From positions 806,001 through 870,000 of the forward strand of contig CAIIXF020000001.1 of the NCBI GenBank assembly GCA_903813345.2: 64,000 bases of DNA, read 5' to 3'. A model generated the notes under the pieces. It was not told the DNA's origin and did no database searches. It was given only the letters and a program-made list of their open reading frames with translations. Both the position numbers and the translations under genes were made by a program. This document shows, in pieces, positions 1-64,000 of this stretch. Every line of letters begins with the position of its first letter. Positions within the stretch are counted from its first letter, which is position 1. This stretch comes from Owenia fusiformis (taxonomy: Eukaryota).

Positions 1-739
1 GCATCCCTTTGACCTTTATTTATTACAGTCCGAGAAGATCTTTCCTGACGAAAAGCCCACATTATGAAACACCTTGTACGTTTACCTATAAGTATAAGTA
101 TACGTTATAAGTTGTACTTTCACGCGGTGCGAAATCTCTCTAATGTCGTAATGATGAGGTACATCCTTTCAAAAACTCATTTTTTTGCATTCAGAAATAT
201 TTTGGGTGTGGTCCTGTGGCATTGATATGGTATCATTGGTATCATGTGATTAAAATACAATCTATGATTGGCTTAGGATGAGATAGAACAAATTAACTTT
301 AACAGTTTTCTGAGTTCTTGCTTTGGGATAATTTAATTCATTTGGAAAACTGATTTCACTGACATAGAACAAGTTGAATACTGGAAATCACATGTTTATT
401 TATAGCTATATTTCACATTTGGGACCATGTTAGATGGAAAGAGCACAGTCAACTTAGGTGGAAACCGCATTTATCTCATTGTGGTCAAAAAGTGGCATAG
501 AACACTTTGGCTCTTGAACACCGATATGTATCATTTGAACTCTCTTTGTTCAACCTTATTTCTGAGACTATTATAAAGTGTTACAGTGTCCAACGTTTTG
601 GTGGCCAGTCTTTGGCGATTGGTGTTCACTTTGACAGCATTTGGTATCTGTAACAAATGGCAGGTAGTCACATTTTGCAATACCTTGTCTCGTTTTGGTT
701 ATACATGTCAATGTGACCCTCTGCTGTGTTGATTGCTTA

Positions 740-1315
740 TGGCCTAGTCACATAGCCCGGCCGATGTCCGGCATCGGTAGAGCTCGGTGGATTTTTTTGG
801 TGCCACCGAGCTCTCCTCATCGGAAGCAGAGCTCGGTGACGTGAACGGACTCCGTCCGGACATCTTCAGGCGACCGACCGAACACCGGCCGGTGACCGTA
901 CGGAGTCTGTCTCAAAATGGTAGTTTTTTTCTGCCGATGTGGCAGCAACTACCGGCCGGAGGTCGGCCGGACATCGGAAGGAATACGGCCGGTACCCGAG
1001 CAGGTAACAGGACACCGTGCGATCGCCGGCTGGGTTGTTAACGGGCCTTGAACAGTGACCGGCCGATGCTCTGTCCCACATCGGCCGGAGCTCGGTCGGA
1101 GCTCGGCCGCTGTCCGTTAAAAAACCTCGTCCTCTGGTTGTCTCAGATGCACGGGACACCGGCCGATACTCGGCCGTGCACCGGCCGACGTGTTTTCCGA
1201 TGTGGTTACGATGGGGCTGCGATGACATGATGAGGGAGCTCGGTGAGCCGAGTTCGGTGAAAATTGCATCGCTGGCTCATCGTAACCTCATCGGCCGGGC
1301 TATGTGACTAGGCCA
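740..1315. mobile_element. Non-autonomous PIF/Harbinger-like MITE
   Basis: 27-bp perfect terminal inverted repeats (TGGCCTAGTCACATAGCCCGGCCGATG ... CATCGGCCGGGCTATGTGACTAGGCCA) flanked by TTA on both sides (737-739, 1316-1318). GC-rich interior with recurring GAGCTCGG/GGCCG motifs in AT-rich surroundings. A TWA target duplication is typical of Harbinger. Confidence 0.8.
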
Positions 1316-2249
1316 TTACACTATGTTTAATAAGAGCTTGATTGCTAAATTATATGATATTCTGAGGTCTAAAGTTGGCTTCATTATCTGAATCAGTTAT
1401 ATAAAGTGCAACTCTCCTTCTAAATCTTACTGTGACTATTGTTGGCAATAAGATACAGGATCAAAAAGGATTATTGAAATATAATCAGCAAAGATTTGAG
1501 TGTACATATACAGTCATATAAGGTGTTTCATTCATTGAGAATTTTAGATATGTCTATAATGATATGAAGGTCCCCAAATAAAGAATCAAATAAAGAAGCC
1601 AAATATCCACATACTTTAAGTAGTGTTGTAGGTAAATAACATACGGGAATGCAATCAATATCTGAGGTGAGTGGGTGATATATATAAATATCACCCACTC
1701 ATCAGCAATTGCTGGGAATTTCGTTCGATTCTCTTTGTGCACTGAAAGATATAAACACTGTAAAATATAAACTGTGCATGTATTTGATTGTTATAATTGT
1801 AATTATCATTTGTAATAATAACACAAGGATTCCATAACATTCAATACATACTTAATCCTCATAATCTACTAAGTATAGGATAAATCAGTTATTAAATTCT
1901 TGATTTTTGGTACAGGGTATATCCTTCATTAAATACAATACATCAACCCTTGGTCCCTGCTGTCCCTTGGGTCGATTTCCCTCAGATATTAAAAAATCTC
2001 CCATTAAATAAATTCTATATATCATTTCTTAATACACACATTTTTGCCTAAAACACATTAAATGCAACATTAATTACCAATTTCTACGTTATCATTTATG
2101 TTGTTTTAAAGATTTGTCGTTGTTGCTTCAATATTACAGAAAAACTCATTTCTCCAGGTTTTGGAGATTGTGCCCCGGGAATTGTAGGATTGATTTAACA
2201 TCGTCAGAAAGGTAGTGAAGGTGCACAATGAACAAAATGAATTTTGAGA

Positions 2250-3020
2250 ATGTTGGATCATATGAAGAAAACCCAAAAGACCACGTGCAGTATGGCAAGT
2301 GATTTTAGACAGTCAATCTTTCACCATGAGTACTTTCTTGGCATAAATACATGACTTTTATTACAACAATATGTTTTCTTTCAAGTAAAGTCCCCGTGAT
2401 AGTAAAATATCAATCCAACTCTCTGAAAATGGGTTAGAGCCCCACCTTGGCACTTTTTGAAAAATGTTGGCTTATTTTCTTAAAAGAGGATCTTGTTTTT
2501 CTCAATTTAAACATATCGAAAGTCTCCTCTACACTATATAATAACAATTTCTGAAAAGGGGATGGGTATTGAAATGAGTTAAAGTTAAAAACCACATATC
2601 CCATGTTATTTTCCCATATGGAAAACTCGTGCTATCCATTGTTTTCAGCATAATTTTGGTCATCGAAAATTGATATCTTCAAAACTAGACTTTCAATACC
2701 ATTCTATTTTTGAACATGTCTTAGACCCCTTGTTGAATAATGTTTTCATGCAATAAAAATCAGAAAAAGAAGATCCTCTTTTGAGTAAATAGGTTCAATA
2801 TTTTGAAAAAATGTTGACATTGGATCCCTATTCACAATTTTTCGAATTGTTTGATTTATATTTTTATCATCATGGGTACTTCACTTAAAAGAAAACATAT
2901 TGTTTTGATAAAAACCACTGTATTTATGCCAAGAAAGTACTCATGGTGAAAGATATGACCGTCTAAAATCACTTGCCATACTGCACTTGGTCTTTTGGTG
3001 TATGTAGAAGAGATCTGATC
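2250..3020. repeat. Long imperfect inverted (foldback) repeat, probably part of an old DNA transposon
   Basis: ~2275-2420 (CCAAAAGACCACGTGCAGTATGGCAAGTGATTTTAGAC...) is the reverse complement of ~2850-3000, and ~2455-2500 pairs with ~2760-2815. Confidence 0.7.
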
Positions 3021-5789
3021 TGAAAATGAAAAAGGCAACAAAGAATTGATCATAAGTTTAAATGGAAAGTTATCACAGTTTGCAATTTATATTTTGCATT
3101 TTTGTTTACATTTTGTTAAAAGTTCAATAGTCCTGTTTTTCATGAAAAATCCTTGATTTTTAAGGTACATACGCATGATGAGCATTTTTGTGTCATGTTT
3201 TATGATTCTTACGAATGAAATTAGTGATATGTTCCATATTTTAATGTGGATATTCCCATTGTGGTAGAATGCAAAAATAAAAATAAATTATTTACAATAA
3301 AAAATCACATTTTTGTGAACTACCTTCATATAGATTATTTTGCCATTATTCTGGCACAACAACTGAAAAATCATCAGTTTCATTCTTCTACCTTGGCAAG
3401 TTTATTGGAAAGATTGCATTGCTCCTAATTTTATTCTCTATTGTATACTCTTTGCTCCCAATAATGGTATTTCATTGCAAGGTTGTCTGTTAGACCCTTT
3501 ATTAGACTGTAATGCTATGCAAGTACATTACAAGGTATTACCAGAAGGTGATTGGGTGCATTCTAAGCATGCAAGCCTGCAGTCAGGGGGTGAATTACTT
3601 CAAAAGCATGTAGTTTTCACTATTTCGAGCACTTTTGTAATTTTTGTTCAGAATTATCATATTTTAGCCCCCCCCCTGGAAATTTTTAAAAACTGACCCC
3701 AAGAAGTGACCTCCCCTTGTACTACAGTGCTATGTATATGTTGATATAGTCACTATACTATAAAATATTAGCCGATCTATTAACAAAGATAAAGCTCTCA
3801 ATTTGGCGAGTTATGAAACTCCTAAAAAATCAATAATATCTTTTATAACTTTACTGATGTAAAGGTAGAACTAAACCTCATACTTAAATATCTGTTTAAC
3901 AGTGACTATAATAATATATAATGCATGAGCTGTCTGCATTGTTGAACCATTTTGGTGCCTTTTAATTGGGGGATTCTGTGATGATTTATTTTTTATTTTA
4001 ATTTGCATTACTAGTCAATCAGTTATGAAATAATGAAAACTGATAAAATACTGGACAAATTCATTTTCCAAAAGCCCATGAAACAGCCAATTAATCTGTA
4101 GAAGCCTATTATAAAGTGGCTGTCAGACCAGAGACCTCCTGTCGTATTCTAGCATTTTATACAGCAGGGGGATACATTCATGTAGTGTATCTCCTGATTC
4201 TGAGACCTTTGAGTTACTTTATATTCCAGGTGGTTTTATTGTTGGTATATTGGATTAAGGTCTTATAGTATTATTATACAACTGTATTGTTTGCATGCAA
4301 AGCCTACATGTGTTAAGATACATGGCTTCACATGTACAGTATATGCAGTAATATCAAACACGTGTCCTGGATTTAGTATTGATCCTAAAAAAGGTAAGTT
4401 TCTTTTGGTTATTTGTTAATTGATTTAATGTTAATGTTTAATACTTTGTTAATTGATTTAATTTTAATGTTGAATAATTTGTTAATTGATTTTTTGATTG
4501 CTTTATTATTTAGGGGAATACATTCAAATGATTAAAGATATCCGAAATATAAAACAAAAAGTTAAAAATGATTTACAAATTCTTAGGTTGCAATGTGTTA
4601 TCCTATAGTTCAACATGCTGCAAATTTTGATGCAATTTTTTTACCAACTGATGATTTATATTTTATGGTGGAATAAATAGTTCAAAATCATTTTTCATAT
4701 ATTGGCTCAAACTTTGTTGTATCAATTATTTTTGAAAGTTTGGAGCTACTTTACAGTTTAAAATATCTTGGTTTGAATGTGTTGTCTAAAATTGGAGAGG
4801 CATCCTAATTAACATTATTTTTAATTAGGCTTTAGTCTCATTGTTTGTAGGTTATTCATTAGTTTTATAACTTCCTTCTCAGCTGGAGTGTAATACTGTG
4901 AAACCCGGGTTGTGAAATTTACTTTGTCACTTGATAATGATCATTAACAAAGGAAGTTTTTATTTAGAGTAAAAAGAATAATACTGTATGGATTAATAAT
5001 ATTAGAGATATGTTATTATGAGTTGACATGGAACATGTGGAACAAGATCTTGTAGACAACTAGGTTGTAAATTTAGAATATTTGGAAAAATTGTTTGATG
5101 GAGAGCTATATATTAGAATTGTCAGAGGCTATACAAGCAAAATCCAAGTTAAGAACTTATGTTACATTTAAGAATGGGCTTTCAATCTATAGAAGATAGA
5201 ATATACATTATATGTGATGAAAACAAAGTGGAGAATGAAACACATTTTTATTCCACTGTACTAATGTAGAAATGATGATATAAGGTAAAAATAATTCAGT
5301 AAGAAGTTGATAAAATGAAAGTCTTTTCAATGAACACACCTGTAAGATAGTTTAATATAAAAAAGAAGCATTTACATTAAAGCAAGGCAATACATTCATA
5401 ATGACTTGCTCTAATATACGCTGTTAGAATATAAAGCACTATTGCTGAAATCTTAATTTTTATAATTTGTAAAAAGTGGTTGATAAGCCCAAGGTGGGTT
5501 GGGTAAATTATCGTATTGTAATGTATATTTAATATATATTGTATGTAACACCAACCATTATAATATGAAATAAACTAAACTAAACTAATAACTGTTAAAT
5601 TATTAATTAACTAATTAGTGTCAGCCATTCTGGTAATAGATCATGAACTAAATTATCATAATTGTTTTGTATATACTGCCAAACACATAGACACAGAGAA
5701 TGATGTTTGCTTGATGTTTTGTAGAAATCCCAGGACTTGAACTATTTTGGCCTACTTAACAGACTTTGGCTCATTCACTAGGAACAACC

Positions 5790-8700
5790 ATGGAAACGTT
5801 GGAGCAGTTCTACAAGTGGACAGAAGAAACAAGTGGTAAGACATTAACATGAAATATACATGTACATGTAGCATTGATCAATAAACAGCATGTTTCCATA
5901 TAGGATTGAGTGGTCAGAGTGGGGTTCATTACATTTTGCCTGTTTTATTTTCTATTATTTGTTGGGAAGTGATTATCAACACTGGTATGTAACATGATGA
6001 AATTTGATTTAGATGACATGTAGCTCTGGCACACAAACACTGCAAAGTGATGTTTGGAATTAGGTGACATGTAGCTCTAGCATAACACTGCAAAGTGATG
6101 TTTGGATTTAGGTGACATGTAGCTCTGGCACACAAACACGGGAAAGTGATGTTTGGATTTAGGTGACATGTGGCTCTGGCACACAAACACTGCAAAGTGA
6201 TGTTTTGATTTAGGTGACATGTATCTCTGGTACACAAACACTGCAAAGTGATGTTTTGATTTTGGTGTCATGTAGCTCTAGCATAACACTGCAAAGTGAT
6301 GTTTTGATTTAGGTGACATGTAGCTCTAGCATAACACTGCAAAGTGATGTTTTGATTTAGGTGACATGTAGCTCTAGCATAACACTGCAAAGTGATGTTT
6401 TGATTTAGGTGACATGTAGCTCTAGCATACACTGCAAAGTGATGTTTTGATTTAGGTGACATGTAGCTCTAGCATAACACTGCAAAGTGATGTTTTGATT
6501 TAGGTGACATATAGCTCTAGCATAACACTGCAAAGTGATGTTTTGAATGTGGCTGTGACATAAAAACTGATGTTATGATTAGTTACCTTTTAGGCCCTGA
6601 CATGATGTTTGGATTTACACCCTAACATGTAAAAGAGATGTTTGGATTTAGCCCCTTGCATGTAAAAGAGATGTTTGGATTTAGCCCCTTGCATGTAAAG
6701 AGATGTTTGGATTTAGCCCCTTGCATGTAAAAAGATGATTGGATTTAGCCCCTTGCATGTAAAAAGATGTTTGGATTTAGCCCCTTGCATGTAAAAAGAT
6801 GTTTGGATTTAGCCCCTTGCATGTAAAGAGATGTTTGGATTTAGCCCCTTGCATGTAAAGAGATGTTTGGATTTAGCCCCTTGCATGTAAAAAGATGATT
6901 GGATTTAGCCCCTTGCATGTAAAAAGATGTTTGGATTTAGCCCCTTGCATGTAAAAAGATGTTTGGATTTAGCCCCTTGCATGTAAAGAGATGTTTGGAT
7001 TTAGCCCCTTGCATGTAGAGAGATGTTTGGATTTAGCCCCTTGCATGTGAAGTACAAGTACCTGTATGGATCATGTTTATATTAGCTGATAAAAGGGAAA
7101 CAAATTTCAGCTTGTATGAGGTAGTTTTTATTTTCTGGAAATATGTGTTTACCAGAAAACAATTCTTAAGAATTTTTATAAAAAACACTAGGTCCACACC
7201 CTTTATTGTAACTGGCTTGCTATTTAATATGCATTTACATGTAAAGTGCACATTGCATACTTTAATAACATATGCAATACATAGTCAATTGTAAATGTAC
7301 ATTGTGCCATGAATGTTTATGATATAATCTTCTTTTTAGTTATAATATGGGCTAATACAAAATGTATGTAAATGGTTGGATGGTTTTAGATAAGTCCATG
7401 TGATCCCATCAAGCCATCATTACTAAGGAGCTACATCGACTATATCCCATGGTGTCCCAAACAAAAAGCTACACTTCCTCGAAATTTTTCTCTGTCGAAT
7501 TTCATCTCCCATACTATACCACCCCCTTTATATGAGTCTTGGATTATTTCATTTCACTCAGTTTTCCATTAACTACGCAATACCCCCCTCTCCACCCACC
7601 CCCCCCTCACCATCCATTTCCAAGCCAACTCTGTACTCATAATGAACGTCAACAAAAGTGGTTGTGTAGTAACATGTAGTAAGTGAGTGTGTGGCACCAA
7701 TTGACCCTTCAGTTATCAGTTATGACCAATGTAAAATAATTCAACTTGTACAACTGCTACACTTGAATGTGTTTGGGTGTATTGGATGAGCACTTACAAT
7801 GTTATCTGCATAAGGGCTGGGCATATCAACATCATTATCATGGTCATGTACATGTGCTTAAAGGTCCTGTTTATAAAAACACTGGCTGTGCATCAATTAA
7901 TGTATTAATATAAATGGTGTAATGTGATGAGGGGTCAACACAGAAGCTTTAAGGTAGACCCGTTGTAATGAGAATGAATACAATTAGTGGATATTTACAC
8001 ATTTTGGTAGAATACATAATTCAAATGCAAAGTAATTCCCCACTCAAATCGCCTCTCACAAAGATCAAGTGCCTTTTTTAAGTGCATTGTAAAATCTATA
8101 ATTTATATATATATCCAAACCTGTTTTAGAGAACACTTCTCTAAAATGTACTCCTTAATTGAAAAACTAGATTTGCAACTAGATTGAAAGTTAAATGACT
8201 GCATCATGTCTGAATCACAAAGTCAAGTCTGAATCACAAAGTCATGTCTGAATCACAAAGTAATGTCTGAATCACAAAGTAATGTCTGAATCACAAAGTC
8301 AAGTCTGAATCGCAGTCATGTCTGAATCAAAAAGTAATGTCTGAATCACAAAGTCATGTTTGAATCACAAAGTGATGTCTGAATCACAGTCATGTCTGAA
8401 TTGCAAAGTCATGTCTGAATCATAAAGTCATGTCTGAATCATAAAGTCATGTCTGAATCACAAAGTCATGTCTGAATCACAAAGTCATGTCTGAATCACA
8501 AAGTGATGTCTGAATCACAAAGTCATGTCTGAATCACAAAGTCATGTCTGAATCACAAAGTAATGTCTGAATCACAAAGTCAAGTCTGAATCGCAGTCAT
8601 GTCTGAATCAAAAAGTAATGTCTGAATCACAAAGTCATGTCTGAATCACAAAGTCATGTCTGAATCACAAAGTCATGTAGAATCGCAAAGTCATGTCTGA

Positions 8701-11700
8701 ATCACAAAGTCAAGTCTGAATCGCAGTCATGTCTGAATCAAAAAGTAATGTCTGAATCACAAAGTCATGTCTGAATCACAAAGTCATGTCTGAATCACAA
8801 AGTCATGTCTGAATCACAAAGTAATGTCTGAATCACAAAGTCAAGTCTGAATCGCAGTCATGTCTGAATCAAAAAGTAATGTCTGAATCACAAAGTCATG
8901 TCTGAATCACAAAGTCATGTCTGAATCACAAAGTCATGTAGAATCGCAAAGTCATGTCTGAATCGCAAAGTTATGTCTGAATTACAAAGTCCCAGTTATG
9001 TATGATTCACAAAGTAATAACTGAATCGCAAAGTCATGTCTGAATCACAAAGTCATGTCTCAATCACAAAGTAATGTCTGAATCAAAAAGTCATGTCTGA
9101 ATCACAAAGTCATGTCTGAATCACAAAGTAATGTCTGAATCACAAAGTCAAGTCTGAATCGCAAAGTCATGTCTGAATCACAAAGTCAAGTCTGAATCGC
9201 AGTCATGTCCGAATCAAAAAGTAATGTCTGAATCACAAAGTCATGTCTGAATCACAAAGTAATGTCTGAATCACAAAGTAATGTCTGAATCACAAAGTCA
9301 AGTCTGAATCGCAGTCATGTCTGAATCAAAAAGTAATGTCTGAATCACAAAGTAATGTCTGAATCACAAAGTCATGTCTGAATCACAAAGTCATGTCTGA
9401 ATCACAAAGTGATGTCGAATCGCAAAGTCATATCTGAAGCATAAAGTGATGTCGAATCACAAAGTCATATCTGAATCATAAAGTAATGTCTGAATCACAA
9501 AGTAATGTCTGAATCGCAGTCATGTCTGAATCAAAAAGTAATGTCTGAATCACAAAGTCATGTCTGAATCACAAAGTCATGTCTGAATCACAAAGTCATG
9601 TCTGAATCGCAAAGGCATGTCTGAATCACAAAGTTATGTCTGAATCGCAAAGTAATGTCTGAATAGCAAAGTCATGTCTGAATCACAAAGTTATATCTGA
9701 ATCACAAAGTCATGTCTGAATCATTAAGTTATGTCTGAATCGCAAAGGCATGTCTGAATCACAAAGTTATGTCTGAATCAAAAAGTCCCAGTTATGTATG
9801 ATTCACAAAGTCATAACTGAATCGCAAAGTCATGTCTGAATCACAAACTTATGTCTGAATCGCAAAGGCATGTCTGAATCGCAAAGTAATGTCTGAATCA
9901 AAAAGTAATGTCTGAATCACAAAGTCATGTCTGAATCACAAAGTAATGTCTGAATCACAAAGTTATGTTTGGATTTAGCCCCTTGCATGTAAAGAGATGT
10001 TTGGATTTAGCCCCTTGCATGTAAAAAGATGATTGGATTTAGCCCCTTGCATGTAAAAAGATGTTTGGATTTAGCCCCTTGCATGTAAAAAGATGTTTGG
10101 ATTTAGCCCCTTGCATGTAAAGAGATGTTTGGATTTAGCCCCTTGCATGTAAAGAGATGTTTGGATTTAGCCCCTTGCATGTAAAAAGATGATTGGATTT
10201 AGCCCCTTGCATGTAAAAAGATGTTTGGATTTAGCCCCTTGCATGTAAAAAGATGTTTGGATTTAGCCCCTTGCATGTAAAGAGATGTTTGGATTTAGCC
10301 CCTTGCATGTAGAGAGATGTTTGGATTTAGCCCCTTGCATGTGAAGTACAAGTACCTGTATGGATCATGTTTATATTAGCTGATAAAAGGGAAACAAATT
10401 TCAGCTTGTATGAGGTAGTTTTTATTTTCTGGAAATATGTGTTTACCAGAAAACAATTCTTAAGAATTTTTATAAAAAACACTAGGTCCACACCCTTTAT
10501 TGTAACTGGCTTGCTATTTAATATGCATTTACATGTAAAGTGCACATTGCATACTTTAATAACATATGCAATACATAGTCAATTGTAAATGTACATTGTG
10601 CCATGAATGTTTATGATATAATCTTCTTTTTAGTTATAATATGGGCTAATACAAAATGTATGTAAATGGTTGGATGGTTTTAGATAAGTCCATGTGATCC
10701 CATCAAGCCATCATTACTAAGGAGCTACATCGACTATATCCCATGGTGTCCCAAACAAAAAGCTACACTTCCTCGAAATTTTTCTCTGTCGAATTTCATC
10801 TCCCATACTATACCACCCCCTTTATATGAGTCTTGGATTATTTCATTTCACTCAGTTTTCCATTAACTACGCAATACCCCCCTCTCCACCCACCCCCCCC
10901 TCACCATCCATTTCCAAGCCAACTCTGTACTCATAATGAACGTCAACAAAAGTGGTTGTGTAGTAACATGTAGTAAGTGAGTGTGTGGCACCAATTGACC
11001 CTTCAGTTATCAGTTATGACCAATGTAAAATAATTCAACTTGTACAACTGCTACACTTGAATGTGTTTGGGTGTATTGGATGAGCACTTACAATGTTATC
11101 TGCATAAGGGCTGGGCATATCAACATCATTATCATGGTCATGTACATGTGCTTAAAGGTCCTGTTTATAAAAACACTGGCTGTGCATCAATTAATGTATT
11201 AATATAAATGGTGTAATGTGATGAGGGGTCAACACAGAAGCTTTAAGGTAGACCCGTTGTAATGAGAATGAATACAATTAGTGGATATTTACACATTTTG
11301 GTAGAATACATAATTCAAATGCAAAGTAATTCCCCACTCAAATCGCCTCTCACAAAGATCAAGTGCCTTTTTTAAGTGCATTGTAAAATCTATAATTTAT
11401 ATATATATCCAAACCTGTTTTAGAGAACACTTCTCTAAAATGTACTCCTTAATTGAAAAACTAGATTTGCAACTAGATTGAAAGTTAAATGACTGCATCA
11501 TGTCTGAATCACAAAGTCAAGTCTGAATCACAAAGTCATGTCTGAATCACAAAGTAATGTCTGAATCACAAAGTAATGTCTGAATCACAAAGTCAAGTCT
11601 GAATCGCAGTCATGTCTGAATCAAAAAGTAATGTCTGAATCACAAAGTCATGTTTGAATCACAAAGTGATGTCTGAATCACAGTCATGTCTGAATTGCAA

Positions 11701-14700
11701 AGTCATGTCTGAATCATAAAGTCATGTCTGAATCATAAAGTCATGTCTGAATCACAAAGTCATGTCTGAATCACAAAGTCATGTCTGAATCACAAAGTGA
11801 TGTCTGAATCACAAAGTCATGTCTGAATCACAAAGTCATGTCTGAATCACAAAGTAATGTCTGAATCACAAAGTCAAGTCTGAATCGCAGTCATGTCTGA
11901 ATCAAAAAGTAATGTCTGAATCACAAAGTCATGTCTGAATCACAAAGTCATGTCTGAATCACAAAGTCATGTAGAATCGCAAAGTCATGTCTGAATCACA
12001 AAGTCAAGTCTGAATCGCAGTCATGTCTGAATCAAAAAGTAATGTCTGAATCACAAAGTCATGTCTGAATCACAAAGTCATGTCTGAATCACAAAGTCAT
12101 GTCTGAATCACAAAGTAATGTCTGAATCACAAAGTCAAGTCTGAATCGCAGTCATGTCTGAATCAAAAAGTAATGTCTGAATCACAAAGTCATGTCTGAA
12201 TCACAAAGTCATGTCTGAATCACAAAGTCATGTAGAATCGCAAAGTCATGTCTGAATCGCAAAGTTATGTCTGAATTACAAAGTCCCAGTTATGTATGAT
12301 TCACAAAGTAATAACTGAATCGCAAAGTCATGTCTGAATCACAAAGTCATGTCTCAATCACAAAGTAATGTCTGAATCAAAAAGTCATGTCTGAATCACA
12401 AAGTCATGTCTGAATCACAAAGTAATGTCTGAATCACAAAGTCAAGTCTGAATCGCAAAGTCATGTCTGAATCACAAAGTCAAGTCTGAATCGCAGTCAT
12501 GTCCGAATCAAAAAGTAATGTCTGAATCACAAAGTCATGTCTGAATCACAAAGTAATGTCTGAATCACAAAGTAATGTCTGAATCACAAAGTCAAGTCTG
12601 AATCGCAGTCATGTCTGAATCAAAAAGTAATGTCTGAATCACAAAGTAATGTCTGAATCACAAAGTCATGTCTGAATCACAAAGTCATGTCTGAATCACA
12701 AAGTGATGTCGAATCGCAAAGTCATATCTGAAGCATAAAGTGATGTCGAATCACAAAGTCATATCTGAATCATAAAGTAATGTCTGAATCACAAAGTAAT
12801 GTCTGAATCGCAGTCATGTCTGAATCAAAAAGTAATGTCTGAATCACAAAGTCATGTCTGAATCACAAAGTCATGTCTGAATCACAAAGTCATGTCTGAA
12901 TCGCAAAGGCATGTCTGAATCACAAAGTTATGTCTGAATCGCAAAGTAATGTCTGAATAGCAAAGTCATGTCTGAATCACAAAGTTATATCTGAATCACA
13001 AAGTCATGTCTGAATCATTAAGTTATGTCTGAATCGCAAAGGCATGTCTGAATCACAAAGTTATGTCTGAATCAAAAAGTCCCAGTTATGTATGATTCAC
13101 AAAGTCATAACTGAATCGCAAAGTCATGTCTGAATCACAAACTTATGTCTGAATCGCAAAGGCATGTCTGAATCGCAAAGTAATGTCTGAATCAAAAAGT
13201 AATGTCTGAATCACAAAGTCATGTCTGAATCACAAAGTAATGTCTGAATCACAAAGTTATGTCTGAATCAAAAAGTCATGTCTGAATCGCAAAGGCATGT
13301 CTGAATCGCAAAGGCATGTCTGAATCACAAAGTAATGTCTGAATCACAAAGTCATGTCTGAATCACAAAGTCATGTCTGAATCACAAAGTGATGTCGAAT
13401 CGAAAAGTCATATCTGAATCATAAAGTGATGTCGAATCACAAAGTCATATCTGAATCATAAAGTAATGTATGAATCACAAAGTAATGTCTGAATCGCAGT
13501 CATGTCTGAATCAAAAAGTAATGTCTGAATCACAAAGTCATGTCTGCATCACAAAGTCATGTCTGAATCACAAAGTGATGTCTGAATCGCAAAGGCATGT
13601 CTGAATCACAAAGTTATGTCTGAATCGCAAAGTAATGTCTGAATAGCAAAGTCATGTCTGAATCACAACGTTATGTCTGAATCACAAAGTCATGTCTGAA
13701 TCACAAAGTGATGTCGAATCGAAAAGTCATATCTGAATCATAAAGTGATGTCGAATCACAAAGTCATATCTGAATCATAAAGTAATGTATGAATCACAAA
13801 GTAATGTCTGAATCGCAGTCATGTCTGAATCAAAAAGTAATGTCTGAATCACAAAGTCATGTCTGAATCATAAAGTTATGTCTGAATCGCAAAGGCATGT
13901 CTGAATCACAAAGTTATGTCTGAATCGCAAAGGCATGTCTGAATCACAAAGTTATGTCTGAATCACAAAGTCATGTCTGAATCGCAGTCATGTCTGAATC
14001 AAAAAGTAATGTCTGAATCACAAAGTCATGTCTGAAACACAAAGTTATGTCTGAATCAAAAAGTTATGTCTGAATCACAAAGTTATGTCTGAATCAAAAA
14101 GTCATGTCTGAATCGCAAAGGCATGTCTGAATCGCAAAGTCATGTCTGAATCACAAAGTCATGTAGAATCGCAAAGTCATGTCTGAATCACAAAGTCATG
14201 TCTGAATCGCAGTCATGTCTGAATCAAAAAGTCATGTCTGAATCATAAAGTTATGTAGAATCGCAAAGTCATGTCTGAATCACAAAGTCATGTAGAATCG
14301 CAAAGTCATGTCTGAATCATAAAGTTATGTCTGAATCGCAAAGTCATGTCTGAATCACAAAGTCATGTAGAATCGCAAAGTCATGTCTGAATCATAAAGT
14401 TATGTCTGAATCGCAAAGTCATGTCTGAATCACAAAGTCATGTAGAATCGCAAAGTCATGTCTGAATCACAAAGTCATGTCTGAATCGCAGTCATGTCTG
14501 AATCAAAAAGTAATGTCTGAATCACAAAGTCATGTCTGAATCATAAAGTTATGTCTGAATCGCAAAGGCATGTCTGAAACACAGAGTTATGTCTGAATCA
14601 AAAAGTCATGTCTGAATCATAAAGTTATGTCTGAATTAAAAAGTCCCAGTTATGTATGATTCACAAAGTCATAACTGAATCGCAAAGTCATGTCTGAATC

Positions 14701-17700
14701 GCAAAGGCATGTCTGAATCACAAAGTAATGTCTAAAACAAAAAGTCATGAATACAACACAGAGTTGAAGCTATATCACAAAATGTGCTTATTTCACAAAG
14801 TCATGGCTGTATCACAAAATAATCTATATTTGATTTCTCACAATCCCATTCCCATATTGAATGTATATAATATCATTGCAGATCCAAGGACTAGAGACTG
14901 GCTTCCACTGCAAACACCATGGCCAATCATCTGTATCTTCATATCTTATATATTGAATGTACATAATATCATTACAGATCCAAGGACTAGAGACTGGCTT
15001 CTACTGCAAACACCATGGCCAATCATCTGTATCTTCGTCTCCTATCTCACCATGATCTACATTGGGCCAAAACTTATGAAAGGTCACCAGGCCTGGAATC
15101 TGAAGAGCGTTCTCATTCCATACAACTTTGCTCTTGTCATTTTGTCTTTTTATATGTTTTATGAGGTGAGTCATTTTGTCTTTTTATTATATGTTTTATG
15201 AGGTGAGTCTCTTCTGGTTACTCAAACATTGAGTTGTTTGATTTTGGTATGTCCTCCTCATTTTGCTGGAAGATATTTACTGTACTGTTGATTTTCTTTA
15301 TATTATGCTTTATGTTTTTATTACTTGTTGGGAAACCAATAGCAGCTGTAGAAAGTTCATTGTGAAATGTGAAACTGCTTTATTTCTTAATTTAGTATTC
15401 CGTGTCTGACTTTTTTTTCTCAACTGTTAAACAGAACGATGAAGAGTTGTGCATTGTAGCCTATATGAGAGTTGTGCATTGAAGCCTATATGATGAGAGG
15501 TGTGAATTGTAGCCTATATTGTACTGTGAGTACTTGTGATTTTATTTTCTGTATTGTATTGCAGTTCCTTATGTCTGCTGCACTGGCAGGGTACAGTCTA
15601 AAGTGTCAACCTGTAGACTACTCCAGAGATCCACTTGCTCTGCGGGTAAGTTTGTGTAAAATTTGTGTTTCTTAATGGTAGGTTGAACTGGGAATTCATG
15701 AATTTCTTAGTATTGAATACTGGATAATATTACAATTTAATTATTTAGGATCAAATGGCTATGTGTCATCATTTGTTAAAAACATTGCAAAAATATTGTT
15801 GTTCTTATTGTATTCCTTTATTGTGGTATTTCTCTTTTTTTGTATTTTATATTGTATTCCTTATTTTTTTCTTTTGTATAATCACCAACTTGCGAGGCCT
15901 GTTCTCGGGGTATTAGTACTAGTTTAAAAGGCTTTTGTTTTATTTTAGTATTTTGACTTGAGCGATAGTTGGTGATAATACTAATAACCTCATTTCATCG
16001 GGCAACATAGTTAAATCTTGGCCCAAGAGCCTTCTGAGATTATTGGTATATTGTATTCCTTTCTTATTGTACGTTCTCATCTTATCGCATTTCTATTATA
16101 TTCCACCAAATGAACTCAAATACAGGTTGACTGATTTGGTTCAAATTTTATATGTTGATAGGCATAGAAGCTCTGCTCAAGAATGATTTTTCCAGTATGG
16201 CTTCTTAGTTCAAAATGGCCACCATTTGATAACTCAAATACCCATTGTTGGATTTGGTTTAAATATATTTTCTTTTGTTTTCCTCTTTTTTTATTGATTT
16301 TCTTTTCTCATTGCAATCCTTTCTTATTGCAGATGGCAAGTGTATGTTGGTGGTTCTTCTTCTCAAAAGTTATTGAACTACTGGACACTGTGAGTATCTT
16401 TTGTTGACGATTATATTTACTGTCTTAAATCTAGAAACAAACAAAACAATTTCATGATCAATCAAAACTATTTTGTAAGTGTTATATGTAGGCTCATCTC
16501 TGCACCAAGTGCTCATATTTTAGCAAGCAAGTGTTATATGTAGGCTCAGCTCTGCACCAAGTGCTCATATTTTAATGACCACATGTTTTATATAAGCTCA
16601 TCTCTGCACCAAGTGCTCATATTTTAGCAACCAAGTGTTATATGTAGGCTCAGCTTTGCACCGAGTGCTTTTAGCTCTACACTGAGCGCTCATATATCAA
16701 CACCAAGTTGTCAATGTAGGCTCAGCTTGCATGTTCATGTAATGTAAACATGAACGCATGATTAACCTTATTTTCAGCTGTTCTTCATCTTAAGAAAGAA
16801 GGAGAACCAGATCACATTCCTCCATGTGTACCACCATTGCACAATGATCATCAACTGGTACTTGGGGGCAAAGTATGTCGCAGGAGGCCAAGGTATTTAA
16901 CAAGAATCTTCACACATTTAGAAATCATTCTATAAAAGAGAAATTCAATAGTTTAAGGTGCAAGCAGAGAAGAAAGAGAATAATAAACATTCGTTGATGT
17001 AAAAATCAGAAACATTCTAGAAAATTATTTGAGATATAAAACATTGAAGTAATTGTATGCAGAAATGCCCCAAAAAATTAAAATAAGAAATGCCCCATTT
17101 TCAGTCAAATAACCTTACAACTCATCTCTTTGCTTTGGCCCTTCTTTGGATTACCTGCAATTTTAGAATGGCTTTATATAATTTACAATGATCTCTTGCA
17201 TGTTATATTTCAGCATTCCTCTTAGCAATGATCAACTCATTTGTACACATCTGGATGTACTCTTACTACACATTAGCAGCTGTTGGGCCACACATGCAGA
17301 AATATCTCTGGTGGAAGAAGTATATGACAACGCTACAGTTGGTATGGACATGTTAGAATATTTGAATTTCCTGTAATTTCAACCAAAAGAGTTAAGATCC
17401 TTAGATCATCAAATATGACACTATACACTGTAATATACCTAATGCATGCAAATTGATATACACACTTTCCACACTCAATAGCATAGATCAAGTAAGTTAT
17501 TATTTCAACCATTAATTTGATGAGTTCATTAGACTTGATAGGATTTTTTTAAATTTGTGATGTCATCATGTTATGGTATGATGTCACTTAGGGTGCATTA
17601 TTTTTTTTCTTTCATGAGTCTGTTCTAAATATGTTTGACTCCCAAAATAATGCAATGTTGTTCATTGTCTAAACTGAAAATAACTGTTAATCATGTTTTA

Positions 17701-18429
17701 AATGTTGGTTTCAATAAGAACTAGAATTTATGTTGTATTTTTTCTCTGAACCATTTTTCTGTGCTTATGTGTAAATTGCTACCTTATTTGCCAACCTTCA
17801 ATTTTTTCTATGCAAAGGATGTATAGTATATATGCTATGGTGGAAAGGTTTACTTATTAATAGATGCTTGTGTCAACAAAAATAGTATTTTAAATTTTGA
17901 AACATTCAAAAATAACTTAATTTTGATATTATTCGGTAAGTCTCCAGTGTTCAAAAATTATTTGTTAGCATATGTTGTTTTGAAATTCAATGATTTCACT
18001 TTTGTCATTAAATTGGCATTTTCCACATGTCCCCCTCTGAGATAAACACTAACACATTTTGCTTGTTCCAAAATAGTTTACTATGTACATAATTGTAAAA
18101 TAACATGCATATTGCACTACACTTTCAAATCCAATGAATGTTTCCTTATTTATTTTCAGACGCAGTTTTTCATAGTTGTCGCACACACAGGCTACAATAT
18201 GACGATAGACTGTAACTTTCCTCAGGGATTCAACTATGCTGTGTTCTTCTATGCCATAACTCTTATAATTCTATTTGGAAACTTTTACTACAAATCATAT
18301 GTGGAAAAGAAAGCAACTAAGAAACAGTCTCAGAATGGAACTAGTCACTCAAAAGTTTCCAACGGATATCACTATGAGTTACGCTCTAGAAAACCTGAAT
18401 CTAATGGCACCAATGGACATACAAATTAG
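5790..18429 (+). CDS. ELOVL4: Very-long-chain fatty acid elongase, ELOVL4/Elovl8-like (7 coding exons, ~294 aa)
   Basis: Exons 5790-5835, 14978-15165 (alternative acceptor 14882), 15565-15645, 16333-16389, 16778-16892, 17214-17341, 18160-18429. All are GT-AG and in frame (885 nt). ELO motifs: [27 protein letters not shown] (HxxHH), [29 protein letters not shown]. The paralog assignment is less certain than the family. Confidence 0.93.
5990..6545. repeat. Minisatellite, ~57-59-bp unit
   Basis: About 9-10 tandem copies of ACACTGCAAAGTGATGTTTTGATTTAGGTGACATGTAGCTCTAGCATA-like units in ELOVL intron 1. Confidence 0.95.
6600..7047. repeat. Minisatellite, ~30-bp unit (second copy of the array at 9965-10341)
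   Basis: Tandem GATGTTTGGATTTAGCCCCTTGCATGTAAAA(A/G). Confidence 0.95.
6671..13258. repeat. 3294-bp tandem segmental duplication (6671-9964 / 9965-13258)
   Basis: The unique spacer 7048-8204 recurs at +3294; ORFs 7033/10327 and 7073/10367 are identical. The junction at 9965 has ATGT microhomology. Confidence 0.9.
8205..9968. repeat. 19-bp minisatellite array (copy 1)
   Basis: Tandem CATGTCTGAATCACAAAGT with variant units. Confidence 0.97.
11499..14750. repeat. 19-bp minisatellite array (copy 2, extended)
   Basis: Same CATGTCTGAATCACAAAGT unit, ~3.2 kb, decaying just before ELOVL exon 2. Confidence 0.97.
16478..16730. repeat. Degenerate ~52-bp intronic tandem repeat
   Basis: 4-5 copies of AAGTGTTATATGTAGGCTCA(T/G)CTCTGCACCAAGTGCTCATATTTTAGCAA. 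Confidence 0.8.
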
Positions 18430-18650
18430 GTTTCGGAGATTCAGTACTTGTAAATACTAGAAGTTTTTAATGATTTTATAACTGTAATATCCTGAAAGTA
18501 CTGTTGACAAAGAAGGGAGGGTTGTTCAGAAACTGTCCAGTACATCAGTTTTGGATATTTTGTTTTAATTTATCATATGTACGGGTACACTAATATACCA
18601 GGTAGGCATAAAAAATGGGTTGTACTTTGTCACCTGATATCTCCATAACC

Positions 18651-20006
18651 TTATTATGTCCCCACCACATAGTGTGGGGCCATATTGTCGGCCTAGGCGC
18701 GTCTGTCTGTCCGTCTGTCCGTATGTCCGTCTGTCCGTCCGTCCGTCCGTCCGTACGTCCGGCAGTTTTCTCCAAAACCGCTACAGATATCACCTTCAAA
18801 TTTTCAGGGATAACTTATGAGTGCATCTAGATGTGGATGAAAAAAATTTAACTCGATACCTACTTCCTGTCGGCCATTTTGAAGTCAAATGCTAAAATCC
18901 TTGTCTGTAAGCTTTAAGAAAAACGGCTTCACAGTTGCTTTTAAAACTTTAAAATCTTGTTCAGCTCACTTCATTCTAGATCTGATAAGGTTTTGGACCT
19001 GTTAGCTCAGTCATGTCAGCCATTTTGAATGTTTTAAGAAAAGTTAGCGCACGATAATACTTTGTATCATATTGAATGGTGTTTTTCAGTTTTCATACTT
19101 TAACTATTTAGTAGCTTTATAAACAATTTCAGGTGTACTTTGTTGTAAAAGCCTATGTTATTGTTAACAGTAGTTATATGTGATAATTTTGTAAAAAGAA
19201 ATCAGCAAAAACTCATAATCACTTTTTTATTGTCGGCCATTTTGGATTTTTCCGTCCTAAAATATTGTCTGTAAAGTCTTGTCTACGCGTTTTTAGGTGA
19301 ACCGTTTGGTAGATCAATTTCATAGTTTCAGGGATGATTCTTAGTATGAAAATCTAGATCTGATTAGTTTTTTGGCATTCTGGATAAATGTCAAGGCAGC
19401 CATTTTGGATTTTCTGTCTTAAAATCTTGCCTGTAAAGTCTTGTCTACGCGTTTTTAGGTGAACCGTTTGGTAGATCAATTTCATAGTTTCAGGGATGAT
19501 TCTTAGTATGAAAATCTAGATCTGATTAGTTTTTGGGCATTCTGGGTAAATGTCAAGGCAGCCATTTTGGATTTTCTGTCCTAAAATCTTGTCTGTTAAG
19601 TTTTGTCTACGCATTTCCAGGTGAACCATTTGGTAGATCAATTTCAAATTTTCAGGGATGATTCTTAGTATGAAAATCTAGAAGAGATTAGTTTTTTGGC
19701 ATTCTGGATAAATGTCAAGGCAGCCATTTTGGATTTTCCGTCCTAAAATCTTGTTTGTAAAGTCTTGTTTACATGTTTTCTGGTTAACTGTGTGAGGGAT
19801 CAATTTCAAATTTTCAGGGTTGGTTCTTAGTATGAAAATCTAGAACTGACTAATTCTTTGGCATTCTGGGTAAATTCTATGGTGGCCATTTTGGATATTC
19901 TGTCCTCAAATTGTGTCGGTAAAGTCTTGTCTACTCATTTTTAGGGTAACCATTTGACGGGATCACCCATAGGTGGGGACATTTTGTACACATTTGTGTT
20001 CTTGTT
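18651..20006 (+). mobile_element. Non-autonomous Helentron-associated (HINE/DINE-1/pearl-like) element with internal 162-bp tandem repeats
   Basis: 5' ATGTCCCCCAC...GTGGGG hairpin/subterminal IR, then a (GTCY)n microsatellite at ~18700-18740. About 4.5 copies of a 162-bp unit (GCCATTTTGG at 19236, 19399, 19561, 19723, 19885). Ends with 3' GTGGGGACAT, a short hairpin and CTTGTT. Confidence 0.75.
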
Positions 20007-21797
20007 ACCTGTTTGCTTTAATCAAAGCTCTGTATCAAGCTATTGCCTTGAAAATTGAACAATACTTAAAAGTGCATTTGTAACATTTCATGAAAAAAAA
20101 TATTTCTGCACCATCTTCGTAGAAGATGGAGTACCAATTGATCAATGTTACAAGTGTAACAAGGATTGACGTCATATTGAAATTATCCGGAACATGCGCC
20201 TTTGACTCATGTTTTTGATTTTGATCCCATTATCAGAAATGTTAAAGGATAGAACTGAATTGATATATCAGGGAGATAACCAGGTGCCGGAGTATAACCC
20301 ATTTTTTATCCCCACTGAGTAAAGTAAAATATTGTTCTGCTATCCCACTTGGTTTCAATTTCTTTTTTGTTCTGTCCAATACCTGTTTATCTAGATCTTA
20401 GGTCTCAAGTCAACAGCACATTAAAGGTTTACAGTTTTAGTTTACAATTGAACAGTCAGGAGTGCTCTGCATTTGTATGATATCACTATATTTTATGACT
20501 ACCTTGTGACTACAATTTTGGGTTAAATTTTATAACTGCATTATGTGACTGCAATGATGCTATTGTATGACTGCATTGTGTGGCTGTGTAATGTGACTAT
20601 TGTATGACTGCATTGTTTGACTATTTTATCTGCATTTTGTGACTGAATGTGATATTTATTGTTTTTGGTTTCAAGCACATAACTGCCATGTCCATAGTCA
20701 AGAAAAGAATAAATTTTACATTGAAATATTTAATAACTATTGTCTGTTTCGATAGCCCAGTGCAGAAGACATAAAGATGTAACAAAGTTATCAGAAAGGC
20801 CTCTGTTAAACCAAAACCTCCTTGTTAATGACCCCTATTCTAACCAATGAGAATTAAAAATGCATATACCCAGGAACATCTCTACTGGTTGAGACTCAAT
20901 CATAGCAAGATTCAAGATTTTATTGTGTTTCAAGCCAAAACAATTGGCTTCCTCACAAAATAGATTACAAGACATAGTAAAATGCATTGTTAACTCCCGA
21001 CGTTGATTGAAAAGTTAATTTATAAAATGTGTCAATTCGTTTACAATTTCACAATCATCTGAAATCATTAAAAACTTAAATTTTTCTTCATCCAGCATAT
21101 TGAAGCCTGGAGCTTTGTTTCTTTTTAATAGCTGTGGGTTCTTCATAAAATAATATGGATTGGTCTTTTAATTGTATAAAACAAAATTAACATACGCATA
21201 ACACTGTTATTTATTCCAAATAAAAGAGTAAACATACAGTTATACATAAAAGTGTATAAAAAGTCTTCACTCTTCATAAGTCTTGAACATAAAGAAAAGA
21301 ATAAAGATGAATCTAATGAGATATAAAATATGATGTTCTATGTCCCCCCCCCCGTCTAACACACTGCTGAAGGAAGAGAAAAACTCCCTTTTGAACACCG
21401 TATAAGCAAGACATGAAAAGATGGCAGCACTAGACGTTGACTGAGAATGAACAGCGGAAGTGAGATAATATTTTCAAATGTGTCAATAAAACTTAGTTTG
21501 TTAAAAAATTCATATCTGCAATCCTTTAAACCATCACACAAAAGAGGAAAATGCGCTTTTCATTCTCCACTTTCCCCTTATTGCAAATTTGACAAATTCT
21601 TAAGCATATCTAAAACAATCCCGATTAATAGAGGAGTTTCTTTAAAGTTTTGAAATTTTGCAAATGGCCTTCGCGACTGGATTTTTACCGATAGAGGTCA
21701 GGTCGGATCCGGGTTGTCAATTCTCAAGGTCACATATTAAAATACACAGGAAAATTCTGTAGCTCTGGCAAATCATTCATTTACTCGAGTTATAATC

Positions 21798-23540
21798 ATG
21801 CCAGGAACAACTTGCTGCGTACCGTTGTGTAACAATAAGGGAGGACATTATTTCAAGAGCGATAGTGAGAGTAGGAAGCTTTGGATGGCCGCTATTAAGC
21901 GTGATAAGTGGACCCCAAATTTTGCAAATGCTGTCGTCTGCAAGAAACATTTTCTTCCAGAGGATTATATAACCCACGGCATTAATGGTAAATATCTATG
22001 CATTATTAAAACAAATAAGACAAAGATATAAATGTATTTAAGCGTAGCTAGTAATCGTATTCTACTGGCCTGAACGAATAAACAGAAATAAGAGTACGAT
22101 TTTTGTGAGTCACCTATTATCGCCCACTGAATATTACGAAAAAATCAACTGCTGGTGTCATTATTGTTAACATTAAACATATACCTGTGCAAAGTATTTA
22201 AAGTTCGTTGGTTACTTTACAAAGTACACATGTAGTTTTGTTCATACATGGCGAGTTTTGACCCACATGTTTCTCTTTGCAATACAGATTCCGACTGATT
22301 ATTTCAAACATAATTTTTTTCATTTTCAGGCAAGCCACTGAGATATCAGAAACTGAAACCCACTGCCGTCCCGTCAGTATTTGAATGGACAAAGAAGTCA
22401 CAGTCATCTGTCTCCAGGGCCAAGAGATATTCCATGAAGAACCTAGGAAGCAAAACTACAGAGGTGGACAGTTCTTCAATAAAATCCCATATTGACAATG
22501 ACTTGGATTTGTATGAGGAGAGAGTGACGGTGACTGAAGTTGAGAAATCAACAGTTGTACCACTCCCATGCCAATATTGCAGAAAGGTATCTGCAACTAT
22601 AGGGACACAAACCCCTGTGTGGCCTGAGAAACAGCGGCCATTAATGACAGCTGAAGATTTTATTGAGGATGATGAGGGGATGCATTATTATACAGGTTTA
22701 GAATCTTATGAGAAGTTTAATTTTGTTCTTTCATCACTTGGTCCAAATGTGAACCATATCAACTACCGTTACTCTCAAGTGAAAACAAAAACAATATCAA
22801 TCGAAGATCAATTCTTCCTGGTTATGCTGCTTCTTCGAAGGAATACTCCTCATTTTGAACTTTCACGAACATTTAAAATAGCTTGCAAGACAGTGAGTAA
22901 CATATTTATTTCATGGATAAATTTCATGAAATGCCAGTGGGAGGAAATTGACATATGGGCATCCAGAGACCTTGTAAAATTTTTCACGCCAGCAGATTTC
23001 GCACAGAAATTTCCGACAACACGCATTATTATCGATGGCACGGAATGCCCCATCAAAAAGCCAAAAGCCCCTGCAGCCCAGAGATTAACATTTTCCACCT
23101 ACAAAAACCGCAATACTGTGAAAACACTGATAGGTGCTACTCCAGGGGGTCAGTTTTCTTATTGTTCACCCGCATATGGTGGTAGTGCCAGCGATAGGCA
23201 GATCATCGAGCGATCTGACTTGAGTGGCTATGATCCTGGAGATAGTATTATGGCGGACAAGGGGTTCAATGTCCAGGACATATTTGCGCCGTACGATGTC
23301 AAGATAAATATACCAGAATTCTTTTCTAAGAAAAACCGGATGGATGGAGACACTGTTCTAAAGGATAGAAAAGTTGCCAGCAAGCGTGTTCATATCGAAC
23401 GATTAATCGGTCTGTGTAAGACATACAATATACTTACAGAGCCGATGGACTCTACTGATGTTAATTTGGCAACATCTATAATGTTTGACATTATCATGAT
23501 TTGCAATTTTCGAACATGCATCATGTCACCTACAATGTGA
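21798..23540 (+). CDS. THAP-domain PIF/Harbinger (ISL2EU-type) DDE transposase, 2 exons, ~466 aa
   Basis: Exon 1 (21798-21987; CCVPLC...W...VVCKKHF) splices to exon 2 (22330-23540; LKPTAVPSVF), completing a C2CH THAP domain in frame with the 368-aa ORF. DDE_Tnp_4-type catalytic motifs IIIDGTE, MADKGF and RVHIERLIG are intact. Confidence 0.92.
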
Positions 23541-25162
23541 CTTATTGGCCTAAGGATTTTTCTAAAAAAATGTTGACACAAGATGTATATGTATATGTAA
23601 AGAGCAAATAATAACATATAATGTAGACATGTCAGTCATTTTATTTGGTCTGAACTTGTAAATATTCAATGCAATCAAAAGTGATGTTTAGGCAAATGAA
23701 ACATTTGTCAAAAATATAATATTAACAGTGCAATAAATGTATAAATAAAAAATATGTATTTTACAAAAATCAATCTACAGTATTTGTGAATTTGATTGAA
23801 TAGTGTGTCATCTATTTCAAGTAATATTTCTGCAATCAACATGCCAGACATGTGCCAGACATTAATCATTATTAAAGAAAATAAAGTATTAGGTATGTTT
23901 GTTTAACATGTATAATCCCCAGGAATTAAAAATTGTCCCAGGCCCTTTTTTATTCTAGACAACAGCTGAAAAAACAAAAAAGTAATCAAATAGTATTTTT
24001 TGCAATCAACAAGCCTGGCACGTCCCGACTCTTAGTCTAATACATAACTTGTCATGTAAGACTGGAGCAAGTTTTAATCTGTCTATTTAGTAAATGACGT
24101 ACCAGACCTTTAAAAAACAAAAATAGTACCTTTTTTAGATATTAGCCTTTGATTGCCTGATGGAAAATAGATTTACAAAAACCTTAAAACAAAAATTAAT
24201 TTAACGAATGGGTTTGATAATAATTTGCATCAATTTACCGGTGAATTAGTGGCTTATTTAGTATTTTTTTTCAATCTGTTGATGTTTTCCGCCACGTGGG
24301 ATTGTTTATAAACAACTATCACGTGACACTCAATGTACCCAATAGGCATTTGCTAATATAAATATCGACCAATGAAATCTCTTTTTTGATATGACGTATT
24401 TTAGTTACTAGGGCAGCAATTGTAAACAAATATGACTTAAATGCGTGATGATACAGTTTTAGCGTAGTTTTTATAACATTTCATTAGACTAATATTTCCA
24501 ATCAGTTTCTTTCAGTTTCATACTTTGAAACGTTATTAAGGGACATATTAATTGTAGATTTGCAATTGTTGACTTGGAAATTTACCGTATTTAAACAGGC
24601 TTAGAAATGACAAAGAAGGAAGAAATCTGCCACAAATTCTACAAGATTTCAGAAGTAGACTCGACTCGATAAATATTGTAAGACTGATTGGAAAACAATG
24701 ATGGTGCAATGTTTAGTTTTTCTTGAGACATCATTCTATAGCTTCCGGCGGACAGGCGGATGATTGTAATCATTTAGGCTACGGATCTAGATCTAAGGAT
24801 CCATGCATTTGACAGTGGATAATCTTTCTTATCCAACTAGAACAAGGCAATTATTGTTTTTAATCTCATTAGTCTGGAGTATAATTCCACTGACATCTCA
24901 TAGTGCCTGGAATGTCTCCGTGTTGTCAATCTTGTTATTAGTACCTGGCAAGAGATTAGGAGGGTTTTGCAGACTATTTGATTGTTTATTTGTTACAAAC
25001 TGATAATAACAAACATGATACATATATTTGATATATTAACATTTTATATTATATTTTATCAGTACTTTATTCAACAACAATCAACATACAGCCCTGACTG
25101 GTTTATTGCTACAGTTTCCAAAAAGCTATACACCATTAATCTTGGTTACATATAAAGAATGC

Positions 25163-26958
25163 TCATACAAACGAAAACCTGTTGAAATCTCTGTAAAGTA
25201 ATCTCTCAATGACACTGCTACAAAAATGGTCATTGAAAAAAGAAGAAATCTTAATGACCATTTCACTGATAAACTGATCATTCCTGGGAATCATTTCAAC
25301 AAATAAGTCTTTTCTTGTGAAAATGACAAAATGGCATCTTTGTTTATCTGCACAATATAACTGCCCTTGCACTTGATAATAATAATCATGTTTTGTGTCC
25401 AAGTGAAGGTCCCCCTTAGAGTCCAGTTTCAAATAGGGAACTGTTTTCTCATTTATGAGTTTATTCCTTGCAGTGAAAGGGCATTTTATCTCTAATAACT
25501 CATCATCATTACCTTCAATGAGTCCATCTGGTGTGGCACTCATGTATGGTGTTTCTTCAGAAACAAAAATACCACATTCTCTGATGCAGAGGCCTGTTGT
25601 TGAAGAAAATTTATCTTTTGCTGTTTTTTCATATTTAATGCCATGATTTGTATATTTTGATTTGAATGTCTTGTGCACTACTAAACTTCTTGCAAGTTTG
25701 TCTTTATCAGTTCTTTCACCCGCAGTACACACACGTTTAAAATTAGATGCTGTTATTCTCTTACATCGTTCATTTTTCCATGTTTGACATGTATTCTGCC
25801 CACGTGTTGAAAGTTCAATTTTCAATATTTCTTCCTTTGAAATTGATGTTATATTTTCCTTCTCAAGAAATGTTGATTCATGGGATTTTTCTAAATAGTC
25901 ATGGTCCTTAAATACAGCTTTTGTATCAGCTGGAGCGTGTAGCTGATTAATAGGCATGTTGGAGCGTTTGGCAAAATTAATACAGAGGTTTCGGAAATAA
26001 TCTGGGTAACCTGGGTGATTGCGTAGATTTTCTGGGCGGGGATCATATGTAAAGTTCTTTGAATCATCTTCAGTCATTTTCAAATTCTCTGCTTTGACTG
26101 GCGAACCATGGTGTTTTGGTGCTTGATGGAATGACTGAAGCTTTTCAGTGCAGGTAAGTTGGACTTTCATCATTTTGCTTGAAGAAAAGTCTGTGATTGC
26201 ACACAAAACTACAGATACATGCTTACAATGGCAATCTGGTCCCATGCCAACTGCGCATTCACACTGGGCTTCCTGAACAATACCATGGTTATCGATAGAT
26301 ATGTCAACATGATAGGTGAGCTGCTTTCTCATACTAGCATTCACTCCAGCTTTGACATAAGTCAGTCCTTTCCATATTACGCTGCGAATGTACTGTAAGT
26401 ATCTGTCATCATACAGTTTCTGAGCTGTCAAATAGGACGATTTTTCAAATTGCTGCAAATAATTGTCAACATTTTCCTTGGTCATACATGGTATTGAACT
26501 GTCAGTGTTGACATCTTTGAATACCTTAGAATCGGGTAATGTCATATTCCAATCCTTTCTTTGGGTCTGTTCATTGCCAAAGTTTTGGTTGCGGTCGTAG
26601 TGAACCAGGCTGAAAAAAATAAACCAAAAATAATGGCTGTCAAAATAGTGTTGTTTTCCCGGGAGTAATTTACATATACTGCGTGAATAATTTTGAGACT
26701 AAATGAGTTTTAACTTGAGATAAGATATTATGTTAGATATAAATTAAATTGACGTTTAGAATAATTGCGTATTTTGAGTTATAAACACTAAATGTAAACG
26801 TATGAATTTTATTTCCGTGTTGACAAATCTGAACTCCAAAATTACAAAAATACACACCGATCGATCAGATCCTTTTTCTTGCCCGTACACCTCGCTTTGC
26901 GCCGCCTCAACTCCTCTTTCAAATCAGTTAACTTCCACGAATCGTATTTTCCAGACAT
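25163..26958 (-). CDS. SAP + SWIM zinc finger + YqaJ-like (lambda-exonuclease, PD-(D/E)xK) protein; ISL2EU accessory ORF, 2 exons, ~515 aa
   Basis: Exon 1 (26958-26858) reads MSGKYDSWKLTDLKEELRRRKARCTGKKKDLIDR (SAP-like) and splices in frame to exon 2 (26609-25163). SWIM motif CECAVGMGPDCHCKH; YqaJ motifs W..ER.KRITAS, HGIKYE, SATPDGL, LEIKCP, YYYQVQGQL. Confidence 0.9.
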
Positions 26959-28745
26959 TTTTCCTGGGGTTTGCATATTAGACCCCTCATGACTTACCTT
27001 TCCTTCTTTTTAATAGCATATTTGAGGTTTTCCACAATTTTAGCATCGATTAATAAAGTTGATTGATGCAATGTTAAAATTCTTTTAACAACCATGGTTT
27101 ATTCTTTCGACAACCAAAATTTTCACAATTATGTTCATTAACATAGTCATCCCAAAATATGCCATTCAAGACAGATTCAACCAACACTTTAGAAGCCAAT
27201 GACAATCTTCCCAACCAAAAAAATCAATATAAACAAGTGGTGACATCTATTTATTCAACTTAATTATAGCTACTCCCTTATTGGCTTAAGAATGAGGGTC
27301 CTTAAATAGTAGGTTTCACTTAATTTTCAGAATTTTTTGATGAATACTTAATGTATGATAGGGCACCAGAAAAACTGAATTTATTTTGAAAGTTGTTTTC
27401 ATTGTGAAATTACTTGACAATGAGATTCCAATTGAACAACATAATTTCATTTGCAAGTTCAGCATTCTGTCATTAGTTCCCCTAATAGTAGAAGTGGAGT
27501 TTTATCATTCATTACAAAAAATAGTTCATTTTAAAACTTTTGATTCCAAATTCAACCAAGGAATGTTGCATGATTCAAGGAAACAATGCATGAAATTGAG
27601 AAATAAATGAGGAAATAAAAAAAATAGTAAGATCTTCCATTGTAATGAACCTCTAGAGTCTTCCAGACCATCATTCAGACAACCAGACAAAGTTGGTAAA
27701 AAATAAAGAATAATATTATTTTTTGAGAGTTCATTTTATTCCTTTATTCATGTACCTTTGTACATTATACTAGTAATAATACTGTAACTTAGTTTGATTG
27801 AAAATATAATTCATTCATACAGCCATTATAACAGTATAAAATATATATTGCATATACATGTATATTATATTATGTACAACATTTCTACATAACCCAGTCC
27901 TTTACCATAAGAAATATATTTCAATTGTTAATAAATTAGTATTACAATTAAATAGAGTATTTACAATGCAAGATTGATAAATGGAGATTTCATTTTCTCC
28001 AGATCACAAAATGTATTATAATTTTGTATTTAGTCCTTGTAACCCCTCCCCCATATATACCACCTCTGTTACTCGCCTCAAGCTTGGAAATCCAGAATGA
28101 GATCGGATTTTCATTAAATGATATATGTCCTCATGTCTTCTGGTTATGCATATGCATAACATATAATTTATGCAATGATCTTAACATATGGAAATTTGAA
28201 GTCAGACTAAAAACTCTTGAGAACATTAGAATAAAAATGTGAACATAATTACTTCTAATAAATATAGACACTACAATGAGTAAGGTTTACAAAATTCTTG
28301 TAAATGTCTTCACCAGGTTGTTCAAAAAAATCATGAGAATGCTCTAAATTCTTTTATTCTTATTGTTTGCTTCTCATCTATAACCATGTGCATCACAAAG
28401 GATGCAAGGAATGACCTTTGACCTGATTAACCCTTGACCTGATTAGCTCAGTATTATCAACCTTAGCCCCAAGTAAACAAATCCAATGTTTGACATAACA
28501 TAGGATAATCAAAGTACAAAGAGATCTATGTCAAAACAGTGATTTGTAATTCTGTTGTAATTTTATGGTCAAGGTCTTTGAACATGCCTATTAATTACCC
28601 TGTCCAAAGTCTAGGGTGGCTTCAGTCAATTCCATAGTATCAACTTCTTACATGTCTGATAAGCAGTGAAGATCATAACAGGTACTCCTTTAATCCCAAT
28701 GTTGACTAAAACTCAGATAAATTGATAACACCTTACACAACATAT

Positions 28746-33382
<4,637 letters not shown>

Positions 33383-34146
33383 CTCTTGCAAATTACAAAA
33401 TAAAGTGGAGAGAAATTTTTACGTAAAGCTGCTACTCAAACCGGAAACCAAGTGAACGATCTTTAGTTATTGACCAATGAAATAGCTTGTTACATCGATT
33501 ACAAACAAGGAAGTGGACTATCGGAAAACAGCGTGCTGTTTAGTCTTTTCTCGAATGATAGTTTACGGTGAAAGCCCATCTGTTTTGGGCATCCACTTAG
33601 GCTATGTCTCTGTAGCTCTCTGTTCCATGGACCGAGGTCGATATAATTTTTAGATCTAAATAAAGATGGCATGGTAATCGATCTACGGGAGTTCGTTAGT
33701 CAAATTGTTAAAGTCCGCCAAACTGGCCAGAGACATGACCAAGCTAGTACTATAAGTATATAGCCGCTCCGGTAAATTTAGTACCATATGGGCATTGTAA
33801 ACCATTGTAAACCATTGTTCACTCCAAATAATTTGGGGAGGTATGTGCAGCACGGTCAATTTTAGCTTTGAGCATAAAACACTGGAAAGTCACAGTGGCC
33901 AATCTGAGAGGGAAAAACTGAAACATGGAAAATTGCCTAATTTTATATTAAATTCGTTAAATCAGTTGCTGAGGCCTGGAACAAATCACTAGAAACGTTG
34001 ATTTCTTAGTGAAATTGACATGGAAAATGCTCAAAAGGCCCGGGTCTTCGGGGCGGCACATCCTTGCTGCAAGGGTATTTTACAAGTATAATTGAATTTA
34101 GGCATAAATGAAGTCCTTTGAAGAAGGATGGGGCGGCAGGCATTAA

Positions 34147-36593
34147 AGGGAATGCGAAGTTTCATGTTCTAATTTATACGCTGACTACTTATAACCATCA
34201 TCTATCACTTCAGCTCACTCATTGGACATATCGTGTTTGAACTAATATATAATTCAAGTTCAAAGTACCCATATCTGGATCGCTGCGGATGCCGCCATTG
34301 TTATGTATCAATGACGTCATTGATGCCTTAAAATTGATGCCTGGGAAGTGTCGCACGTCATACTCGGATCGCAGAAATAGAACACATTTTACTGCTATTT
34401 TATAACTATTTCTGTCCGCTTAACATTGTTGCCGCATGTTCATGTCCATATCATATTATATATTTGGAAAGGTTGTTTCAGTATATTCTTCATAGAAATT
34501 GAATTGTTGCAATGTCTTTTTTCAAATGTTTGTATTTATTTTTTCCAATGTGATATAGTATTGGCTAGGTAGAAAAATCACTAAACTTATGAGATATCGG
34601 ATGCGCGATTCGGAATTTAATTGGTTTTGACTGAAAAGTCATCGCATTATATTCCACTTGAGAATATCCACAAGAATTATTTTATATAATGATAAGGTAT
34701 ACGTCGGCAAATAGGCAAACTGCTGCAATTGCGTTCTTACCTAATCATAAATGGTAGATTTCTTCAATCTGTAGTATTCTATTCAAATATGAATAGGTGG
34801 ATATTGGAGAATGAAAGAAATAAAACGAAAAGTAGTAATCCAATGAAACAGTAACTCCTTAAAGTGTTTAATCATTTAAATTCTGATGAAAAACGCAAAC
34901 AAAAAACGAAAAACCGACGTCGTCTAAACGATACTTATGTGAATGTCAATCTCCTAAATATTAAGATTGGCAATAGCTTTACAAGTACATGCCACTGTCA
35001 TATTTCAAAGAATAATACGTAATGTTTAACATTCAGTGATGCGGGGAGACGATGGGGTCGATTAGATATTTCATTTCAACGACGATAAGGCAATTGCCGT
35101 ATTGATAGTACGCCAATATTTTTAATATTTATTTTAATATATATTTATTTTTTGTTAAAAACAATTCCTGATTTCGAGCTCGAATTTAATTATATAACAT
35201 CCGTGGTAAGTACAGTTCTACAGTTTTTTCCAAATAATGATTTTCAATTTAATGGCATACAACCTTTTGTTTTTCCATATCGTTTCCTCTAAACTAAGTG
35301 GAGCTTTAAAAGCTTTAGTCACATTTGCTCAATGCGACCGCACGTCGACCGTATTTCCCTGAAATCAGTAAATTTTTGCGGCAAACATAGGAAAACTACA
35401 GTCGCCTTAATGTCACCTTGCGGTCTACGTACACGGCATATCAAGTTTTACAGGGCGTAGAGTCGGAGGGCGTGGTCACCGTAGATATCAACAAGCAGCA
35501 GCCAAACCGTAGGTCCCACGGCGGCCGTACGTCGGGTTCACGGTCGACTTGCGGCTGCGCTTGGATTTCATAGGTTACAATTGACCTTTCCGAACCATAG
35601 AACCCTTTGTGGATGCCTTCAAGAAAAACTACGCACATCGTAGGGCCGCCCTATGCCGATCGTGCGTCATCATATATCAGCCGTACGGGAATCGTTGTTT
35701 TTACTCATAATCAAAATACGCCGCTATCTTAGCAAATGTGACTGCTAAATTATCTGACTGCAGAAATACTTAGGCAACAGTAGAAATTTTACTTACCGCA
35801 GAAATGATAGACCGTACGGTCCCCGTAAAATGTGACGTGAGGCTAAGAATCCATGATAGTAATTGAATACGTTTCTAAAATTCAATTTTAAAATTGTCTG
35901 CAAATACTTGTGTTAAAGATAAACATAAATGCAATCAATATTAAAGTACGAACACGTATTTTTGTAATGAGACTAGCAAATTATTAAATCATCACCGGGA
36001 TTGCATTCTTGGAAGTTCAAGATGGGTTGGTTGAATTAATTTTATTATGTTTTATTAAAATAATTTGCATTCGCATGATAGAATAAGCATTCTGTGTTCG
36101 CATTTAGCGCTAGACCTAATGAAAGTTAAAAAGTCACGAATCCCAGATTATTTCAAGTGTAAATAACGAAAAAATGTAACCTGCATTCCATGTCTAGATA
36201 GGTAAAAAGCAATTCCGAAAATGCCGGCGTTAATATTCTATTGAAATCGTTCTTTATTATGGGTGGTATATACGTATTATTTTAGTTCCTTTAAAATGAT
36301 TTATTTGGTTTTGGAATGGCAACAACTCGGCATTTATTTTTTGATTCAAAAATGGCGCCACAAAACTTTGGGAATGCCAAGGCATCAATCTGGCATCAAC
36401 GACGTCATAACAATGTCGTAAAGAACCACTTTACGGTTGAAATGGCAGCTCCGTGGTCCAGTTCACATGCAAAACCCGGGGCTCAATAACAATTAAGGAG
36501 ATAATGATAGAACAATAAAATGAAGTTGGATTGAAAGATGTATCTTTATTCTAACTTATTATCAAGTTTAAGGGACAAAACTTCGCATTCCCT
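34147..36593. mobile_element. Non-autonomous Kolobok-like DNA transposon (TTAA target duplication)
   Basis: 16-bp TIR (AGGGAATGCGAAGTTT / AAACTTCGCATTCCCT) flanked by TTAA (34143-34146, 36594-36597). Subterminal inverted motifs ATGACGTC..TTGATGCC at ~34311-34345 and ~36375-36408. No long ORF. Confidence 0.8.
35311..35844. mobile_element. Degenerate GC-rich Harbinger-like MITE nested in the Kolobok-like element
   Basis: GC-rich island with imperfect ends (AGCTTTAGTCACATTT / AAATGTGACGTGAGGCT). It shares the GTCACAT terminal core with the 740-1315 MITE; the TSD is unclear. Confidence 0.4.
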
Positions 36594-36714
36594 TTAAGAA
36601 GTATATCGCATGGCGTAGAATAAAAGAGAGGTTAAGCACCCCGGGTTAAGCACTGAGACATCGTTTTTATGACGTTAACCGCAAACGTAAACCTTTACAT
36701 TCCCGTTTACGAAC

Positions 36715-39285
36715 TGTCACGACCCTCGTGTGGTAGCGTGGTTTGAGGGTCTTAAACAGAATACAGTCTAAGAGTCAATAGTTTGATTTGAATCTTAATT
36801 AATTTAGTTTCGGGACAAGTTCAAGTAAAAGTTGAAATGTGTATCCCTTTCTAATTGAACAACATCCGTGTTCACAGTATCATAACAAAATGGGATCAAA
36901 TTGGGATAAATTTTGCGATGAAAATTTAGGGATAAATTCTGGGATAAATTTTCCGATGAAAATGTAGGGATAAATTAGGGATAAATTCTGGGATAAAAAT
37001 AATTGGGATGAAGTGGGACAATTTCGGGATAACAGTTACGGGATAACAAAATCTGAATATAGACTAAGTAAGATTTGTCAGTTTTCAATGTAAGTTGTAT
37101 GTCTCATAAAGGCGAATGGCAACAGACTCCAGATTCTGAATGTGCCCAGTGTTCAGTTGTATCAAATAAGTATAATGTTAGGGTGTGAGTATAACCAGGT
37201 GGAAGTCCTAGCCACTTGAGGGCTACGATGGACTTCAAGCTGTATATTAAGCTCGCTGTTCACACTTAAGAACTAAAGTAGGGCCATTTCAAATCACAGC
37301 CTGTCAAACTCACTAGGGTGAATGAAATTCTCACTAATATTATCTGATTATCAATAAGACATGTAAGACAAGGGTTAAATAAGAAAGTAAGATCCTGGAT
37401 TGTACTTTAGCTCTGCACTATTGCATAGTTTCTGGGGAAATATATGTATGACTTATTGCGAGTGATTGTTATTCAAAGAAGCCCTTAGCAAATATGAGCT
37501 AAGATAAAGCTTGTTGCTTGAATGTTAGTATCACTAAAGTCACCTGGAATTTAGTCGGAATCTATTTTGAATCCAGAATCTACTTCAGATAAAATGAGGG
37601 GGGGGGATTTTCTAACATATATATAAAAAACAATCGAACACAACAAGTGATATTCTGTGGATTTTTATATAATGTATAAAAACGACTCTATTTCTATTTA
37701 TTAATCTACACAAACATTACACAATTCAGTACTGTCGAGATGGTATATCAAGTAAATAATCTCTCAAACCAAACATGCATAAAACAGCACAGTTAATGGA
37801 AGTTCAGTTAAACAATTTGCAATAAAGCCTACAACGTGTCTTTTTCCAAAAATGTAACTCAACAGTGCAATTTTATATCATCCCTGGTGGGGTTGAAATC
37901 AGCTCTCTATACCACTCACATGAAAAGTAGATAATCATTTTGCCACTATCAGACTATGGTACAATTGGCAAACAAATGGGAAACAGTATTTTAAAAGTAT
38001 TCTAGTATCTATAATGAATTAGAATGTGATTAACATAGAATTAGACCAGACATGGAAAACTAGAAGGGGAGGGGGTGTCTTAAGTCCGAAAATGGGGTTC
38101 GAATGACAATGACCCTTAAAAGTACTTCAATGATGTTTGATAATGGTCCCATAAGCCCGGGATTTCACCTTTTAATTACCCAGAATTTAACATACAAATA
38201 TACAAAGGAGTATTTCTAGTGTATCAATAAAATTTACCCTGTGAACAAACTAAATACAGTCCCAAATTGGATGGGGGGGGGGGAATGTCGTATAGAGGTG
38301 TCTATGAACCCCAGGAATTTGCAGTTGACTCTGGTTTAGAGCAAGTTACATAGGTACGTAAAGACCGTAACTTTTCGTACACCTTGTCAAATATTCCTAA
38401 ACGATTCCCTGTGGGGATGTTGTATAAAAGGTTTCAACGAACCCAGGGAACTTGCTTTCGACGCTGGTTAAAAAGTTACATAGGTTCTTTAAGACAAAAA
38501 CTCTGCGGGTAACTTTGTGTTAACCTTGTCAAATGTTCCTTAACAATCCCTGGGACAATTTAAACATGGGATGTTCACAAGGCAAATAAATAAAATTAAG
38601 GAAAAAATCAAGTGTACAGATACTTCTTTTCAAAGACCAGAACTCTGCAAAAATACAATTAAATCAAGTCAATTACCTTTACCAACTCGTACACCTAAGT
38701 TGGTTTACCTGAGGCAATATAAATATCCAATTTTAGTGACGATTTAATGTTTAAAATTCCACAAAATGTTTTCCATGTCTGGCCGGCTTGAATTCGAATC
38801 ATAAAAGCCCAGAAAAAGACAATTCACTTAAATCGTGCTTATTTACTTAAATCAAGCTTAATAAGCCTCACTTTGGATTTTGAAACAAACCCAGACAACT
38901 GCCCTTTCTAAAAAGTTTGTAACATAACATTAAAAATGAAACTGGGCCTACAACATTCACATTAAAGTCTTATTATGAACAAAATATATATGTTGACATT
39001 AATCCTGTAAATAATATTACATTAAAATCACAAGAGAAGGTTAGTAAAAATAAATATAAATATAAATATAGAGTAAAATGATTAAACTCTAACCATACTT
39101 TAAGAGTATAGCCAAAGTAGAAATACTGACTACCCTTTTACAGAATTTAAATTATTTTATAACTCTTTAAATATTGAGTAACTAAAAGCACAATTGATAA
39201 AGTGAAGAGCAAAAAGTTGAACAAAGTGACAATCCTTCAAGGCAATTCCATTACCATGCTCAAAGTAATCTGAAGGATCGTCACA
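36715..39285 (-). repeat. LTR 1 (2571 bp; 3'-most on the element strand)
   Basis: TGTCACGA...TCGTCACA. Differs from LTR2/3 by at least 2 SNPs, an 8-bp insertion (~37345) and poly-G lengths. Confidence 0.93.
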
Positions 39286-39298
39286 CTGCTCCCTCTTT
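39286..39298 (-). other. Polypurine tract (also at 47612-47624)
   Basis: Minus strand reads TTCGAGGACGAACTGTTTTT-AAAGAGGGAGCAG directly abutting the LTR TG. Confidence 0.8.
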
Positions 39299-40989
39299 AA
39301 AAACAGTTCGTCCTCGAACTATGAAATTATAAAGATGAAAAATCATAAACAAACACATTACCTAAAATAAGCATTTCACACATCATTTACAACATAGTAC
39401 TTAGTAAAGGAATTGATAAACATATATACACAATAAAGTTTTAATGTATAATCAGTTTACTACTTAATAAACGTAAGTCTAAATCAAATACAATGTTAGT
39501 TTACACTTTTCTCGATTTCTCACCTGAAATACATAACATAAAAAGGCTTGCATAATCTAATAAACAATCACGTTTAATTACAAAAAAATGTCTCTAGCAG
39601 CATCAGTGTCTTTCATCTTTCTCTTGTAGGTCATGGTTCTTGTGAAGGGTTGAAGTAATATCCATACTTTCTGCACTAAGTTTATCAAACATTCTTACCA
39701 TCACATTCATTGATGATACAGTCATTGTCACTGGTTTCCCACTATAATAGGGGAATGTGTTTAGTATTTGGCATGGTCTCTAGTACAATATAAAATTGAG
39801 ATTGTCAGCCATTCTTTGTGTCCTTCCTCAAAATGCAGAGTCATCACAAAGCTGCAGAATCAATTCTCATACGTATAGGGTACATGTCTCTGTTCATAAG
39901 CCTTAATTCCCAATATCGTCGCTTCATGGGGTACACCAAATAAGTCACGTTAATCGAACAGCAATCATGATAGTGTTCATCTGTTCAGATTACTTTTATA
40001 TAGCATAGTGTACAATATTCATTAGGTTGAAGGTCATCACTTGGTTCATGCTGGGCTGGAATAAAAGTTTTACAGTCCTGGAAATAAGACTGGTTGTTCA
40101 CATAGTACAATAATACATTTTGAATATCACACATGTGATATGAATTGGCCAAAAAATAAAGGGTTATCAAATGAAATTGAATCAATCAAACGTATCTTCA
40201 AGATATATCCTTTCACAAACAGTTTCCAATTGGAAGGATTCAGATAATATCTCATAACATTTGTACTGAGAATGATTCAACTTCAGTCACCATTGCCCTT
40301 TTGGTACAAAGGCAGTTAGGGAGGCGAGGTAGGATTCAAACTTAATGGGCACATCCATTGCAGTGGATGGGGTCACAAGCTGGGACAGTTGCTTGAAAGT
40401 GGAACTGGGGGTATGAGGGGAACCTACAGTCAGTAGTAGGGAAACACTTCAAAGAGGAAATGGACAGAGCTCTTGTCCATCGTGGCACTCACCCCCAGAG
40501 GGTCACAAGTTCGTCCACCTCATTTAAACAGAAGCAGGGACAAAACTATAATATTGCAATGTCCTTTGGATTTCAATAGACCTGTTCCTCAAAGCGTAAA
40601 CAGGCTTCGTGTCTGTAAACATTGGTTGATCAGGCCAATGTTCACAATGAACCCCATTGCTTGAGTAAAGCAGGTCACTGGTAATCCAGAACATATCGAC
40701 AATCAAATAATGCCCTGTCTGTGGTCATGTCATCACTACCACTGAGCATTGTAGTTTAAGCTTATCAGGAATCAAAGCTTCAACAGCTCAGGACATCTGG
40801 TAGACATAAGATGAGAAACATCAGGAATGGGACAGGAATGCTTCAGTAAAGAAAAATAAAATTAGTTTTTTTCTCTTACATTCACATCAAACACATATCG
40901 TTTCACCAGCCACTCTTTGGAAGGATATGATGTACCTGTGGTGGCTTGGACTTACTTTACAGATACATTCATGCAAGTTATCTTAAAAG

Positions 40990-43900
40990 CTAACTTAGCC
41001 TACCCTTAAGGGAGGGGCAGGCATTTACACAGTGAGTGTCCTGGGCACAATAGAAGCATACTGTTGCTCCAGGAACTTTGGAGTTTGGATGTCTTTTGGT
41101 ACAATCAAATACTGAATGACTCCCAGAGTCACATATTTTACAGTATTTTCTTTTCAGTTTGGAATCAGGTTTCTTCTTTGTTATAGTTTGAGTCAGATTT
41201 CTGGCTAAAGCCTTTATCTTTTGTTCAACTATTTCCATCACATCACTCTCAGAAAGAGATAATGAGGTAGATGAGTTAACCTGAGCAGGAGTTGGAGTAG
41301 CACATATACCAGGGTCTTGGAAACTTTCAAGTCTATTCTTTCTTCCCCTGAAGAAAGCCTCATATTGTAAAGCCATGGTAAGAGCTTCATTGAGGGTTTT
41401 AGGGTTAGAAAAAGAAAGCTTGGATTCCAGTTCTTCATTATTCAAAGCATCAATGAAGGCCTGTGTAGCTAGGTCATCAATTGTCTTCTTTGACATGCTT
41501 GACATCCCAAAAGCTTGTCTTGACAATTTTCTTATATCATGGGCTAACTTTTCAAGAGGCTCATTATTTCCCCTGAACTTATGTTTAAGCTCGGCACGGG
41601 CATGGTTACTTTGTTCAGGGGGTTCATAGTTAATTTTCAGGACATTTATGATATTAGCTAAGGTTGGCAGGTCTTCATCATCCAAATCATCTAAAACATT
41701 GACAGCCTCTCCTTCAAGACTCCTCACCATAAAGATGGCAGATTCTTCATCTGTCCAACCATTTATGTTAGAGACAAGTCTAAATTGGATAAGAAAAGCT
41801 GAGAGACTGCACTTTCCATTGAAAAGTGGTGCTTTCATTTCCTTTCTAGAAAACGAATTACCTCTTCTTTGCTTTTCAACTCCAGTATAGGATTCCTGAT
41901 CAGATGTATTAGGACTGGATATAAACAGATCATTGGGTTTTTCAATCTGTCTGTAGAGACCAGGGGAACTTGGATTCACTTTTGATCTACTCATAACTGT
42001 AGATCTAAGGGTTGGAAAACTATTTTCCACAGCAGATTCATACTCATCAGAATTATTCATATAGTAAAATGGCCTTTGGCTTGTTTTTGTATGGTAAGAT
42101 GGGCATTTCATACTATATTCGACATTATCTGGGTCAGAAAAGTCAACAGCGGTTTCATATTCTGGAGAGGGGAATAGTGATTCAGCTTCAGAGGATCTAG
42201 TATAATCCTCATTTACCCTCTGTTTGAAGGAGAATTGTTGACAAGGTGTGTACCCATTACTAGCATCCTGGGCTGATATCTCATAGGAGGGCAAGGCACT
42301 TCTGTTATGGCCAGGTATTTGACCATCAAGCCATGAACGTGTCTCCAAATGTGAATCATATGTTTGATCAACACTTTTGGGTAGACAATATGGCTGTCTG
42401 CAATTGGCAGAAAACTCAGTGCTTTGAGATGATTTGTCTGATAAACTGAACATATCAGATTTATCAACAACTTGGATTTTGCAAGGAGGGGATTTACTAG
42501 ATTCACATAAAACTCCATCATTAGGCCTCTTTAAATCTTGTCTACAAAGGGTACTTTCGGGTTGATGCATACATTCATAACTTTTAGACTTAATGTCCGA
42601 GAATGGAACAGTCTGCTCAGTTAAAAATTCAGCATGTTTCAACTTGTTAGGTTCACTTAATTGAGTAATCTCTTTTGTTACTTTAGGGACATTTGGAAGC
42701 TGGAAATCCCTGTTGAGATCATACGACTCATCAAGTGATAGTGCCTCTTTAGGCAAACCTCTTGTGTATTTAAGGTCATTACACATTGAGAGTGGTATTC
42801 TATCAGATGGGATCAGTAAAGAGCTTTGCAAAGTCTGTTTTAACAGTTCACTCCAATATGCTTCCTGGAGCATGTCACTCTCATGAGGTACTGGTAGCAC
42901 CGGAGGAAGGGGTGGAACCTGGTAGTTGACTTGCACATCCTTTACTACTCCCATTTTGCTAGAATGACCTAACAAATCATAGTTTGGCTTTGTATAGTTA
43001 TCTTTTCTCTCTTGTTTGACATTAATTGGGGACTTCAGTGTCAAATCACGGGAATGAGAGAAATCTGGGGTCTTTGGTCTAAATCTGGGAATGTCAGTTA
43101 TTTTAATTGGGGGAAGTAAGGGTCTAAATGGAGAGGACTGAAATTTGTTTGGCCAGCTCTGTGGCTCACTTTTCTGATTCGCAGTTGGTAATAGAGGAGA
43201 AGTATGCATTGAATGTTTGCTTGGGTTTGAATCAGAAAAACTGCCATGACTTGCAGATCTTCCATGAGTAGAAACCTTTGTGGATGTCATTAAACCCTGT
43301 CCAGACTTTCTACCAGCTGTATGAGTAGATGCACTGGACGGCTTACCAGGGTAAGCATGAGGGTGTGTTTGGACATCTAAGGGTTTTCTAGATTGGAATG
43401 TTCCCCTTGTTGACAGTTTTTCCAATGGCTTTTGCAATTCAGAGGACTTTACAATTTGAGAATCACTTTTCCTTTCATACTTAGGGTGTAAAATTCTTTG
43501 ATCATTAGGCCCTAAATCCGTTTTTAAATAGGGGGCTAAACTGAGGGGTGAAAAAGCTTGTTTAGCAGTAGCTCCTGTTCCATAGGCTGGAAGAGGCTTT
43601 AAAGGAGATGTTTTGGATAGCATTCCCCCATAAGCACCTATCAGGGGTTCCCTTTCATGGAACCCAGGTGCACCAGTTATGGGGGGTTCATATGCCCCAC
43701 CTCTACTACTCACACTTTTTTCACCATTTTTTGAAAATACCAAATTCATGTCACTTTTTGGGTCTTTAGTCTCCTGCTTAACCATTTTAAGCAGGGGATT
43801 AAACAACCTACCCTTGGGAAGTTGTCTAGGCATATCTAACCGAAATTTAGGAATGCTCGTCAATTTGACAGGCGGAGAAACCTTAAAATATGGTCTCTTT

Positions 43901-44142
43901 AATTGGGGTGGTGTAGTTGCTGATGATTCAAGTGGAAGTGTATCGTCTTGAGCCAATTTCAACTCTTGTTCATTAAGGTGTTGATGGCCCAATACAACTT
44001 CAGAATCATCAAACCACCCGGGGACAATATTGTCAAAAGCTTCCGCCTGTGATTTTTGGCTAGATAAGGGTCTTTCAGTGGATTCGGACATGGCTAATGG
44101 GGTGCGCTTTGCGAGATTAAAGATGTCCGACTTTTCCGACAT
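40990..44142 (-). CDS. Giant Gag-like protein (1050 aa), copy 1
   Basis: Intronless ORF. C-terminal Gypsy-like capsid region (PLFNGK..L..FLIQF...NGWTDEE...L.GEA; F..AL....L...L....PKTL.EA...A) and two CX2CX4HX4C knuckles (CKICDSGSHSVFDC, CFYCAQDTHCVNAC). Confidence 0.9.
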   Translation of the reverse strand: MSEKSDIFNLAKRTPLAMSESTERPLSSQKSQAEAFDNIVPGWFDDSEVVLGHQHLNEQELKLAQDDTLPLESSATTPPQLKRPYFKVSPPVKLTSIPKFRLDMPRQLPKGRLFNPLLKMVKQETKDPKSDMNLVFSKNGEKSVSSRGGAYEPPITGAPGFHEREPLIGAYGGMLSKTSPLKPLPAYGTGATAKQAFSPLSLAPYLKTDLGPNDQRILHPKYERKSDSQIVKSSELQKPLEKLSTRGTFQSRKPLDVQTHPHAYPGKPSSASTHTAGRKSGQGLMTSTKVSTHGRSASHGSFSDSNPSKHSMHTSPLLPTANQKSEPQSWPNKFQSSPFRPLLPPIKITDIPRFRPKTPDFSHSRDLTLKSPINVKQERKDNYTKPNYDLLGHSSKMGVVKDVQVNYQVPPLPPVLPVPHESDMLQEAYWSELLKQTLQSSLLIPSDRIPLSMCNDLKYTRGLPKEALSLDESYDLNRDFQLPNVPKVTKEITQLSEPNKLKHAEFLTEQTVPFSDIKSKSYECMHQPESTLCRQDLKRPNDGVLCESSKSPPCKIQVVDKSDMFSLSDKSSQSTEFSANCRQPYCLPKSVDQTYDSHLETRSWLDGQIPGHNRSALPSYEISAQDASNGYTPCQQFSFKQRVNEDYTRSSEAESLFPSPEYETAVDFSDPDNVEYSMKCPSYHTKTSQRPFYYMNNSDEYESAVENSFPTLRSTVMSRSKVNPSSPGLYRQIEKPNDLFISSPNTSDQESYTGVEKQRRGNSFSRKEMKAPLFNGKCSLSAFLIQFRLVSNINGWTDEESAIFMVRSLEGEAVNVLDDLDDEDLPTLANIINVLKINYEPPEQSNHARAELKHKFRGNNEPLEKLAHDIRKLSRQAFGMSSMSKKTIDDLATQAFIDALNNEELESKLSFSNPKTLNEALTMALQYEAFFRGRKNRLESFQDPGICATPTPAQVNSSTSLSLSESDVMEIVEQKIKALARNLTQTITKKKPDSKLKRKYCKICDSGSHSVFDCTKRHPNSKVPGATVCFYCAQDTHCVNACPSLKGRLS

Positions 44143-44160
44143 TGTTGATTACAGTTAATG

Positions 44161-44934
44161 CACACACGGGAATTTCGCGTCATAATTATTCCTCCGCTTG
44201 GTGCGCTGTTGTGCATAGCAACGTCCTATGCAACGTGTATAAACATCGCGCGGACGTATAAGTACAACCCGTCAGTTTTTCATGTTTGCAATGAAATTTT
44301 CTATTCAGATAGGTGTTTTAAACTATGATTTTCTTTCATAATATATATTGTTAGATAGGCATGATACATATCATCGTGTTTCTAAAGAATTGCTTATTTT
44401 AATCCTGTTTATTTCAAGTTGATAGGTTCAATATTAGTAAAGTTACGGCTTCACTATGGAGGGGCAATTTCTTCGTAAACTAAAAACCGCATCGTCAGCA
44501 AAGATTTGACGAAAACACAACATTTTTTGCGCCGGTGGCATTTTTTCATTTATGGATGAATCTTTATCAAATTTGAAACATGTTTGAGCTAAATATACAA
44601 ATTGTGTCTTGGCCGAGGCGGAATTTTAAAATTCAAATTACAATTAGAGAAAAAATAGCTAACATGTGTCAAGTTTTACCGCTGATTTTCGAAAAAAATA
44701 TGATGTAATTCCTTATAGAGATGGAAGAAAACGAATTGTTTAAACTGCACAGGATAAAAATATATTAATCCAGATACATGTAAGCTTTATATACAAATCA
44801 TTACATACGTTAAAGGGCATCATCAACTACTAGAAAATCGTGTGTAAAGTTGGACAATATTTGACCCGAATTGACCGGCAAAATGGCCGCGCGCTCGCAA
44901 TAGGAATAATTATGACGCGAAATTCCCGGGTGTG
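44161..44934. mobile_element. CACTA/EnSpm (CMC)-like MITE inserted in the gag leader of unit 1
   Basis: 33-bp TIR CACAC(A/C)CGGGAATTTCGCGTCATAATTATTCCT with a 2-bp TG duplication. The empty site (TTAATG|ATCTCG) is visible in unit 2 at ~52486. Confidence 0.85.
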
Positions 44935-45048
44935 TGATCTCGCTTTGAATATTAATGAGTGAAAATTAGCATAAACGTAAGTAATGGCGTTAAACTGGGC
45001 TTGGGTCAGTACGTCAAGTATTACATCACACCGCTAGGCCAACATTTC

Positions 45049-47611
45049 TGTCACGACCCTCGTGTGGTAGCGTGGTTTGAGGGTCGTAAACAGAATACAG
45101 TCTAAGAGTCAATAGTTTGATTTGAATCTTAATTAATTTAGTTTCGGGACAAGTTCAAGTAAAAGTTGAAATGTGTATCCCTTTCTAATTGAACAACATC
45201 CGTGTTCACAGTATCATAACATAATGGGATCAAATTGGGATAAATTTTGCGATGAAAATTTAGGGATAAATTCTGGGATAAATTTTCCGATGAAAATGTA
45301 GGGATAAATTAGGGATAAATTCTGGGATAAAAATAATTGGGATGAAGTGGGACAATTTCGGGATAACAGTTACGGGATAACAAAATCTGAATATAGACTA
45401 AGTAAGATTTGTCAGTTTTCAATGTAAGTTGTATGTCTCATAAAGGCGAATGGCAACAGACTCCAGATTCTGAATGTGCCCAGTGTTCAGTTGTATCAAA
45501 TAAGTATAATGTTAGGGTGTGAGTATAACCAGGTGGAAGTCCTAGCCACTTGAGGGCTACGATGGACTTCAAGCTGTATATTAAGCTCGCTGTTCACACT
45601 TAAGAACTAAAGTAGGGCCATTTCAAATCACAGCCTGTCAAACTCACTAGGGTGAATGAAATTCTCACTAATATTATCAATAAGACATGTAAGACAAGGG
45701 TTAAATAAGAAAGTAAGATCCTGGATTGTACTTTAGCTCTGCACTATTGCATAGTTTCTGGGGAAATATATGTATGACTTATTGCGAGTGATTGTTATTC
45801 AAAGAAGCCCTTAGCAAATATGAGCTAAGATAAAGCTTGTTGCTTGAATGTTAGTATCACTAAAGTCACCTGGAATTTAGTCGGAATCTATTTTGAATCC
45901 AGAATCTACTTCAGATAAAATGAGGGGGGGGGGATTTTCTAACATATATATAAAAAACAATCGAACACAACAAGTGATATTCTGTGGATTTTTATATAAT
46001 GTATAAAAACGACTCTATTTCTATTTATTAATCTACACAAACATTACACAATTCAGTACTGTCGAGATGGTATATCAAGTAAATAATCTCTCAAACCAAA
46101 CATGCATAAAACAGCACAGTTAATGGAAGTTCAGTTAAACAATTTGCAATAAAGCCTACAACGTGTCTTTTTCCAAAAATGTAACTCAACAGTGCAATTT
46201 TATATCATCCCTGGTGGGGTTGAAATCAGCTCTCTATACCACTCACATGAAAAGTAGATAATCATTTTGCCACTATCAGACTATGGTACAATTGGCAAAC
46301 AAATGGGAAACAGTATTTTAAAAGTATTCTAGTATCTATAATGAATTAGAATGTGATTAACATAGAATTAGACCAGACATGGAAAACTAGAAGGGGAGGG
46401 GGTGTCTTAAGTCCGAAAATGGGGTTCGAATGACAATGACCCTTAAAAGTACTTCAATGATGTTTGATAATGGTCCCATAAGCCCGGGATTTCACCTTTT
46501 AATTACCCAGAATTTAACATACAAATATACAAAGGAGTATTTCTAGTGTATCAATAAAATTTACCCTGTGAACAAACTAAATACAGTCCCAAATTGGATG
46601 GGGGGGGGGAATGTCGTATAGAGGTGTCTATGAACCCCAGGAATTTGCAGTTGACTCTGGTTTAGAGCAAGTTACATAGGTACGTAAAGACCGTAACTTT
46701 TCGTACACCTTGTCAAATATTCCTAAACGATTCCCTGTGGGGATGTTGTATAAAAGGTTTCAACGAACCCAGGGAACTTGCTTTCGACGCTGGTTAAAAA
46801 GTTACATAGGTTCTTTAAGACAAAAACTCTGCGGGTAACTTTGTGTTAACCTTGTCAAATGTTCCTTAACAATCCCTGGGACAATTTAAACATGGGATGT
46901 TCACAAGGCAAATAAATAAAATTAAGGAAAAAATCAAGTGTACAGATACTTCTTTTCAAAGACCAGAACTCTGCAAAAATACAATTAAATCAAGTCAATT
47001 ACCTTTACCAACTCGTACACCTAAGTTGGTTTACCTGAGGCAATATAAATATCCAATTTTAGTGACGATTTAATGTTTAAAATTCCACAAAATGTTTTCC
47101 ATGTCTGGCCGGCTTGAATTCGAATCATAAAAGCCCAGAAAAAGACAATTCACTTAAATCGTGCTTATTTACTTAAATCAAGCTTAATAAGCCTCACTTT
47201 GGATTTTGAAACAAACCCAGACAACTGCCCTTTCTAAAAAGTTTGTAACATAACATTAAAAATGAAACTGGGCCTACAACATTCACATTAAAGTCTTATT
47301 ATGAACAAAATATATATGTTGACATTAATCCTGTAAATAATATTACATTAAAATCACAAGAGAAGGTTAGTAAAAATAAATATAAATATAAATATAGAGT
47401 AAAATGATTAAACTCTAACCATACTTTAAGAGTATAGCCAAAGTAGAAATACTGACTACCCTTTTACAGAATTTAAATTATTTTATAACTCTTTAAATAT
47501 TGAGTAACTAAAAGCACAATTGATAAAGTGAAGAGCAAAAAGTTGAACAAAGTGACAATCCTTCAAGGCAATTCCATTACCATGCTCAAAGTAATCTGAA
47601 GGATCGTCACA
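45049..47611 (-). repeat. LTR 2 (shared middle LTR, 2563 bp)
   Basis: Same TGTCACGA...TCGTCACA sequence, with the PBS-side leader on the left and the PPT on the right. Confidence 0.93.
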
Positions 47612-49315
47612 CTGCTCCCTCTTTAAAAACAGTTCGTCCTCGAACTATGAAATTATAAAGATGAAAAATCATAAACAAACACATTACCTAAAATAAGCAT
47701 TTCACACATCATTTACAACATAGTACTTAGTAAAGGAATTGATAAACATATATACACAATAAAGTTTTAATGTATAATCAGTTTACTACTTAATAAACGT
47801 AAGTCTAAATCAAATACAATGTTAGTTTACACTTTTCTCGATTTCTCACCTGAAATACATAACATAAAAAGGCTTGCATAATCTAATAAACAATCACGTT
47901 TAATTACAAAAAAATGTCTCTAGCAGCATCAGTGTCTTTCATCTTTCTCTTGTAGGTCATGGTTCTTGTGAAGGGTTGAAGTAATATCCATACTTTCTGC
48001 ACTAAGTTTATCAAACATTCTTACCATCACATTCATTGATGATACAGTCATTGTCACTGGTTTCCCACTATAATAGGGGAATGTGTTTAGTATTTGGCAT
48101 GGTCTCTAGTACAATATAAAATTGAGATTGTCAGCCATTCTTTGTGTCCTTCCTCAAAATGCAGAGTCATCACAAAGCTGCAGAATCAATTCTCATACGT
48201 ATAGGGTACATGTCTCTGTTCATAAGCCTTAATTCCCAATATCGTCGCTTCATGGGGTACACCAAATAAGTCACGTTAATCGAACAGCAATCATGATAGT
48301 GTTCATCTGTTCAGATTACTTTTATATAGCATAGTGTACAATATTCATTAGGTTGAAGGTCATCACTTGGTTCATGCTGGGCTGGAATAAAAGTTTTACA
48401 GTCCTGGAAATAAGACTGGTTGTTCACATAGTACAATAATACATTTTGAATATCACACATGTGATATGAATTGGCCAAAAAATAAAGGGTTATCAAATGA
48501 AATTGAATCAATCAAACGTATCTTCAAGATATATCCTTTCACAAACAGTTTCCAATTGGAAGGATTCAGATAATATCTCATAACATTTGTACTGAGAATG
48601 ATTCAACTTCAGTCACCATTGCCCTTTTGGTACAAAGGCAGTTAGGGAGGCGAGGTAGGATTCAAACTTAATGGGCACATCCATTGCAGTGGATGGGGTC
48701 ACAAGCTGGGACAGTTGCTTGAAAGTGGAACTGGGGGTATGAGGGGAACCTACAGTCAGTAGTAGGGAAACACTTCAAAGAGGAAATGGACAGAGCTCTT
48801 GTCCATCGTGGCACTCACCCCCAGAGGGTCACAAGTTCGTCCACCTCATTTAAACAGAAGCAGGGACAAAACTATAATATTGCAATGTCCTTTGGATTTC
48901 AATAGACCTGTTCCTCAAAGCGTAAACAGGCTTCGTGTCTGTAAACATTGGTTGATCAGGCCAATGTTCACAATGAACCCCATTGCTTGAGTAAAGCAGG
49001 TCACTGGTAATCCAGAACATATCGACAATCAAATAATGCCCTGTCTGTGGTCATGTCATCACTACCACTGAGCATTGTAGTTTAAGCTTATCAGGAATCA
49101 AAGCTTCAACAGCTCAGGACATCTGGTAGACATAAGATGAGAAACATCAGGAATGGGACAGGAATGCTTCAGTAAAGAAAAATAAAATTAGTTTTTTTCT
49201 CTTACATTCACATCAAACACATATCGTTTCACCAGCCACTCTTTGGAAGGATATGATGTACCTGTGGTGGCTTGGACTTACTTTACAGATACATTCATGC
49301 AAGTTATCTTAAAAG

Positions 49316-52300
49316 CTAACTTAGCCTACCCTTAAGGGAGGGGCAGGCATTTACACAGTGAGTGTCCTGGGCACAATAGAAGCATACTGTTGCTCCAGGA
49401 ACTTTGGAGTTTGGATGTCTTTTGGTACAATCAAATACTGAATGACTCCCAGAGTCACATATTTTACAGTATTTTCTTTTCAGTTTGGAATCAGGTTTCT
49501 TCTTTGTTATAGTTTGAGTCAGATTTCTGGCTAAAGCCTTTATCTTTTGTTCAACTATTTCCATCACATCACTCTCAGAAAGAGATAATGAGGTAGATGA
49601 GTTAACCTGAGCAGGAGTTGGAGTAGCACATATACCAGGGTCTTGGAAACTTTCAAGTCTATTCTTTCTTCCCCTGAAGAAAGCCTCATATTGTAAAGCC
49701 ATGGTAAGAGCTTCATTGAGGGTTTTAGGGTTAGAAAAAGAAAGCTTGGATTCCAGTTCTTCATTATTCAAAGCATCAATGAAGGCCTGTGTAGCTAGGT
49801 CATCAATTGTCTTCTTTGACATGCTTGACATCCCAAAAGCTTGTCTTGACAATTTTCTTATATCATGGGCTAACTTTTCAAGAGGCTCATTATTTCCCCT
49901 GAACTTATGTTTAAGCTCGGCACGGGCATGGTTACTTTGTTCAGGGGGTTCATAGTTAATTTTCAGGACATTTATGATATTAGCTAAGGTTGGCAGGTCT
50001 TCATCATCCAAATCATCTAAAACATTGACAGCCTCTCCTTCAAGACTCCTCACCAAAAAGATGGCAGATTCTTCATCTGTCCAACCATTTATGTTAGAGA
50101 CAAGTCTAAATTGGATAAGAAAAGCTGAGAGACTGCACTTTCCATTGAAAAGTGGTGCTTTCATTTCCTTTCTAGAAAACGAATTACCTCTTCTTTGCTT
50201 TTCAACTCCAGTATAGGATTCCTGATCAGATGTATTAGGACTGGATATAAACAGATCATTGGGTTTTTCAATCTGTCTGTAGAGACCAGGGGAACTTGGA
50301 TTCACTTTTGATCTACTCATAACTGTAGATCTAAGGGTTGGAAAACTATTTTCCACAGCAGATTCATACTCATCAGAATTATTCATATAGTAAAATGGCC
50401 TTTGGCTTGTTTTTGTATGGTAAGATGGGCATTTCATACTATATTCGACATTATCTGGGTCAGAAAAGTCAACAGCGGTTTCATATTCTGGAGAGGGGAA
50501 TAGTGATTCAGCTTCAGAGGATCTAGTATAATCCTCATTTACCCTCTGTTTGAAGGAGAATTGTTGACAAGGTGTGTACCCATTACTAGCATCCTGGGCT
50601 GATATCTCATAGGAGGGCAAGGCACTTCTGTTATGGCCAGGTATTTGACCATCAAGCCATGAACGTGTCTCCAAATGTGAATCATATGTTTGATCAACAC
50701 TTTTGGGTAGACAATATGGCTGTCTGCAATTGGCAGAAAACTCAGTGCTTTGAGATGATTTGTCTGATAAACTGAACATATCAGATTTATCAACAACTTG
50801 GATTTTGCAAGGAGGGGATTTACTAGATTCACATAAAACTCCATCATTAGGCCTCTTTAAATCTTGTCTACAAAGGGTACTTTCGGGTTGATGCATACAT
50901 TCATAACTTTTAGACTTAATGTCCGAGAATGGAACAGTCTGCTCAGTTAAAAATTCAGCATGTTTCAACTTGTTAGGTTCACTTAATTGAGTAATCTCTT
51001 TTGTTACTTTAGGGACATTTGGAAGCTGGAAATCCCTGTTGAGATCATACGACTCATCAAGTGATAGTGCCTCTTTAGGCAAACCTCTTGTGTATTTAAG
51101 GTCATTACACATTGAGAGTGGTATTCTATCAGATGGGATCAGTAAAGAGCTTTGCAAAGTCTGTTTTAACAGTTCACTCCAATATGCTTCCTGGAGCATG
51201 TCACTCTCATGAGGTACTGGTAGCACCGGAGGAAGGGGTGGAACCTGGTAGTTGACTTGCACATCCTTTACTACTCCCATTTTGCTAGAATGACCTAACA
51301 AATCATAGTTTGGCTTTGTATAGTTATCTTTTCTCTCTTGTTTGACATTAATTGGGGACTTCAGTGTCAAATCACGGGAATGAGAGAAATCTGGGGTCTT
51401 TGGTCTAAATCTGGGAATGTCAGTTATTTTAATTGGGGGAAGTAAGGGTCTAAATGGAGAGGACTGAAATTTGTTTGGCCAGCTCTGTGGCTCACTTTTC
51501 TGATTCGCAGTTGGTAATAGAGGAGAAGTATGCATTGAATGTTTGCTTGGGTTTGAATCAGAAAAACTGCCATGACTTGCAGATCTTCCATGAGTAGAAA
51601 CCTTTGTGGATGTCATTAAACCCTGTCCAGACTTTCTACCAGCTGTATGAGTAGATGCACTGGACGGCTTACCAGGGTAAGCATGAGGGTGTGTTTGGAC
51701 ATCTAAGGGTTTTCTAGATTGGAATGTTCCCCTTGTTGACAGTTTTTCCAATGGCTTTTGCAATTCAGAGGACTTTACAATTTGAGAATCACTTTTCCTT
51801 TCATACTTAGGGTGTAAAATTCTTTGATCATTAGGCCCTAAATCCGTTTTTAAATAGGGGGCTAAACTGAGGGGTGAAAAAGCTTGTTTAGCAGTAGCTC
51901 CTGTTCCATAGGCTGGAAGAGGCTTTAAAGGAGATGTTTTGGATAGCATTCCCCCATAAGCACCTATCAGGGGTTCCCTTTCATGGAACCCAGGTGCACC
52001 AGTTATGGGGGGTTCATATGCCCCACCTCTACTACTCACACTTTTTTCACCATTTTTTGAAAATACCAAATTCATGTCACTTTTTGGGTCTTTAGTCTCC
52101 TGCTTAACCATTTTAAGCAGGGGATTAAACAACCTACCCTTGGGAAGTTGTCTAGGCATATCTAACCGAAATTTAGGAATGCTCGTCAATTTGACAGGCG
52201 GAGAAACCTTAAAATATGGTCTCTTTAATTGGGGTGGTGTAGTTGCTGATGATTCAAGTGGAAGTGTATCGTCTTGAGCCAATTTCAACTCTTGTTCATT

Positions 52301-52468
52301 AAGGTGTTGATGGCCCAATACAACTTCAGAATCATCAAACCACCCGGGGACAATATTGTCAAAAGCTTCCGCCTGTGATTTTTGGCTAGATAAGGGTCTT
52401 TCAGTGGATTCGGACATGGCTAATGGGGTGCGCTTTGCGAGATTAAAGATGTCCGACTTTTCCGACAT
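49316..52468 (-). CDS. Giant Gag-like protein (1050 aa), copy 2
   Basis: The protein matches copy 1 except SAIFMVRS vs SAIFLVRS (nt 41730 vs 50056). Confidence 0.9.
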   Translation of the reverse strand: MSEKSDIFNLAKRTPLAMSESTERPLSSQKSQAEAFDNIVPGWFDDSEVVLGHQHLNEQELKLAQDDTLPLESSATTPPQLKRPYFKVSPPVKLTSIPKFRLDMPRQLPKGRLFNPLLKMVKQETKDPKSDMNLVFSKNGEKSVSSRGGAYEPPITGAPGFHEREPLIGAYGGMLSKTSPLKPLPAYGTGATAKQAFSPLSLAPYLKTDLGPNDQRILHPKYERKSDSQIVKSSELQKPLEKLSTRGTFQSRKPLDVQTHPHAYPGKPSSASTHTAGRKSGQGLMTSTKVSTHGRSASHGSFSDSNPSKHSMHTSPLLPTANQKSEPQSWPNKFQSSPFRPLLPPIKITDIPRFRPKTPDFSHSRDLTLKSPINVKQERKDNYTKPNYDLLGHSSKMGVVKDVQVNYQVPPLPPVLPVPHESDMLQEAYWSELLKQTLQSSLLIPSDRIPLSMCNDLKYTRGLPKEALSLDESYDLNRDFQLPNVPKVTKEITQLSEPNKLKHAEFLTEQTVPFSDIKSKSYECMHQPESTLCRQDLKRPNDGVLCESSKSPPCKIQVVDKSDMFSLSDKSSQSTEFSANCRQPYCLPKSVDQTYDSHLETRSWLDGQIPGHNRSALPSYEISAQDASNGYTPCQQFSFKQRVNEDYTRSSEAESLFPSPEYETAVDFSDPDNVEYSMKCPSYHTKTSQRPFYYMNNSDEYESAVENSFPTLRSTVMSRSKVNPSSPGLYRQIEKPNDLFISSPNTSDQESYTGVEKQRRGNSFSRKEMKAPLFNGKCSLSAFLIQFRLVSNINGWTDEESAIFLVRSLEGEAVNVLDDLDDEDLPTLANIINVLKINYEPPEQSNHARAELKHKFRGNNEPLEKLAHDIRKLSRQAFGMSSMSKKTIDDLATQAFIDALNNEELESKLSFSNPKTLNEALTMALQYEAFFRGRKNRLESFQDPGICATPTPAQVNSSTSLSLSESDVMEIVEQKIKALARNLTQTITKKKPDSKLKRKYCKICDSGSHSVFDCTKRHPNSKVPGATVCFYCAQDTHCVNACPSLKGRLS

Positions 52469-52598
52469 TGTTGATTACAGTTAATGATCTCGCTTTGAAT
52501 ATTAATGAGTGAAAATTAGCATAAACGTAAGTAATGGCGTTAAACTGGGCTTGGGTCAGTACGTCAAGTATTACATCACACCGCTAGGCCAACATTTC

Positions 52599-55164
52599 TG
52601 TCACGACCCTCGTGTGGTAGCGTGGTTTGAGGGTCGTAAACAGAATACAGTCTAAGAGTCAATAGTTTGATTTGAATCTTAATTAATTTAGTTTCGGGAC
52701 AAGTTCAAGTAAAAGTTGAAATGTGTATCCCTTTCTAATTGAACAACATCCGTGTTCACAGTATCATAACATAATGGGATCAAATTGGGATAAATTTTGC
52801 GATGAAAATTTAGGGATAAATTCTGGGATAAATTTTCCGATGAAAATGTAGGGATAAATTAGGGATAAATTCTGGGATAAAAATAATTGGGATGAAGTGG
52901 GACAATTTCGGGATAACAGTTACGGGATAACAAAATCTGAATATAGACTAAGTAAGATTTGTCAGTTTTCAATGTAAGTTGTATGTCTCATAAAGGCGAA
53001 TGGCAACAGACTCCAGATTCTGAATGTGCCCAGTGTTCAGTTGTATCAAATAAGTATAATGTTAGGGTGTGAGTATAACCAGGTGGAAGTCCTAGCCACT
53101 TGAGGGCTACGATGGACTTCAAGCTGTATATTAAGCTCGCTGTTCACACTTAAGAACTAAAGTAGGGCCATTTCAAATCACAGCCTGTCAAACTCACTAG
53201 GGTGAATGAAATTCTCACTAATATTATCAATAAGACATGTAAGACAAGGGTTAAATAAGAAAGTAAGATCCTGGATTGTACTTTAGCTCTGCACTATTGC
53301 ATAGTTTCTGGGGAAATATATGTATGACTTATTGCGAGTGATTGTTATTCAAAGAAGCCCTTAGCAAATATGAGCTAAGATAAAGCTTGTTGCTTGAATG
53401 TTAGTATCACTAAAGTCACCTGGAATTTAGTCGGAATCTATTTTGAATCCAGAATCTACTTCAGATAAAATGAGGGGGGGGGGATTTTCTAACATATATA
53501 TAAAAAACAATCGAACACAACAAGTGATATTCTGTGGATTTTTATATAATGTATAAAAACGACTCTATTTCTATTTATTAATCTACACAAACATTACACA
53601 ATTCAGTACTGTCGAGATGGTATATCAAGTAAATAATCTCTCAAACCAAACATGCATAAAACAGCACAGTTAATGGAAGTTCAGTTAAACAATTTGCAAT
53701 AAAGCCTACAACGTGTCTTTTTCCAAAAATGTAACTCAACAGTGCAATTTTATATCATCCCTGGTGGGGTTGAAATCAGCTCTCTATACCACTCACATGA
53801 AAAGTAGATAATCATTTTGCCACTATCAGACTATGGTACAATTGGCAAACAAATGGGAAACAGTATTTTAAAAGTATTCTAGTATCTATAATGAATTAGA
53901 ATGTGATTAACATAGAATTAGACCAGACATGGAAAACTAGAAGGGGAGGGGGTGTCTTAAGTCCGAAAATGGGGTTCGAATGACAATGACCCTTAAAAGT
54001 ACTTCAATGATGTTTGATAATGGTCCCATAAGCCCGGGATTTCACCTTTTAATTACCCAGAATTTAACATACAAATATACAAAGGAGTATTTCTAGTGTA
54101 TCAATAAAATTTACCCTGTGAACAAACTAAATACAGTCCCAAATTGGATGGGGGGGGGGGGGAATGTCGTATAGAGGTGTCTATGAACCCCAGGAATTTG
54201 CAGTTGACTCTGGTTTAGAGCAAGTTACATAGGTACGTAAAGACCGTAACTTTTCGTACACCTTGTCAAATATTCCTAAACGATTCCCTGTGGGGATGTT
54301 GTATAAAAGGTTTCAACGAACCCAGGGAACTTGCTTTCGACGCTGGTTAAAAAGTTACATAGGTTCTTTAAGACAAAAACTCTGCGGGTAACTTTGTGTT
54401 AACCTTGTCAAATGTTCCTTAACAATCCCTGGGACAATTTAAACATGGGATGTTCACAAGGCAAATAAATAAAATTAAGGAAAAAATCAAGTGTACAGAT
54501 ACTTCTTTTCAAAGACCAGAACTCTGCAAAAATACAATTAAATCAAGTCAATTACCTTTACCAACTCGTACACCTAAGTTGGTTTACCTGAGGCAATATA
54601 AATATCCAATTTTAGTGACGATTTAATGTTTAAAATTCCACAAAATGTTTTCCATGTCTGGCCGGCTTGAATTCGAATCATAAAAGCCCAGAAAAAGACA
54701 ATTCACTTAAATCGTGCTTATTTACTTAAATCAAGCTTAATAAGCCTCACTTTGGATTTTGAAACAAACCCAGACAACTGCCCTTTCTAAAAAGTTTGTA
54801 ACATAACATTAAAAATGAAACTGGGCCTACAACATTCACATTAAAGTCTTATTATGAACAAAATATATATGTTGACATTAATCCTGTAAATAATATTACA
54901 TTAAAATCACAAGAGAAGGTTAGTAAAAATAAATATAAATATAAATATAGAGTAAAATGATTAAACTCTAACCATACTTTAAGAGTATAGCCAAAGTAGA
55001 AATACTGACTACCCTTTTACAGAATTTAAATTATTTTATAACTCTTTAAATATTGAGTAACTAAAAGCACAATTGATAAAGTGAAGAGCAAAAAGTTGAA
55101 CAAAGTGACAATCCTTCAAGGCAATTCCATTACCATGCTCAAAGTAATCTGAAGGATCGTCACA
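52599..55164 (-). repeat. LTR 3 (2566 bp; 5'-most on the element strand)
   Basis: Ends TCGTCACA followed by the GAAC target duplication and unique flank. Confidence 0.93.
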
Positions 55165-57937
55165 GAACTATGGACAAAGGTGCTTTAAGCTGAGCACTTA
55201 AAATGTAACGTAACGTTAAACCTCAACATGTCAATGTTGTCTCAATGCTGCTTAATTTATTTGTTCAACACATTATGTATAGCAGAATTGAGATGAGTTG
55301 AGATTTGGGCAATTCATGTATGTTATCTCATCAGAATTACATATTAAATGGGTGCCTCAATATTCAAGTTATATTTGATTAGATTGGATCTAGGATGAAA
55401 AAAAGAACTCGATATATACACAGATTTGTGTCAAACATATTCATTTCGACCCGTATATCATATTTATCTCGACCGAACTTGATAAAGTACTAAAACTCCT
55501 TTTACGGAACGCCCCTACCTCGACTTTAATATCCAATCCAATTATTAATATTGGATGGAGGAGGGATAGGATGGAGGGGGAATTATATGTCTTTACGATG
55601 GAACAATTAAGTTTACAAGAACTCGTGTATTTGAAAAAACTAAACTCAGTACCCCAGTAAGAAACTGGATATTATATCTCTGGAGAATGAGAAATGGGAA
55701 AATTTGGAGTCATAAGAATAAATTCAATAGCATGTCTTATCATGTCTTATATACACGTTATCCCCCCTCCATCCAATATTAATTTATTTCGGTTATTTTT
55801 TGTATAACGCATGGAAACTAACTTTAAAAAGTGAGCAGTGTCATTAGCATTGTGATACTAACGTCCCTTATGTCTATTTATTACAGGTCGTGTGTAGACC
55901 ATTGTTGCCCGATTTATAGCAAAAACATTGATTTTTGTACGTTAGTGATGATGCGCCTTTTTTAATAGATCTCCTATATCTTAGAAACGTATCAGTTAAA
56001 AAATACTAGATAGTCAACATATTTTGCAATGCACCTCGCCTATTCACTGGCAATTCAGTTGTAATTTCTCTTGAAAAAATAAATCTTCCAAAGGAGTTGG
56101 GTAAACAAGGCCATTTTAAGCCCCACCTGATTTTCAAGTTTTCTCTTTATTTTATTAATCTATGTGTTTCAAAAATGTATGAAAATTTAGGTCAAGGTCA
56201 TATTCCCCAGGTCAAGGTCAAATTAAAAAAAAATCATTATTTTCTACCAAAATATACCTTTTTGGTTAAAACATCACAAATATCTGTAGGAATTTAGTCT
56301 CATAGAGGTTGGAATTACAATATATAGTAAATTGGCAATTTGCCAATAATGAGATATTTATATTAATATATTCCGCCCTTCCCACGCAACACTGAAAGAG
56401 AACAAAAGTACCTAAAATAATGAAAATACTTTATTATTTTTAATTCATTTAAATTCAGAATGTACATTTCATGATTTGACTCGTAAAGTAAAGTTTATTT
56501 TTTATGAGAAATATGTCCTGCTTCCTGTTAGCGACATATAGGGTATGCTAAAAACCACACACTAAACACACACACTGTATATATTATAATTCAACATAAT
56601 GATATTATTCAACATAATTTTAAAGCAACTATTAAGTTTATTATCAATCATTCTGATAATGTCTAGGAAACAGTAAGTACAGATAACGGAGATAATCACT
56701 TCTTGGAGATCACCTAAAAGGTGAAAAACATCTAAAATCTCAACACATTTCATCATTGGCTTGTTAATGAAATAACAAAGAAACATTTTCTGATTAGTTT
56801 TACTCATCATCACTTGAACTACCTGATTCAGATGTTGTGCACATATAACCACTTTATGTTTCAGGTATTTTAGCATCTAAAATTTTATAATGGCCTTGCT
56901 TCCTACATATGCAGCATGAATAGCATTTGACCATTTAGAATAATCAACAAAAATGGCAGGCAAAATTTTCTATAAAGTTCTAAAATTCACATCGAGCATA
57001 ATAAGTCTCCATCAAAATTATTCTTTGTATGCAACAATATAACATTTATGTAACTAAAGAAGCACTTATTAGAGTGGAGACTTGTTATGCTCTATGTGAA
57101 AACACTCAAAGGATTACTACCTCCAGTGAATAAAAATGTCACCCAGACTCAGCATGAAATGTCCTTTCAAAACTTTACTTACCTCTAAACTGTACATATT
57201 GTTTAAATCAATTGTATGTATGGATCAAATAAATATATATTTACATAATCCTGGACAGATAAATCAAAAACATTCATTTATAGCTGAGTAAATTGGAATT
57301 CATCAAGAGGGTTGCAAAATATGTGAATTTTTTTCCTTCTGGCCCCCACCCTCTTTGAAGGTCTCCAGACACCGTAACAATTTTTTCTAATTTTTTTTAA
57401 AAATACTACCCAAAAATATAGACTTCAATCTATGCATTTCTGATGTCTTTTTCTCCTATTCTTAAAAAATGTTTTTTCACACTTCAATTGGGGCACTCTC
57501 TGTTGCTAGTTTACCCAACTCCGTTGAGTTTTCTTGCAGAAATCGCCTAATCCCCCCTCCGTCGAATTTGTACGATCACCGGGCGTGTTTATTAGCGTCA
57601 TGAATCCCTGAATAATGAATCGGATCCAAGCACATCATTAATGGTCGAAAATCAAAATCGACAAATTTATTACCTAAAAGGCCGAAAGATTATGCGGCAA
57701 ATACTGAAGCGGAGGTTGTCAACATATTGTATTAGCTTTGATTTCCTAGAATCCGTTGAATCCTTAAGCGATTGGAGTTGTTTTGATCACTAAAAAAGAT
57801 AACATTGGATTTATTCTGCTGGTGATATCATCTTTAGGCTATATTGGCACAAAAGCTATGGTTGGCACTAAAGCTATGGCATTTTTTCCCGATGGCATAT
57901 TTTTCCGATGGCATCTTCAATGACCATTTCAGACCTT

Positions 57938-58336
57938 ACTAGAGTCCATTTCACTGCTTCATTTCGTCAGTAGAACGGCAAAAATAAGAAATTGGGAGAC
58001 CATTGTGCAATAATATATGGAAAAGTATATTCATAATGTACATGAATGACATTTGTATATTTCCGATTTTTTAGTTTTTTGTGCAATAAGCCTGTGCCGT
58101 CTTGTAATTTGAAGAATTTCAGCCATGTTAATCTTATTGAAAATAACATGGCAAAGAAACATCCAAATATAAGAGGCCACACACTTAATAAGCCAAACTA
58201 GAAGCAATCCAAGATATACAAATGTCATTCATGTACATTATGAATATACTTTTCCATATATTATTGCACAATGGTCTCCCAATTTCTTATTTTTGCCGTT
58301 CTACTGACGAAATGAAGCAGTGAAATGGACTTTAGT
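57938..58336. mobile_element. Foldback MITE with ~123-bp near-perfect inverted arms
   Basis: 57938-58060 is the reverse complement of 58214-58336. The ~150-bp spacer resembles the repeat at 31480-31620 and 32000-32080. Confidence 0.75.
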
Positions 58337-59718
58337 GCTACTTATTTGAGAGTCATTTTAAAAATATGACTTTATTTCTTTTGTACGCATTACACTAAGA
58401 GGCGTTTTATAGTCTTGCTTTGAACCGGTGTTCCTCTGTATCTATTCCAGAGCCATCCAGATTCAGAAGTAGTTGTTTTGCTCTTCTGCTATCTTATTAT
58501 CTATTTAAGTACCCTTTACTTCGCGAAAAAACAAAGAGAGGTACCGTAATTCCAATTACTGATGTGAATATATCCAATGCTTCCCACACCGAACACGATT
58601 TACAGAGAGAACCTGTATACACCCAACGCTGTGGGACGATGCAATAAAAACATGCGATTTTAGAGAAAACAACCCCGATCTGACATGTAGAAACAGAGCA
58701 GTCGTGTGGTTGTAAGTTTGTATTCGCATTGCTAATGTCGCCTCTGTTCTCAATCATGGTTTGGAAAATACAATGTATGTTTGAATTTGTAAAAATGATT
58801 TGTTGTTTTGACAAATAGTCCTGGTTAAACCCATGCCGTGACCAGCAACAATGAAAGACGGGAATCGTTGTATTGATGTAGACATGATCTGTTGTTTTAG
58901 CAGCCCTGGTAAAACCCCATGTAGTGAGCTGCGACACAGGAGCTGTGACAACTAGAGAGTGAATAATGTTGTATTGATGGAAAGATTTATCAAAAATAGG
59001 TTAGAACATGTAAATCCTCCTGGACGTTCGCATTTCCATTTTTTGTTTAAACTCGTGCAGACTGCTCAAATCGGGAATTTAACCTGGGCAGGGAATTCTC
59101 ACAGTGTAACATGCTTTTTCCGACGAATTTTAGATTTCAGTAGTGTCAAATGTCTATGTAGCTATACCTTCTCTTCAGAGAAACAAATCCGTGATATATA
59201 CACGGGGATATAAAGTCTGTTAAAATAGTATACGTAATCCAATGAGCTTGTATAACTTTTCTCTTTAGGTCCGATGGGATACGTGCTATTGAGTGACAAC
59301 CCAAGAATGAACATGTGTCCAGATAAACATGTGTCCAGATGGACGGGAGTTCTTACTTGAAGACTGCTGCTGTGAACAACTCAACTAGATGATGTAGAGA
59401 GAAATAAAATATATTGCAGATCTTTAGTTTATCCTCACTTATTGTCCCATTTGTTTGTTTGTAAATATTGCCCTAATTAATATGACTTAAAATCACCCGA
59501 TTAATTGTGCAATAAGATGCAATATCACTCAAACAGGTTACTTTAGCATTGTAAGTTATTCAATAAAAAGAAACACTGGAAGCTTACTTTTGATTCAATT
59601 GTATTTTTATTTAAATATGGAACTCAATCATTTCCATATTTGGACTTATCAAAAGCCATTGGTTAATAAAAGTTAAAAAGATGCCAGATCATTTGAATTC
59701 TCTTGTCCCATGCACATA

Positions 59719-62700
59719 TCAAGTCTTGGCTCCTTTAGAATATGGTTTAGTCCGTGATTTTTTATCCTTTACTTTCATAGAGTCCTGGAAATAAAAATTA
59801 GCAAACTCAGAATGACATTTACTTCAATTATTGTGCTAATTTAAAGAAAAGAAATCATCATAAATACTGGATGAGTCAAATAACTAGGCCCTAAACCAAA
59901 ATCCAAAGAAATTCCAAATATTTGTTGACTTTGACCCTTATGACCTTCTAAGAGCAGAGCTTGCATACTATATATTGCACTACCCCATTGATGTAATACT
60001 GTGATGTATACATGCACTTGTACTGAATTATCTAAATATTATAAACCTTGCTATGTGATGTGACAGGTTCTCTGCCATTATTGTTTGGAGTCCACAAGCA
60101 CAACATTCCATCCTCACCACCAGTAACCAAACTGCATCCCTAAAATCAGATAATCACAAAAATGAGTATATTGATTAATTGTAAATTTAAATATACCAAG
60201 TATGCTCAAAGGCTAGGAAAAATGTTTTACATATACTTAACTTGCATGTCTGACTTGTATGTAATACAAATACTAAATACACTAAATTGCAAGCATGCTT
60301 TCACAAGAACAGTTGATGGCAAAATACTTACAGATGAACTGTATGACAATGAGCGCACAGTATCTGTGTGACCCTTGCACAAAGAGCCCACTGTGCTACA
60401 TTTGGTTGATTTAGCATCTCCTAAAGACAGAACTTGCATGTCGCCACTGGAAGGAGTACATGTAATTAATGAATATATATGATAAACTTCTAAACCTACA
60501 CTTGTGCTCCTTATGTAATAGAATGCAACTTTAAGTTATTACTAATGCACTGTTATTGAATAGGATTATATATGTGTAACCTTACAAAATTATTGATTCG
60601 CATGATAAGTTTTTTTGTACCTTGCTTAAAAGTAAACCAGATTGGTTTATGATTTACCACATCCATAAAGGATGATTTGTGTCATATGTTACAGGAGCAA
60701 TGGAAATATTTTGTCCTAATGTTTTATTATCATAAATCTTCACAAATGGTCTTTTAGCAAAATCCAAAGAATTGAAGGGCTCCATGAAAGTGATTAAAGT
60801 GTGCCATATATTTCATTCACATGGATATGATTAAAGTGTGCCATATATTTTACTCACATGGATGTGATTGAAGTGTGCCATATATTTTACTAATGTGGAT
60901 GTGATTAAAGTGTGCCATATATTTTACTCACATGGATGTGATTGAAGTGTGCCATATATTTTACTCACATGGATGTGATTAAAGTGTGCCATATATTTTA
61001 CTCACATGGATGTGATTGAAGTGTTTCATATATTTTATTCACATGAATATCATTAAAGTGTCCCATATATTTTATTCACATGGATATGATTAAAGTGCCC
61101 CATATATCTTATTCACATGGATGTGATTAAAGTGTGCCATATATTTTATTCACATGGATATGATTAAAGTGTCCCATATATTTTACTCGCATGGATGTGA
61201 TTAAAGTGTGCCATATGTTTTACTCACATGGATATGATTAAAGTGTTCCATATATTTTACTCACATAGATGTGATTAAAGTGTGCCAACTATTTTACTTA
61301 CTTATGCGAACCAGCCAAAAGGAAGAAGTTACTGCTTCCATCTTCAAAACAGTCAACCAAATAATCCAACTCCTGTAAAGTGAAGCTTAAATTTTACAAC
61401 GTTGAAAGTTTCTGCATAAATTACAAACTTGCTTGCTAAACCTATTCTAAAAACAAAAACACTGCAAAACAAATTTCAAGATATTACTTCCTAAAACATG
61501 TTTATTTGCAAGACTGGAAACAGATAATTCATGGAAGTTATCCTCACCTTGAAATTCTCCTTGAGATTTTTGTGTTCTGCTAAGAGGTCTCCCTCGCTGT
61601 CCCATATATGGAATGTCTCCAAGTGTGTTATACAATATAAGTTGTCACCCCCAGGACCCTTCCAACCAAGCTTCCCCTGGATAACATAGATCAGACTTGA
61701 AGGATTTGCAAGTGATGAACATGTACTTTGTTTAAAAATAATCGACTATGAGAAGTTAGATTGACATTTTTGAGAAAATACTTTACTTTTGTACTTACAA
61801 CAGATGATTCAGTATTTAATGTCATTTCTATAGCATCATCTTCATCAGTCTCTCTGAGATCATATATGTTGATGAGGCCATCTGTTGAACCTGATGCCAT
61901 TTTGTGGACTTCACTTGGATGAAATTGCACCTTTTAGAGAAGATAAATCACTTTACCATTAAAGCTAGAGAGCCCCTAAGAAAAAGGTGAAGTTCTCGTC
62001 ACAAAAAGATAAATTGCATGCTACTGGAAAAAAATGGGATTTTATTATCAGAAACAGTTGATTGTATCTCAGGAAAAGAAAAAAAAACTGTTTTTCTTTT
62101 ATTAACTTGTAACATGAATAATGTTTTGAAATAAAAATGAAGTTGTCACTGATCGCTGGATCTCAGAGTCAATAGATCTATTTAAATACCTGTGTTATGT
62201 CATCATTATGACACTCTGTAAACCTCCTAATAGGAATACCAGGTTTCCTTCTGTCCCTGAAGAAAGAGCAATAATGGATATGTACAGGGTGAGCTCATAT
62301 AAAAAGATGAATACAATGGACATGTTCAGGGTGGCCTATACATGTAGTACTGAAGAAAGATAAAACATAAAACATCAATATTTTCCATTCTGATGTTAGA
62401 AACTAATTTTAATTATGCTCCATTAGGGTAATAATAACAAACGGAAAGGAATTTTTGCTCATGGTAATAGGTATAGTATATTTTTTATTAAAGTTATGAA
62501 GTAAACTTTCAAGAATTACATACCAGAACATGATCCAGGTGTCCCCATCTATTCCTTCAGTGCCACAGCAAACTGTCCTGTCATCACAACTAACACTGAG
62601 GCTGAGAAACATACCTCTCTCATCACCCTGGCCTAAAGTGACAACATGCATGACTTAATTGCATTGGCCTTAGTCCCACTTTAAAAGTGAGCATTCTTTA

Positions 62701-64000
62701 AAGGGTCATGTTATTGAAAATTATTTTAAAAAGCTATCACATGGATGATACATGTACTATATCTAGTATGTATGTGGTACTTTACAAGTGAGAATGCTTA
62801 TTGCTTACTAATCATAATCTATTTCAAGATACATACATATTGTAACTTGATAATGCAATGTACTGTACCTTCATATTTGTGAACTTGGTTATTTTTATCT
62901 CTGGTGTCCCAACACCTGAAAACATAATTGTAAACGTCTGATTGACCAATAAAAATAGAGTATTTATTCTCTTCAGCTTGATGATATAACGTAAAGTCTT
63001 CACTCAAGAAAGCGTATATAAGATGTACTATGTAAGGATTTATATTAAGGGATTGAAGGCCCATACTAGGAGATGTATTAAGGGATTGAAGGCCTATATA
63101 AGGAGATTCATTAAGGGATTTAATTATTAAGGGATTTTATCATTTAAGGCCCATATAACAAGTTGTATTGGGATTGAAATCAGACATCCTGGACTTACCT
63201 GAAGACCTAAGACAGTAAGGAAATGTATTATGTGATTGAATGCCATATAAGGAAAGGTAAAAGGACTTACCTGACCGTTGCATCAAGAGAAGAACTGTAT
63301 ACTAATGCTGGTTCCCGTGTTCCAAACTTGACACTGCTCACTACACCTTGATGGCCTGGAAAAACAAGAACTCTTGCATATTGATATGCAATGGGCTTGG
63401 AAATCTTTTATTATTAATAAAGTCTAGACAGGACGGTGTAAATCCTCCAAGCACCTCACTCAATGTTCCATATTTGTTTGTAAATGAACTGTTAATTTGT
63501 TGAAGTAAAATGAAACTGAAATTATTTTAAATGTCTCAAACAACTCTATAATACCAGTCAAAGAACTGCTTTCAAACAACTTTCAGTGATAAATTATAAT
63601 CAATTTAAAGGACATTTACGCCATATATCTTACCTGTTATTTTCCCCTTAAGTGCCAGATTCTGTCTTGAGTGCAGTCGTATGCTATTGTTTGTGCCAGT
63701 GACGGCTAGAATTCCATCACCCCTGAAAATTACCAAATATGGATCGAGTTAAAACCCTGTGAGAATACACCGAAAATAGACCTCAATCGATTTTTAAAAT
63801 AAATTCATGTATGTTCCAATATTTATGGTTGAGGTGAGAAGATGTCAAATTGAAATGCAATCAATTACACTCATAGCAACACTAAAATATTTACCTGATC
63901 AAAAGTAGAATGTAAATCACTTACCCTGGATCTGAAGGCTGTGATGCAAGGTCCAAAATATAATTTTCTTCAGTTTTTTCGATGGATATTGCAGCTTTTT
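59719..64000 (-). CDS. WDR89: WD repeat-containing protein 89 (5' end outside the window)
   Basis: Frame-consistent exons: >64000-63925, 63722-63634, 63355-63271, 62915-62869, 62632-62524, 62256-62190, 61930-61799, 61676-61548, 61372-61302, 60446-60332, 60139-60047, 59784-59719. Signature ECHNDDITQVQFHP...MASGSTDGLINIYDL...EDDA...LNTESSV, plus GHTDTVRS and LVTGGEDG. Confidence 0.92.
60790..61301. repeat. 37-bp minisatellite in a WDR89 intron
   Basis: About 14 copies of GTGATTAAAGTGTGCCATATATTTTACTCACATGGAT running up to the splice donor at 61301. Confidence 0.93.

Follow-up and report, generated by a model that had tools for sequence, protein, structure and literature searches.

The 64,000-nucleotide stretch of Owenia fusiformis DNA analysed here (hereafter the window) carries on its minus strand a tandem array of a very young LTR retroelement, in which gag is the only long open reading frame. 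The array spans window positions 36715-55164 and is arranged LTR-internal-LTR-internal-LTR; self-BLAST and a repeat search returned the same three-copy register. Taken as a whole, the element is probably a non-autonomous Ty3/Gypsy derivative that has kept gag, has lost protease, reverse transcriptase, RNase H and integrase, and borrows these functions in trans. Because it has no reverse transcriptase of its own, it can be called only a derivative, with its assignment to Ty3/Gypsy made via Gag. A host exon within the window matches an Owenia fusiformis protein at 98% identity; the host is therefore an annelid, consistent with the animal origin proposed in a preliminary description of this DNA.

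The life cycle that we infer would run as follows: RNA would be transcribed from the 5' LTR and packaged by the element's own Gag, either alone or co-assembling with the Gag-Pol of a helper. The enzymes for reverse transcription and integration were probably borrowed from a relative, which would be an autonomous Ty3/Gypsy element elsewhere in the genome. Once the element had inserted, unequal recombination between LTRs, on sister chromatids or homologues, would have generated the LTR-I-LTR-I-LTR arrangement and, later still, a small transposon with terminal inverted repeats would have entered one leader.

Structure and age of the array

Self-BLAST matched 36714-44160 to 45048-52486 (99.8% over 7448), 44935-47611 to 52485-55164 (99.9% over 2680), and 36714-39285 to 52598-55164 (99.5% over 2575). 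Together with alignment, these matches place the 5' LTR at 52599-55164 (2566 bp), the middle LTR, common to both units, at 45049-47611 (2563 bp), and the 3' LTR at 36715-39285 (2571 bp), all on the minus strand. Each copy starts with TGTGACG and ends with GTGACA (TG...CA). The LTR alignment has 2575 columns, 14 of which differ: a poly-C run accounts for 3 of them, and the rest are 2 substitutions and two indels, of 1 bp and 8 bp. The length of the poly-C run is the sole difference between the 5' and middle LTRs; the two substitutions and both indels distinguish the 3' LTR from the other two.

The outer ends of the array are flanked by a perfect 4-bp target-site duplication, GTTC, read directly on the minus strand (upstream copy at 55165-55168, matched by the downstream copy at 36711-36714); a random 4-bp match would occur with a chance of 1/256. 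The duplication and the near-identical LTRs identify the locus as a genuine integration event. A polypurine tract (PPT), AAAGAGGGAGCAG, adjoins the downstream LTR in both units (minus strand, 47612-47624 in the upstream unit and, identically, 39286-39298 in the downstream unit), and a Logan contig shows the LTR start continuous with the PPT. The preliminary description, which had listed three near-identical LTRs of ~2.57 kb, a PPT and a 4-bp duplication, was thus accurate, and the element is a structurally complete LTR retroelement. A single unit measures ~10.1 kb. Its first 2.57-kb LTR is followed by a leader of 129 nt and by gag (3.15 kb), and a non-coding stretch of 1.7 kb then leads to the PPT and the second LTR.

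A candidate primer binding site (PBS), TGGCCTAGCGG, was read directly on the minus strand at 52581-52591 (the counterpart in the downstream unit is at 45031-45041); it is a TGG-initiated motif located 7 nt past the 5' LTR. The 64-kb window contains no tRNA genes, and the LTR contains no complement of at least 9 nt that would indicate a self-priming PBS. The 5' LTR contains the only AATAAA of the LTR sequence (window position 53579); TATA-like motifs occur in it at LTR positions 125 and 296, and 38-bp tandem repeats cluster close to its 3' end. A search of 47000-56200 against Rfam returned no matches at E<=0.1, and the LTR is therefore not derived from a small RNA in the manner of Cassandra. 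No solo LTRs or further copies were found elsewhere in the window (blastn, E<=1e-3).

The insertion is very young, as had been claimed: the outer LTRs differ by 2 substitutions in 2575 columns, and the two internal regions by 1 substitution in 4987 bp. Alignment of the units revealed one further difference between the internal regions, absent from the preliminary description: a 776-bp insertion at 44161-44936 (strand not assigned) that only the downstream unit carries in its leader. The insertion is bounded by terminal inverted repeats of 32 bp, which pair with 1 mismatch, and a CA dinucleotide is repeated where it joins the leader; by these sequence features it resembles a DNA transposon of the MITE type, separate from the retroelement.

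Two units that differ by one substitution and one presence/absence insertion are also what two alleles would look like. The three-LTR tandem might then be an assembly artefact, in which two haplotypes of one element, with and without the 776-bp insertion, were stitched together via the 2.57-kb LTR. The LTR is too long for short reads to span, and the middle and 5' LTRs agree at every informative site, a pattern that a true crossover fits equally well. However, no mark of a join is present within the window, and unequal recombination ordinarily yields shared-LTR tandems, as described for the plant TRIM Wukong and for Cassandra in the available portions of PMC4528315 and PMC7215508, respectively. 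We consider the artefact unlikely. The conclusion that the element is Gag-only is the same under either arrangement.

The gag reading frame and its relatives

Among the ORFs that overlap 34000-58000, just two reach 150 aa, and both are the minus-strand gag of 1050 aa, located at 49316-52468 in the upstream unit (stop codon at 49316-49318) and at 40990-44142 in the downstream unit. At this base composition, 1050 open codons would arise by chance with a probability of ~1e-29, and the other five frames across gag contain 42-144 stops. Residue 805 is the sole position at which the two Gag copies differ (M in one, L in the other).

The last ~290 residues are true Gag, with a two-lobed capsid fold and two CCHC knuckles. 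The capsid (CA) domain, which has an N lobe and a C lobe, lies at residues ~773-941 (49646-50152, minus strand; 41320-41826 in the other unit). It is followed by a nucleocapsid (NC) region with zinc knuckles of the pattern CX2CX4HX4C at residues 1001-1014 and 1029-1042 (49343-49468, minus strand; 41017-41142 in the other unit), and the gag stop falls 8 residues past the second knuckle. Residues 1 to ~760 are Ser/Pro-rich. This N-terminal part had no BLAST match among 166 relatives, no internal repeat at E<=1, and no usable Atlas match. Of the earlier proposal that each unit encodes a 1050-aa Gag, the intact ORFs and the presence of a real Gag stand, while recognisable Gag is confined to the last ~290 residues.

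Searches with the full 1050-aa protein returned little: Pfam gave nothing beyond one sub-threshold zinc-knuckle match, and phmmer against PDB gave no matches. A word-indexed protein search restricted to lengths of 577-1838 aa yielded none among 8000 candidates, the exact sequence was absent from a collection of 15 billion proteins, and a scan of metagenome contigs with the single protein produced 116 pattern matches and no relatives. When the last 290 aa alone were used in an exhaustive phmmer search, 4052 matches were obtained at E<=1e-3, 1462 of them at E<=1e-10 and the best at 2.9e-38 with 34% identity. Among 14 relatives scanned, Retrotrans_gag was detected at E<=0.01 in 7 (1 above the Pfam cutoff) and zf-CCHC in 10.

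A profile built from 25 sequences matched Ty3 Gag in PDB at 9e-5. The same profile found 13 longer proteins, Gag-Pol fusions among them, with PF00078 in 9 and PF00665 in 7. Several of the 13 are single Gag-Pol ORFs, and the motifs in such relatives run in the order DTGA, YLDD/YIDD, and an integrase-like segment. In tblastn, Gag-Pol relatives matched the CA region with E of 1e-14 to 1e-21. Judged by this homology to the Gag of PR-RT-RNaseH-IN polyproteins, the lineage is of Ty3/Gypsy type; the Gypsy affinity suggested earlier is upheld by the Ty3/Gypsy-type Gag-Pol relatives that the profile search recovered.

The AF2 model of the CA domain has two lobes and a mean pLDDT of 83.5. Its top Foldseek matches were the capsids of PNMA2, Arc, dArc1, and Ty3. 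In a VIA structure search, all 50 of the matches listed were retroelement capsids, the best of these being the C-terminal domain of PEG10 CA (Z 10.6, with an rmsd of 2.4 across 85 residues).

The 3' region without pol and the wider family

Between gag and the PPT lies a 1.7-kb non-coding region on the minus strand (47625-49315; equivalent to 39299-40989). The six-frame HMM check of 39286-40992 detected no Pfam families in any of the six frames at E<=10, and tblastn with 8 Gag-Pol relatives gave no matches to the 1.7-kb region at E<=10. Neither search, then, found a reverse transcriptase belonging to the element. The sense frames contain 28-45 stops each, and the longest open stretch is 66 codons. 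These results confirm the earlier statement that neither a long ORF nor recognisable pol follows gag. Fresh pol debris would still show in so young an insertion; the pol-less layout is thus most likely older than the insertion.

Other members of the family were sought in data under the same species label, comprising DNA reads (X24), RNA reads (X21 and X22) and Logan contigs (X1). The DNA reads covered the 3' region to a depth of ~16-26 and CA-NC to ~20-30; across the LTR, depth varied between ~16 and 80. Agreement was only 0.43 among the 63 DNA reads that run past the LTR end at 55164, and the LTR therefore has many different flanks. Of 3799 placed reads, 3574 fit in part only, 2647 are just 90-95% alike, and at many positions all reads differ from the window; the sequenced individual therefore carries relatives rather than the present copy. 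The gag, 3' and LTR sequences thus occur in several diverged copies. Short reads do not link gag to the 3' region in these copies, and some of them may carry pol. The multi-copy family put forward in the preliminary description is supported by these related sequences and heterogeneous LTR flanks. Read depth was rejected as a firm measure of copy number; the adjacent flank is itself repetitive and a single-copy baseline is missing.

The lack of pol could also have another origin: an internal deletion, at the time of insertion or later, may have stripped pol from one autonomous Gypsy copy, with the pol-less form never transposing. A pol-bearing ancestor is certain, since Gag relatives are often single Gag-Pol ORFs; the present element is the sole pol-less copy known here; and Logan contigs contain variant joints, with skips of 837, 341 and 207 bp involving the 5' part of gag and the leader, so deletions do happen in the family. 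Such a deletion, if simple, would, however, have had to excise the PR-to-IN segment precisely while leaving a non-coding tail of unusual length, and no trace of pol at E<=10 persists in the 1.7 kb past gag despite the youth of the insertion. Sequences resembling the tail (90-95%) also occur at about capsid-region depth in another individual, which marks the tail as a repeated component of the family and an old one. A dead-end deletion of this kind appears improbable to us.

RNA reads over gag were few and biased in strand. The first-mate-on-plus mean was ~1.3 as compared to 0.6 for the other orientation in X21, and ~1.0 as compared to 0.14 across 11 bins in X22. This bias is consistent with minus-strand RNA if the libraries are of the usual stranded kind. 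Reads at least 99% alike to the window copy numbered only 12 of 468 (X21) and 17 of 375 (X22); the signal is a family-level one.

Transcription of family members with a strand bias, a 1050-codon ORF intact in both units, and a lineage-specific extension of 760 aa would all fit a Gag retained for host benefit or through host dependence, with mobility secondary, as proposed for zebrafish Bik-1/Bik-2 in the portion of PMC12067270 available. Youth alone, however, predicts an intact ORF, and there is no sign of selection between the two gag copies, because they differ by one non-synonymous change only. The family is multi-copy with many flanks, and an orthologous fixed locus is not known. We regard a host function as very improbable, and favour a non-autonomous derivative mobilised in trans.

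A more specific form of the favoured reading, possible but offered tentatively as somewhat short of an even chance, is that the element is an active Gag-only satellite of a spiralian Ty3/Gypsy. Its oversized Gag, in which a 760-aa disordered extension would precede a normal CA-NC module, would co-assemble with the Gag-Pol of the helper and so obtain its enzymes, and might at once interfere with the helper or be nearing co-option by the host.

Significance and comparison with known systems

The Owenia element is a further example of Gag-only LTR elements, an architecture established by plant and vertebrate precedents. The novelty implied earlier was overstated; animals are already known to carry non-autonomous LTR families that encode Gag only, according to the available part of PMC12067270. 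The open-access texts searched contained no description of a Gag-only Ty3/Gypsy-type family from Owenia or another invertebrate.

Capsid-only LTR elements are the retrotransposon counterpart of satellite viruses, and they test how far Gag alone secures packaging with borrowed enzymes. They are also plausible intermediates to domesticated genes for Arc-, PNMA- and PEG10-type capsids, the folds of which are the nearest structural matches to the modelled Owenia CA. A very young, intact copy in a slowly evolving annelid provides a tractable case that is neither vertebrate nor plant; it introduces no new principle. If the satellite reading is true, the element would be to invertebrates, on the Metaviridae side, what TR-GAG is to plants and Bik to zebrafish.

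TR-GAG elements, in the accessible text of Chaparro et al. (2015; PMC4350172), are short (<4 kb) and known from angiosperms and a brown alga, and the TR-GAG HMM of the same source found none in Drosophila. They share with the Owenia element LTRs, a PPT, a candidate PBS, a single Gag ORF, the lack of pol, and presumed mobilisation in trans; the Owenia element stands apart in its annelid host, ~10.1-kb unit (well above 4 kb), 2.57-kb LTRs and 1050-aa Gag. Among vertebrates, the portion of PMC12067270 available describes zebrafish BHIKHARI-1/-2 (Bik-1/2), which are young and polymorphic and have gag without pol or env, and chicken ENS-1, of which it states only that it is the non-autonomous variant of ENS-3 and may encode ERNI. 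These too are non-autonomous animal LTR families, but they are endogenous retroviruses, whereas the Owenia Gag groups with invertebrate Ty3/Gypsy-type Gag-Pol, the comparison with Bik being by description only.

Autonomous Ty3/Gypsy relatives (P0156-P0163) have a homologous CA-NC at 23-30% identity, with profile E down to 6e-81. They likewise share with the Owenia element a duplication of 4 bp and LTRs with TG...CA ends, and the Ty3 capsid structures 6r22 and 6r24 match. The Owenia element differs in having no PR, RT, RNase H or IN and in its 760-aa N-terminal extension; long N-terminal extensions are also present in relatives of 762-862 aa, with no similarity to the Owenia extension by BLAST. 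TRIM and LARD elements are non-autonomous, helper-dependent, and devoid of ORFs, as characterised in the available text of PMC6934838, PMC4528315 and PMC3286476. The shared-LTR tandem, an arrangement that unequal crossing over produces, is a likeness to TRIMs (available portions of PMC4528315 and PMC7215508), but the Owenia element, unlike these non-coding classes, carries a long, intact gag of 1050 aa.

Structure and age of the insertion

Self-BLAST of the window and repeat finding revealed three correspondences: 36714-44160 with 45048-52486 (99.8% over 7448 columns), 44935-47611 with 52485-55164 (99.9%), and 36714-39285 with 52598-55164 (99.5%). Of the ORFs overlapping 34000-58000, just two reach 150 aa; both are 1050 aa long and on the minus strand, so that the element reads from high to low coordinates. 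In that direction it consists of a 5' LTR (52599-55164, 2566 bp), the internal region of the upstream unit (47612-52598), a middle LTR (45049-47611, 2563 bp), the internal region of the downstream unit (39286-45048), and a 3' LTR (36715-39285, 2571 bp), all on the minus strand. It is flanked by the duplication GTTC (minus-strand reading) at 55165-55168 on its 5' side and 36711-36714 on its 3' side. All three LTRs start with TGTGACG and end with GTGACA, and the purine run AAAGAGGGAGCAG adjoins the downstream LTR in both units. This is a bona fide integration event; self-BLAST, repeat finding, and the minus-strand reading agreed exactly with the preliminary description in its extent (36715-55164) and in the 3' region between the gag stop and the polypurine tract (39299-40989). 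A candidate primer-binding site, TGGCCTAGCGG, lies 7 nt beyond the LTR; no tRNA gene was found in the window, no self-priming complement was found for this site, and an Rfam scan of the unit at E <= 0.1 returned no match.

The three LTRs differ at 14 of 2575 aligned columns: a poly-C run accounts for three, and the others come from two substitutions and from indels of 1 and 8 bp. The poly-C run is the sole difference between the 5' and middle LTRs. The two internal regions are set apart by a single substitution, which changes ORF residue 805 from M to L, and by one 776-bp insertion. Because its LTRs and internal regions are nearly identical, the element is very young. The 776-bp insertion (44161-44936), confined to the downstream unit, where it lies within the leader, has 32-bp terminal inverted repeats with one mismatch and a repeated CA at its junction; no further copy was found in the window. 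It is a separate MITE-like DNA transposon that arrived after the element was doubled, and very recently, since it is missing from the otherwise identical other unit.

The three-LTR form may have arisen by unequal LTR-LTR exchange. Every informative site lies in the final 900 bp, and at each of them the middle LTR matches the 5' LTR; a crossover within the first 1680 bp would give this pattern. The data fit a misassembly that fused two haplotypes across the LTR no less well than a real crossover; we consider such an artefact unlikely, and the Gag-only conclusion is unaffected by it.

The preliminary description had placed the element in an animal, which was confirmed by an ELO-family exon in a stop-to-stop frame at about 14698-15201 (+), 98% identical to a protein of the annelid Owenia fusiformis. 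A second ELO (fatty-acid elongase) exon was located at 18046-18429 (+). Satellite-like stretches occupied 6003-14749, 19236-19956, and 60780-61298, with arrays of 19-bp units (93 at 8204-9968 and 172 at 11498-14749), 32-bp units (6604-7052 and 9965-10342), 48-bp units (6003-6546), and 162-bp units (19236-19956); these arrays, together with a 3.3-kb segmental duplication (6665-9968 and 9959-13262, 99.9%), were placed just upstream of the ELO gene. The tandem array at 60780-61298 showed 88-91% identity at ~37-bp offsets in self-BLAST. An open 408-codon frame at 22314-23540 (+), with DDE_Tnp_4 (1.7e-33) and HTH_Tnp_4 domains, is a PIF/Harbinger-type transposase, and a 511-codon frame at 25163-26698 (-), with a YqaJ-like viral recombinase/exonuclease domain (3.4e-20), is probably part of another mobile element.

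The gag reading frame and the 3' region

Chance would leave 1050 codons open at this composition with a probability of ~1e-29, and the other five frames across the ORF contain 42-144 stops. Searched as a whole, the 1050-aa protein (40990-44142 and 49316-52468) yielded a sub-threshold knuckle only in Pfam, no match in a PDB sequence search, and none in a word-indexed search among proteins of similar length. An exhaustive HMMER search of the last 290 aa against 1.84 billion representatives yielded 4052 matches at E <= 1e-3, 1462 at E <= 1e-10, and two at E <= 1e-30 (best 2.9e-38, 34% identity). The relatives, which include a Mytilus coruscus protein, were 210-862 aa long among the best 150 of the 4052 matches. 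Of 14 relatives scanned with Pfam, seven contained Retrotrans_gag at E <= 0.01 (one alone passing the curated cutoff) and ten zf-CCHC. One relative with both domains (P0009) is recorded at NCBI under a bacterial MAG (Sedimenticola sp.) as a hypothetical protein; the sequence is most likely mis-binned animal-host DNA. A 25-sequence Gag profile matched Ty3 Gag (9e-5) and the Copia VLP protein (5e-4) in the PDB.

The AlphaFold model of these 290 residues (mean pLDDT 83.5) has two helical lobes, a long helix, and a lower-confidence tail. Foldseek ranked the PNMA2 capsid first (5e-4), then Arc, dArc1, Ty3, Copia, and retroviral capsids. Retroelement capsids filled all 50 best rows of the VIA re-alignment; at the top were the C-terminal domain of PEG10 CA (Z 10.6, rmsd 2.4 over 85 aligned residues) and dArc1, aligned across both lobes (Z 10.3, 156 residues). 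Such Z values lie under the caution line for helical folds and carry weight only when combined with the sequence data. Two CX2CX4HX4C knuckles follow at residues 1001-1014 and 1029-1042. The ORF is intact and bears CA-NC; its last 290 residues are clearly Gag, and as a whole it is Gag only in part. Residues 1-760, rich in Ser (13%) and Pro (10%), showed no internal repeat, no similarity to the 166 Gag relatives compared, and no lead in an Atlas search. Relatives 762-862 aa in length likewise carry a long extension at the N-terminus, unrelated in sequence to this one. The exact Gag sequence was absent from the protein collections searched, because the O. fusiformis genome paper mentions no repeat annotation other than an automated one and states that TE-like gene models were removed.

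Six-frame translation of 39286-40992, with stops written as X, matched no Pfam family at E <= 10 in any frame, in keeping with the earlier view that this region holds no recognisable pol. Its sense frames are each interrupted by 28-45 stops, leaving open stretches of at most 66 codons. In tblastn, eight Gag-Pol relatives matched by their Gag parts only, at 41101-41976 and 49427-50302 (E 1e-14 to 1e-21). Neither 3' region gave a match at E <= 10, and no match elsewhere in the window was better than E 0.48. In so young an insertion the debris of a recent pol deletion would still be recognisable, and the pol-less layout therefore most likely predates it.

Against longer proteins, the Gag profile gave 13 matches (E 6e-81 to 6e-56), two of them from Mytilus edulis. 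Nine contained PF00078 and seven PF00665, alongside aspartic-protease, RT-RNaseH, and integrase zinc-finger families. Within single ORFs of 1440-1906 aa, DTGA is followed by YLDD/YIDD and then an integrase-like segment, an order of Ty3/Gypsy type. The Gag of the element thus belongs to a Ty3/Gypsy-type lineage of invertebrates; having no RT of its own, the element can be labelled only as a Ty3/Gypsy derivative.

Related copies and transcription

Public runs under the same species label were aligned to 47612-56200. From raw DNA reads (X24, ~18% of the run sampled), 3799 were placed, 123 at least 99% alike, 2647 90-95% alike, and 3574 fitting in part only. At many positions of the 3' region every read disagreed with the letter in the window, so this individual holds diverged relatives but lacks the present copy. 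Summed depth was ~16-26 in the 3' region, 20-30 in the CA-NC part of gag, 3-12 in its N-terminal part, 18-23 over the gag start and leader, and 16-80 in the LTR; for these values the flank, being repeated too, supplies no single-copy baseline. That upstream flank (55648-56200) is repeated in high copy number: its DNA depth is ~75, loose ends at 55875, 55892, and 55934 are sharp, and RNA comes from both strands. If the genome measures ~0.5 Gb, the depth over the internal region would imply a handful of copies. The 63 reads overrunning the LTR end at 55164 had overhangs agreeing at just 0.43, indicating many different flanks.

By short-read depth, the non-coding tail is repeated as much as the capsid region. 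A one-off loss of pol from a complete element is improbable: the tail is itself repeated and diverged, and the absence of pol debris is clean. In Logan contigs of a second run (X1), 1358 of 4156 pieces were at least 99% alike, one contig linked LTR with polypurine tract as expected, and structural variants were evident from several low-depth joints that skipped 200-840 bp in the 5' part of gag and the leader.

RNA runs (X21 and X22, ~6% sampled) covered gag at low depth (0-3) and favoured first-mate-on-plus, a pattern consistent with minus-strand RNA provided that a customary stranded protocol was used. Within the LTR, depth peaked at 9-15 over 53639-54499, mostly first mate on plus, with 6-8 at 54500-54786 and about 0-1 at 52491-53638. 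The peak stops near the sole AATAAA of the LTR (53579), and the drop coincides with a loose end in the DNA reads at 53570 (agreement 0.81 among 55 reads). The signal over 53570-54786 may reflect a long R region or LTR-only transcripts, plus a structural LTR variant in related copies. Only 12 of 468 (X21) and 17 of 375 (X22) RNA reads were at least 99% alike; the transcription can be assigned to the family and not specifically to this locus. The short reads show a family that is multi-copy, dispersed, diversified, and transcribed.

Mobility and known Gag-only elements

The element is a Gag-only non-autonomous LTR retrotransposon. Self-BLAST, ORF, Pfam, and tblastn results upheld the repeat structure and the gag without pol first described. 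The proposed cycle would begin with transcription from the 5' LTR; the RNA would be packaged by the element's own Gag, alone or mixed with helper Gag-Pol, and protease, RT, and integrase would come from a pol-bearing Ty3/Gypsy relative. Retention of Gag for a host role, as proposed for zebrafish BHIKHARI-1/-2 (gag-encoding LTR families without pol or env), would also suit an intact ORF, but youth accounts for that intactness and we regard such a role as very improbable.

The preliminary interpretation is upheld in part: integration, a CA-NC ORF, no detected pol, and related dispersed copies support it. The novelty it suggests is overstated, since Gag-only families are known in animals. No description of a Gag-only Ty3/Gypsy-type family in an invertebrate was found in the open-access literature. 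By their titles, at least 18 of 19 papers using the term TR-GAG deal with plants; its founding paper sets a definition of <4 kb and reports none found in Drosophila (PMC4350172). From animals, Gag-only non-autonomous LTR families are described, and chicken ENS-1, a non-autonomous variant of ENS-3, may encode ERNI (PMC12067270); non-coding non-autonomous LTR elements are reported from mosquitoes (PMC3286476), and TRIMs from bivalves and ants (PMC6934838, PMC3532108). Set beside these, the notable features of the present element are its Ty3/Gypsy affinity, annelid host, 2.57-kb LTRs, 1050-aa Gag, and extreme youth.
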